DNA of 64,000 nt from Takakia lepidozioides. Taxonomy: Eukaryota; Plantae; Bryophyta. Every line of letters begins with the position of its first letter. Positions within the stretch are counted from its first letter, which is position 1. Made by a program: the position numbers and the translations under genes. The notes beneath the pieces are model-generated. The model was given only the letters and a program-made list of their open reading frames with translations. It was not told the DNA's origin and searched no databases. Of this stretch, positions 1 to 64,000 are shown piece by piece. The stretch lies in assembly GCA_030704615.1 (NCBI GenBank), contig CM060734.1, positions 37,076,001 through 37,140,000 on the forward strand. The letters are read 5' to 3'.

Positions 1-1746
1 CTCTTGCCAGTGATGTTCCATGCTCCATGGTTGACCTTCATGACAGACACTCCAAGAGCATCAAAAGTTTTGACAGGTTCCTTTATGGAGGAGTGCTAGT
101 ATAGCTTTTTACAACATTCATGCAAGTCGCTCTGGGCTCTATGTAAGGTTGGCTTAGACTACAGGAGGTCCTGGACCAAGTATGATGTTTGACGCCACAT
201 ATTGAATGGGGTACCCAGACCCTTTTCACTACGAGAATTTGGGGTACCCAACTCATTAATCTTCTCCAACGCCTTGAAGGAGCCAGCACCACGAATTTGA
301 TATCCTCCAAGAGATAATGTCAAAATTGGGGTTGCACCCAATATTATTACCCAAACGGGATTTGGGGTTGCTTGTAGTGCAATAGTAGCACAATGAGAAA
401 CATATAAACATGTCCGAACTTACAAATGCTAAACAAGCTTGTGCATGGCAAGGATGCCCCTCTCACCAGGCTCATAGCGAGTCCCGCTCACTGTCCTCTT
501 CAAGCTCCCAAGTATCTCCACCATCTACACCAGCATCAGAATTGCACTCTGATATCTTGCCACCATCGCTAGACAGTTCTTGACCTTGTGTCATGGCAGT
601 CAGCTTTTCTTTCACCCCAAGGAGAATTGAACCAACCTCGATCCACAAGAGCTCTTGTGCACACTGCTCATGTCGGTAGTCTGGAGATTTTTCATTGGTC
701 TGTGACAACCACAGCATGCTGAGCAGCCACATTTTAAGAAGCCACAACCATCAACCCTCCAAAGTACCTTGCAAACTCAAGGAAAAACCCTTGGGCAACC
801 TACTTTCATGCCCTGTTGAGGAAGAAATTTTGCAAAGCAACCTGAGACTGTAACTCAACTCAACAGCTCCGGGTACAATCCAGTACAAAAATATCATAAT
901 ACGACAGACTCCTTCGCAACAAAGCACACCTTGTCAAAGCTACAGTCGCAACATTGCGAAGGATCTTTGAAGGACTCCGGCCAGCTCTGTTCCATGCTCC
1001 AGCGTAGACCTGCATGCGAGAGATACCAAAAGTTTCAAGAGGGCGAGGTTGTCAATTATGGCCTTTGTCTGGTGCTTCTTGATTCTTCGACCAGATTACA
1101 TTAGTTTCCGCTGGATATCTCTTTTCCAAGCCTGCATCCTACGTTGCATACAACACAGCGACCCCCGAAAAACGAAACAGGAAAGTTCTTCGTGTATTAC
1201 CTAGTTTTATTCGCATCTCTGAAAGCTTGGGGGTCCCTTAAAGCCACCACTTTCAGGGACTTCGTCCTTGGCGCATTGCCAAGGGGAATGCCGCTTTCAG
1301 CTCCACAGCTCAGGCCCTTTCGGGTACGGAGTCCGCATGCAATTGCCAAAGCATGCTCCGATCCCCACTAGTGAGTGAGAGAGAAGCAGACCAGAGATGT
1401 TTGTTTGGCACAACATACCATCGATACAAGATACGATCGCACCACCAGGAAACGATCATCCGCCTTCAAGGATCACGCATACGCTTCAACCATCATCGGC
1501 TGCTCCATCTTCTCCATTCCAGCCACTGCTAGCTAGAAAATTTGGCGGCACTGCCCTGCTCTATCGCCAAATACTGCTCTCTACTCTGACAAAATCCTTC
1601 ATAGTTTAGGGCGAATTTAGCGGTAACCCCCACCCCTAGCTGCCCCCGCCATTTCGCCATTTCGCCATCTCCTTGGCTTGCTTTTTGCTCTGTGTAGTTC
1701 TTCATTCTCTGCAACTTCCATCATCTGCTTTCTCCATACAACCAAA

Positions 1747-2468
1747 TGTTCCCAACCTATAGTGACGGTTCTCAACCTATAATGACCGTTTCTATCGTAT
1801 AGTTACCGTTCCTATACTATGGTTATTGTTCCCAACCTATGTAGACGGTTCTTAACCTATAATCACCGTTTCTATCGTATAGTTGCCGTTCCTATCGTAC
1901 AGTTACTGTTCCCAACCTATGGTTACGGTTCTTAACCTATAATGACCGTTTCTATCGTATAGTTACCGTTCCTATACTATAGTTACTGTTCCCAACCTAT
2001 AGTGACGGTTCTTTAACCTATAGTGACCGTTCCTGTCGTACAGTTACTGTTCCTATACTATAGTTACTGTTCCCAACCTATAATGACCGTTCCTGTCGTA
2101 AAGTTACCGTTCCTATACTATAGTTACTGTTCCCAACCTATAGTGACGGTTCTTAACCTATAGTGACCGTTCCTGTCGTACAGTTACCGTTCCTATACTA
2201 TAGTTACTGTTCCCAACCGTTCCTGTCGTACAGTTACCATTCCTATACTATAGTTACTGTTCCCAACCGTTCCTGTCGTACAGTTACTGTTCCCATACTA
2301 TAGTTACTGTTCCCAACCTATAGGTTCTTGACCTATAATGACCGTTTCTATCGTACAGTTACGGTTCCTATACTATAGTTACTGTTCCCAACCTATAGTG
2401 ACGGTTCTTGACCTATAATGACCGTTCCTATCGTATAGTTACTGTTCCCATACTATAATGACCGTTCC
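1747..2468. repeat. Tandem minisatellite of ~20-bp units with an 80-bp (4x20) higher-order period
   Basis: Units cccaacctatagtgacggtt / ctcaacctataatgaccgtt / tctatcgtatagttaccgtt / cctatactatagttactgtt repeat as ABCD at 1751-1830, 1831-1910 and 1911-1990, then continue with irregular unit skips. Confidence 0.95.
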
Positions 2469-3119
2469 AGGGTTTCTCGAGTGGCCACGATTTCGTCTCT
2501 CTTCTCCTTGTCTTTTGCCCAAGTTGTGCCGCCTAAGAAGTCCGTCTCCTTCTTTATTTCCTTGAAGTGGTTGCCCAAAAATGCAGGACTCTGAACTGGA
2601 GGCAGATGAAAATCCGACATGACCATATTTTCATCTAGTTTCAATTTGGTCTGTACAAGTTTCCATTCTTCTTATTCATGCATTTGAGCAATTTGGGTTA
2701 AGTATTGTAAACCATACGAAAATATGGTCGGCACAGCTTGGGCAAGAGACAGGGAGGAGAGAGACGAAATTGTGGCTACTCTACAAACCTTACATAAAAC
2801 TTGAACTGTCCTTTCTCGGGCAGCTGCCCGAAAAACTTCCCCAGAGTTCCCACAGATACCGTGCGGTATACGACACGAAGCCATACGACCCCAGCCACCC
2901 CCAGTCTTGGACGAGCGGACGGGCGATGCACGAACGAAGCGACAACAACGAACGAAATCCGGAAGATCGCAGGAGATTGTGTTGGCAGCCTCGCGTGCTC
3001 GCTTTTTTGAAACCGCCGGCCCCGAAATAACTGCTCATCGCCGGAACATTCCACCCGTCCCGTATCTACGGTCTGCAATGGCCACCTTAGTTACCAAACT
3101 CGTACATATTAACTCTTGA

Positions 3120-3431
3120 CCGTGGATGGAAATACTCCGGAACATCTCCGCCGTTGGACGTGTCGATCCACGTCAAAACTGACCATTCAAAAAATTTCAA
3201 ATTATTGCTGGGTATGGGATTAGTAAGTTCCCAATACCGGGATTAGTGAGTGACAGCGAGGAGTATTAGTGAGTTTAAAATAGCCGTAATTTTAGTAATA
3301 TTTGTCGGCCTTGGTGGAGGTTATTCGAGCCGTGGATGGGAATCTTACGATCGATCCCAGCCGTCGAGGTATAACCCGAGGTTGCGTAACTGGCAAGAAA
3401 GCGAAGTGGCGAGGGGGTTGTGACCGTGGAT
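3120..3431 (+). promoter_or_regulatory. Putative histone promoter elements (ACGTCA hexamer, octamer-like CGTGGAT variants)
   Basis: GATCCACGTCA at 3165-3175 (hexamer overlapping a reverse CGTGGATC) and CCGTGGAT at 3120, 3331 and 3424, upstream of H3.3. The plant histone octamer is CGCGGATC; function is inferred. Confidence 0.35.
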
Positions 3432-4242
3432 GATGACGGGGAGATGATCGGGGTCGTTCATAGGAGATACAGAGAGTCGGTGAGAGACCTTCGTTCTTCT
3501 ACAAACCCTCGGCACTTGTTGCATCGATTGTTGCGCTTTGTTTTTGTCTTCCTCATTTCTTCGCTGTCATCGTCGTTGTTGCGCTCTGTGTTTCCTTTTA
3601 CCTGCGTTCTGTGCGCCTTTGCGTCGTGCGTCTCCTTGCTGTAAAGTTTTGAAGGTGCGTTTCTATTTTTCAATTCGCCTCTGAAGCTAGCTCTTTGTTA
3701 TGTTATTTCTTGAAGCGTTTACATATACGCTTCTTTTGTCGTTCTTTTAAGTGTTCTTAGTGTTCTTTCGGTTCAAAAGGCAGTTGCGTCGAGCTCACCT
3801 TTCCCACTATATCCTCTTGTCAGTTCTTTGTTTCTCCCTATGATGTGTTTCCTTGTTCATTTGTTCCTTGTATCATGTCTGTAGTCGTACAGCACCGCTT
3901 TGGAAAGTAGCATGATATCGTTAGATGATTTTGCAGGAGCTTTATGCTTTTGATTTCCTCGTCTTTGAAGAGAGCTATGTTTGCTTTGGTTGTCATCGGG
4001 ACGTGGTGTAGGGTCTCTTTGTCCTCTAAAGGCACGTTGTTTAAGCATTACTTCAACGTTGTTCTACTGTGTTGCTTCTGCCTTCCATTCGGTGAGGGAC
4101 GGGATTGAGAATGTAGGTGTCCATGAAGATCTAGAATGCTGACTCTTTGAGTTGCGGATTTCAAGGTCTTCATGGTCGATGTGTTTTCTTGGATTCATGT
4201 TTCGGAAACCCTAGGTTATTGCATCTGTGTAAACTGATGTAG

Positions 4243-5249
<1,007 letters not shown>

Positions 5250-5894
5250 GCTGTCAGACCCTGAACCAAAAAAATCCCAAAAAATAATAAAAAATTGGGT
5301 TCATTCGAACCCACCAAAAAAGTGCCAGTCCCCTGAGTAACATCAACATTCATCTCTGCATATGGTTGTGGTTTCAATCTTGGTGTTTGCAATAGGTTTT
5401 TGAGACTGTGCCTGACCCCAATCTGGAATCATTGAACTTCAAGTGATGGGATGGAAGGCCCAGTAGATCTGCTCTTTCTGTTCTTTTCCTCTGTGGTGGG
5501 ACAGAGCCCTTTTTCACCATTGTAGTATTGTGTACAGACTTTGCAATCTTTCAGTGGTGTGCATTGCACATGTTTTAGATGTTTTCAATCCTTAGGAAGT
5601 AAGAGATTTTGAGTCAGATTTTGAGGAAAATAGGTTTCATGGCCTTTGAAGGATGCTGTCTGACATTCCAGGGATATTTCTTGAATTTAGCTGGAGACAT
5701 GAGTGTAGGTCCTTGCCAGTGAGGATGACTTGTTGGGCAGTTTTCTTTGGCTGCTTTGGAGTAACTTTGCAAGAGTGTGCAATTTTGTAGTGGATATGCA
5801 TTTCAATCCGTGGTTGGCTAGCCCTCACAGGAGTCCAGAGTATACTAGGCTCTCCAGATACACCGGTTTTGATTGGTTGACGATGGAAGAATGC

Positions 5895-6040
5895 ATGTTT
5901 GTTGAATCATTGGAGGGTGATTGTGAATCATTGAGTCATGTTTGTTGAATCATTGGAGGGTGATTGTGAATCATTGAGTCATGTTTGTTGAATCATTGGA
6001 GGGTGATTGTGAATCATTGAGTCATGTTTGTTGAATCATT
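5895..6040. repeat. 43-bp tandem repeat, ~3.4 copies
   Basis: atgtttgttgaatcattggagggtgattgtgaatcattgagtc is repeated exactly. Confidence 0.95.
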
Positions 6041-7748
6041 CAAGGATCATTGTGGTAGGTCAACTGAAAGGCTTACAGTTCACATTAACATTTACATGAA
6101 CTCAAGAGGTTCATGCACACTGGATGTCTGGAAGCAAGTTTCATACCAGGATTGCTTCAGAGCCCACCCCTGATGGACCAGCACTGGGGGGGTGGTGGTC
6201 CTGGCCAACATGCATGAACTTCAACCCTATCTGGTTTCAGTGCCTGGCCCCCTTCACTGCAGTGTCCCTTGGTCTCCACTCTCCTCCACCCCTCTTTCCC
6301 ATATGTACGCGGCATTGCATTGACCATCACACCCTTGGCTGCATCTTTGTGGTCATTGTGCCTTCCAAGAGGTTTCCCGGGAAAATTACCGTGAGCTCTT
6401 GTAAGGAAACGCCGTACGGGTTAATGATTTTCATTCATAGCGGATGATAAGCAGGCAATGGGTCCGATGGATGAAGAGTGGGGCTTGTCTCTGCGAGACG
6501 AGTACTCTCGCAACGAGCGTGGGTGGCCCCGTCTCCAGACCCTAAATTCGAGCAGAGCTCATGTTGCGGTGTGGAAGATCTGAAGCTGAAGAGAGTGAGA
6601 GAGAAGACGGTAGATGGAATAGAGAATGAGGGGGTGCTCTGAGGGGGCGCTGTGAGAGGGCGTGAGGTCTGCTTTGGGAGCAGAGAGGTGGAGGTAGCTT
6701 CCATGCTGAGTGTCCACCAGCTGCTGTTCACACCTGAGGTGTTCCCTAGGTGAGAGTTTCAGCACTACATTCACATTCTTGTGGGTCATATGAGAAAACA
6801 TGTGTGTAAGGGCGTGGGTGAGGGAGAGAGGGAGGTGGGGGGGGGGGGGGAAGGGGTAGGGGGGCATGGGGTCTTCTTTGCGTATAAGCTTCCTTTAGGT
6901 CATAGAGATGCTATTCATCACTTAGAATTCTAATCTTATTGCGTTCTTTTGTCTTTTCAAACTCATGATAGGAAGGGTGACACATTTGTACCTAGGCTTG
7001 TGATGTTGGCTCCATTTTTCTCCGAATCTCCATTACCATTTCATCTATGTCTTTCATAGTTGTGGTCAAGATTGCACACCTTCCCATTTCGTGGTTTGGA
7101 AGTCGACTTATTGTTCCACTATTTATCTATGAGTATTTGGTATGATCATAAACCAAAAGACATCAATCATAGCTTGATTAAATGTAATCCATATGACAAA
7201 TTGAATCGTTTGTGGCAAATTACAATGGTGGCCCTTGAGTTGCAAGATAAATTGATGGCCAATCCACCCACGACGTTGTTGCAACCATGAAATGTTGTTG
7301 ACGAAGATGGTAATTGGTTCTAGGTGGCGGTATTGTAAAGTGAATCGGTTTATGAAGGCCAAAACCATCAAGTGGGGTGAAGGTGTCACAATTTATACAC
7401 CATTAAGAACACGGTGATTACAAATGCCAATATTTGGGCAAAGAGGTAGAGCTTCAAATCACTACGTTGGTTAAGGGAATATGGAGTGTTGATAAGCGTG
7501 TTCTTTGCAGGCAATAGGTATTTTCCATCAAACGTTCAACACGGAGGAAGGTATCCATAGGCGATGGCCACATTCAATTCAACTATAAATGTAATGGCAT
7601 GATACCTTTATCTTGTCCATAACCTCTCTTTCACTTTGTTTCACTCGGCATATCTCCTTCCATAATCCCTAAAGGGCAAACAACTCATTCCACTTGACAT
7701 ATATCATTGGTGGTGGCATATTAGGTGCTACGACACCTCTGTTCATAT

Positions 7749-10480
7749 AGGGCCCAACCCTGAAAGGGGAGTAGCCACAATAGCCACAAGGTGTAGTGGC
7801 TCTTAGTTATGTTGGCTTTGGCCGGAGTCTTCTCTCTCTTTCTCTCTCTGGTGGCGACATTCTTCTTTACATGCTTGTGTGTCTCCTAGAAGAAATAACT
7901 TAAAGGGGAATCTCTTTGTTTCCCAACATGTAGCAGTAACATACCTCAATTCGTGGTTATTGTATAGGAGGTCATCATGGGCGTGCACCCCATATTAAAG
8001 GAGCTCCCATTAGGACATGAGTCGGAGCTATTCGTAGAGTTTGAAGATGACGAGGTCCCGATGTGTCACAGTTGCAAGAGCATATGTGAATGGGCATTTT
8101 TCAGTTCACACCAATCCAAGTAAGTTATCAAACTTTCATCACAGAGTATGTTGATAGATCTAGTTGCGCCAAACAGCAACCTTTGTCCAAAGAACTAGTG
8201 GATGCTCTCAATAGTTTGAGTCCTAGAATGATTGGGATGCTTAATCAATCTTGAGCACTACACCTATAGTATGGGCAACATTAGATGAGCAATGGGTAGT
8301 TCTTCACTCCCCTTATGGGCCTTCTCATTCTCATTCAAACAAGGCGTGACATGAGGGTTAGAAAAATAGATGTATGTTAGACTTCCGGTGCCTCACCATA
8401 GAGAGAGAGACGAGAAAAGACTCGCCGAAACTGCCGTAACTAAGAGCCACTTAGCCTCACGGCTATTGCCCCCTTTCAGGGCTGGGCCCTATATGTTGGT
8501 GTGTCATATTTTAACGGTGTGCATTAGCCCTTAGGGCTGAAGTGACACCATAAGTTAGGCCTGCTTTGACATACATCTTTCCTCCTCCTTGGTATGTCAC
8601 TATTTAGGTGCTAAGTAAATCTGAATTGTGGGAGATTCGTAGCACCAAAGATTCATGGTGTAAGATATCTGCCCTGACGAAGACACGCTAATCTACGCGG
8701 GGAAAGTGTTAATCTCCATATCAGTTTGTCTCCACAATTACGTGGCTCCGCTCCAATAGACTTGTCCCTAGATAGATTGACTTCATTGCAGATTCAGCTA
8801 CAACACCCAACAGATGCTCCACTGGTTAGGGGAGAAGACCGTTTTTACAAGTGGCCGTGGATTCAAAGCCACAGTCACCCATCATGGCCAACGTAGCTAT
8901 AAAATGGGGGTACAGGGGTTGATCGGTTACTTAATGTGGGTATGTGGGGACTTTCGATTCCTTGGGGGAGGGTTGGGCAACCACATTGCCCCGATTACAG
9001 CCGTTAGAAGGTGGCCTCCTTCGAAACAAAAGGCAATATCCCCTCGGGGTGAAGTGACACCATAAGTTACGTTTGTTTTGGCAAGAGACTTCATTCCTTT
9101 TTGCTAAGCTACAAGCTGCCAATGATTCATAATCGTGCCAAGCCTGATGGTACATGTGAAATGACTACACTAAGTCCGTAGGGCCCACCCCTAAATGAAG
9201 TAGTAGTCGTAAGGCAAAGTGGCTCTTAGTCAGGTCGTCGTCTCTCTTCTCTTTCTCTCACCGAGACCGCTCCTAAGGGAGCTGCCCTGGCTCTCCGCTT
9301 CCTAACCACTACAGGCCCGAAAACTGTATTTTTCGGCCTTGAATGTTTATGCAAGACGTGTCGAAATTTTAACGGACAATGAAGTAAAGCCGAGCCAAGA
9401 TTGGTATGTGTCAGAGCTACAACGATAGTGTGTCGCCACGCCATCATATCTTCTCATTGAACATAGTGCTAGAATCGATGCATTTGTCGTAGTTGTTAGC
9501 CTCAACCTTTTGAGCCACAACAACATTAGCATGAGCCTCATCTTCCATGACATGTCGTCAGTCTCGAAGCGTGATCTGTGAGTATTTGACATACTATGGA
9601 CAAACAACCACCACTTTTACATGTGAGTGTGAACTAAATCAAAAGGTCTTTACTAGAATGAAGGGCATCCAACAGATGGCCGTAATTCGAGCACAAGGCT
9701 ACGTTATAAGTGGTCGTGGGTTCAAAGCCATGTAGGTGTATATTGTTGGATGTTATCCACTATGGCCAACCTAACTATAAGAAAAGGGTAACTGGGTCAA
9801 CCAGTTACATATAGTGTGGGCACCTGGGGACTTTCGAATCATTGGGGGAGGGTTGGGCAACCACATTGTCTAGGTTATGGCCATTAGAAGGTGTCCACAT
9901 TCCAAAGGGAGGGTAGTACCCCTCAAGGTGAAGTGTGACAATAAGTGACGTTTGCTTCGGCAAGAGTCTTCCTCCTCCTAGATTGACTACTAGTGTGGTA
10001 AACAAACAAAACAACATGCAAAACTTTGTCCTAATTACACGCATCATTCTTGGTCAAGAGGCCGCAAAATAGAGAGAGGGCTGATCAGCATCGGTAAGTG
10101 CACCCTCATCAAACAAGTATTTAGCCACCTAAGGCAATGATCTCGTCAAGGTGTCGACGTTCCCATGGAGCTTTCCTTTTTTGTATTGTATGGTGCATTG
10201 GAATCCTTACAACAAGAGTGCCCAACGTGCCAAACGCCCCGTTAGTTCTCTTGATTTCATCAACGCACAATGGGGCTGGTGGTCTATTAGGATCAGAGGC
10301 AAAGAACTATGTAAATAGGCTTGGAAGTGTTTGACCCCAAAAACCATGGCCAGTCCCTCTTTATTAGGAGTCCCTTGTTCTTTTCAGCCTTGGACAGCCG
10401 CCTACTAGAGTATGCAACCACCCATTCGTCACCATCCACCACTTGACTTAGAATGACTTCCTTCCCCTTTTTCATTTCCT
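7749..10480. mobile_element. Cluster of degraded LTR-retrotransposon relics
   Basis: Diverged direct repeats ~8848-9092 and ~9707-9972. A dispersed motif (ccctgaaagggg...gtggctcttag) at ~7749-7850 and ~9181-9260, inverted at ~8400-8495. Minus-strand Ty3/Gypsy RNase H fragment VILSQVVDGDEWVVAYSSRRLSKAEKN at ~10378-10460. Confidence 0.6.
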
Positions 10481-10775
10481 TAGGACTATCACGATAGGGT
10501 GCTTGATAGGGTTACCCTCTACCACAATGTCATGTGCAAGCACCAAAGTCTTCCCAAGATTTGTGGGGCTAGAGCTAGATACATCAAGGTTGTTGCATTT
10601 GAGCTTGGTCAAAGCCTCCTTCTCCTTAGGATTAATGTCACATACCTAGATTTCAGACATGACAGAGGGCCAACTTGCATGCATCCTACACACTCAAAAG
10701 GGCTCAGATCAGAATCCAACACCTAACCGACTTGGTGCACGTCATGGAAGTACCCGTGAAGAGGTGGGTCCAGCC

Positions 10776-11233
10776 CAGTGTTGTTCTGATATCAGTGTTA
10801 GGACATACCAGACTGGTCCTGGTACCAGACGTATCACAAAAAATTTATACCAGTCTGGTCTATATAATGGTGGATGTATAATTCTCTACATACTGGTATG
10901 AGTATGAGTATCATGACCACAATATCAGCTGGTACGAGATATCAATTCTGGTATCATTCCAAAGCCATCTTGAATTACAAGTTCATCACTAGCAAGTATC
11001 AAGTGAAAACGAAAAACAAATACAATATAAATAAAGAAATAAATATACATAAATTAATATAGTATACATACCAGAGTAAATGAGGAAGACGGCGGGGAAG
11101 TACTGGTACCAGCCTGGTCTGGTATATGACCCAGTATTCTCCCAACTGATACCAGACTGGTCTGGTGTATCTAATCCAGTGCATATGCCAGTATTTTATA
11201 CCAGTCCTTCACCTATATACCAGACCAACACTG
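10776..11233. mobile_element. hAT-type MITE (458 bp)
   Basis: Imperfect TIRs CAGTGTTGTTCTGATAT ... ATACCAGACCAACACTG. Perfect 8-bp TSD GTCCAGCC (10768-10775 and 11234-11241). Subterminal TACCAG(A/T)CTGG repeats. Confidence 0.92.
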
Positions 11234-13914
11234 GTCCAGCCCCGTGTCCCCATAGCTAAATGCAACCGTGATTTTCTGCACCTCATGAATGGGAGGAGAG
11301 CCACAAACCTTGGCCAAAATCTGCCCTTTCTATACCATCAATGGGGCTCTCTCACGTTTAGCCTCACGCCTCAAGCACCAGGACGTCCCTTTGTTCCTTT
11401 GTATTGTAAGGTTGATTAGTAATTCCATTGGCCACCAAACAATGTCTACTCTCAGCCAGCCGTCTTCACGGTCTATTGTCAATGTAATGTCCATGTGGGC
11501 AATTGAAAGCAATAGAGGTGCCATGAATGACTTGTGACATTTTAGGATGTGAAGTCATGACCAGCCTTAAGGTGGCTGTCTTGCTCCGCTAACTTCTAGC
11601 TGAAAGGGCTTATTTTAATTGGTCACAATGGGAAGTGTCTTTATTTAGATAGGTTATATTTGATATTTAATGTCTCTATGTATGGTGAAAAAACTCTTGA
11701 TTATTATGTTGGTCAGACTTTGACATTTTCTCTCTGTGTTCGTAGGTATTATATCTCATTAACCACGGCACATGTTGTTTGTATTACAGTGGTCAAATTT
11801 TGGAGATGTGCTCATCATGTGTCAAAGAGAAGCCACACGACGGGGACAACAATGAGGTATGGAAACTTCACATGCGAGAGGGGTTGCACGAGTGTCTCAC
11901 CTCATTGAGCATGTTGGTGGCATCATGCACATTTTTTGCCCAAAGTGATTCAACGAACAACGAGAGTGACAGAACAACAAATGAGGGATCTTGTCAACAT
12001 GATGCAGATTTCTTGTTCTTCAGAGGATGCATCATATGGTTCTTCAAGATTGTCACTGGGGAGATGGATATAATGTGACAGGTTATGAATTGATGAAACA
12101 TTACAATAGTTGCTACCCGGATGAAAACATTAATATCTACAAGGTCTTCAAAGTTATGGGAAAATTAGGGTTTAAGTCTACAAAGTACAGCCGATATGTG
12201 AAGAAGTTAGACAAGAAGGTGAACATTATCCTTGGTGGGGCTTTGAAGAAGCACTAGTGCTAGGATGACATTTGAAAACTATTTGATCCTAAGATATTTT
12301 GTTAGAGGTTGCTCAGCTTAACAGTTTCATTTTTGAAACCCTAAATTGCTGAAGGGCCATCATTTCATGCCAACTATAAGTTATTCAGGCTATGCGGTGA
12401 CTTGCTTAAACCATATATATGGATATGCTAAAAAAAAGTTTAAGTACTCACTTCTTATTTTAAGCCGAACCCTCAAAGTCCAACCTCAAAGTCCAACGTC
12501 TTCCCTAATGTTTTTTTATTGCATTTGGATGTCAGAATGATATCCCTCCATCCTACATCTTTGATAGTTATCCATAACAATTCCATCCCCTCATTGTCTA
12601 GAGATGTGATCATAAATGGGAGATGATCATCTCTGCAGAATATGAGTGGGGGTAATGCAAATTGCCGCTTGAGGATCGATCCTTCTTGTGGAAATCTGGG
12701 TACAACCACACATCATTAATGTTGGGAAGAATTGCAATCTGACTCCTCAATTACTGTAGCTTCTATATTCTTTTGATGCGAACTGTCATGGAAGGTTTGG
12801 ACATTTTTTCGGCCCGGATGTTTTAATGGATAGTTAACAAAGATCTTGATCTGTCGTTAGGTCACCCTACATTATTTTGTGTGCCTCGACAATTGGGCCC
12901 TTGTTGCCCCAACATTGGTTTCTCAATTTCCTTTATCTGCAATCACCCACATGGACAATTACTCTTTGCCCTTCTAGCCACACCTTCATTCTTCTGCTCA
13001 TGATTTGTTAGTTCCTTTAGAGATGCAGACTTGCCTATCATCCCTTTGAATAGTTGCATTGTTTGCACAAGGCTTGGAACACTTATATGACACCCTCATG
13101 GATCACGTGTATGAACATTTCTTTTTGAGCATGCCCACTAATGCATATTTTGATGTATACCCGGGTGAATATATGGCCATCCCTGAAAGAGAGCAGTAGC
13201 CGGGGAGCTATTCTAGTCACAAATCTTTGCATTTTGCCTCAAGACCTGCCTCAACGATTTTAAACACATTCCGCAAGTACTTGCCAAATGCCATGGGACT
13301 CATGGTCTACAGACCTCACTTGTGACACGTACGTCAAATATGTAAGACTGAGCTTTTCAGAGGTGCAAGGCTAGATGCGTCATCAAATTTGCGATATAAA
13401 GGGGTTGTAGAGTTGATCAAGTCTTTTTCGGATTCAACCCAAACACTAGGAGACGTAGTTGAGATACATCCTCCTTTGCAACGGCTCAATGTAGAAACCA
13501 TGTACAAGACCCAGCTTGGTTAGTTGTACAGAGCTGATAAACAAGTGCAAGAAAAGTTGGAAATCTTCAAAGACTTGTTTGAGAAAGTGATAGGTGCGGG
13601 CTGCCCGGCTCAACATTAGTGGCGACCTGATTCCAATGTTGAGGAGACTTGATCTACAGAGCTATGAGGCCAACTTAAAACAGCGAAAGCCGATCGTTGA
13701 TGAGATGGGCTCTTACAGTATGATTATGACAAAGCATTGCAAGGAGAGAGAAGACGACGGCGGGGCCGGTGTAACTAAGAGCCACCCTTTGGCTACTGCA
13801 TTTTGTCACTCCTCTTTGCATCAGATTTGGTTTACCACATCCTTCAGCAATAGACCTGCATAGACTTACAACAATACCTTTGTCATCACTACTAACCCAT
13901 CAACTCGCTTGGTG

Positions 13915-14503
13915 TACATCTTCTTTGCTGCCCTTGTGGTGGTTAATACACTTGAGACTCGATGCAGTAGCTTCAATTGCTCACAAAGGCAGAATTCCAT
14001 GTTCTACGAGCAGTCAATGGCTCTTCCATCGATCCCTTCGTTTACAATGTATTGACATCGCCCTTTCATTGGCTAATGTTGTTGTCACAAATCCTACTCC
14101 ATCAGATCTACTTTCACTTGCATCATCATCATAGGGAGCGACAATAGACCAAACAATAAGAAAGAAGGTGGATCAAAAAGAGCCGAGAGGTGAGATGAAG
14201 CTACATCTTCTTTGTTGCCCTTGTGCATGGTGAATGCACTGTAGGCTTGATGCAGTAGCTTCAATTGCTCACAAGGCAGGATTCCATGTTCTACGAGCAG
14301 TCATATGCTCTTCCATCGATCCCTTCGCTTACAATGTGTTGACATCATCCTTTCTAGAAAATGGTTTTTTGGGTATTTTTTTTTTTCTTATTGGCTAATA
14401 TTGTTGTCACAAATTCTACTCCATCAGATCTAACTTCACTTGCAGCATCATCATAGGGAGCGGCAATACATCGAAAGAAGGTGGATCAAAAAGAGCCAAG
14501 AGG
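13915..14503. repeat. Diverged ~280-300 bp tandem duplication
   Basis: catcttctttg...gatgcagtagcttcaattgctcacaa...gaaggtggatcaaaaagagcc occurs at ~13915-14190 and ~14203-14503. Confidence 0.9.
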
Positions 14504-15820
14504 AAGGTTAGCGCTTAGGGTGTTTTGTTGGGGTTTTTTTGTGTTATTGGTTTTTTTTTGTGTTATTCATCCGATATAAAATTGGAATAGATTTCCAAAA
14601 AAAATAAAATAAAAGGGGGCCTGTGAGCGTGTCACTCTAGTCTGCCACCGTGTCACTCTTCCTTCTCGCACAGTCTCACACAAGTATGCGGGGTGTATGT
14701 GTCAACGGTGTGCTCCTCCCACCCCAAATTCTGCTGTGTCCATGGAAGTTTCTCGGGCAATGTTAAACTGAAGGCGGGTTCACGTGAGGAAGGAGTGTTG
14801 AATGTTGAGTGTGAGGGAAGTAAGAGAAGAGAAAGAAGAAGAGAGAAGGAAAGATCCTTTTTGTTGGATCAAGGTTCTCAGAAGAAATCGGTAGGTGATT
14901 ATTAAGTGTCACCTTGAGGTGAATGCGGCAGATATCATACAGTTGGATTTCATGTTCGTCGATCTCATTCGAGGCTTGCGACTGTGAGGCCTCTGACGAC
15001 AGTGGCATCTTGAAGTGATTGCAGGGAACAATTTCACGAACCCTATCATTTCTCGAGGATCTTCTATGCCGTGACAGAGATGTCAAACAAGTTCCGCGGT
15101 TCCGCATGCAGCAGACAATGCTCTCTGAAAAGTGCTACCGTCCTTTCCCTACACCTGCTTGTTTGGCTGTCTCTCTCTCTTCATGCTCTATGAGTACAAT
15201 GGTTCATATTACAATGGATGAGATTTGCTGCCGAAGATTTTTTGGAGAGCTGAAATGAACTTAATCAGAAGAGGATATAAGATGTAGGCAATTGCAAATA
15301 TACAAGTGAACTGAACCCTAGTTTCAACTGTAAAGAGAGAATTTACCACATACATCAGATCTGAGTTGAAAGGTAGATCTGCTTTCCAATCACCTTTCTA
15401 GCTTGTATTTTTCTCTGCTCGGAAATTGTACCATTGGATATACTTCAACATCCTGGAACTTAATGACCTCTTGAATGTCGAAGGGGCCATGAATTCTATG
15501 TAAGTTTATAGCAGGCCTGCCTGGTAGAGAGGCATTAGCTTAGCTCATGTTCCAGGGTTAAATTTCAGTATCTGAGCTAGGGCTGGATTTTACTTCTGCA
15601 AGGTTCATAGTGCACAGTGTGAATCCCCTGCAGAATCTTGGGAGGAGTGTACAGCGTACTGTCTGTCATAACTGGTAGACTAGAGCCTACCCTAGTTATT
15701 GGCACTTCTGCTTGGTTGGATCTCCAGGTGTTTTGAAAGTGCCAGGTTTCTATGGTGTGAAAACCTTGAAAGCAATGTTGGATACAACCTCAGAATTTCA
15801 AGAAGGGGAGACTTAAAAAC

Positions 15821-16880
15821 ATGAATGCCTTTGCCCCAGATAGTATTAGGCTTCAAGCTGGAGGACCGTTGGCGCCACCTCCTGGTCAAATGCAGAGGGC
15901 CCAAACCAGAGAAGCTGGACGGTGGCAACAGGTGGACTCCGACATAAAGCATCACATGTGGGTTCATAGCGTCTGCCATCCTCATCTCAATGTTTTTAGT
16001 GATGGCAATCCTTGAAAGGATTTTACGACCCCGGAACACAGCCTCTGTGGCCGAGCTTGCTTTGCATGGGAGCAATGAGGAATTACTGGTCCACCTACCA
16101 CTGCACATTTACCAGGGAAACTGGAGGAACTTCACACTGTAAGTGTTGATTATGTTTTACTCCATTTCACCCTCCCAACATTCCTGGTTAAAAAGATTCT
16201 GATTGTTGCTGATTTCAGTTCTGTGATCAACTCTGCAGTGCTACATGTTCAGGGGAGAGTCCGGCTCTTTGTGATCACAGTCTGGGGTCCAGGAGCCCTT
16301 GGTCAAACATGGTGTTCTAGATCACTGTTCTCAGAAAGACATTCAACTAAGTAACTGGTCCTGTATGCCTGCAATGTTTTTCACTTGTCTACTAGAAGGC
16401 CTTATGCCAATTTCTTGCATACTACTCATCAGGGAAATATCTGTGCCCTCTTACTTTCCCTTCCTAATTCAGGCCTTGATAATGCCATGCTCCATGGCTG
16501 TGGGTCAGACATGCGTCTGCCTGGGCTATCCTATTCTCAGCTCAACCCAGACATATTTTGGAGGTCATCTGTGTCCGGGCTTGCAATGATGTTTTAGTGT
16601 TATATCTATTTTTGCAAACATTCCTTGCACACCGTTGCTTTCTTTACAGGCAAGTGCTTTTGATAGAGGATTTTCAGTTATCATGCCTGGGCACGATACT
16701 CCAACCTTTATTGCACATCCGGTCCCAAATCCATGCCCTCCAGAGCGAATGGCACAATATCCTCACACAATCAGCTGCTCGGAATCTTCTGTGGACCATG
16801 GGAGCAGAGTTATGAGTACTGAAGAGATTTCAACGATTACTCGGAACTTGTGGAGCACCTTCCAGTTGACTCAGGTTTAA
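15821..16880 (+). CDS. Small single-pass membrane protein of the At4g28170/At1g11120-like plant family; two frameshifts in exon 1 (assembly error or pseudogene)
   Basis: Exon 1 15821-16138: MNAFAP...RWQQVDSDI, then shifted SITCGFIASAILISMFLVMAILERILRP, then back in frame TGPPTTAHLPGKLEELHT. GT-AG intron. Exon 2 16650-16880: ASAFDRGFSVIMPGHDTPTFIAHPVPNPCPPER. Family recognised from memory by the GF(V/I)A(T/S)AILISMFL and SV(L/I)MPG...PTFIAHP motifs. Confidence 0.75.
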
Positions 16881-18381
16881 CTTGGATCTCTACCAAGTGA
16901 CGAGATGGGGCAAAAGACAAGCTCTTAGGGATACAGAAACTCATCAGACGGGTTTCGAAAAGATGATTGCATGAAAGCTTCTAGCGGCAGACCAGCAAAG
17001 ATCCAAGTTCTGAAGAGGATACTGGGGATACTGAGGCCTACAAGGACCTTCAATTAGCATCCTCATGGAACTATCAACTTTGCTGGAAATCTTCTGAAAC
17101 ACTTACAACTGTACGTTCTCTTCCCAGCTTGGAGAAGAAGCGTGGAAAGCTGGGAGATGGTTGATTTGTGCCTTGGCTTCATCCATACCTGACAGTATGT
17201 CTCAAGCACTGTGCAGTAAAAACGATCGCTGGTCCTTGCTCCTGTATTAGTGAGAATGTATTGTCCTATTATTCTCGAGTACGCTTGGTGCGAGTTATGA
17301 AGCTCTCCAATTGGTGGAATAGGGAGGGTCTCTGCAGAGAACAGTGTCCAATTGGTGATGGTCCACTGTGAAGTCAACGTAGAGATGGTCTTTGAATCAA
17401 ATGGAGACGATCCTGCGAATGCAAATAATGTTTATTGCATGTGTCTCCTAGTGTAGTCAAGGTAGAGAGGTGGTCCTTGATTCGCAGGGGAGTGATCCTG
17501 CCAATGCAAGTAGTGGCTGTTCATGTGTTCCAGTCTGTGCGGTAGTCAAGATATCCATAAGACGCTGATATGTCCTATCCAGTGATATACTTCTCTTGGT
17601 TAAGGAGTGTTTAGGAAGTTGCCAGGAAAGAGAAAGAAAAAAAAGAATTGGCAGAAGCTCAACCCATTTTGTCCTCTGGAGTTTCTGCCATGAAATCTGA
17701 GGATTCTCCTCTGATATATGTAGCTACCCAACACCTTTCTCTAAAAGATGCAATCATATGAGCTTGGTCACCTCCGAAGTGGTGTGGTGTCTGAGTATTT
17801 CATAAAAAGTCGAGCGACTCTTGTGGTGAAGCTGTGTGGGAAATAGGATCTTGGTCCCTTTCAAAGTGTGGTGCGTCCAACTGAGTGACAACTTGTTCAA
17901 AGCATATGACAATCTTCAGTTGCTATGGTCCCTTTCACCCTGGTCCGACCCCGAGAAACACACCCAACTGGCAAAGACAAGCTTCATCACCCCAGGCTAA
18001 AATTTTCTGGTATCCATCAAAGGATGGATCCAGTCCCGCCTCTCATCTCCTGAAAGCAATTATCTCTAGGCACATTCTCCACATATCTTGCAACATGTAC
18101 TACTGCAGCTTGTTCCTAATTCCTGCCTGTCCACTTTACTTGTGTGGATCTAAGTTACCTTCTGCTCCTGGAAATGGATCCACAAGCAAAGCCTGATAAA
18201 GTGATTTGCAACGTGTCTGCACAAGGACCTCCAAGAGAGTGTGTTGGGTAAGTAGATCAAGTTACTGGGTCCCCCAAGTCCTCTCTGCTTCAGGGGCTGC
18301 ATTGCCAGGGGCTCCAAAGCACCCATCACACCAAGTGCAATTCTTCCAGCATTGTAGAGGGAGAGAAAGAGGAAGGTGAGC

Positions 18382-21300
18382 ATGGCATGTTGGACGGTCT
18401 GGCGAATGCCAGGAGTAGGAAGGCCGACGGGGTGGAGGGCTGTACGTTGCGAGGGAGGCGAGGTGTTTGGAGACGGTGGCAGGAAGAGAGTAATCGTGCT
18501 GGGTGGCACAGGGCGGGTAGGGGGTTCTACTGTCCGAGCCTTGGCAGCCGTCCCTGGCCTTGAGCTCGTCGTGGCTGGCCGAAACCGGTACCTCTCTGAC
18601 AACCTCTTTTGTCCTGAAAACTTACAGGATCATGGGGAAACTATCCAGCTGCCCATACGAGAAACCCACTCCACGATGGATACAATGCGATAGATTAGAT
18701 TAATTGTTATGGTATTTGTGCACAGATACGACAATTGAAGCTAAGAATCCGCATTGATGGATGTTCAAAATTGCTACTGAGGGCAAGGAGTTCTAGATGA
18801 TCCTGAGCCCATTAGCACTGGGGCTGTCGCTAGCCTGTCTCATCGTTTGACAAAGTTAACTTGTCGAGGTCCTAGCATGCTACAAAAAAACACGGTACAT
18901 CGTGCGTACCTGGAGGATCTGCAGCAAACATGGCGGTTCATCAGGACATCCCAGCACCCGTTGTGCCAAGAACGAATCTGTTGTATCGAGGATTAGAGAT
19001 GATTTGCCATCCCATTGCCAATCATGCTCTGGCATTCATGCATCTTGCTGCTCTCCAGGTGTATTAGGAAGCACCTTTTTGTCTTTGTTGATGTAATTCA
19101 GTTTGTGAAAGAATGCGACTCTGGGCCTTCTTAGAACGCTGTAGGGTTGATGGGACGATTCTGTTCATGAGCAGGGAGAAAGGGGAGGCTTTAGCAGCAG
19201 AGCTTGGTGGGAGCATAAAATTTGCCCAATGTGACTTTGAGAACACTGCAGCGTTGAGAGCGGCCCTTGAGGGTGCGTCCATTGGCAAGATTTTTTAAAG
19301 TGTGTATTGATGAGGTGACTGAAAGGTCCTAGCTAAGGTAACCAGCCAGCAAGTTTGTACTGGTTTATCCAACTTTGCCTTAGTTCGCCCAAAGAATGCA
19401 GAAGCTTGAAGTTTGCATGTAGATTTTCATCGTTGAATCTTCTTCCTTTCTCTCATTGGACAGACCTCAAGTGGTATTACAATGTAGCAGGAATAGACCT
19501 ATCATTCTCCTAGAGTGAACAAGCTCTTGATGGGGGACCTGGGCTTGCTCATGTGGACCAAGCACAGTTTTGCTGGCTAACAATACATGAAGTATAGCAG
19601 CGCACTAAGTCCAGCAGTCTATGGTGCTCTAGAGAGCCTTAAATGTGTCTAAGCCTACAACATGATCTTGATACGTAGACATCTGATACAAAGGCACATT
19701 TCCTTGCAGGAATGGACCTGGTGATACATGCAGCAGGCCCCTTCCAGCGGCGGGAGCAGTGCACTGTGCTAGAGGCTGCCATAGACACCAACGTTCCATT
19801 CTGCACCCTCACCTTAACTCTTGTTTTCTTCTAGTGTTTCTTTGGGAGGAAGGAAGGAGATGTCTTGGTCTATGTGTGCTCTGGAAGGCCAGATCATTCT
19901 TGTACTTCCAAGTGCAATGCCCAAAGAGCAGGATGAGAGGGAAAGAGAGGGGAGGGAGTTTTGAGGCATATCACTGAAGCCTTGTAGCAGGACCTACTTT
20001 TTCAGAGTAGTTTTAATTGATACTGACCTTCAAATTTCATCCACAAGGGTCTTTGCAAGGATGTGTAAGTTTCTCAAATTGAGTAACAAGGTGAGAAAGG
20101 ATGGGGTAGAGCAAAGAAAGAGACCTTATGGCTAGCTCTCTGGCCTGTAGATGTGCACTAAATTTTCAAACTCATTTTGGTCAGAAATTGCCCACAGAAT
20201 TACCTTGCACCCATGATTGCACCAGAAACATTGAAGCTTGTTTTTAATCTTCTGTATTCTTACTACAGTTTTCACTGTTCTGATTGCAAGATGGTTTGGT
20301 GATGCAGACGGCCTACATTGATGTGTGCGATGATCAAGACTATTCCAAGCAGGCAAAGAGCCTCCACCAGAAGGCACTTACTGCACAAGTTCCAGCAATA
20401 ACAACAGCTGGAATCTACCCTGGAGTCAGTAACAGTGGGTCCTTAACGGAGCTTACTTATTTTTCATTTCTGAAATCAGCCTTCTGCATCAGAATCGCAA
20501 GACCTGTAGATTTCACTCCCCTCTTTTTCTCTCTCTCATTGCTGCGCCCTTTTTCAGTGTGGTGCCTTCCTTCTAGTTGGGAGCAAAAAACAAGGGCAAG
20601 AGAGACGAGACTTGAATCATGACTTTGGTTGCATGAAGCAAAGATAGGTGGAAGGAAAGAGGGGCGTCTCACGGATTTGTTAGTATTCTGGGGGGGTTTA
20701 ATGCAAACAGAGATTCAGAGATATGGAGAATAAAGACGGAGTTGCATGGAACTAAGCCACAGAGAGGGTTGATTCCTTCTGAGGAAGGTTGTGGATGCAT
20801 TGCAGTAATGGCAGCTGAGTTGGTACGCTTAAACACAAAGGAAACTGAAGATGGAAGCACAAATGGAAGCCTGCCTGAGCGACTCCGGTAAGTTTCTCGT
20901 TTCAACCTGTTTTTGTCAACGTAGTCTGCTAGTATTCATGTGGGGTCCTCAAATTCAAATCAGAATGAGGCTGGCATGTTGGCTTAAAGAGCCTTACAAC
21001 TAATCTTGGAGGCTATTTTGGACTGTGTCTTCATCAACGTATGCCAGGTTCTGGCCTCTACTCATTATTTCACATATCTGTTTGTAAACTGAAGCTCTTG
21101 CTGGTTCTTGTCTAGGTTCTCAATTTTCAGTATTGAGAACTGTTGAAGTTCTCTTTATTTGACCATATCTCCCGTACCCCTCTTCCCTTCAGACTTTTTG
21201 CATGTCCATCCTGACAGTTCTTTTCAGGTATTCTTATTACACAGCTGGATCAGGTGGGGCAGGGCCCACAATTCTCGCAACAAGCTTTCTGCTACTTGGC

Positions 21301-23044
21301 GAGGAGGTGGTAGCCTATAAAGATGGTATCCCTCTAATTTTAGCTCTTAGTTTGACGTAGTACCTTGATTGCTTCACATGGTTGAGTGGATTGTGTGCAC
21401 TATTTCCTTGTGGGCAAACAACCCTGCACCCGGTTGGCCGCAACAGAGAGGTGGGGGATGATTGGACAATGAGAGGTAGAGGGGACCAGGTTCCTACTGA
21501 ATGTTTGATGTAGTTGAGGTATTAGCATGGATGTTACCACCCCATAGAGAACCAGCAAGTTATGCTCATTGGAAATTCCCTGGGCCCCATAACGATCAGC
21601 GATCCATCCAGTCTGTCATGAGAAAACAGGAGGGAGCTACCTTGACACACCTTGAACAGACCCATAGGTTATCCACAACTCTCCTAAGTGAAGCTTTGGC
21701 ATGCTTGTTGGTTTAAAGAGCTGAAGTAGGGAATAGAGACTGTGAACTGCACTTTTGTCCTGTAAAAGTCTTAGACTCATTCTTGCTTTTTGCTCAGATA
21801 CTTACGTGTGGTAATCCTGGAAAGAGACACCTCGGAGATTACCACAGACGAGTTGATGCTGCCGTATACCCTCTCCAGACATTTGTGTTATGACTATTTC
21901 AGGCTGCGGACATAGTTTAGCATTTTCGGAATATCAAGCAACGTCCACTGATCCTATATTTCATCTCTATTTTGACAGGGAAAGAGGTGAGGCAGAAGGC
22001 ATACAGTGGGCAGCGTAATGTTGATTTTGGGAAGGGAATTGGCACAAAACCTGTCTTTCTGCTGTAGGTTCCTCACCTGTCTCTCTGTCTATCACTTCTT
22101 TGGTTTCTGTTGTGCTTTGTTGTTGTACTTGTGTCCTTTGGGTCCTTTGGTCCACAGATAAATTTACTTTGTCTCTTTCTGCTTAGTGGCTTACCTGCAT
22201 GAAGCACTCCGCCTTCAAGCAAGGCTTTAGCTTTGAGTTTTACGTTGGTCTCAGTGGTTCTACCGTGTTGTTCTACTTTTCTCTCTTGGGCCCATCGTGA
22301 CTCCTGGGGACCTAACAACTTCCCCTTTTATTCTCCCCCTCTCTTGCTCGCTCTCTCTCTCTCTCTCTCTAGCCCATGTTTTTCTTTCCATTTTGTCCCG
22401 TAAGCTCTATGAGCTTTCCGCGGATGTTATAAAGCACCATTTCATTTCATTTCATTTTATTTCTCTCTAGCCCATATTGACGGGCGGAAGCCTCCTGTGT
22501 CCTGCACATCCCCAAGCATGTCATTATTGTGGTAAACGCAGGGCTATAAACTAAAATCAATAACTCTGCAACCTGGCTGTCGAGTTTGCACCAGACAAGT
22601 GCCTCTGTGAGTGCCTTAATGGCAGTTGCTGGAATCTAAGTTTATACCTGCAGCTGAGGTGCAGGGATAAGCTAAACCCTGGTGGGTCCCGGGAGGGTTA
22701 GTTTCCAATGGGTCAATGGCTGTAAGGCTATGGCAAGCCGAGTACATTCTCTCTCTCTCTCTCGGTGACATGGACGGCAGTACAACCAGTCACATCTTAC
22801 ACATCCGTGGTTAGGCTTAGGACTGCAGGAGCAGTGCCCAATTCAACACTTAATTCAACACTTTATCTGTGTGACATCAATGTCAGCACCTAAACCCATT
22901 CTCGATTGCATGCCACCAGATTGTCATGACCTGTATGCATGCACCGTAAATTGGGCTGAGTTTCCACTTCCTGGTGGGTTGACATCCCAAAACTGGCTCC
23001 TGCGGGATATGTATTCAAGGGTATGTGATAGCAGGCAATGAAAA

Positions 23045-23088
<44 letters not shown>

Positions 23089-26000
23089 TAAACTTATAGC
23101 CTGCGAGAACAATCAAAATTTTAGCTCCTATCAACATCAACACTCCTCAGGGTGATCCCTGGGAATTGGTTACTTATGCCAAATCTAGGACTTCATGTGT
23201 AGTTTTTGGGGTGAATCCCAGGATGGACGATGTGTCCTTTAAAACTACATGCTCTAGCGTAGGCTTGGATTTCATGGCTAATGGTACCATCTCGAGACTT
23301 GATAACAGGGGTACGTTGAAGGTTGCAATGACCAAAAGTGTTTCTAATAGAGTCCCACATCAATTCAATCTCAAAGAAGTTCGTCCCTTGACTGGCTGGA
23401 GAGCGGTCTTAGACATTGTTGATTCAATGGGGCGCTCTAGGAAGACAACCAAGGGCAACGACTTCAACTTGAGAGTTTCTAATCGGTTTGATGCTCTGGA
23501 TGAGGTTGAATCCAAACAGCCAGAAGGACAAGATGCCCCTAAGTGTACGGAACCTGAACGTCCTGAATCTGAAGGATTGGTACTCTGAATGGTTTACCAA
23601 TCCTCAAGGTTTACACAAGACGAACAAATTCTATACACGGGGTAATTGTCCCCACGCCGTCAGATGGACAATCTGTCCCTAAGTGTGAAGAGCCTGAACG
23701 TCGTGTAACTGAAGGATTTGGTACTCTAAATGGTTTACCAATCCTCAAAGTCTACACAAGACGAGCAAAATCTATACACGGGGTAATTGTCCCCAAGCAG
23801 TCTGACGGACAATCTGCCCCTATGTGTGCGGAGCCTGTGCGTCGTGTAACTGAAGATTTGATACCCTGAATGGTTACCAATTCTCAAAGTTTACACAAGA
23901 CGAGCAAAATCTACACATGGGGTAACTGTCCCCCCTTTGCAGAACGGTTGGCCGTCCAGGAGCAATCACAAGCTACCTAGACGACAAACAATTCACATGC
24001 AAAGGGCTGGCTTGCGGCTGGCCACTTTCAACTTCTCAGGGTTGACCAACCAAAGGAAACAACTCGAAGTGGGACAAGTTCTTCGGACTAATGATATTCA
24101 TATCTGTGCTGGGCAAGAAACATGGGAAACGTCGGATAAACTGGTTGGAGATGTCAATGGTTATAAATGGGCAGGTAAGATGTTACTCTCAAGGCAGCCT
24201 CTGCCAAACGCGGTCAAAAAGGGGTTGGATTCTTTGTCCGTGATTTCTTGTTTGACAATTGTGAAATTATCAACAAGGGTTTGAGGTACGAGCATAGTAT
24301 CTGGCTAAAACTGAATCTGAAGGGCGGCATGAGTACAAAGGACCTCTTTGTGGGTTGTGTTACATGCCCACAGAGGGGACCTTAGTGCTGACGCAGACAA
24401 AGCCTTCGAAGATGTAAAGCTGGACTGTGCTTCGTTCCTTGCCAAAGGTCAGGTGGTACTATTGGGGGACTTCAATGCCCGGGTGGGCAAAGGGATCCAT
24501 CAGGACGATATCATTGGACCTTTTGGTGAGGACGAGCTGAATTCTAATGGCAGACGGTTAATTAACTGTCTAGAAGAGCTTCAGCTTTTGACCTTGAATA
24601 ACAGGACAAGAGGTGACCAAGTGCAGTGGACTCGTGAGAAATCCCAAACTGGGGAACGTTCCATTGGACTATATCATAATAATGGAAAAATTTTGTTCCC
24701 CAGTGTGCAATGTGTTGATCGACAGAACTGATATTGGTACCTCTGACCACTTCCTGGTTTGGACTGAGATCAAAAGGTGTTTTCCCACCACCAAGAGATC
24801 TGTGAAACGTTCGATTCGGAAGTGGCGCATAGAAAATTCCACAATGAGGAGGTCAAGGCTGAGTACGTCCAGGCCTTGCAAGAGGCTCTCCCTCATTTTG
24901 TCCAATCGCTCCAAGAACTTCAGTCACGCTCTGTTAACGCAAGAAATGAAGTCGAAAGAGCAGTGGACTCTTGGGAGAGTTTCGTTTCCTCCGTGGCTGA
25001 CAAGATCATTGGGAGGAAACTAATTGTCTGGTAGAGCAGTTAATTGGTGGACCAATGAGATTAAACTCAAGATAGCTGAGAGACGAGCCCTCTATAAAGA
25101 GTGCTGCAATTTGGAAACCAACAGAGAATTGTGGGCGAGGTACTACCAGCTCCGTAAGAATATCAATCAGCTTGTTAGGTCTCAGAAGAAATTATACTGG
25201 GACAAGTTATACAGTGAAATAAACTCAAACCACCATGTGGTAATGACAAGAAATTCTGGTTGGCCCTTCAACGTTTGTACAAGCCGAAAAACGGTCAGCA
25301 AGTACAAGCGCTGAAGACTACTAAAGGTGCAGTGGTGACTTCATCGGTTGACATTGTCAAAACCTTTGAAAACTCACTACAGTATCCTTGGCAGAACTTC
25401 TAGGTCTAACAGTGAGGGGTCTTCTGCTGAATGGAGGGACACAGTTGGAAAACTGTTCCTATGATTCAAAACAGCCCTGATGAACTGGAGTATATTTCAA
25501 TGGCTTATAATGCTCCCATTAGTTCTTCTGAGATTGTGGAAGCAATTGAACATTTAAATGGATATAAGCTGGTGGACCTGATGGTATTGTCAACGAGCTT
25601 ATCAAGCACGGTGGCGATCCCATGATAGAGGCCCTAGTTCTCCTCTTTAACCTTATCTGGAAGACTGAAATGATCCCCTTTCGCTGGCGACAGGGGGTCA
25701 TTGTCAATCTATACAAGAAGGGTGACAGAGAAGAACCGGGGAACTACCGTGGCATCACGCTCCTCAATGCTGTTGGCAAGACATTCTGCAGAGTTATAAG
25801 TACTCGTCTCGAGGTTGATCTGGAGTCTAGAGGTTGTTTCCACGAAGGCCAAGCTGGCTTTCGGCGAAACAGGGGCTGTGTGGATCATATCTTCACTCTA
25901 AGCCAGATTATCCAGGGAAGGAAAAAAGAAGGGAAACCCACTTATGTTTTTTTCCTGGATGTCAAAAAGGCTTATGACACAGTGTGGAGAGATGGCCTAT

Positions 26001-29000
26001 GGTTCCGCCTCTGGTCTTGTGGGATCAAGGGAAAGATGTGGAGAGTTGTCCACAACTTGTATGCTCACACCAAAAGCTGTGTCACTGTTAACGGACAGAA
26101 GTCCAACTTCTTTGACATAGACCAAGGTGTAGCTCAAGGATGTACTCTCTCCCCTCTGCTCTTCAATGTTTTCATCAATCAACTCCTCGAGGATGTGGAA
26201 AGTGAGGGATTTGGGTTAAGGGTGGGTGATACCACCATACCAGCCCTTATGTTTGCGGATGACTTCGCAGGCATAGGGGAGACTCCAACCAATCTCCAGG
26301 AGTTGATTGATTGCGCGAAGAGATACTTTGATCTTTGGGGGCTAGAGGCTAATGTCAGCAAATGTGCAGTGGTAGCATTCAACGACAGAGGAGAGGGAGG
26401 AAGTGATCTTAAGTGGCAGTGGGGTAGCCAAGAGATCCCGGTCCTCCCTTCCTACACTTACCTGGGCGTTGAGTTTCCTCCAATTGTAATTGGGATGCAC
26501 ATATCCGGAAAGTTGTTCAAACTGGCAAGGGCAAAGCTCTGGGGCTCACTAAATTTTTCCACTGCAGAGGGGTCAACTCTGAGGTTAAGAAAACCATGCT
26601 TTGTCGCGTTATTAGACCTGCCTTGGAGTACGGATCTGCTATATGGGTTGATAACTCCAACCAGGCTAAGTCTCTAGAATCCATTCAAGTGGGGGTGCTT
26701 AAGGAGTGTATGTCAGCATGCTCCAAAACAGCCAATGTGGCTGTTCGGGTGAGTTTGGCATTCCGTCCTTAAGCTCCCGAGGAGATGAATATGGTGGGGT
26801 CAGCTGCAACATATGCCCAACACCAGATATCCTAAGTTAATCGACTCTATATCTTGGAAACAGGACCGCCCTGTCAAACAGGCTAAGTCCTGGCAGAAGA
26901 GAGTAGAAGAGATTCTCAAGGACCTGGACCTGGATCCGCAAGTCTTGACCCTGCTGGATAAATCTGACTTAGAGGCTGTAGTGTCCAGCCATGTCTGTTG
27001 CCATGAGATTGTCTGATGAAAATGAAGTTAGGCAGAAAACTTCCCTGAAACTTGTTTCCAGTCAGTGACATGGGGGAGGACATCTTGGATGACCTCAAGG
27101 GTCTACCCACTCTCGGCACACTAGACTGAAATTTAAACTCAGGGCAGGAAGCCTACCTTTGAACAGCAAACAGAGCAGAGAGGAAAGGGAGAGTGCAATT
27201 GCCCGTTGTGTGGGCAATCTGAAGACAGTATTCATTTTCTGATACACTGTCCGGGGTTCTCTCACCAAAGAGACGCTCTCTTCAATTCTATCAAGGGAAT
27301 TGTGCCTGTACCCCTGTTTACCAACTTTGAAAGTCTCGAGGCTGAGCCAAAAGCCCAGGCCCTCCTGAGGCCTAGGTTTTGGGCAAATCACACACAGCAG
27401 ATTGATGCTTGTGTGAAGGGATTTCTAGAGGATATCTGGAAAACCCGGATTAATTCTTATATGAAGGTAAGTCTTACTACCAACGTCAGCCCCTGACAGA
27501 GGTAGGTTCTGTCCCTTTTGTTTCCCGCTCAAACTGGGCGCGGGGTCAATGGCCACAAGGCTACGGCAAACAACGTCTTATGAGTACAATCTCTCTCTCT
27601 CTCTGGATAAATCTGACTTAGAGGCTGTAGTGTCCGAAGCCATGTCTGTTGCCATGAGATTGTCTGATGAAAATGAAGTTCGGCGGAAAACTTCCTGAAC
27701 TTGTTTCCAGTCAGTGACATGGGGAGGACATCTTGGATGACCTCAAGGGTCTACCCACTCTCGGCACTAGACTGAAATTTTAACTCAGGGCAGGAAGCCT
27801 ACCTTTGAACAGCAAACAGAAGCAGAGAGGAAAGGGAGAGTGCAATTGCCCGTTGTGTGGGCAATCTGAAGACAGTATTCATTTTCTGATACACTGTCCA
27901 GGGTTCTCTCACCAAAGAGACGCTCTCTTCAATTCTATCAAGGGAATTGTGCCTGTACCCCTGTTTACCAACTTTGAAAGTCTCGAGGCTGAGCCAAAAG
28001 CCCAGGCCCTCCTGAGGCCTAGTTTTGGGCAAATCACACACAGCAGATTGATGCTTGTGTGAAGGGATTTCTAGAGGATATCTGGAAAACCCGGATTAAT
28101 TCTTTATGAAGGTAAGTCTTACTACCAATGTCAGCCCCTGACAGGTAGGTTCTGTCCTTTTGTTCCCGCTCAAACTGGGCGCGGGGTCAATGGCCACAAG
28201 GCTACGGCAAACAACGTCTTATGAGTACAATCTCTCTCTCTCTGGAAGAGTTTGGCATCCCTTCCTTAAGCTCCCGACGAGATGAATTCAAGGTGAGATG
28301 GTGGGGTCAGCTGCAACGTATGTCCAACATCAGATATCCTAAGTTAATCGACTCTATATCTTGGAAGCAGGATCGCCCTGTCAAACAGGCTAAGTCCTGG
28401 CGGAAGAGAGTAGAAGAGATTCACAAGGATCTGAACCTTAGACCGCAAGTCTTGACCCTGCTGGATAAATCTGACTTAATGGCTGTAGTGTCCAAAGCCA
28501 TGTCTGTTGCCAGGAAATTGTCTGGTGAAAGTGAAGTTAGGCGGCGGGAATCCTACCTTTGAACAGCAAACAGAAGCAGAGAGGAAAGGGAGAGTGCAAT
28601 TGCCCGTTGTGTGGGCAACCTGAAGACAATGTTCACTTTCTGATTCATTGTCCGGGGTTCTCTCACCAGAGAGACGCTCTCTTCAAATCTAACAAGGGAA
28701 TTGTGCCTGGACCTCTGTTTACCAACTTTGGAAGTCTCGAGGCTGAGCCAAAAGCCCAGGCCCATTTGGGGCCTAGTTATTGGGCAAACCACACACAGCA
28801 GGTTGATGCTTGTGTAAAGGGATTTCTAGAGGATATCTGGAAAACCTGGGTCAATTATTTATTCCAATGTAATTCTTACTACTGGCGTCAGCCCCTGACA
28901 AAGGTAGGTTATGTCCCTTTGTGTTCCGCTCAAACTGGGCGCGGGGTCAATGGCCATGAGGCTACGGCAAAGAACATCTTATGAGTACATTCTCTCTCTG

Positions 29001-32000
29001 AAATTTAATATCTCGGGTATTGCTCACAGGGAACAGTACCTCTCTAGGTAACAAGGCTCTTTAATGCTCCAATGACAGAAGCTAACCTGGTCTTTTGAAT
29101 TTGCAGCAATTTACCAGAGGTTTCAAGTACACATAAGGTGCTGGGGATCCCAAGCGTGAGTGCGCGCTTTGGCACTTCCCCTGACATTTGGAATTGGGCT
29201 ATGGGGGCTGTGGCAGCTCTGGCTCCTAAGGTAAGAGAAAGAGATTACCCATCACCATAAAGCCCTAGATCGTGCAAAGGGCTGCAAAAGGGACATGTGG
29301 GGACAATAACATCTGAAGGGGTTCACTTATGCTACTGGTGCGGCTGGGGAAGAGAACAAGCTTGCCTCTATTCCCTTGGCAAAGGCTTTCCCCAGTGCTC
29401 TTTATGATAGCAGCCGATTTTGCAATAAAGCACCCAAGACTCCCAAAACTGAGCAAGAAAGAGGGGTGGCAACTGTCAGTTTTAGGCTTGTGAAGAGGCA
29501 TTTTGCTGTGAATACTTTGCATTGCACTGCATCAGAGAGTGGACACCACCCTCAACATCTTTCCAGGCATACTGTTTCAGTTTTCCCGGATGCATTTACT
29601 TAGTCTTCAGGTGTAACCAGCCTACTTCCAATTTGGCTGCCCAATAGGGGAGGGCCCTTACTGAATACAGTTTCCAACAAAGCTGAGGAGAAGTCTTGCA
29701 GGAGAGAGGAACAAGGACATAAAGGAAGCCCAAAGAGCTTATGGACAAGAGTGTGTAACCAACAAATAAACAACTATACAGCAAGGAAAGGGAAGATACT
29801 GGCGACAGACAGACAGATGAAATGGAGGTGGAACTGGAAAGTTCCTCAAATGGATTTGTTATCCCATGATGTTCATTCTGTTGTTGGCTGCAGGGATTCC
29901 TGCAAGATCGGAGCAAGGTGGAAACGTTGGTGCGTTTGTCTGATCCATGGGTGCGTGCCGTTGATGGCATTGCCGGTGAACGCATGTCAATGAGGGTCAG
30001 TTGCTATGCATTCACCCAGTCCTCCTCTCTCTGCTCCCTCCAGAAAGGTGATGGGTTCTTGGTCTAAAGGCCGTAGCATGCATCATGTAATAAAATACTC
30101 TCTCCCTTAGCTGAGAGAAGCTATTCTCTTTGCCTTATGAAATATTGACTTATGAAATATTTGCTTTTGTTCTTATCAACTCTATCAACTCTTTCTCTCT
30201 TTCTCTCTCCCTGCTATTTCCCGCTCAAACTGGGCGCGGGGTCAATGGCCACAAGGCTACGGCAAACAACGTTGTATGAGTACAATCTCTCCCTGCTTTG
30301 CCATTTCATTCATTTCCCTGCTTTGCTCACAAGGCTACGACAAACGTTTTATGAGTACATTCTCTCCATGCTTTGCTGGTTTTGGTCTACTACTTTATTA
30401 TATGGGCTCATCATTTTTGAGGATGCCCAATGTGATCCATGGAGTGTTCATAATCCATGGCACTTAAAAGGATCGTAAACTGTCTCTCCTTGCTGTATGT
30501 CTGGATGTCCACTCTCTCTCTCTCTCTCATTGGGAGGAAACTAATTGTCTGCGGTAGAGCAGTTAATTGGTGGACCAATGAGATTAAACTCAAGATAGCT
30601 GAGAGACGAGCCCTCTATAAAGAGTGCTGTAATTTGGAAACCAACAGAGAATTGTGGGCGAGGTACTACCAGCTCCGTAAAGATATCAATCAGCTTGTTA
30701 GGTCTCAGAAGAAATTATACTGGGACAAGCTATACAGTGAAATAAACTCAAACCACCATGGTGGTAATGACAAGAAATTCTGGTTGGCGCTTCAACGTTT
30801 GTACAAGCCGAAAAACGGGCAGCAAGTACAAGCGCTGAAGACTACTAAAGGTGCAGTGGTGACTTCATTGGTTGACATTGTCAAATCCTTTGAAACTCAC
30901 TACAGTATCCTTGGCAGAACTTCTAGGTCTAACAGTGAGGGGTCTTCTGCTGAATGGAGGGACACAGTTGGAAAATCTGTTCCTATGATTCAAAACAGCC
31001 CTGATGAACTGGAGTATATTTCAATGGCTTATAATGCCCATTAGTTCTTCTGAGATTGTGGAAGCAATTGAACATTTAAATAGATATAAAGCTGGTGGAC
31101 CTGATGGTATTGTCAACGAGCTTATCAAGCACGGTGGCGATCCCATGATAGAGGCCCTAGTTCTCCTCTTTAACCTTATGGAAGACTGAAATGATCCCCT
31201 TTCGCTGGCGACAGGGGGTCATTGTCAATCTATACAAGAAGGGTGACAGAGAAGAACCGGGGAACTACCGTGGCATCACGCTCCTCAATGCTGTTGGCAA
31301 GACATTCTGCAGAGTTATAAGTACTCGTCTCGAGGTTGATCTGGAGTCTAGAGGTTGTTTCCACGAAGGCCAAGCTGGCTTTCGAAACAGGGGCTGTGTG
31401 GATCATATCTTCACTCTAAGCCAGATTATCCAGGGAAGGAAAAAAGAAGGGAAACCCACTTATGTTTTTTCCTGGATGTCAAAAAGGCTTATGACACAGT
31501 GTGGAGAGATGGCCTATGGTTCCGCCTCTGGTCTTGTGGGATCAAGGGAAAGATGTGGAGAGTTGTCCACAACTTGTATGCTCACACCAGAAGCTGTGTC
31601 ACTGTTAACGGACAGAAGTCCAACTTCTTTGACATAGACCAAGGTGTAGCTCAAGGATGTACTCTCTCCCCTCTGCTCTTCAATGTTTTCATCAATCAAC
31701 TCCTCGAGGATGTGGAAAGTGAGGGATTTGGGTTAAGGGTGGGTGATACCACCATACCAGCCCTTATGTTTGCGGATGACTTCGCAGGCATAGGGAGACT
31801 CCAACCAATCTCCAGGAGTTGATTGATTGCGCGAAGAGATACTTTGATCTTTGGGGGCTAGAGGCTAATGTCAGCAAATGTGCAGTGGTAGCATTCAACG
31901 ACAGAGGAGAGGGAGGAAGTGATCTTAAGTGGCAGTGGGGTAGCCAAGAGATCCCGGTCCTCCTTTCCTACACTTACCTGGGCGTTGAGTTTTCCTCCAA

Positions 32001-35000
32001 TTGTAAATTGGGATGCACATATCCGGAAAGTTGTTCAAACTGGCAAGGGCAAAGCTCTGGGGCTCACTAAATTTTTCCACTGCAGAGGGGTCAACTCTGA
32101 GGTTAAGAAAACCATGCTTTGTCGCGTTATTAGACCTGCCTTGGAGTACGGATCTGCTATATGGGTTGATAACTCCAACCAGGCTAAGTCTCTAGAATCC
32201 ATTCAAGTGGGGGGTTAAGGAGTGTATGTCAGCATGCTCCAAAACAGCCAATGTGGCTGTTCGGGGTGAGTTTGGCATTCCGTCCTTAAGCTCCCGAGGA
32301 GATGAATATGGTGGGGTCAGCTGCAACATATGCCCAACACCAGATATCCTAAGTTAATCGACTCTATATCTTGGAAACAGGACCGCCCTGTCAAACAGGC
32401 TGAGTCCTGGCAGAAGAGAGTAGAAGAGATTCTCAAGGACCTGGACCTGGATCCGCAAGTCTTGACCCTGCTGGATAAATCTGACTTAGAGGCTGTGTGT
32501 ATCCGAAGCCATGTCTGTTGCCATGAGATTGTCTGATGAAAATGAAGTTAGGCAGAAAATTTCCCTGAACTTGTTTCCAGTCAGTGACATGGGGGAGGAC
32601 ATCTTGGATGACCTCAAGGGTCTACCCACTCTCGGCACTAGACTGAAATTTAAACTCAGGGCAGGAAGCCTACCTTTGAACAGCAAACAGAAGCAGAGAG
32701 GAAAGGGAGAGTGCAATTGCCCGCTGTGTGGGCAATCTGAAGACAGTTTTCACTTTCTGATACACTGTCCGGGGTTCTCTCACCAAAGAGACGCTCTCTT
32801 GAATTCTATCAAGGGAATTGTGCCTGTACCCCTGTTTAACAACTTTGAAAGTCTCGAGGCTGAGCCAAAAGCCCAGGCCCTCCTGAGGCCTAGTTTTTGG
32901 GCAAATCACACACAGCAGATTGATGCTTGTGTGAAGGGATTTCTAGAGGATATCTGGAAAACCCGGATTAATTCTATATATGATGGTAAGTCACACTACC
33001 AACGTCAGCCCCTGACAGAGGTAGTTTCTGTCCCTTTTGTTCCCGCTCAAACTGGGCGCGGGGTCAATGCCCACAAGGCTACGGCAAACAACGTCTTATG
33101 AGTACAATCTCTAGCTATGGCAACAAAGTCTGATGAGTACAATCTCTCTAGTTCCGCAAATCCTGGTGTGTGCGAAACCCACAGTAGGCTCTGGGAGGGT
33201 TAGTCTCCCCAGGGTCGATGGCCGCAAGGCTATAGCAAGCCAACGTTTGCAGGGAACGGCATGAGTGCATTCTCTCTAGTTCCGCCCAAAGTGGGCGCCG
33301 GGTCTATGGCCACAAGGCCATGGCAAACAACGGGTAACGAATGCATTCTCTCTCTCTCCAAACTCATGTTGCTCAATTGGAAAATTTCAAAGGAAAAAGG
33401 GATCGTATTCTACCAGTGCTTCTTTATAATAATTTGTCTCGAGAGATAGAAATGGATGTTGATGCATGAACCCACCTAATGGCGTGGGTGGGGGCTCCGT
33501 AGGTGGATTTGGAGTTTCATTGGGGCAAGGCAGTGGGAATCTACACCCACAAAATGTTATCAGTGTAAGGGCAAAGTCTGGCAATTGTAGCTTCAGGGAG
33601 TATGGTGAGCCATTCTACAATAGGTTTACTTACACCACAGGATGACATTAAACTTCATGTCTTTGGACTGACCATGAGTTCTCACTCAGCTTAGCCTAGC
33701 CTGTGCAAGGTCTAAAGCCAAACGTATGAGATGGCCTATGGGATGGCCAGGTGGACAGGGTTCAAGTTTGCTTGCCTGCTGTTGTCAAGATCAACTTGTC
33801 AGCTTGATAGTTAGCTCAGATTCTGAGTAATTCTGTGATGGAAGAGTTGCATCAGAGTCCAATTGGCATAGCCTTGTTTCTCGCTAACCTAACCATCTGA
33901 TTATTATCTGTCTTTCTCTGTCTCTCATCTGTTGCCACCTGTGGATTGCAGATGTGTGGGGGTAGCAGTAGCAGCATTTGCCCGAGCGGTCCTAGAAGGA
34001 AGCACAAAACCAGGTGTTTGGTTTCCGGAGGAGGTACAAAAGATTCCACATTTATTCTCTTATTCATATGACTAAATATCAACACAGTAGGAGGGAAACC
34101 GTGACTCCTCAACTGCGCAGAGGGCCTTGTTCTGCCCTGCAGGTACATGCTAGTATTTCCCATTTACATCTGTCCCTGAAAGGGACTGTGTCAGGCAAGT
34201 AAACTGCTGCATTGAAGTTTAGAACTGTATGATATTGGCTGAAGAAACCAATTCCGGAATGCTCCAATCAAGTAAAACAACAAATCAAGTGTGTCTGCCA
34301 AGTCAAATGTTTTGTGTTGGATTTTCCCACTCTGTCACTGGCACAAAATGTCCAAAGAAATTGATTGTGATGGCAGGGAATGACGATCACTAAGACACAC
34401 TGCTAATCCTGGGACCTCTTAGCTATCACCAAAATCGTACTCATCTTCTCATTCATCACCATCTTGAATGAAATGGGATGAGGGGACAGTCAGGGGGCAT
34501 AGCAGAGGAGGCAAGGCAGAAGCTGTTGGAGCGAGCATCAAAGGGCACTCTCAACTTCATCATGAACAGGTGAATCACTTATCTTTGGAGGCAACTCTTC
34601 CTAGACAGCAAACAGTTTAGTTGTTTGTTTGAGAGAGAAAGAAAGAGGAGAACAGGAATGAACTTTAGTTGGTGCTGATAGCGCCTTCTGAAGGTAAGTG
34701 GCCAAGCATTTCTTGGCTTCATAACTAAATACCTACGCAAGGATGACGAGCCTCTAAAGTGTGTGTTTGTGTGTGCTCTTGTTAGATATGCTTCCCAGAG
34801 ACTAGCCAGAAACTAGTCCCCACAGAATGCACTCACCAGGCTAGTTTTCCGTAGCCTTGTGGCCAAAGACCTGGCGCCCGGTTTGGTTGGAACAAATGGG
34901 AACAGATAGTACCCCTCCAGGCCAGCTTCATCCAGTAGGATCAATTCTTCAAGACTAATATTCAGATCCTTGAAGATCTCTTGTACCCTTTTCCGCCAAG

Positions 35001-38000
35001 ACTTAGCCTGTTTATCAGGACGATCTTGTTTCCATGAAATATCGTCGATTAAGAAATGAAATGAAATGAAATGGAACTTTATAACGTCCGCAGAAAGCTC
35101 AAAGAGCTTATGGGACAACAGGAAACAAGAAACAAGAAACAAGAAAAGGTATAAAGCCAGAAGCAGCCTAACAGCAATTACTGCTCAAGGGATTGCCCAA
35201 GGGTCAAAGCTTTGTGCAGATAAGCTGCCAAGCATTTCTGATCCTCATAATGGAAAACTTCTGTGAGAGATTGGGTTCCACGGAACAGACAGTTGAATCT
35301 CCCACGGATCTCCCAGTATAGCGGGCAGGAAAAGAATAACTGTTCTTCAGTTTCGATACACCGGTAGGGCCTGGTGCATGCTGGGCACAGGCGGTGTTCT
35401 CGCTGCAGGTTTTCCCACCTACCAGTCTCTATCTGTAAGTTGACCACTTCCTGGTTTGGACTGAGATCAAAAGGTGTATTCCCAACACCAAGAGATCTGT
35501 GAAACGTTCGATTCGGAAGTGGTGCATAGAAAAATTCCATAATGAAGAGGTCAAGGCTGAGTATGTCCAGGCCTTGCAAGAGGCTCTTCCTCATTTTGTC
35601 CATTCGCTCCAAGACCTTCAGTCTTGCGCAGACAATGCAAAGAATGAAGTCGAAAGAGCAGTGGATTCTTGGGAGAGTTTCGTCTCCTTTGCGGCTGACA
35701 AGATCATTGGGAGGAAACTAATTGTCTGCAGTAGAGCTGTTAATTGGTGGACCAATGAGATTAAAGATAGCTGAGAAACGAGTCCTTTATAAAGAGTGCT
35801 GCAATTTGAAAACCAACAAAGAATTGTGGGCGAGGTACTACCAGATCCGTAAAGACATCAATCTGCTTGTAAGGGCTCAGAAGAAATTATACTGGAACAA
35901 GTTATACAGTGAAATAAACTCAAACCACCATGGTGGTGATGACAAGAGATTCTGGTTGGCCCTTCAACGCTTGTACAATCCGAAAAGTCAGCAAGTACAA
36001 GCGCTGAAGACTACTAAGGGTGCAGTGGTAACTTCATCGGTTGACATTGTCAAAACCTTTGAACCCACTACAGTATCCTTGGCAGAACTTCTAGGTCTAA
36101 CAGTGAGGGGTCCTCTGATGAATGGAAGGACACAGTTGGTAAAACTGTTCCTATGATTCAAAACAGCCCTGATGAACTGGAGTATATTTCAAAAGCCTAC
36201 AACGCTCCCATTAGTTCTTCTGAGATTGTGGAAGCAATTGAACATCTAAATGGATATAAAGCAGGTGGTCCTGATGGCATTGTCAACGAGCTTATCAAGC
36301 ACGGTGGCGATCCCATGATAGAGGCCCTAGTTCTCCTCTTTAACCTTATCTGGAAGACTGAAAGGATCCCCTTTCGCTGGCGACAGGGGGTCATTGTCAA
36401 TCTATATAAGAAGGGTGACAGAGAAGACCCGGGGAACTATCGTGGCATCACGCTCCTCAATGCTGTTGGCAAGATATTTGCAGAGTTATAAGTACTCGTC
36501 TCGAGGTTGATCTGGAATCTAGAGGTTGTTTTCACGAAGGCCAAGCTGGCTTTCGGCGAAACAGGGGCTGTGTGGACCATATCTTCACTCTAAGCCAGAT
36601 TATCTAGGGAAGGAAAGAAGAAGGGAAACCCACTTATGTTTTTTTCTTGGATGTCAAAAAGGCTTATGACACAGTGTGGATGGTCTATGGCTCCGCCTCT
36701 GGTCTTGCGGAATCAAGGGAAAAATGTGGAGAGTTGTCCATAACTTGTATGCGCACACCAAAAGCTGTGTCACTGTTAATGGACAGAAGTCTAACTTCTT
36801 TGACATAGACCAAGGTGTAGCTCAAGGATGTACCCTCTCCCCTCTGCTCTTCAATGTTTTCATCAATCAACTCCTCAAGGATGTGGAACGTGAGGGATTT
36901 GGGTTAAGGGTGGGTGATGCCACCATTCCAGCCCTTATGTTTGCGGATGACTTCGCAGGCATAGGGGAGACTCCTTCCAACCTCCAGGAGTTGATTGATT
37001 GCGCGAAGAGATACTTTGATCTTTGGGGGCTAGAGGCTAATGTCAGCAAATGTGCAGTGGTGGCATTCAACGACAGAGGAGAGGGAGGAAGTGATCTTAA
37101 GTGGCAGTGGGGTAGCCAAGAGATCCCAGTCCTCCCTTCCTACACATACCTGGGCGTTGAGTTTTCCAACTGTAACTGGGATGCACACATCCAGAAAGTT
37201 GTTCAAACTGGCAAGGGCAAAGCGCTGAGTCTCACTAAAATTTTTCACTGCAGAGGTATTAACTCTGAGGGCAAGAAAACCTTGCTTTGCCGCGTTATTA
37301 GACCTGCCTTGGAGTACGGATCTGCTATATGGGTTGATAACTCCAACCAGGCTAAGTCTCTAGAATCCATCAAGTGGGGGTGCTTAAGGAGTGCATGTCA
37401 GCATGCTCCAAAACAGCCAATGTGGCTGTTCGGGGTGAGTTTGGCATCCCTTCCTTAAGCTCCCGACGAGATGAATTCAAGGTCAGATGGTGGGGTCAGT
37501 TGCAACACATGTCCAACACCAGATACCCTAAGTTAATCGACTCTATATCTTGGAAACAGGACCGCCCTGTCAAACAGGCTAAGTCCTGGCAGAAGAGAGT
37601 AGAAGAGATTCTCAAGGATCTGAATCTGGACCCGCAAGTCTTGACCTTGCTGGATAAATCTGACTTAGAGGCTGTAGTGTCCAAAGCCATGTCTGTTACC
37701 AGCAAATTGTCTGATGCAAATGAAGTTAGGCAGAAAACTTCCCTGAACCTGTTTCCAGTCTGTGACATGGGGGAGGATATCATGGATGACCTCAAGGGTC
37801 TACCCACTCTCGGCACCAGACTGAAATTTAAACTCAGGGCGGGAAGCCTACCTTTGAACAGTAAACAGAAGCAGAGAGGAAAGGGAGAGTGCAATTGCCC
37901 GTTGTGTGGGCAACCCGAAGACAATATTCATTTTCTGATTCACTGTCCGGGGTACTCTCACCAGAGAGAAGCTCTCCTCCAATCTATCAAGAGAATTGTG

Positions 38001-38947
38001 CCTGTACCTCTGTTTACCAACTTTGAAAGTCTCGAGGCTGAGCCAAAAGCCCAGGCCCTTCTGAGGCCTAGTTTTTGGGCAAATCACACACAGCAGATTG
38101 ATGCTTGTGTGAAGGGATTTCTAGAGGATATCTGGAAAACCCGAATTAATTCTATTTAATAAGGTAAGTCTTACTACCAATGTCAGCCCCTGACAGAGGT
38201 AGGTTCTGTCCCTTTGGTTTCCGCTCAAACTGGGCGCGGGGTCAATGGCCACAAGGCTACGGCAAACAACGTCTTATGAGTACATTCTATCTGTAAGTTG
38301 TGGGAGCCACCCTGAACAGCCCCAAAGCCCCAGAAGAGAGGAAGATAAAGGTGCAAATAGGTAATTAGGCTGCAAGAGTCTACCATCACGGAGAACTAGG
38401 AATGTCTCCCGATAGAAATGGAGTTTTGTTGTAAGAGTGGCTGGCTTCCTTGGTCGCCTGACATGAAGTTCCATAAGTTCTCTTCCGATGAGTCTGTTGG
38501 ATGTGATTTCCACCCCTTCTGTACTTTGTGGCAGTAAGGAAGCAACAGAGAGTCCATTGCGCTCACAATTAGCTGCACACCCGAGAATACCAGGAGGACT
38601 TGAAGCCTGCTGTATTGAGCCTAATAGATGTTTTAAGGGCACTTGCTGTGAGCCCTTAGAGAGAAGAGATTATTCATTATGTCCAATGCAAAATCTACAG
38701 TAAGAATAAGCAAGAAATTCAACAATGTCGCCAGAAGGGAGAGAGTTGGATGTGTGGTATTCCTAAGGTGAGACACGAGACACGGTTGAAGACTGAGGTA
38801 GATAGTGATTGACCAGCTGAAGATAATTTGCCAGCTGCTTCTTGCATATCTTGCTAACTGTGATTTATCTCTCTGGCTGGAAGCAGATCTCCTTGGATGG
38901 TGGATGCCGATCCTAAAGAAGTCGGATTTGGCATCTACCTGCAATAG
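18382..38947 (+). CDS. Saccharopine dehydrogenase-like NAD(P)-binding oxidoreductase (At1g50450-like), 13 exons
   Basis: Exons 18382-18587, 19175-19272, 19710-19792, 20308-20434, 20806-20887, 21228-21325, 21979-22063, 29107-29230, 29894-29995, 33503-33564, 33952-34033, 34490-34569, 38887-38947; all GT-AG and phase-compatible. Motifs VIVLGGTGRVGG, VAGRNREKG, DLVIHAAGPFQ, AYIDVCDD, GIYPGVSN, YYTAGSGGAGPTIL, NLPEV, SARFGT, GVWFPEE, PWMVDADPKEVGFGIY. The start codon is the least certain part. Confidence 0.93.
22185..22460 (+). mobile_element. 3' fragment of LINE family 2 with (CATTT)n tail
   Basis: ...LVAYLHEALRL..., then gtcccgtaagctctatgagctttccgcggatgttataaag and catttcatttcatttcattt. Matches the minus-strand copy ending at ~35052. 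Confidence 0.7.
22678..22763 (+). mobile_element. Short SINE-like or 3'-end fragment related to LINE family 1
   Basis: cctggtg...gggagggttagt...gggtcaatggctgtaaggctatggcaagcc...gagtacat(tc)n; homologous to 33162-33278. Confidence 0.65.
23047..23083. repeat. (TC)n microsatellite at the 5' junction of the LINE
   Basis: About 18 uninterrupted TC units immediately before the LINE. Confidence 0.97.
23084..27604 (+). mobile_element. Near full-length non-LTR retrotransposon (LINE family 1, RTEX-like): N-terminal region, APE endonuclease, RT, CCHC finger, (CT)n tail; in intron 7
   Basis: APE: LATFNFSG, AGQETW, LLGDFNARVG, DYII, GTSDHFLVW. RT: KKGDREEPGNYRGITLL, QAGFR, FLDVKKAYDTV, GVAQGCTLSPLLF, MFADD. 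C-terminal CPLCGQSEDSIHFLIHC. 3' end ...cttatgagtacaa(tc)n. Clade assignment is inferred from motifs. Confidence 0.95.
23520..23935 (+). repeat. Three ~141-bp (47-codon) tandem repeats inside the LINE coding region
   Basis: The middle unit reads EGFGTLNGLPILKVYTRRAKSIHGVIVPKQSDGQSAPMCAEPVRRVT; the other two units match apart from 1-bp indels. Confidence 0.85.
27605..28243 (+). mobile_element. 5'-truncated LINE family 1 copy stacked on the previous tail
   Basis: Starts ggataaatctgacttagagg right after (ct)n, includes the CCHC finger and ends gagtacaa(tc)n. Confidence 0.92.
28244..28999 (+). mobile_element. More diverged 5'-truncated LINE family 1 copy with an internal deletion
   Basis: EFGIPSLSSRRDEFKVRWW...CPLCGQPEDNVHFLIHC; ends gagtacattctctctct. 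Confidence 0.9.
30220..30367 (+). mobile_element. Two very short LINE family 1 3'-end fragments
   Basis: ccgctcaaactgggcgcggggtcaatggccacaaggctacggcaaacaacg...gagtacaatctc, and cacaaggctacgacaaacg...gagtacattctctc. Confidence 0.8.
30529..33112 (+). mobile_element. 5'-truncated LINE family 1 copy (RT + CCHC) in intron 9
   Basis: Begins after (ct)n at attgggaggaaacta; nearly identical to ~25008-27600; ends gagtacaatctct. Confidence 0.95.
33113..33358 (+). mobile_element. Three stacked short 3'-end or SINE-like fragments of family 1 relatives
   Basis: Successive tails ending gagtacaatctctct (33148), gagtgcattctctct (33278) and gaatgcattctctctctct (33358). Confidence 0.75.
34817..35050 (-). mobile_element. 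Antisense degraded LINE family 1 3' relic
   Basis: The minus strand encodes DDISWKQDRPDKQAKSWRKRVQEIFKDL and carries the 3' motif gggcgccaggtctttggccacaaggctacgg...gagtgcattc. Confidence 0.8.
35052..38650 (-). mobile_element. RTEX-like LINE family 2 3' fragment, split by a family 1 insertion
   Basis: Removing 35443-38300 restores ...TTKLHFYRETF...LFRV.SHNLQIETGRWENLQREHRLCPAC...IETEEQLFFSCPLYWEIR...; (CATTT)n tail at ~35054-35072. Confidence 0.85.
35443..38285 (+). mobile_element. 5'-truncated LINE family 1 copy in intron 12 with a 15-bp TSD
   Basis: From DHFLVW through RT (MFADD) to the CCHC finger and 3' end gagtacat. Flanked by TCTATCTGTAAGTTG at 35428-35442 and 38286-38300. Confidence 0.95.
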
Positions 38948-39194
38948 CACATTTTGAGCACTTTGAGATAGAACATTCAATGAGGACTGCATCAGCAAAA
39001 TCTCCTCACTGAGGCATCTAGTTGGATGACGGGACATACAGGAAATCGGCTCAGAAGAAGAACAAGGACACTCTGCTCATTTTTGTTGGGAGAGACCATT
39101 ATGAATGATTTTACAGAGGCATCGACTGGCAAATTTAGATGTACGAGGAGTTGCAAGCATCAGGGTCAGAGGGTGGGGTCAGTTGAATTAGGAA

Positions 39195-39855
39195 TTATTT
39201 CTTGGAAGCAAGACCATCCTGTTAAACAGGCTAAGAGGATATTTTCAAGTATCTGAATATTTGTCCAGAAGAGTAGTCCCTAGTGGATGAAGCTGACCTT
39301 GAGGAGGTTATGTCCAAAGCCATGTCTAATGCCCAAAGACTGTCAGAAGAAAATAAAGTTCAGCATAAAACTTCCCTGAACTTGTTTTCAGTCTGAGCCA
39401 TGAAAGATGATCTGAAGTTCAATGCAAGACGGGGAGCCTTTGAACAAAAAAAGGATGCAGAGAGGAAAAGGGAACTGTATTTACTGATGTGCAGGCAACC
39501 TGAAGACAATGTCCATTTTCTGATACATGTCCGGGGTATTCTCACCAGCGAGTGACCCTCTTTAGGAACATCAAGAACATGGTTCCTGCACCTGCTCACG
39601 ACGAACTTTGAACATCTAGAGACTGAGCCCTAAGCCCTTGTCCTGTTGGGGGCTGACTTTTGGGCAGCTCACACACAGCAGATTGATGCTTGTGTGAAGG
39701 GCTTCTAGAGGATATCTGAAAAGCTATCAAGGTTAGTCACACTACTGGAGTGAGCCCCTCACAAAGGTAGTGCCTATTCCCTATGTTTCCATCCAAACTG
39801 GGCGCAGGGTCTATGGCCACAAGGTTACTGCAAACAAAGTCTTACGAGTACGTTC
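39195..39855 (+). mobile_element. Old degraded LINE family 1 3' fragment downstream of the gene
   Basis: ISWKQDHPVKQAK..., cacacagcagattgatgcttgtgtgaaggg, and aaactgggcgcagggtctatggccacaagg...gagtacgttct. Confidence 0.85.
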
Positions 39856-41696
39856 TGATGTTAATCTTCATTGCTTGGAACCAGAAGCCTGCAGGGCCCA
39901 TGTGAAGATTTAAGGTCCAGGTCTGCTGAGTGCCTCGCCAGACTAGCAGTTGCCGGATTACACAATGCTCCAACCATTGTTTGATGGCCAGGCTATGAGA
40001 TCCCCGGATTGAGGTCACTGTGGGTGATGACTGATGACATGGTTGCAGCTTTCCTCATCCGGGGGACTCCCACAAATGAGCAGTGTGCTGTCGCCCTCAC
40101 GCAATTCTTACTTTGAATCCGTAACCCGTTAAACCGCGTGCCCAGACACTTATCTGTTCAAACTTCAAACCCTGGGTGGCAGGCAGGTGGCTCCTTGTAA
40201 TCTGAGCCAAGTCGGACATATCCAAGCACGACATCAATGCGTGGACCTGGCTGGCGCACTATATCCGTCATCTTTGACAAGAGGGTCAATCAATGATTCC
40301 ACTGAATCTGTTCCTCCTATAATTGCCAAAAAAGGTATCGGAACTGCGGAATTGCAGATTTCTCGGGTTTGCAACTTTGCAGCCTGCACGCCATGATTGC
40401 ATGCAAACATCCGCTTTGTTCAGACAATTCCTTTTCAGACTCAAACATTCATGCCACGCTCTGAAACAAAAAAGATGACTGCCGAGTCGGTGTCTTTCCT
40501 ACCTACTTTGTCCCTTGCGACACTTCGTCAAGTGCAACTTTACGTCGACCAAGAAACGTCCACGACTGAACAACCAAAACTTTTGGTTCCAGTGCGACCT
40601 TCACGCCATCGCTCGATCTCCAGTGGGTATATGACAAATCGGTGGCTCGCAGACATGGGGTTGGTGAATTGTGGTGGAGCCCTCCGCCATCCACGCACCC
40701 ACCCACTCATGTTTACTAATGTCTCCTCATCTCTACATTACACTGCTGCTGCTCTTTAGCTCACTCCGGTGTCGGTCTGTACAGTAACAGCAACTTAGAC
40801 ATTAAACATAATCTCTTCTCTTCTGTTTCAACTTTCAAATTATTTAGAACTACACAAGGGAAACCTGGAGGCTGGGAGCCAGTGAGTCCTGACTCCTCAG
40901 TGATGAGGGGGAAAAGAATAGCACGTTTTGTTTGTGAGGCCCATGACGAACCCAGCTGAGGGAATGATGATGCACACAGCCACCGCCCCTGTCTCAGTGT
41001 TAACATTTTGTTTTGAAACAAGCATCTGTATTCTATGAAGAAACCCATCATAGATGGTCCCATGCCAGTGGTCCTGGCATCTCAGTGGGGTTTATTTTTT
41101 CCCCTTTTACTAAATTTTTTTGAGGGCTACTATCCCCTCTTAACCCCTAAACTTTTTGCCATGATCCAGTTTTCATGGATGAGAGTGGAAACTAGTGGGA
41201 CTCAAGTTCCACTTTCAGGATGGAAGTGAAGCTTAAGTGAACCCTGAAGATAAATTGTACATATTAGAGAGGAGCAGATGTGAGAGATTACAGCGCCCTG
41301 AAATAATAAAAGCTCTTCTCCCTAGAGTTTTGCAAAGTGCCAGGGGTCAGGAAGTTCAGTACTGAGCACCATTGACCTGCCCACGTGGCAAGTCAAATGG
41401 GCAATCTTGTAAATAACATCTAGGGCTGAGAATTCATCATAATGCCGAAATTTTTTGGACAAGGCCAATTTTTGGACAATCATGGGTAGAGTACCCAGTA
41501 CCCATTGTTTATGTATGTACGATGTACAACGCCAATTCACAGACAAGAATCTACATGCTGGTTTTGTTTGGGGTTTTGAATTGTTAGAAGATGGTGTTGT
41601 CCTTTGTTGTCAAGATCCAGGGAACCCCTCATTTCACTTCCTCTTGTTGGGGGCGTAAGATATTTGAGATGAGGACCCAGCTGATCACCTTCTGAC

Positions 41697-42107
41697 CAGT
41701 GTTGTGCGGGTCAGGATTTTGATCCGGGGTACTCGGCGGGTTAGGGTCGGGGTGCCATCACCAGAAACCCGGACCATGACCCGGTTTTGTTGCTAAAATG
41801 AACCCCCAACCGGAACTGGACCGGGACCCACCCTCTAGGTCCAGAACAAGTTCCCAGGCCAATACAACGGGTCCGGGTTTTAATTTTGATAGATATATGT
41901 ATACATATAAGCATTAAATTCTTAGAAAATTAATTTAGTTTTTTTTCTAGCCAAAAATAATTTCATCTCTAATTAACCTTATTTTTCTAATTATTTAAAC
42001 AATTAATTAGGACCAGGATCCGAACCAATGGACCCGCTAATATTTTCCAGCAACTACCCGGACCTAGACCCGAGTCCGTGTTCAAAAACCCGAACCCCAA
42101 GCCCCTG
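41697..42107. mobile_element. Probable hAT-like MITE
   Basis: Starts CAGTGTTG and ends ...CCCCTG, with many ACCCG/CCGG subterminal motifs around an AT-rich core. No clean TSD found. Confidence 0.5.
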
Positions 42108-44389
42108 ATTTTCCAAATTTCTCATAGAATAGGAGTGGGGTGGGCTTCGAATGGCTCTGCAGATTGCGCTGTAGCTTTTCTAAAGTCCCCCTCGACCTCC
42201 CTGAGTCTCTACGACTCTCCTCCCACCGTACTCCCCTCCCGGCTTGATGTGGAACTTATTGATGAACTTCATCACTATCAGTGTTAACAACTAATGTTCT
42301 CCTTCTCCCATAAATCTCCCTCCAACTCACTCTCATCCCACATACTAGCACGAAGCTAAGAAGATTTTTTGGAAATCCTCATCACTACTGCTGATAGTAA
42401 TTAGCCGCCTTTTCCTCTGGCTGGAGGTTGGGTAGCACGTGAGCAAAAGAGCATATACCGGAAATTCCTAGAATATTCTTGAAAAGATATGATAGCGAAA
42501 CTAAAATGTGCAATTTGTGCTCACGTCAAGCCACGCGAAGTTGGGGCATAAGGAATATCCAGTAGGTGTCGTCTCCATCAAGGATTTTCGTTGCTTAATA
42601 GTTGTGTATTTAGTCAAGTGCAGATGACACTCGATGCGATCAGTAATACGCGAATATAGAATTATTTCATTTTGTTTCGCCCACGAAAGCATGGGTACCA
42701 ACCAACATACCGCAATAAGCACATAATTGTTAGCGAAATAAAACAATTTCACGTCGTCTCTTATGTACAAAACCAAACACAACACATTTTGTTTTGCCTA
42801 TGAAACCATTGGATAATGACCCCAGCAGTGATACTTGGAAATTTCGCTGGCGAAATCCATTATTTCAATGGCAAAACCTGTTGTTTGCCTCATTATATTA
42901 TATTGTTCAATTATTGTTTGGTATTTGTGTGTTTTGGATGGTGTTGGTTATTGTGACTTTGTTTTTTTCTAATGTGTTATTCTTTTGTAGGATACCAAAG
43001 TGTAGATATGTGGAACTTGGAGCTTGAAGATATACATTACAGGTGCCTATTTTCATTAGGGTTTAGGGTTTAGAGACATAATTGGCACAGAAATAGGCAC
43101 ACAACTAGTAACATTTTCGCTATTTTGGAACCCTATTCGTGTGAATTCTATTTCCGTGGAAACATGTGTATCCTATTGCCATGTTTTTGTGCTCACGCCT
43201 ACGTTTTCATATGCTCACCGGTGTGCTCACGTTCTACCAAACCCCCCCCCCCCCCCCCCCCCCCCACCCCAAACGGCACATCTACACAAGAAGACAGCTG
43301 GAAGATAGGGTTGGATGCTCCTCCTAGAATCTTCCAGAGCTTTTTTCGTAACATCTAAAGTGGGCCATCACTCTTGATTGACACCCTATTACACGCTGGT
43401 AAGCTAATCAATGTTGTGGTGCCTGATTCTGCCATATGTATATATATATGACGCCAACCGAAGCTAGCGTAAATAAGAGCATCTTCCCTTGCGGGTACTG
43501 CCCCTTTCAGGGGTGGGCTCTATTGGCACTGTAACCTTTCACACCGTGGCTAGCTAACCACTTTCAATCTTACGTTTATTGAGGATTAGGGATGTGAGCA
43601 ATGTATAGCTGTAAAGTGCAAGGCTCATAATAGAGGTGTAGTGTATTTGGTTTTAGGTTGCCAACTATTGCTCAACTCTCTGTAAACACTTAAGAGTGAC
43701 AGGACATTGCTCCCATCGAAGCTCGATGAAGAAGGATTGATCACTCTTCCTGACCTTCTTCCTGATCCCTCTCGACAAGTTTGTCCTCCGAAAGATCATG
43801 ACGTGCCCACTCCCATGTTTCTATTGTTACTAAGTATTGATCTTATATTGATGAGAAATTTAGCTATTTGGCGTTACGATCCCGTCTCCGTTTTCTCATG
43901 TAAGTTGACACCCACTAGCTACCTTTCTCTCTCCTTTGGAAGCTTGTCCTAGGAAGCTCATTGTCGGCTGCGGATGCTCGAGCTCCAGCACCTCGACATG
44001 ACCCAGTATTGTACCCTTCCTTGCTCGTTCGTCCCTCGCTTATGCTTATATGTCTGCGGTGATCCCCAATAGGCTTTGTTATATGTTATAGTGTCTCTCC
44101 TGTGCTTACATCTTTCCTGTGTCTACTTTGCTGCTTATAACAATGGCTTCTCGGGGAGATAACATCAAGAAAGCCTAAAAGTGGAGGATTGAACCTCGAG
44201 ATCAGCAGAGGCAAAGGACGTGGATGGAACAAAAAGATCTCTGCCGCGACGAGGGTTCGGGCCGAAGGTTCCATTCTGGGCAAGGACCAAGCTCTGGCCC
44301 CTCTCCCCCTTTCCCTGTGAAGCAATCTGGGAAAGACAAAAAGTATTTTGTCACACCCCCCCCCCCCCCCAAGAACCAGTATGGTGTGA

Positions 44390-47300
44390 GTGATACCCAT
44401 CGTTCTCGTGGGGAGGGACAAAATACTTTTTTATCAAGGCCAAACAAAGAAGATTAGCCAACATGATCCCTTCTCTGGTCATAAATGGTGTCTCTTTCTC
44501 TGACCCCAAATCCATCTAAAAAATAGCTGCAAAATTTTAGCTTTTTGGAAAACGCAAGCAGTCCGCCCAAATTGATAAGGCTATGAGGCTGATCCTCATC
44601 CATTGCATTCTAAAATCCCTGTCTGGCATCGATCCTTTTTTTTATGGAAGAGTTAGCAAAGGCAATGGAGGCCCTCGCTCCTTCCAAGACTCTAGGTGGC
44701 AGGCTTGGATGGTACTACAATAGAGTTCTTTAAAACCCTCTGGCTCACAATTGCAGAAGATTTCCTTCTCATGGTTAATGATATCCTCTCTAAGAAATCA
44801 TTCCTTCTCAGTTATCTGAAGGCCTCGAGATCACTCTTATCTTCAAGAAAGGAAATAGAGATAATATAGCTAACTACCGCCCAATCACCTTGCTGAATTC
44901 TACATATGAACGACATGCACATCATTCTCTTAGCCTACGAGTCTCTCCATAAAGCCTTCCAGGATAATCAGCCGCTAACTTATCTAATGCTAGATTTCAA
45001 AAAAGCTTTCGACTCTCTTGTTACATGCCTTGGAGATTACTGGAATACAGGGCTCCTTCTGCTCATGGGTCAAAATTAGAGGTCAATGGCACCATCTCTC
45101 AATCCTTCCCGCTTTTTTCGGTCTGTGCGGCAGGGATGCCCATTGGCTCCCTTCCTGTTTCTCATAGCAGCTGACAGCCTGAGTCACGTACTGGAACACA
45201 AACATGACATAGTGGGCATCCATCTTCCACCTCCTCACCTCCAACAGCAAGGTATGGTTAAAGTCTCTATGTATGTTGACGACAGAGTTCTGCTATTGGA
45301 CAATGCACAGAAATGCAATATTGACAAGACACTTCATGCTCTTTAGACTTTTTGTTATGCATATGGTGATCTTAAGGTGAATTGGCAGAAATCAGTGGGG
45401 ATACTTTCTTTATTATAGTACTAGAATTCCTACACAAGACATTGTCAACCATGGGGTGAGGAGCTGGGTCTTAAATGGCTATCCCACAGAGAGGCTCATA
45501 CTCTGCTAGGACATCAATTCGGGGGTAGATGCAGGGTAAGGTGGACCAAAATTAGCGTCACCGGCATAGTTTTCAGTGACTGTCGTGCATGATATCATGA
45601 CTGGCTTTGAATAGAATCAATAATGTTGAGAAACATTTTCCATTTGGATTCCTAACTTCAATATCTACCTATACCAACCGTCAAATTGTCAATCAAATAA
45701 AATGTCCCAGAGGTATGGACTTTTGAACACGACAACTGTGGGCTGTTACCACTGCAAATGAAAATACATGGACTCAAAATAAGCCATTGTGCCTTTGGTG
45801 TATTGCTTTGAACTTTTGAGGTAATGGGGTCAATTTAGAGAACACTCTAGATTTCAATTTAAAATGACAATATCAGCTGTCATTTACTATCTATGACTAA
45901 TATGCGTGTTATATATAGGTGGATTTGTTTTAATTTAGTACATCTTGTGTTTTGGGCTTTTGAGGTGTCATGTTTTACTGCAAATGATACAAAAATATTA
46001 TCTACAATGGCTTGGTTGTATACAAAAGTAGAATATATCAAATTTTGTTTCAAATTAAAGACCAAAATTTGTAGTAAAAATTATCTTTGATGTTTGGGGC
46101 AAGACCCTTTACTAAAAATGTTAAATATACGATTGTCTATCATTATTTGAAATTATTTGGGGAAATATCGCCAATTTGAATTTGGTCATGGACTTCCATG
46201 GAAGGCAGCTTTGCCGTTTTTGGTCCACCTTATCCTGCAACTACCCTCTGAGCTCAATATTTCTGATGAACAACGCTTCTAGAGGGTTTTGAAAAACTAA
46301 AGCAAAAATTGGCATTGTGGAGCTCGTCGATGCTATCTATAGCCGGAGAGCCCTGGTAGGTTTTATTGGCCTCAACGTGGTTTTTTTCGCTGCGGTTTGG
46401 CCCCTCAATCTACCTCCGTTAAAAAGATTATAGCCTTTATGAGAAATTTCTTATGGGGAGCAACCCCCGCCTCTCCCAACCGGCGGGCACTGGTTTTATG
46501 GGCTCAACTATTCTAGCCTAATAATAAAGGTGGGTTAGGCCTCATCAATCCAGGCTCGCAAATCTCAGCCTTACTTGTTAATGGATTGCAAGAGCCCTCA
46601 ATAACACGAGTAGTCCCTGGAGTAGATTGGTACAACCTCATTTGGTTGGTTCCATCCCAAGATCATACCTGCTTTGGGCTAACTCCCTTTAGATGGATTG
46701 TGCAAGGAAATGGAAAAGGTACAGACATGGGATCTGAGCCATGGAAGTCAATTTGGTTCATGGAATGCTCTTAGGGGCTCCATAACACAAAGAATGCAAT
46801 TAATTTTGTGGAGTGCATAAGACAACCTGACATCTTTTCAAACTACAACATGGACTCCAAAATTCTTCTTTAACTGAAACCCAAATGGCCGAATTGGGTG
46901 ACAGCGAGTTCACTCATCTGGGGAGTATATGGGAATACAGAGGCTTCCTGCCATTGCCAACAATAGCGGCCTTGATGGGAACTACGAGATCTTTGGCTTG
47001 GTAGACCATTTGCTCTCAAGGGCCTCCCTACATATATACTACCAATCCTTCAAACGGAGCCAAGCAGTGGGAGCTCCCAATATGGATGGCATGTACTCAA
47101 ACGACGTCTGTTTCTGTCATCCTAGTCGTGTCCTTGGACTTGGACTCAATTTCTGGAATTGGGTTCACTGTAGACAATGTTGGGCATCTTCAACCCAATG
47201 AAGATGTTAGATACTCACTTCTTCTTTATTACATATTTGAGTGATTGATAGAAAGGGAGTCTCAAACCCAGTGCCCCCACAAGGCCAGGAGCTAGAATGA

Positions 47301-47411
47301 CCCTGCATTCTCGAATCTACTGGTTTTTCCGCCACCCCTTGGCAAGGCTTCGATTTGATCAGGCGGGATGGTCTTGGATAGATGGAGCACGCTCGCCCAG
47401 TTCTTTGCTTA
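44390..47411 (+). mobile_element. Degraded L1-clade LINE ORF2, interrupted by a MITE and by the Gypsy element
   Basis: GLDG..IEFFKTLW, IFKKGNRDNIANYRPITLLN, LDFKKAFDS, SVRQGCPLAPFLF, MYVDD, VNWQKS, MRNFLWG, KGGLGLINP. Confidence 0.85.
45534..46235. mobile_element. Non-autonomous TIR element (702 bp) with 4-bp TSD TGCA
   Basis: TIRs GGGTAAGGTGGACCAAAA ... TTTTGGTCCACCTTATCC flanked by TGCA on both sides. AT-rich interior; interrupts the L1. Confidence 0.85.
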
Positions 47412-47599
47412 TGTCGTGCACATACATATCGCTACACAACTACATCATTGTCCAAAACCACACAACACATGTGTACGCCACACACTAGTATATCACTAGT
47501 CCACCACTAGTCCAACCACTAGTCCAACCACTAGGCTACAACTAGTCAGTCACTAGGCTGCCACTATGATGCCCACTATGGCAGTCACTAGTCCACACA
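47412..47599 (-). repeat. Partial LTR (first 188 bp) joined head-to-tail to the full LTR
   Basis: Matches 47930-48117 with about 9 substitutions counted by eye, mostly transitions. Confidence 0.9.
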
Positions 47600-47600
47600 A

Positions 47601-48117
47601 TGATAAAGAAGAAGAATACAAGCACAAGCTCATGAAAGCTCACAAAGCTGAAGCATAAACTCATGCATATATAACCTCATCACTCAAATACAAGTCAAGC
47701 CAAGTGCACCCCACGCCATAAGGAATCCACACTACGGCGCCATAGCTAGGCGCGGTGAGGCTCAACTTGAGAAAGATGAGCCTCCCGCGCTTGCCGTGAA
47801 GATAACCACTCCAGGGCCTAAATCTGCCTTGACCCCTGGATTGACACTTGGGCCAATCCCAAATGTCAATATGTAAAAGCTAGCTATTTTTTAGCTAGTT
47901 TCACACTAGTGGTAAAATAACTTGACAGCTGTCGTGCGCATACATATCGCTACACAACTACATCGCTGTCCAAAACCACACAACACATGTGCACGCCATA
48001 CACTAGTATATCACTAGTCCACCACTAGTCCAGCCACTAGTCCAACCACTAGGCTACAACTAGTCAGTCACTAGGCTACCACTATGCTGCCCACTATGGC
48101 AGTTACTAGTCCACACA
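47601..48117 (-). repeat. Complete LTR, 517 bp, TG...CA
   Basis: The minus strand starts TGTGTGGAC two bases after the polypurine tract (CTAGGGGGGCG, 48130-48120) and ends CTTTATCA. Its last 75 bp recur at 57216-57290. Confidence 0.85.
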
Positions 48118-48377
48118 ATCGCCCCCCTAGCTGGTGCTTAGGTCCCTCTAAGTCCAGGTAGCCACAAGATGTGATAGTGACCATAGCCTCACTAAGTCCT
48201 CCACCACTATCCCTACTACACTCAAACTCGATAGATCAAGAGGCCGGGTGCAAGAGTTGCCCCATCGTTAGTTGCCATCTTGCAACCTGTGAACTTGAGC
48301 TTGGGATCTCATGTATTGACTCCTATGAGCTTGGCCTCCCATGTCTTGTTAGCTGCCTCCAGTCATATCCACTGCCA

Positions 48378-49660
48378 CTATCCCAAGCAGTGTGGATACA
48401 ACCAATCTCCGTCAGGAACCTTCTCAAGAGGTGGTGTCAAGCATCCCATATGCCAACCCCTTGAGCATCGATCACACACCAGCATGGTGACTGCCCCTTT
48501 GGCAGACCCACAGAGCATGCACCTCAAACCTGCAGGTACCACTGCCAAGTTTGGGTCAACTCTGCCATCAACATTGGGAAGGTGACATGGCGCACAATTA
48601 CGCACATGGTCCTTCCAAGTCATGCCATCCCGACCCTCCAAGATCAGTACCCCTGAGGACAACACCTCTCGAACCCTCAGAATAACACGCCCTGCAGTAA
48701 CATCCAGAGTCGTAGGAGCAGTCTGCTGCAAATAAACATAGTTACCACGGCTAAACCTCCGAACCCAAGGACGATATCCTCCACGTATAGTGGCATACCT
48801 CAACGTATCACGGTGCTGTGCAATGGCAAGGTTCTCAAAAGCCATGGGCATGACTTTCTTGAACAACTCTGCACGCTGATCACATGCACGTACCCACACG
48901 TCCGGATCGTCAAGGTTAAGGACTTGAGCAGTGTCCCTACGAATGGCTGCAGGCAAATTCGGCTCTCGGCCAAAGAGAAGGAAATATGGTGAGAAGGAGG
49001 CAAGTGATGCTTGTTTGCTGAACCTGTAGCCCATGACTAACCAAGGAACCTGAAGATCCCAATCTCCTAGGTGTCCCTTCTGCAAGCCATACTTGCGCAA
49101 ACCCCTCTTCACCGTCTGAACAACTCTCTCTGCCAAGCCATCGGCCTCAGGATGATCCCGAGAAGTGGTGCGGTGGTCTATCAAGGCTTTATCACACAAA
49201 GCCTGAAACTCCCCCAAGAACTCTCTCCCTTGGTCAGTGAGTACCTCAGCTAGACCACCAAATCGGCTAAGCACACGATCCAAGAATGCATTGCAGCCCC
49301 CTCACTAGCTTTGTCAGGCAATGGAACCAACTCAATCCACTTGGAGAAGTTCTCCACCATCACCAACACATATCTCTGGTGGCGCATAGTCAGTGGCAAC
49401 GGTCCTGCGAAGTCAAGACTCCACCTGTAGCCCAATCCCATGATTGGTAAAAGATGCAACTGTGGTGTAGGGGTGTTGAATGAAGCACGCACCCTGTCAC
49501 ACACCATGCACCTAGCCACGAGCTGTTGCACCTCTGTATGCATACCACGCCACCAATACTGCCCCTGCAGTAAACTGTGAGTGCGTCGCACTCCAAAATG
49601 CCCCAACTCCTCATGGGCATGCCGCACTAACCGTGCACGCTGTGTGGGGTGAGGCACAAT
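48378..49660 (-). CDS. Gypsy integrase (HHCC + DDE core) with C-terminal PHD finger; one frameshift near 49290
   Basis: HAHEELGHFG...YWW...CMVC; WSLDFAGPLP; LTDQGREF; HPEADGLAER; C-terminus CMLCGSAKGAVTMLVCDRCSRGWHMGCLTPPLEKVPDGDWLYPHC. Confidence 0.92.
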
Positions 49661-49979
49661 CCTCACTCGACCATCCTCCCACACTTGAAGTAGGTGTATC
49701 CCCTCCCACTTGAACCTCTTGGCTCGTTGCAGGATCCGATCCATCTCCCTGGCAGTCACAGTGGCTGCCGTGTCTCCCATGCGGAGGTAGTCCAACACAG
49801 CCGAATCCTCATGTATATCTCTGGCACCACCTGGCTCATCACTAGCCTCAGGGTCCTCAGACACTCCGTCTACAGTCATCCCTGTTGTAGGTCCAACTTG
49901 ACCTCCCGATGCCAAGATACACAAAAATGCAGATGCGTGCCATCCCGACACCATCTCCTCATCCGTCTCACCATGCCAC

Positions 49980-51348
49980 CGAGCTCCAGTGTCATCCTGT
50001 TGGCTCGTGCATGGATTGCGACTCAATCCATCCGCATCCCAATTGACCAAACCCGGCCGATGCACAACCTGAAAGTCATACTCCTGGAGTATGAGTACCC
50101 ACCGTGCAAGCTTCCCCGTAAGCTTGTCTGACTCCATCAACCACTTGAGTGGCTGGTGATCCGTGACAAAGATGAAAAGATTGCCGTATAGATAGCACCT
50201 GAAGTGTGCCACGGCCCACACTGCAGCTAAGCACTCTCCCTCATATGAGCTGTACTTAGCCTCTGCAGCGTTGTTCGAGCGGCTAGCATAAGCCATCACG
50301 AACTCTCTTCCCTCATCATCCACTTGTGTGAGCACCGCTCCAAGCCCCAACATGCTCCAATCCGTATGCAGCTGAAAGGGACGCCCCCTGATAGGTCGTC
50401 TCAGGATAGGCGCGAGGTCAACCTCGCCTTGAGCTCTTGAAAAGCTCGTTCCTACTCATCTTCCCACTGCCACTCCTGGTCCACCTTGGTCAGCTTGGTT
50501 GGAGCCTTTGCAATGGTACTAAATCCCTTGACAAACCGTCTATAATAGTTTGCCAACCCCATGAAAGCTCGAACTCGGCTCACATCCGTGGGGCGTGGAA
50601 TTTGTGCAATGGCCTCTACCTTAGTCTGCTGTACCCCCAATCCTCCAGGATATATCATGTGACCCAGATACTCAATCTGGTTGTGAAAAAACTTGCACTT
50701 CCCCGGATGCAATTTCAATCCGTGTGCTCTCAAGCGCTCCAATACCACCTGAAGGTGTCTCTCATGCTCCTCCACCGTAACACTAAAGATGATGATGTCA
50801 TCTATGTAGCACCGAGCAAAGTCCACGCCTGCTAGAATCCTATCCATGACTCTCTGAAACTCTGCAGGAGCATTCTTAAGCCCAAATGGTAAGAACCGCC
50901 ACTGATATAGGCAATCCTTGCCGTGCTCATTGATCCCCCAGAATGTCGTCTTCTGCTTGTCCGCCTCCTTGATTGACAACTGGTGATATCCGGATTGTAA
51001 ATCCAAAGTGCTAAAGACCTTAGCATGCCCGATGGCATCAAAGATCTCCTCAGGTGTTGGCATGGCATACTTATCGGACTTGGTCTGACGATTTACAGGC
51101 CGGTAATCACCGCACATACGTCTCTCCGTCCAATTGCCATAGACATCCTTCTTGGCTGGCATCACTGTGGCTGAAGCATACTCTCCACCAGAGAGCTCCA
51201 CCAAACCTGCCTCCCAGAGATTTTGAGTCCTCATTTGAATCAAAGACCTCTCCATGTCACTGTATCTATAGGGTCTCCGAAAGATTGGAGTGTCAGTGGT
51301 TAACTCAATACGGATCTCTTGACCCTTCAGTGCTCCCAAGTCCTTCAA
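49980..51348 (-). CDS. Gypsy reverse transcriptase and RNase H (disrupted near 50420-50455)
   Basis: RMCGDYRPVN, FSTLDLQSGYHQ, LPFGLKNAPAEFQR, YIDD, GKCKF..YLGH, RAFMGLANYYRRFV. RNase H: TDWSMLGLGAVL, YASR, ECLAAVWA, TDHQPL. Confidence 0.95.
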
Positions 51349-51809
51349 ACTAAAGGCAAAGCAATTCCTGTAAGCCCTCAGGAACCGCCGTATATGTCGT
51401 CTCTCTCCTCCGGTGACAATGGGTCCAATGTCAGGCTCCCAATTGTCCTCCGTAACTGCAACCTTAAGTCCAATGGGGTTAGAGGTAGAGGACGCGTCCA
51501 GTGGTTGCTATGTTGCAACCTCTTGAGCAGTGTTCCCTACCTGCTCAGTCAGTGACAAGGCCTCATCCTGCCCCATCATCTCATCCTCAAGGACTTCCTC
51601 CACCCGAGAAAAATCCCCAACCTCATCTATCACCGCCACCTTGGCTGCCAACTCCCTCTGAACCTCAAGCACCTCCCATGTGTGCCATGGATGTCTACAC
51701 CCCGTGGTCCTCACATGCTCGCCCCCACTCACTGCCTGTACCGTCTCGGTAGGCAGAGAGACCATTGAGGGAAGTGTATTCCGCACTCTGCATTGCTCAG
51801 CCATAGCCA

Positions 51810-52756
51810 AGCTGATAATCCAGGTCAAGCAATTGAGATCCATTGCTTGCCCCAACACCTGACGACGTGATGCCTCAGAAAGAGATGACACCGCCGTGGT
51901 ACCAGTGGTAAAACCCATTGCCCGCTCACGCTCGTCAGCATTAGGCTCCACTAACTGCTGCAACTGAGCATCCCACATGAGGCCAAGTCCACTATCCCGG
52001 AAAGCATGCGATCCTGGGAAGTTGAGCAGTGTAGGTAAATGCTACTCGTGGTTGACCCACCTTGTTGACCACTGCCAAAGGCGAATGGTCATCGTGTCTC
52101 ACACGCTGAGACTGCCTCCCTGTGTCCAGAATGCTATCCACTGTGAGATGTGTTGGCCGCTGCACCCCATCAAATGCACGCTTGAGCAGTGCGGGTGGCA
52201 TCAAGTTAGTCCACCATAGCCGTGGACGATGAGCCCGTGACCCCACTGTAGCTGCATCTAGCAACACTGCTGACCCAAGCCACGACCAGACTTGATGCAC
52301 ACTGGCCATCACCCTGGCCCGAGAATCGCCCATCAGTGGCACATTCTCCAAGATGTATGCTGGAGATACAGCTTGATGAAGCTGCAAGTGGCGCAAAATC
52401 CGCACCATCTCCCAAAACAGACCCGACCTCGAGTCTCGCAATCCATTGCCATGCCCGGCTGCTGAATGCCCTTGGCAGGGCCAACCTGCTACTTCCAGAT
52501 CAATGGAGCCAACCCGCTCCAAATCTTGCGCCCCCAGCAGCGAAATGTCTGCTGGCAAGGCCTGTTGATATCCACGAACTGCAGACACCGGCAACAACTC
52601 AGGGTACCGCTGCACCAACTGAGCAATATGGCGAAGTGAAACGCGTCGTGCAGTCTCATCCCTCTCCACATACAGGTAATGCCAAACTCGTACACATGTC
52701 TGTAATACAACAGCCAATCCGGTGCTGATCCCGCCAAACAAGTCCAGAAGACAAAT
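51810..52756 (-). CDS. DNMT3-like DNA (cytosine-5)-methyltransferase domain within pol; one frameshift near 52038
   Basis: Motif I LLDLFGGI, II YVERD, IV AGWPCQG (catalytic PC), SGLFWE, VI ILENV, VIII AHRPRLWWTN, IX ERERAMGF, X RRQVLGQAM, in canonical (non-permuted) order. Confidence 0.92.
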
Positions 52757-53159
52757 GCCTTCATCCAGATACTGCCACACAATAGGTGTGGTGTCCAATG
52801 GAGACAACTGAGGTGGTCCTGGTGCAATCCCCGCACTCTCCTCCTCTCCTGACGGTACAAAAGCCTCCACCCAGGCTTGTTGCACCCGTTGATCAGCATC
52901 CCGCTGCAAATCCTTGCTCGTGCCCCACAATGGAGTCTGAGCAACCATGGTAGGCAACTCCACCATACCATACATGTCATCCTGCTCTCCTGGAGGTGGC
53001 ACATCCTCTGAATGAGCGTTGCCCTCAAGCAACTCTCCAGGCCAACTCACTGCCGCTGTGAATGCTGCTAGTGTTGGCATCTTGCCTCGCTGGGCAACCG
53101 CAACTCCTCCTATGAACGTCACAGGGAGCTGCACACGTCGGCCCTCCCCTGACTGCCAT

Positions 53160-54881
53160 CTAGGCCTATAGGAAGCTGACTCCTCCCTAAAATCCAGGGT
53201 GAAGCCCATGGGGTACAACACTGCCCCACCAACAAGGACATCGTACGAGACCGTGTCTGTCACAATGGCCTTGCATCACTGAGCCATCTGTGGGGTGATC
53301 CGGCCGTAGTCTGATAGCCAACTCACGCCGTGTCATGCCCCGAGCCTGCTCTGATCCTCCCAGAGACGTTTGTATCTGGAAAGGACAAGGCTCCATATCC
53401 GCCTCCGTGTGGCCATGTTGAGCTTGCCCTTGGCCTGCACCTCGTGCCTGGCCACCTCGTCCTCTCTGGGCTGCTCCACCTTGCCCCCGGCCACCATTGT
53501 TCCCTTGGAACTGGCCTAGGCGCAACTCAGGATGCAAACCATAGCACTGGGCTTCTCCATGCCCGTACTTGCCACAATGCCCACACTGCAACTGTGCAGG
53601 CTGTGCATGTGCCGACCCTTTGCCTCCCTCTGGGCAATCCTTCTTGACATGGGGTCCTCCATATGTCCAGCACACCACATCCGTCTGTTGTTGGCCAGCA
53701 AATGAAGGGAGAGACCCCTGCATCTGAGGTCCTCTCTGCCCTTCCCTGAGCTTCACCTGAGCCCCCTTGTTGCCTTGAGCACGTTGAGGTAGTGGTTGGC
53801 TAGGAGCACCACTACCCCGTGGTGTCTCCTTAGCAACCATGACCACTCGTTCCTCCACCATGTTGAGCTCTATCCGCTCTGCCAGCAAAAAAAACATTTG
53901 CTAAGGTGGGTTGGGCCGCTTGTAGGAGAGTTGCATCCCACACCCTTATCCTCAGTTCCTTGCCCAATATCCCATACCAGAATTGGACTGCCTGAGCTTC
54001 CGTAACCCCTTGGGTTACATTTATCAAGCGCCTCATGCGAGTGAAAGCCTCCCTCGAGCTCTCGGTCAGCTTCCGTTGGAACTCTTGCAAGCTCCACAAC
54101 TTCTCTGTCCTCACCCCTTGGTAGTTCCCTCTCAACTCTTCAAGGAACTCCACAACAGGGTTGAAGGCAGGCACGGGTACTGGTGCTGGTGCGGTAGTGG
54201 CTTGGGTGGACGTCGTAGCTACGGTACCACCAGTCCTACTAGTCCCACTGCTGCTTGCTGAAGCTGCCGGTGCAGCGGCAGGTATAGCCACTGCCCTCGT
54301 GGCTCTAGTGCCCCTAGTGATGGAGACATAGTCGGGTGACCAGTACATCCTCCACTCCTCGATCTCAACCTCATGCCCCCGCCTGAATTCATGGTAACCA
54401 TCCATAGGCGGCCCCTCAAGGTGCTGAAACAGCCCCATGAAAGACGTAAATAGTTGTGGATTGCGCATTTGCTGAAATCACACCAACTATCACACTCTTG
54501 GATAAAATCATCCAACTCAATGGTGCCCACCGCCCCAAAGTACCTTCGTGGCCCTTTGGTAGCTCCATACATCTCCTCCATTGTGTACCACAACAATGGC
54601 AAGGAAACAACTTGCACCGCTGGTATGAGTCCTCCTGATTCACAATCCGAATCAGAACCTTCCGTAGAAGACACAAGAGGTGAAGGTGGCCTAAACCGCA
54701 CACCTTGTCTCGTGTACCCACTAGTATTGCTAGTGCTCAAACCGGCACTGTCCCCAGCAACTAGTGGCACCTCCGTGTTGACACTCAACCGGTCATGAAC
54801 ATGTCCGTAATCCCCTCTCCACAAGGTAACCAGGTAGAGAACATATTGCAGCTTATGATTTGGAATACTAAGTTCCAACAT
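53160..54881 (-). CDS. Gag (frameshifted) and C-terminal half of the aspartic protease
   Basis: ELDDFIQECDSWCD; LQEFQRKLTES; knuckles CWTYGGPHVKKDC (degenerate) and CGHCGKYGHGEAQC; protease tail FQIQTSLGG...SYDVLVGGAVL. No D(S/T)G found. Confidence 0.75.
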
Positions 54882-55482
54882 AGCCTACACTTGTACCTGT
54901 ATCCACCGCAAGCACTCCTATGGTTGGCTGGTCATCACCTCCAACCTCACCACAGGAGAAACAATGATGGTCTGGCTGGTCATCACCCCAGCCTCACCAT
55001 CGACAGCATGCTCTAGGACTGGCCGGTGATAAAATCCGGACCAACCACCTATAAAAACAAGCGCCCACACAAAACTAGCATGGCGCACAGTCAAGCATGC
55101 AGGTATGGAGGGGATCTAAACACAAGAAATCAGAACGACAACTCCCCCACACCAAAAACAACTCCACGGTGTTGCTCCTGCAAGGACACCCCAGCCCAAA
55201 CCCGGATTGACTCTTGCCTCCACCTACGGAAAGGTCTTGGCCTAATGAGAGGGTGGAAACTACGAGGAAGAGAAGCTAAAGCAATGCCTAACCCCAACAT
55301 GCCTCATCCCAAACACTCTTCTTCTCCTCTCTTCCCTCACTTGCATGACCATGGGATATATCATGAAGATACTCCTCAAACCGCCCTCCACGAGCTTCAA
55401 AATTCGGCCTTCAAGACTACATGCCAGTCCTTAGGCAGTCCACCAGTGCCTCCACGAGTCAGCACATGCCGTCCACAGGTCA

Positions 55483-55955
55483 ACACAGGCCACCACAGAC
55501 CAGCACAGGCCCACACAGATCACTGATCACAGCCGTCACAGCCCCACACAGGCCACAACCCATCACAACCCCAAAGGCCACATGTCACAGCCTGTCACAG
55601 CCCCCACAGCCATAGGTCACAGCCTGTCATAGCCCATCACAACCCCAAAGGCCACAGGGACAGCCTGTCACAGCCCTACAAAGGTCACAGGGTCACAGCC
55701 CCAAAGGCCACAGCCTGTCACAGCCCGTCACAGCCCCACAGGCCACAGGGCATAGCCTGTCCCAGCCCGCCACAGCCCCACAGGCCACATGGCACAGCCT
55801 GTCACAGCCCTACACAGGTCACAGGGTCACAGCCCCAAAGGCCACAGCCCCTCACAGCCCGTCACAGCCCCACAGGCCACTGGACACAGCTCGTCACAGC
55901 CCTACACAGGTCACGGGGCATAGCCTGTCACAGCCCATCACAGCCCCACAGGCCA
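55483..55955. repeat. Short-unit tandem array (GTCACAGCCC/GGCCACA) in the retrotransposon 5' leader
   Basis: Dozens of cacagccc / gtcacagc / ggccaca units with larger repeated blocks. Confidence 0.9.
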
Positions 55956-57199
55956 CTCATGACAGTTTAGCCATTTCTCCAAGGGGTTTAGCCACGCCAA
56001 GCTAGGGTTTGTGTCTCTTGGATTCTAGGCTTCTTTGCACCAAGCTATGGCGGCTGTGAAGAAATCAGCAAGGTATTCTTGCTCTTTCAGCTCCCACACA
56101 CCACCAATAGTAGCCCTTAAGCCATGAGGAAGATGATTGCCACAAACCAAGCTTTCTTTCTCACTTAGACTCCCCAAACACGCCACTAAACTCAATGGCA
56201 AACAACCAAGCCTTGCTGGTTTCCAGCCCTTGTGAGCACTCATTCAAGCGTTTCCCTTGGCCATAACATCTGTCTTAGAGCCTATTCTAGCCCCCTACAC
56301 CTGCCACTTCAAGAGCCATGCTCTATCTAGGCTTGAGGTTGAAACCCCAACTCAGAACACGCTCTACAAGTGTCGGACTGTCACATAAGAGCAGATCAGC
56401 CCCTTACCTTCTCTTCTAGTTCTCTAAAGCTTGAAAGCATTCTCCACACATGCCCTACAGGGAAACCAGCCCCTTCCTTCCTTTCTTGCACTCCCAAACC
56501 TCAAAGTACAAGCCTTCAACAGGCTGAAAGCATGCTCCACACATGCATTGCTCTCACATAAGGGAAGTCAGCCCTTCCCTCTTCCTTGCTTGCCCTCCAA
56601 GCTTGAAGATGGAAGCTTCAATGAGCTGAATACATGCTCCACACATGCAACCTCTTCACACAAGAGGTATCAGCCCCCTATCTTGGCTCCTTAGCTCCTT
56701 GATGCTCTCTAAGACAAGACTAAGCACTCCACAACCCTTGCCAAGCTCCTGAAACCCTAAGGCTTACATTTCCAGCCACAAGACACTCCTCTTGTGGTGC
56801 AAGAGCTCTTCTTCCAAGCTGTGAAACCCTAGGTGCACATTCCATGGCCTTGCCGCACCTCTTAGCTCTTGTTCTAGCCCTACTCTTGCCATGACAAGAG
56901 CCCTCTCAATGCTGAAGCTCGAGATTGAAACCCAATCTCAACATACTCCACAAAGTGCACTGATTTGCCCCAAGCCAAATCAGCACTTTCGCTTGGTCTT
57001 GCAATCCTGCAGCATAGTGCTTTCATCTCTGAAGCTGAAGATCGAATGCCAAGGTCTACCACCTCGTAACCCACATCGCCTCCGCTTCTAACAACCAAGA
57101 GTTCCACGGTGCTCCTTACATAACAACCTGGTTTCTCTCATTCTCAAGCAAAAACCACAAGTGCTACAACTAACTCGTATCTGACACTCACAGATACGA

Positions 57200-57215
57200 G
57201 CTCATCTTTCTCGAG
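57200..57215 (-). other. Putative primer-binding site complementary to the element's own LTR
   Basis: CTCGAGAAAGATGAGC immediately follows the LTR-terminal CA on the minus strand. It is 15/16 complementary to LTR positions 47781-47766 and does not begin with the TGG expected of a tRNA PBS. Confidence 0.7.
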
Positions 57216-57290
57216 TGATAAAGAAGAAGAATACAAGCACAAGCTCATGCGATCTCACAAAGCTGAAGCATAAACTCATGCATATATAAC
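57216..57290 (-). repeat. Partial LTR (last 75 bp, U5 end)
   Basis: tgataaagaagaagaatacaagcacaagctcatg...catatataac matches 47601-47675 with 3 mismatches. Confidence 0.9.
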
Positions 57291-57540
57291 GTTGGTCCGA
57301 AGCTGTGGGAAGAGCTGCACACAGGGACACCCACGCTTTTATCTCCTTAGTCATCACATCCCAATAGATATTATAGAGCGTGGATCTGGTGTTGGGGTTT
57401 ACCCTCAAAAAGCGATGAGCATCGAGCTTTCCGGATGGCCCACGAGAAGGCCCACGTGGCAAAACACTCGACCAGGTGAAGCACCTTGGGTGCTTCTTAC
57501 ACCTAAACCGGATGTGGAGCGTTACAAACAGAAAGCTCAC
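57291..57540 (+). mobile_element. Probable continuation of the interrupted L1 (C-terminal region)
   Basis: W..KLW...PRFYLLSHHIP pattern resembles the L1 C-terminal region; weak and frameshifted. Confidence 0.45.
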
Positions 57541-60500
57541 TGATCACCTGAGTTGAAACAACTTCTTCAATAGACCTCAAATAGATGTGGAGAGGATCTA
57601 ATTTACATTAGAAAACATCTATAGATTTTTGGTCAGGTCCCAAAAACTCAATCCAGGGTAGGTAGATTTCTTTTTTCTGCAGCTACCCCCCCAAGTTTGG
57701 GTGGGTGGGCTCCATAACAATTAAAATGTTGGCACTTCTACTGTTCAACACGTTGGCCTGTGCATAACCTGAGTGACCCTGGGTTCAATCCTTCAACCCT
57801 CCAGTGGTCCCTACAAGGCCTATCTGGAGGGCTAAGCACACTTGTAACGTTTGTAACTGGTGGGAAGTTTGAAAGTGGGGGTAGCCGAAGGTTTGCGAGC
57901 AATAAATGCGCAGCGATGGTGGGTGGAGTGTCAAGCCACAAAGATTTGCAATACATGCCCCAACACGGAGATCGCTGACATAATTGTGGGCTGTAAATGT
58001 TGCGTGACTGTGGATCGTGAAGACGGTGTGATCGAGTGCTTGCCGGGGAGAGAGAAGTTTGGACAGGATTGGCGCAGCTTTGTGACGCTACATTTATGAG
58101 CACAGTCCTCGGATTTTTTCTTCTGTAAGCAGCACCAGTCTGAATTGTTCTTTCTCACTTTTGCTTGTGTTATCCCTGTTAGACCCCACCAAACAGCTCC
58201 TCCACCTGCTTTTAAAATCACCTCCCAGTCTCTGTGAGCATAGAGTCATACGGTATATCTTTCAGTTGTTCTGGATAGTGTAGAAGCAAGTGGTATACGT
58301 AAACTTCTGGCCGACTCCTGAATAACCCGTTTTCGCAAGCATGTAAAGTTTCACACAGTCAACCGACGTTGCCCATCTCCCAGCAGCTCTGTTGTATTGC
58401 ACAAAGCAGATTTCATCAGGACGGATACACACACATTGCAGATCCGTAACGTCGGTCTGTTACTGGGAGAATCTGGGCACGGCTGGAAAAGGTATTGTCC
58501 AAGAGCTCCATTGCTTTGTGCAGAGAGTAGTGGTGGTAATGTACGTTTGTTCATGTAGTCCAAATTGTTCGGGTTGAATTTATCAATGTTAACGTAGGTT
58601 GAGCATTGTCAGAGAGAAGTTTACGTGGCAGTAGACTCGGATGACGAGTGTTGGACGATGCAACCATCGTCGCAAAGCTCTATTTGTCTGTCGCCGGCAA
58701 GTGCCAATGCCCAGATTGAAGCTGCGTTCGTGTTTACAGTGTCATGTGAGACTTAAGTTCTTGACTCCATTTGATGGATGCAATTGAGATTGAAAATAGA
58801 AGCTAGTTGATGGATGCTAGTCTTTGGTTGCATGTAAAAGGGCAGCGCGTGGAATCTTCCTTGAGGTCAAACGCAGCGATGGAGTCTGGAAGGTTTGCAT
58901 GGCTAGAGTGCGGTGACACTTTTGAGGTGCTACTCTTAAAACCTTGGATCATGGGTAGCTCTGGAAGTCGAGTATGCAAAACAGACTTTCAAGATTTAAA
59001 TACAGAATCTGTTGCCCCGTTGGAATCTGCAATGTAACTCGGGTTGGAGACAGTCCATGTCTGTGTGTGTACGTGGGAGAGATCTGAGAAGGAGATACAG
59101 AGAGTTGGTGTGCCACGGCTTGTTGGTTATCAAAACGCGCTGGGAAGCTGTAATCTGAGGAGAAATTCCTTGTCCTGGTTTGAACTTAGATATGGATTGC
59201 AGGCATTCTCCAGAGAAAAGCAAAGAGAGGGACTTGGAAACATATTACTCAATGCCGTTTCATATGTTTTTATGTTCCTCTGTCTTAAGTCAGAACATCT
59301 TGCTGTGCTATCACAAATGAGTTGAATCTGGAAGACAGATGTAGGTGATTTTATACTAGGAGTATGGTTTCGAAGTCTATACTCACCGGAAGCAGGTGGA
59401 AGCTTCTAGCGTTCCTTAGCAATCACAATCAAATTGCAGAAGAGCCTGAGAACTAGGGCCAAATTGAGCTAATGTTCTGTGGTTGTGAATTCATAATGCC
59501 CAGACCTCTGAATTTCTCAAGCATCCGAGTCCCAAGTATGAAGGTGGACCAAGTTATATCTGTTCTTTGTGATTGTGGGGGATTCCAGGATAAAGTGGCA
59601 TTCCTCATGGCCGCGTCCATGACATTGGGCTACTGGGGCTATCTCTCCATTGTGGCCCTTAAGGAATTCTTACAGGTATTTCTCTCCCAGCTAAGAAAAG
59701 AGCAGGTGGGCATTAGCTCATCGCTCGTTGTTTTATCCTGGGGTGGGGTATCTGGCAGCTTCAGAAGTCTTTGTTACTTTGTAGAGTTGGGGGGGAGCAT
59801 ACTAGGATGCTGTACCTCCGAGCAAGGTAGGATCACAGACCCTAAACCCTAAACTGTACGATTGTGCTGGAAGATGATTTTGGCAGACCAGGTCATATGA
59901 GTCAATAAGATTTTTTGAAGGAAAAAAGGACCCTCACAGATGCTCAGGTTTGTGGAAAAGTGTTGCCAAACTTGCATGAATATAATCTTGTCAATGTCCA
60001 ATTTACTTCTGAAGTTGGTCATTTATGAAGAACCAGATTTGGGTAGGTCAGCTTTACAGCTCCAAGCGTTGAGATTGAAAAATTGTTTCAAACAGCCTCT
60101 CTGGGAGGGGGTGGCTGCAGGTAGTGCCTGAAAGGAAGCTACAATGGCAGCCTGCAATGGTAAAGGCTGTGTCGCGGGCCATCACTAATCTTCCATGGCT
60201 TCTCACAATTTCAGCCACAGGAGCACCTATTCTTAATTGGATATTGGATCTTCAGTCGAGCTTTATGAACACATGGTTGCATCTCTTTCTATTGGCTGTG
60301 GCTGCTGAGTGCCTATTGACTTCTCTGAACTCTGTTACAATATTTGGCTGCGCCATTCTTGCCGCTTTTGGCTTCCAGGTACTGGACGCTAGAACTTGTG
60401 ATTCTTTCTGTGAGATACTTCCTGACATGCCCCTCATGTGACTTGATTTCAAGTTTAGTTAGACCCATCAAATTATGAAATTGCCTATCGAGCAGTCTCC

Positions 60501-62669
60501 TGACAAGTTTAGGGGACCCATTAGAAAAAAACATGTTGGTCAACTAGGCCGATGAGGTATTCCTTCATCTGATAGATGATGCAGGCTATTGGTTACATGC
60601 ATGAAACACAAGCGTAAATAGCACCTTGCCTGGTAGGATTTCAGCGAACACAGGCTCCGCGTGATGGTTCTCCCAGCTGGGACCGGAAGACAAGTAATAT
60701 CATCAAGGACCCAGTGATTCAGCATCTGGAGGCCGGGCATACTGTCTGACAGGACATGAACTGTCCAAATCCATAGTTGAGAGTGCCAGAGATTGAGAGC
60801 CTTGTAAGGGGTTGCTTGGGCTGAAGTAGCCTCATCAAGCATAGGATCTTGTGGGTTTACTCGAAGATCTGTAAAGAGTTCATGAAGAGAAGCATGCAGG
60901 TGTTTCTTCTGTGCGGGATGCTGTAAGTCTTTGCCTGACAAATTGCTCCTGAGCAATTCTGTCCAAGTAGGCTGACATCACTCTTATCTTCATGTCTGTC
61001 CCGAAGCTGTTTTGCTGGGGGAAGGGCTAGGGACGTCATTGAACTCTCTGATAGTCAGGCGGCAGAGAGACAAAACCCATTGCTCATGGATTCAACTTGG
61101 GGGGGAGATGTTGTTCTTGACACATTTAGATTCGGAGCTTATTCCCTTCACTGTATTGTGAAAGTGTTTGTGGATGTTGCTGTACTCAGTCCACTCTTGT
61201 GACCTGAATTATCCCAGATATATTTGGCCTTGAATCTAAGCTTAAGCTAGTATCATCCTCCTATATGAGAGAGAGCATTTCCCTCCATTGAAGGGGCCTA
61301 CACTTGGTTGTGTGACAGGGTTTGAGGGAGATATTTGTATTTCTATTAAGTGCCAGTGCCACACCAATCTGGATTGATCCTGTGTCTGTTGTCATCAATG
61401 TGCACGGATACCAGAAGGTATGAGGGCCTTGATCTGTTTCTCAGAGAAATGTTTTGATTGAAATGAGCGCTTGCTGATGTGAGCTGGTGAATAATTTTGT
61501 TTAGGATGCCTGGCAGAATTGTCTTGCTAGTTGATAGCACAAATCATCTCAAAATTCGGTTGAATGGATATGTAATGTCTTTGTTTAGTGCAACATCTGT
61601 GATGTACTGTTGCAAAATTCTAACTTTGTTTTGTGTTTCCACTAGAATTCAAGCTATCTGTCTGGCTTTGGAGAAATGGCCAGGGGAAAGCATGAATGGA
61701 CATCTTCCTTCGTTACCCAGTGGGTTCAAGGCAACCTGGATGAAAGAAATTGGGCATACCTTAGTTCTCTTTTCGTCACCCTTATAGGGTATAAGGTCTT
61801 GCATAACATCATCCAATGGATTTTACCTCACATCATACCAAGGCTTGCTCTTTGCACATTGAGCTGGTATGAGGATGTGTATGGTACTATTACTGCAGAT
61901 TCTTTGAAGTCCAAAAAGATCTTATAACTGAAGCTGACACTGGTGAAAAGTCTTCAGGGGTTTTACCAGAAACTTTTGCAGGAACTTAAATGTAGAGAAG
62001 AGATTGTATAGTTAACACATGGGTCAAAAGTAGGTAAGTTCCTGTGGTTGTATATGACATCTGTCTTGGTATTGGTTGTAAATGGTACAGACCCATTCAT
62101 GTTCAAGAGCTTTTCATAAGAAGAATACCTTATTTCTGTGTCTTGCAAAGTTTTTGGTTAGCAAAGAAATGTTCAATCATGTGCTCCTTTTTCCCCTCCA
62201 TGATTGTCACCTTTCCTAGGATTGTTGTACAAATTGAATTTACTCCTCAGGTTCCCTGAATGAAGTAGAATCACACTTATTTCCTACTCTTATCTTTTGG
62301 CAATTTCAAACTACACATGCCTCTGAAGTCACAGCACATCATCTAAACATATCGAAGGACAGTAATCCACAAACCAGCACTTTTAAGTGCTTTCTCAGAT
62401 GGCCCTTGTGTATGGAGAGTAAAGGCGATCACAATATATGGTCTGCAGTTTGTAAGGTGCCACTGGCAACTAATTGAACTCACCTCTCAGAGATACAACA
62501 CTAAACCACAAAATGTTTACAGGGTTGGATTAGCAAGCTGGACTGGCAAGTACCACTGATGCTCTTTTGCTTTCAGCAGAGTGAATCCAAGAAATCGCGT
62601 GGATGAAGTTAATTAATCAGAATGAATATATCACAAGAGCATGGCTATCTTTCTCCCCAAGACAAAGTG

Positions 62670-63386
62670 TCACTGAAAGGGGTTGAACAAAGGACTTGCC
62701 ACCAAATTCAAGGAATTCTTCATCCGTGAAATGAGTTTGAAGGTCTCCTCAGCCTCCACTTGGCGCCGAGGATCACCTTGTGCCAGGGCTGAAGCGCGGT
62801 CAGGGTGAAACCGTAGCAATGCCCGCTTGTATGCCGCATTGACCTACAGAAGATAAAATTGGACTATCAATGGAGTGAAAATATGAGCCCTTAGTCACTG
62901 ACACTGCTATAACACAAATGAGAGACCGAGTTCATATCCGATGACACTTGAGAATCAGGTATAAATAGTCACATAATCATGTCAGCAGTATGATGATCAT
63001 TCTACCACAAAACACGAGTTTGGGATCATCAGTTGGTTTGAACTTCCACACAAGTTTAGCATTAGCTCACAGAGACCTTAAGATTTGTCACCCAACAAAA
63101 GACTATCGAGTACATGCCGATGGCCTGAATGTCCTAACCTACAACAAATGTTACTTTCAGGATAGCCGAAAGCATAGTACAACCAAGGTGAACAACATTC
63201 AAAGACAAGCAGACGAGACAAATGCCACCAAATCACCTGCTGTACAGTGGGATATGCTCCACCCTCAACAGAGATTCCTAGTCGACGAAGCAGAGAGGCC
63301 ATATCGATGCACCCAGATGCCAAGCGTTCAAGTTCTGTCCGAACTTGACCACGTACCTCCTCCTTCAACCCCATGTTCCATTCCTC
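62670..63386 (-). CDS. Last two exons of a C-terminal J-domain (DnaJ-like, HPD) protein; upstream exons not identified
   Basis: Exon 63386-63237 EEWNMGLKEEVRGQVRTELERLASGCIDMASLLRRLGISVEGGAYPTVQQ; GT-AG intron; exon 62843-62670 VNAAYKRALLRFHPDRASALAQGDPRRQVEAEETFKLISRMK...FQ*. Confidence 0.88.
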
Positions 63387-64000
63387 CTACAGAATGTATC
63401 CAAGGGCACAAACAGGTTCTTTTCAGTCAGCAGACTTTCCCAATCTTGTGGATGTCATTGAAGGAGGGCACGTTTTCCAAGCAGTGTGGTCAAATCTCTC
63501 TTTCCAGTGTTATTTTCTTTGTTTGTTACATGCTAATCCCGTATGTCTGCATGCTGTGTGAGAACAGGCATGTAACCACCTTTCTGTAGACGTTATGAAG
63601 TTTTTCATTCTCTCTCTTTCTCTCTTGCTCTGTCACATCTATCTGTGGCTAGATTCTTAGCATACTTTCAAACATGACTTGTGAGGGCACAATCCCGTGG
63701 ACTGATTGTTGTCAGCTGTGTGTGAGCACCACGGAAATTGGGGACAAGTATGGTATACACCTGGTGAGCACCCCACAAATGGGGGTTTGTATGGTGGGTA
63801 CTACACCCTCAACAGTGTGTGATAGCCAACGTTCAAAAGAAACGATCCATGGATATATCCTTTCTCTCACTCTCTGACCACAAGCTGTGCACCAAATGTA
63901 CAGTCTCTGTCTTTCTGTGTCCAGAGTTTCTGTGGGTCCTACGGCCACCAGGCTACAGCAAGCAAAGACATGATTACACTGTCCTCTCTGGTAGCACTGC

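Follow-up and report, generated by a model that had tools for sequence, protein, structure and literature searches.

A Ty3/Gypsy retrotransposon copy carrying a DNMT3-type cytosine methyltransferase domain in Takakia lepidozioides, and its relatives in green plants

The element and its methyltransferase domain

The window, that is, the whole 64,000-nt stretch of Takakia lepidozioides DNA that was analysed (GCA_030704615.1, contig CM060734.1, 37,076,001 to 37,140,000), contains a decayed copy of a Ty3/Gypsy retrotransposon on the minus strand at positions 47412-57290. Pfam scan, tblastn and motif positions located gag, protease (PR), reverse transcriptase (RT), RNase H (RH) and a DDE integrase (IN), together with a cytosine methyltransferase (DNMT) domain (Table 1). 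Comparison with open relatives revealed at least six frame changes from gag to integrase and the loss of about 0.8 kb, which took with it the protease active site kept in the relatives. Consequently, this copy is dead. Its 5' terminal repeat, A1, is shortened, and its paired repeats diverge by 4-5%. The initial annotation had counted one 1-bp frameshift within the methyltransferase domain, which we found near 52040, but the element as a whole is far more broken than was claimed. An Rfam scan of the window gave no match.

Table 1. Features of the Ty3/Gypsy copy, listed from its 5' to its 3' end (positions in the window)
Feature	Position	Strand	Basis
A1, 3' remnant (75 nt) of the 5' terminal repeat; 5' part absent from the window	57216..57290	-	96% identical to 47601-47675; full A about 337 nt in relatives
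Self-priming-type primer-binding site, directly after A1	57200..57215	-	Complementary 15/16 to 47781-47766 in A2; 0/5000 shuffles as good
Array of a repeat of about 42 nt in the long 5' leader	55490..55960	-	Repeat families D14, D15
gag with zinc-knuckle region, frameshifted	53511..54731	-	tblastn against open relative P0186, 42-58% identity, three frames; CGHCGKYGH 53585-53559
Aspartic protease, C-terminal part	53150..53396, inner end approximate	-	P0186 residues 408-714 unmatched, 714 onward matched
DNMT3-type C5 cytosine methyltransferase, motifs I-X, one frameshift near 52040	51810..52756	-	PF00145 47.2 bits; motif positions; PDB best matches DNMT3A/3B
In-frame stop with candidate readthrough context TAG CAA CCA	51502..51510, stop = 51510-51508	-	Stop then CAA in 25/25 distinct sequences; CARYYA motif (PMC5382211)
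Reverse transcriptase, YIDD 50808-50797	50452..51507	-	PF00078 E 7.7e-33
RNase H	50060..50455	-	PF17917 E 1.9e-34
Integrase, H2C2 zinc finger and DDE core, frameshifted	48800..49650, lower end approximate	-	PF17921 E 1.3e-15, PF00665; D, D, E motifs 49423, 49238, 49139
PHD finger, integrase C-terminus	48381..48521	-	PF00628 E 9.6e-09; PDB matches CHD4, KDM5B/5A PHD1, ATXR5, DPF3, PHF21A
Polypurine tract directly before B1	48120..48128	-	Sequence; same tract in relatives
Repeat B1, ends CA	47930..48119	-	95% identical to B2
Internal junction CA-GC-TG: element right end (B) joined to left end (A)	47924..47933	-	B1 into A in 6/18 relatives scored
Repeat A2, starts TGTCA; promoter region and self-primer site 47781-47766	47601..47927	-	Repeat comparison
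Repeat B2, element 3' end, ends GCACGACA	47412..47601	-	Repeat comparison; depth drop below 47367

In run X1, summed contig depth, which is not a copy number, reached 0.2-1.3 million over 47367-57275, whereas it was 74 on the 3' flank, the drop to flank level coming below 47367. The bins of the methyltransferase domain (0.8-1.2 million, again not a copy number) lay at the level of those of reverse transcriptase and integrase. We read this depth only as the presence of many sister copies that retain the domain. Contigs with a one-base difference at 52037 occurred in three runs, so the frameshift near 52040 is not common to all sister copies.

Other repeats were observed around the element. A different repeat (57291-58000, depth 3500-5300 in run X1) starts where A1 breaks off and may have been inserted into, or have replaced, the 5' end of the Gypsy copy. 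Decayed remains of a LINE-like reverse transcriptase, read by eye, adjoin its 3' end on the plus strand (44800-47400). Further away, also on the plus strand, a LINE with endonuclease and reverse transcriptase (PF00078 E 1.9e-34) is present at 25000-39900 as three tandem copies spaced by about 5.2-5.5 kb. These are mostly 84-100% alike in register, are accompanied by additional copies of the 3' part, and look like repeated head-to-tail insertion. A 20-nt unit array (repeat family D1) lies at 1693-2553.

All six C5-methyltransferase motifs claimed at first were found at their places on the minus strand in the canonical, unpermuted order I to X. LDLFGG (52747-52730), GWPCQ (52486-52472, with the PC of motif IV intact), ILENV (52354-52340) and AHRPRLWWTN (52234-52205) share a single frame, while ERERAMGF (51933-51910) and RRQVLGQAM (51867-51841) stand in a second one. 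The ORF at 53275-51992 covers the C-terminal part of the protease and motifs I-VIII. The domain is matched by PF00145 (E 2.8e-12, 47.2 bits, cut-off 22). It is colinear with the open ORFs of relatives and thus without introns, as had been stated.

The affinity with DNMT3 proposed in the initial annotation agrees with both sequence profile and fold, which give DNMT3A/3B as best matches in the PDB. The open relative P0007 matched DNMT3A with E 7e-11, DRM-type entries with 1e-3 and M.HhaI with 1e-2; for a profile of 29 sequences the values were 1e-23 for DNMT3A, 8e-16 for the tobacco-type DRM entries, 3e-11 for DRM2 and 5e-9 for M.HhaI. The predicted model of P0001, an open relative 68% identical to the domain in the window, reached pLDDT 92 and aligned with DNMT3A over 323 columns (Foldseek E 6.8e-20, TM 0.83 over the target). 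The model made from the frameshifted single ORF of the window itself (pLDDT 59) also matches DNMT3A/B. A DRM methyltransferase was rejected, as had been anticipated, by the motif order, which is I to X and not VI-X before I-V. On these comparisons, the domain is classed as DNMT3-like and not DRM.

Like the host DNMT3 of non-flowering streptophytes and the animal DNMT3A/3B, the element has an unpermuted catalytic domain. It differs from host DNMT3 by lacking DUF3444, PWWP, ADD and introns, and the domains of the element family are 21-25% identical to DNMT3A/3B. According to the available text of Yaari et al. (2019, PMC6453930), host DNMT3 of non-flowering plants is encoded by a multi-exon gene and has a C-terminal DUF3444. 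No Pfam match to DUF3444 was obtained in the ORFs of the window or in the open relatives, and a host plant DNMT3 was rejected on this ground and for the lack of a multi-exon structure.

Sister copies, selection and the conserved stop

A search with the domain yielded 258 proteins of comparable length plus 59 that were longer, and the named relatives included Marchantia polymorpha, M. paleacea, Calypogeia fissa and Sphagnum; profile searches also matched Closterium, Mesostigma viride, Klebsormidium nitens, Chlamydomonas eustigma and Cymbomonas. Relatives in Marchantia, Calypogeia and Sphagnum share 67-71% identity with the domain in the window, while those in Closterium, Klebsormidium, Mesostigma and chlorophytes stand further off. 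In the tree alignment the domain is 68-74% identical to its nearest rows and 34% identical to the K. nitens protein. The domain is thus carried by land-plant Gypsy elements, in line with the first description, and the annotations of Marchantia polymorpha include open Gag-PR-DNMT ORFs. Metagenome loci, taken as the best 80 of 146 confirmed matches, show that it recurs in sister copies: gag or protease lies upstream of it in 59 of 63 loci, reverse transcriptase downstream in 54 of the 60 with room, and the same domain order recurs across the 80 independent loci. Among viral contigs, 39 pattern matches yielded no confirmed relative.

Neutral evolution, the other question raised by the initial annotation, is not what the substitutions indicate. 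Between the domain in the window and 77 loci, pN was 0.22 and pS 0.75; 39 pairs were saturated, and in the 38 unsaturated ones dN/dS had a median of 0.10 and a maximum of 0.16, near the 0.04-0.07 of reverse transcriptase, RNase H and integrase. These ratios indicate that the domain is under purifying selection. Within a young locus family, dN/dS was 0.44 for the methyltransferase and 0.42 for reverse transcriptase; such values are expected of copies that decay once inserted and are hardly informative.

An intronless, DNMT3-like domain in a decayed copy would also agree with the capture of a host DNMT3 transcript as a one-off or neutral event, in this copy or in its family. We consider such a capture hardly credible: it is refuted by the sister loci, where the domain keeps its position in the proportion given above (among the best 80 of 146 matches), by a dN/dS of about 0.1 and by the lack of the DUF3444 of host plant DNMT3s, and the domain occurs besides in proteins of Marchantia, Calypogeia, Sphagnum, Closterium, Klebsormidium and Mesostigma. 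Some relatives are annotated in databases as host "DNA (cytosine-5)-methyltransferase" genes, which could point to a domesticated host gene, and an assembly chimera might likewise bring a methyltransferase next to a retrotransposon. Both are very improbable here. The frameshifted domain lies inside a retrotransposon with terminal repeats, contigs of independent runs cover its bins as deeply as those of reverse transcriptase and integrase, and the order is the same in the 80 independent loci (best 80 of 146 matches). This refutation applies to the copy in the window only and not to single domesticated copies elsewhere.

Two architectures were distinguished. In type I the order is Gag-PR-DNMT, then RT-RH-IN-PHD, and all named members are streptophytes; in type II it is RT-RH-DNMT-IN-PHD, and the named members are chlorophytes. 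The second comprises P0407 and P0408 (Chlamydomonas eustigma), P0412 and P0416 (Cymbomonas tetramitiformis) and more than 70 further proteins, many of them missed by the precomputed PF00145 annotation. No description of an RT-RH-DNMT-IN(-PHD) architecture was found in the available text of de Mendoza et al. (2018, PMC5890265) or of the related literature. The split appears both in the methyltransferase tree (SH 92, 122 rows) and in the reverse transcriptase tree (SH 98, 85 rows), which were built with FastTree and a quick IQ-TREE run lacking a mixture model, near-duplicate rows being dropped by hand. P0170, P0410 and P0413, typed as I on weak matches, were given no weight. All 49 Gypsy-borne domains grouped together (SH-aLRT 91) against three outgroup rows, in a tree that holds no host DNMT3; with outgroups, type II had a support of 99, while type I was not one group in one tree and had a support of 66 in another. 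The copy in the window clusters with Marchantia, Calypogeia and Sphagnum in a 10-row group whose support is 100.

The catalytic residues are conserved in both types. The Cys of motif IV is kept in 59 of 60 type I and 116 of 116 type II domains (175 of the 176 classified), as is the Glu of motif VI in 59/60 and 116/116, and both Arg of motif VIII are kept in at least 58/60 and at least 115/116. Conservation was similar in 54 unclassified domains. In 17 of the 60 type I and 73 of the 116 type II domains, the retained Cys of motif IV is preceded by Glu and not by Pro (EC for PC). Separately, the protein P0167 joins a Dam adenine methylase to a related DNMT3-type domain and has an RT-like stretch as well; it is possibly a DIRS-like retroelement with two methylases.

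The initial annotation placed the domain inside pol. It does share an ORF with the protease tail, and reverse transcriptase does follow directly, but the domain ends the Gag-PR ORF ahead of a conserved stop and the pol placement does not hold. Reverse transcriptase begins just past this stop and is in frame with the DNMT ORF beyond it in 28 of 38 scored pairs. From 32 rows matching the RT anchor, 25 distinct sequences remained after dropping 7 duplicates; each has its stop in this position (20 TAG, 5 TAA), and the next codon is CAA in every one. UAG-CARYYA is the type I readthrough signal of plant viruses (PMC5382211, available text). The full CARYYA is present in 2 of the 25 (the window and L001, both TAG CAA CCA), and the other 23 differ at the last base, the large locus family having CAA CCC or CAA CCT after the stop; the background frequency of TAG followed by CARYYA was 39 in 10701. 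Among 40 of the 56 differences listed, no common sister-copy variant fell in the nine bases at the stop. Damage was rejected as the origin of the stop at 51510 because it is conserved across the family.

Open type I ORFs stop soon after motif X, including that of K. nitens GAQ93235.1 (P0342), and 26 of 27 long ORFs with protease and methyltransferase but without reverse transcriptase end at most 173 aa past the domain. We infer that the conserved stop is likely a site of programmed readthrough. A stop between methyltransferase and reverse transcriptase means that the methyltransferase would be made at the level of Gag and not at that of reverse transcriptase and integrase. Judged from the predicted proteins, Gag-level supply is not needed throughout the lineage: the type I relatives P0404, P0363 and P0426 are without the stop, and in type II the domain lies between RNase H and integrase.

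Terminal repeats, priming and insertion

The repeats in the window follow the order A1(part)-coding-B1-GC-A2-B2. The same A-coding-B-A-B arrangement is complete in the loci L028, L053 and L079 and partial in L011, L013 and L060. The locus elements start with TGTCA and end with CA. Exact 4-bp target duplications flank 8 of 12 full-span loci, against 0 of 132 cross pairs; two of the remaining loci match in three of four bases, one matches in two of four and one is cut by the contig end. For the copy described here, the remainder of A1 and the 5' target duplication are absent from the window. The exact duplications indicate that the element ends are made by the DDE integrase. A tandem array of ordinary LTRs was rejected on the position of the duplications, which enclose the A...B or A...BAB unit as a whole. 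The canonical LTR structure was rejected too, as the 5' end is A only and the polypurine tract precedes B, 190 nt ahead of the internal TG. DIRS and Ngaro elements have a tyrosine recombinase in place of a DDE integrase and are not known to make a target duplication. This assignment was likewise rejected: no recombinase family was found in the 8 ORFs scanned, rve is present, and 8 of 12 relatives show the 4-bp duplications.

Directly after A1, the primer-binding site is complementary to A just downstream of its TATA region, and in relatives the RNA 5' end is predicted about 28 nt past the start of TATAAA. In L053 the self-priming complement is 14/14 bases (0 of 5000 shuffles), and the A repeats of L053 and of the window have no detectable similarity. 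In older loci the complement is weaker, at 8-14 of 14. With the tract before B1 and the self-priming site in A, reverse transcription should give ends at B and A; insertion would use the inner CA-GC-TG, so that the ends of the inserted element fall within the LTR set by reverse transcription.

Tract and B1 were both present in 18 distinct loci; in 6 of them B1 continues into A, and for the other 12 an end at B1 was scored, one of these (L055) having the junction deleted. We propose that A...BAB arises when end-joined or circular cDNA is opened at its left junction, and that one-repeat circles or recombination between B repeats give A...B. Random opening of a circle should yield A-B-GC-A...B as well, and an upstream B was seen at 0 of 23 distinct 5' ends, so the junction route is incomplete. 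Internally deleted derivatives that lack the polypurine tract ahead of B were also observed (L043 13144-13432, L051 5531-5819, L041, L029 and L080); in some of them B is joined to a partial A and the primer site.

The junction raises the question of whether the domain itself serves the processing of ends, binding or marking CA-GC-TG (two CHG sites), or the RNA or cDNA, and so guiding the integrase cut, any other methylation being incidental. CAGCTG forms the junction in the window, L011, L013 and L053, and split repeats and methyltransferase occur together in the copy in the window, in the locus family and in KnitGypsy-Dnmt3 (PMC5890265, available text). However, co-occurrence within one lineage reflects shared descent and not function, and we regard a role in end processing as rather improbable.

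Function of the domain and comparison with known elements

The reading we favour, with moderate confidence, is that of an old Ty3/Gypsy lineage whose Gag-PR ends in a DNMT3-type enzyme, likely present in the particle at the level of Gag and likely methylating the element's own cDNA before or during insertion. Occasional readthrough of the stop by ribosomes would supply RT-RH-IN-PHD, leaving the methyltransferase in excess over reverse transcriptase and integrase, and the protease would release it inside the particle. Self-primed reverse transcription would then give a cDNA bounded by B-GC-A, and the integrase, probably acting on end-joined or circular cDNA, would use the CA-GC-TG in the repeat to produce A...B-GC-A-B and A...B insertions with 4-bp duplications. 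Methylation could make the incoming DNA resemble host chromatin, or set its expression state, and the PHD finger could read histone H3 tails at the target. The enzyme is probably active, present in many copies per particle and placed to meet the cDNA. Depletion of CG or CHG as a sign of self-methylation was not seen in the copy, whose observed/expected ratios were 0.48 and 0.97 against 0.37-0.38 and 1.16 for the LINEs of the same window. Pre-methylation of cDNA had already been hypothesized by de Mendoza et al. (2018, PMC5890265), in whose available text retrotransposon Dnmt3 domains of dinoflagellates methylate CG de novo in yeast, while the Klebsormidium domain gave no methylation there, a result its authors took as inconclusive.

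An active enzyme might instead act on chromosomal DNA beside the PHD-bearing integrase, at the target site, on the new insertion or on other copies in trans, as self-limiting silencing or competition. Methyltransferase and PHD finger co-occur in both architectures, with 35 proteins of the form RT-RH-MT-IN-PHD, and the finger resembles readers of the H3 N-terminus (KDM5 PHD1, CHD4, PHF21A). A Trp two positions before the zinc-binding His forms part of the methyl-lysine cage of PHD fingers; this position is G or A, not Trp, in 87 of 88 sequences. The pairing of a PHD-like reader with a DNMT3 domain also recalls the ADD domain, which animal DNMT3 possesses. However, in type I the methyltransferase is parted from IN-PHD by the stop and, presumably, by protease sites, and a Gag-level protein made in the cytoplasm encounters cDNA first. 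We therefore hold chromosomal action to be unlikely, and retain methylation of the cDNA as the preferred reading. More tentatively, the whole may be drawn together as a hitherto unrecognised clade, represented in chlorophytes, Mesostigma, liverworts and mosses and very abundant in the host of the present copy, which would have kept an active DNMT3 and a PHD finger since before land plants and would combine readthrough, cDNA pre-methylation and DDE insertion at a circle-junction-like site in the LTR, a route otherwise associated with the recombinase-using DIRS elements.

A Gypsy-borne Dnmt3 was already known from one alga; what is new is the wider range in green plants, the placement at the level of Gag and an unusual end structure. 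Why a transposon should keep an enzyme of the class that silences it in the host has been a puzzle since 2018, and in the sole green case, an alga, the domain had shown no activity in yeast. The breadth across green plants argues for one old acquisition followed by long vertical retention and not for a capture specific to Klebsormidium. Marchantia polymorpha, for which methylation mutants exist alongside the open ORFs, offers endogenous material for a test. The end structure suggests a route of integration unlike the textbook model of linear cDNA, and LTR-finding tools may miss these elements, which have no paired LTRs. Elements of this kind can also inflate the DNMT gene counts of bryophyte genomes.

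The available literature gave no description of land-plant members, of the PHD finger, of readthrough or of split repeats combined with an integrase, and the supplements of PMC5890265, of PMC12344493 and of a 2026 preprint (bioRxiv 10.64898/2026.05.21.726589) may include land-plant copies. PMC12344493 and the preprint cite, in their available text, the elements of PMC5890265 as occurring in "streptophytes". The main text of the plant LTR survey PMC6317226 contains neither "PHD" nor "methyltransferase", and nothing on a DNMT-bearing Gypsy family was found in the available text of PMC5006619, PMC11982613 and PMC12885004.

The element in the window very likely belongs to the KnitGypsy-Dnmt3 lineage, and we take it most readily for a land-plant branch of that lineage and not for the product of an independent capture. 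The two share the Gypsy domain set, an intronless and unpermuted Dnmt3-type domain, the key residues, purifying selection (Ka/Ks under 0.2 in KnitGypsy-Dnmt3) and DIRS-like split repeats, given for KnitGypsy-Dnmt3 as A-coding-B-A-B in a figure legend (Fig. 4, PMC5890265). K. nitens GAQ93235.1, which we assume to be one of the published copies, is Gag-CCHC-PR-DNMT and colinear with P0186 (1124 columns, 25% identity, E 3e-61). As published, KnitGypsy-Dnmt3 has its methyltransferase in the Pol ORF with reverse transcriptase and RNase H, whereas here it belongs to the Gag-PR ORF before the conserved stop; the predicted proteins indicate that the single-frame DNMT-RT-RH feature varies within the lineage, P0342 ending after the methyltransferase and P0404, P0363 and P0426 having no stop. 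It was presented as an acquisition of the K. nitens lineage (PMC5890265), whereas we find relatives in liverworts, peat moss, Closterium and Mesostigma and a second architecture in chlorophytes. The available text of PMC5890265 makes no mention, for KnitGypsy-Dnmt3, of a PHD finger, readthrough, self-priming or target duplications.

SymbioDIRS-Dnmt3 shares the A-coding-B-A-B layout, and de novo CG activity in yeast was shown for SymbioDIRS; it has a tyrosine recombinase, unlike the element in the window with its DDE integrase and its relatives with 4-bp duplications (PMC5890265, available text). EpiLTRs and DAM-LTRs are likewise retrotransposons that bear methyltransferases, but the DNMTs of EpiLTRs form the sister group of DNMT4 and are accompanied by DAM and a chromodomain, and the preprint separates them from the streptophyte Gypsy-DNMT3 elements (bioRxiv 10.64898/2026.05.21.726589, available text). 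Gypsy elements of the Tf1/Tj1/Tcn1 type share the self-priming layout, with a site after the 5' repeat that is complementary to the RNA 5' end (PMC4600332, PMC6317226, available text), and a stop after gag exists in Tj1 as well (PMC4600332). They differ by their ordinary paired LTRs and chromodomain (PMC4600332, PMC6317226), whereas in the element described here the polypurine tract precedes B and not the TG end, and the integrase ends in a PHD finger.
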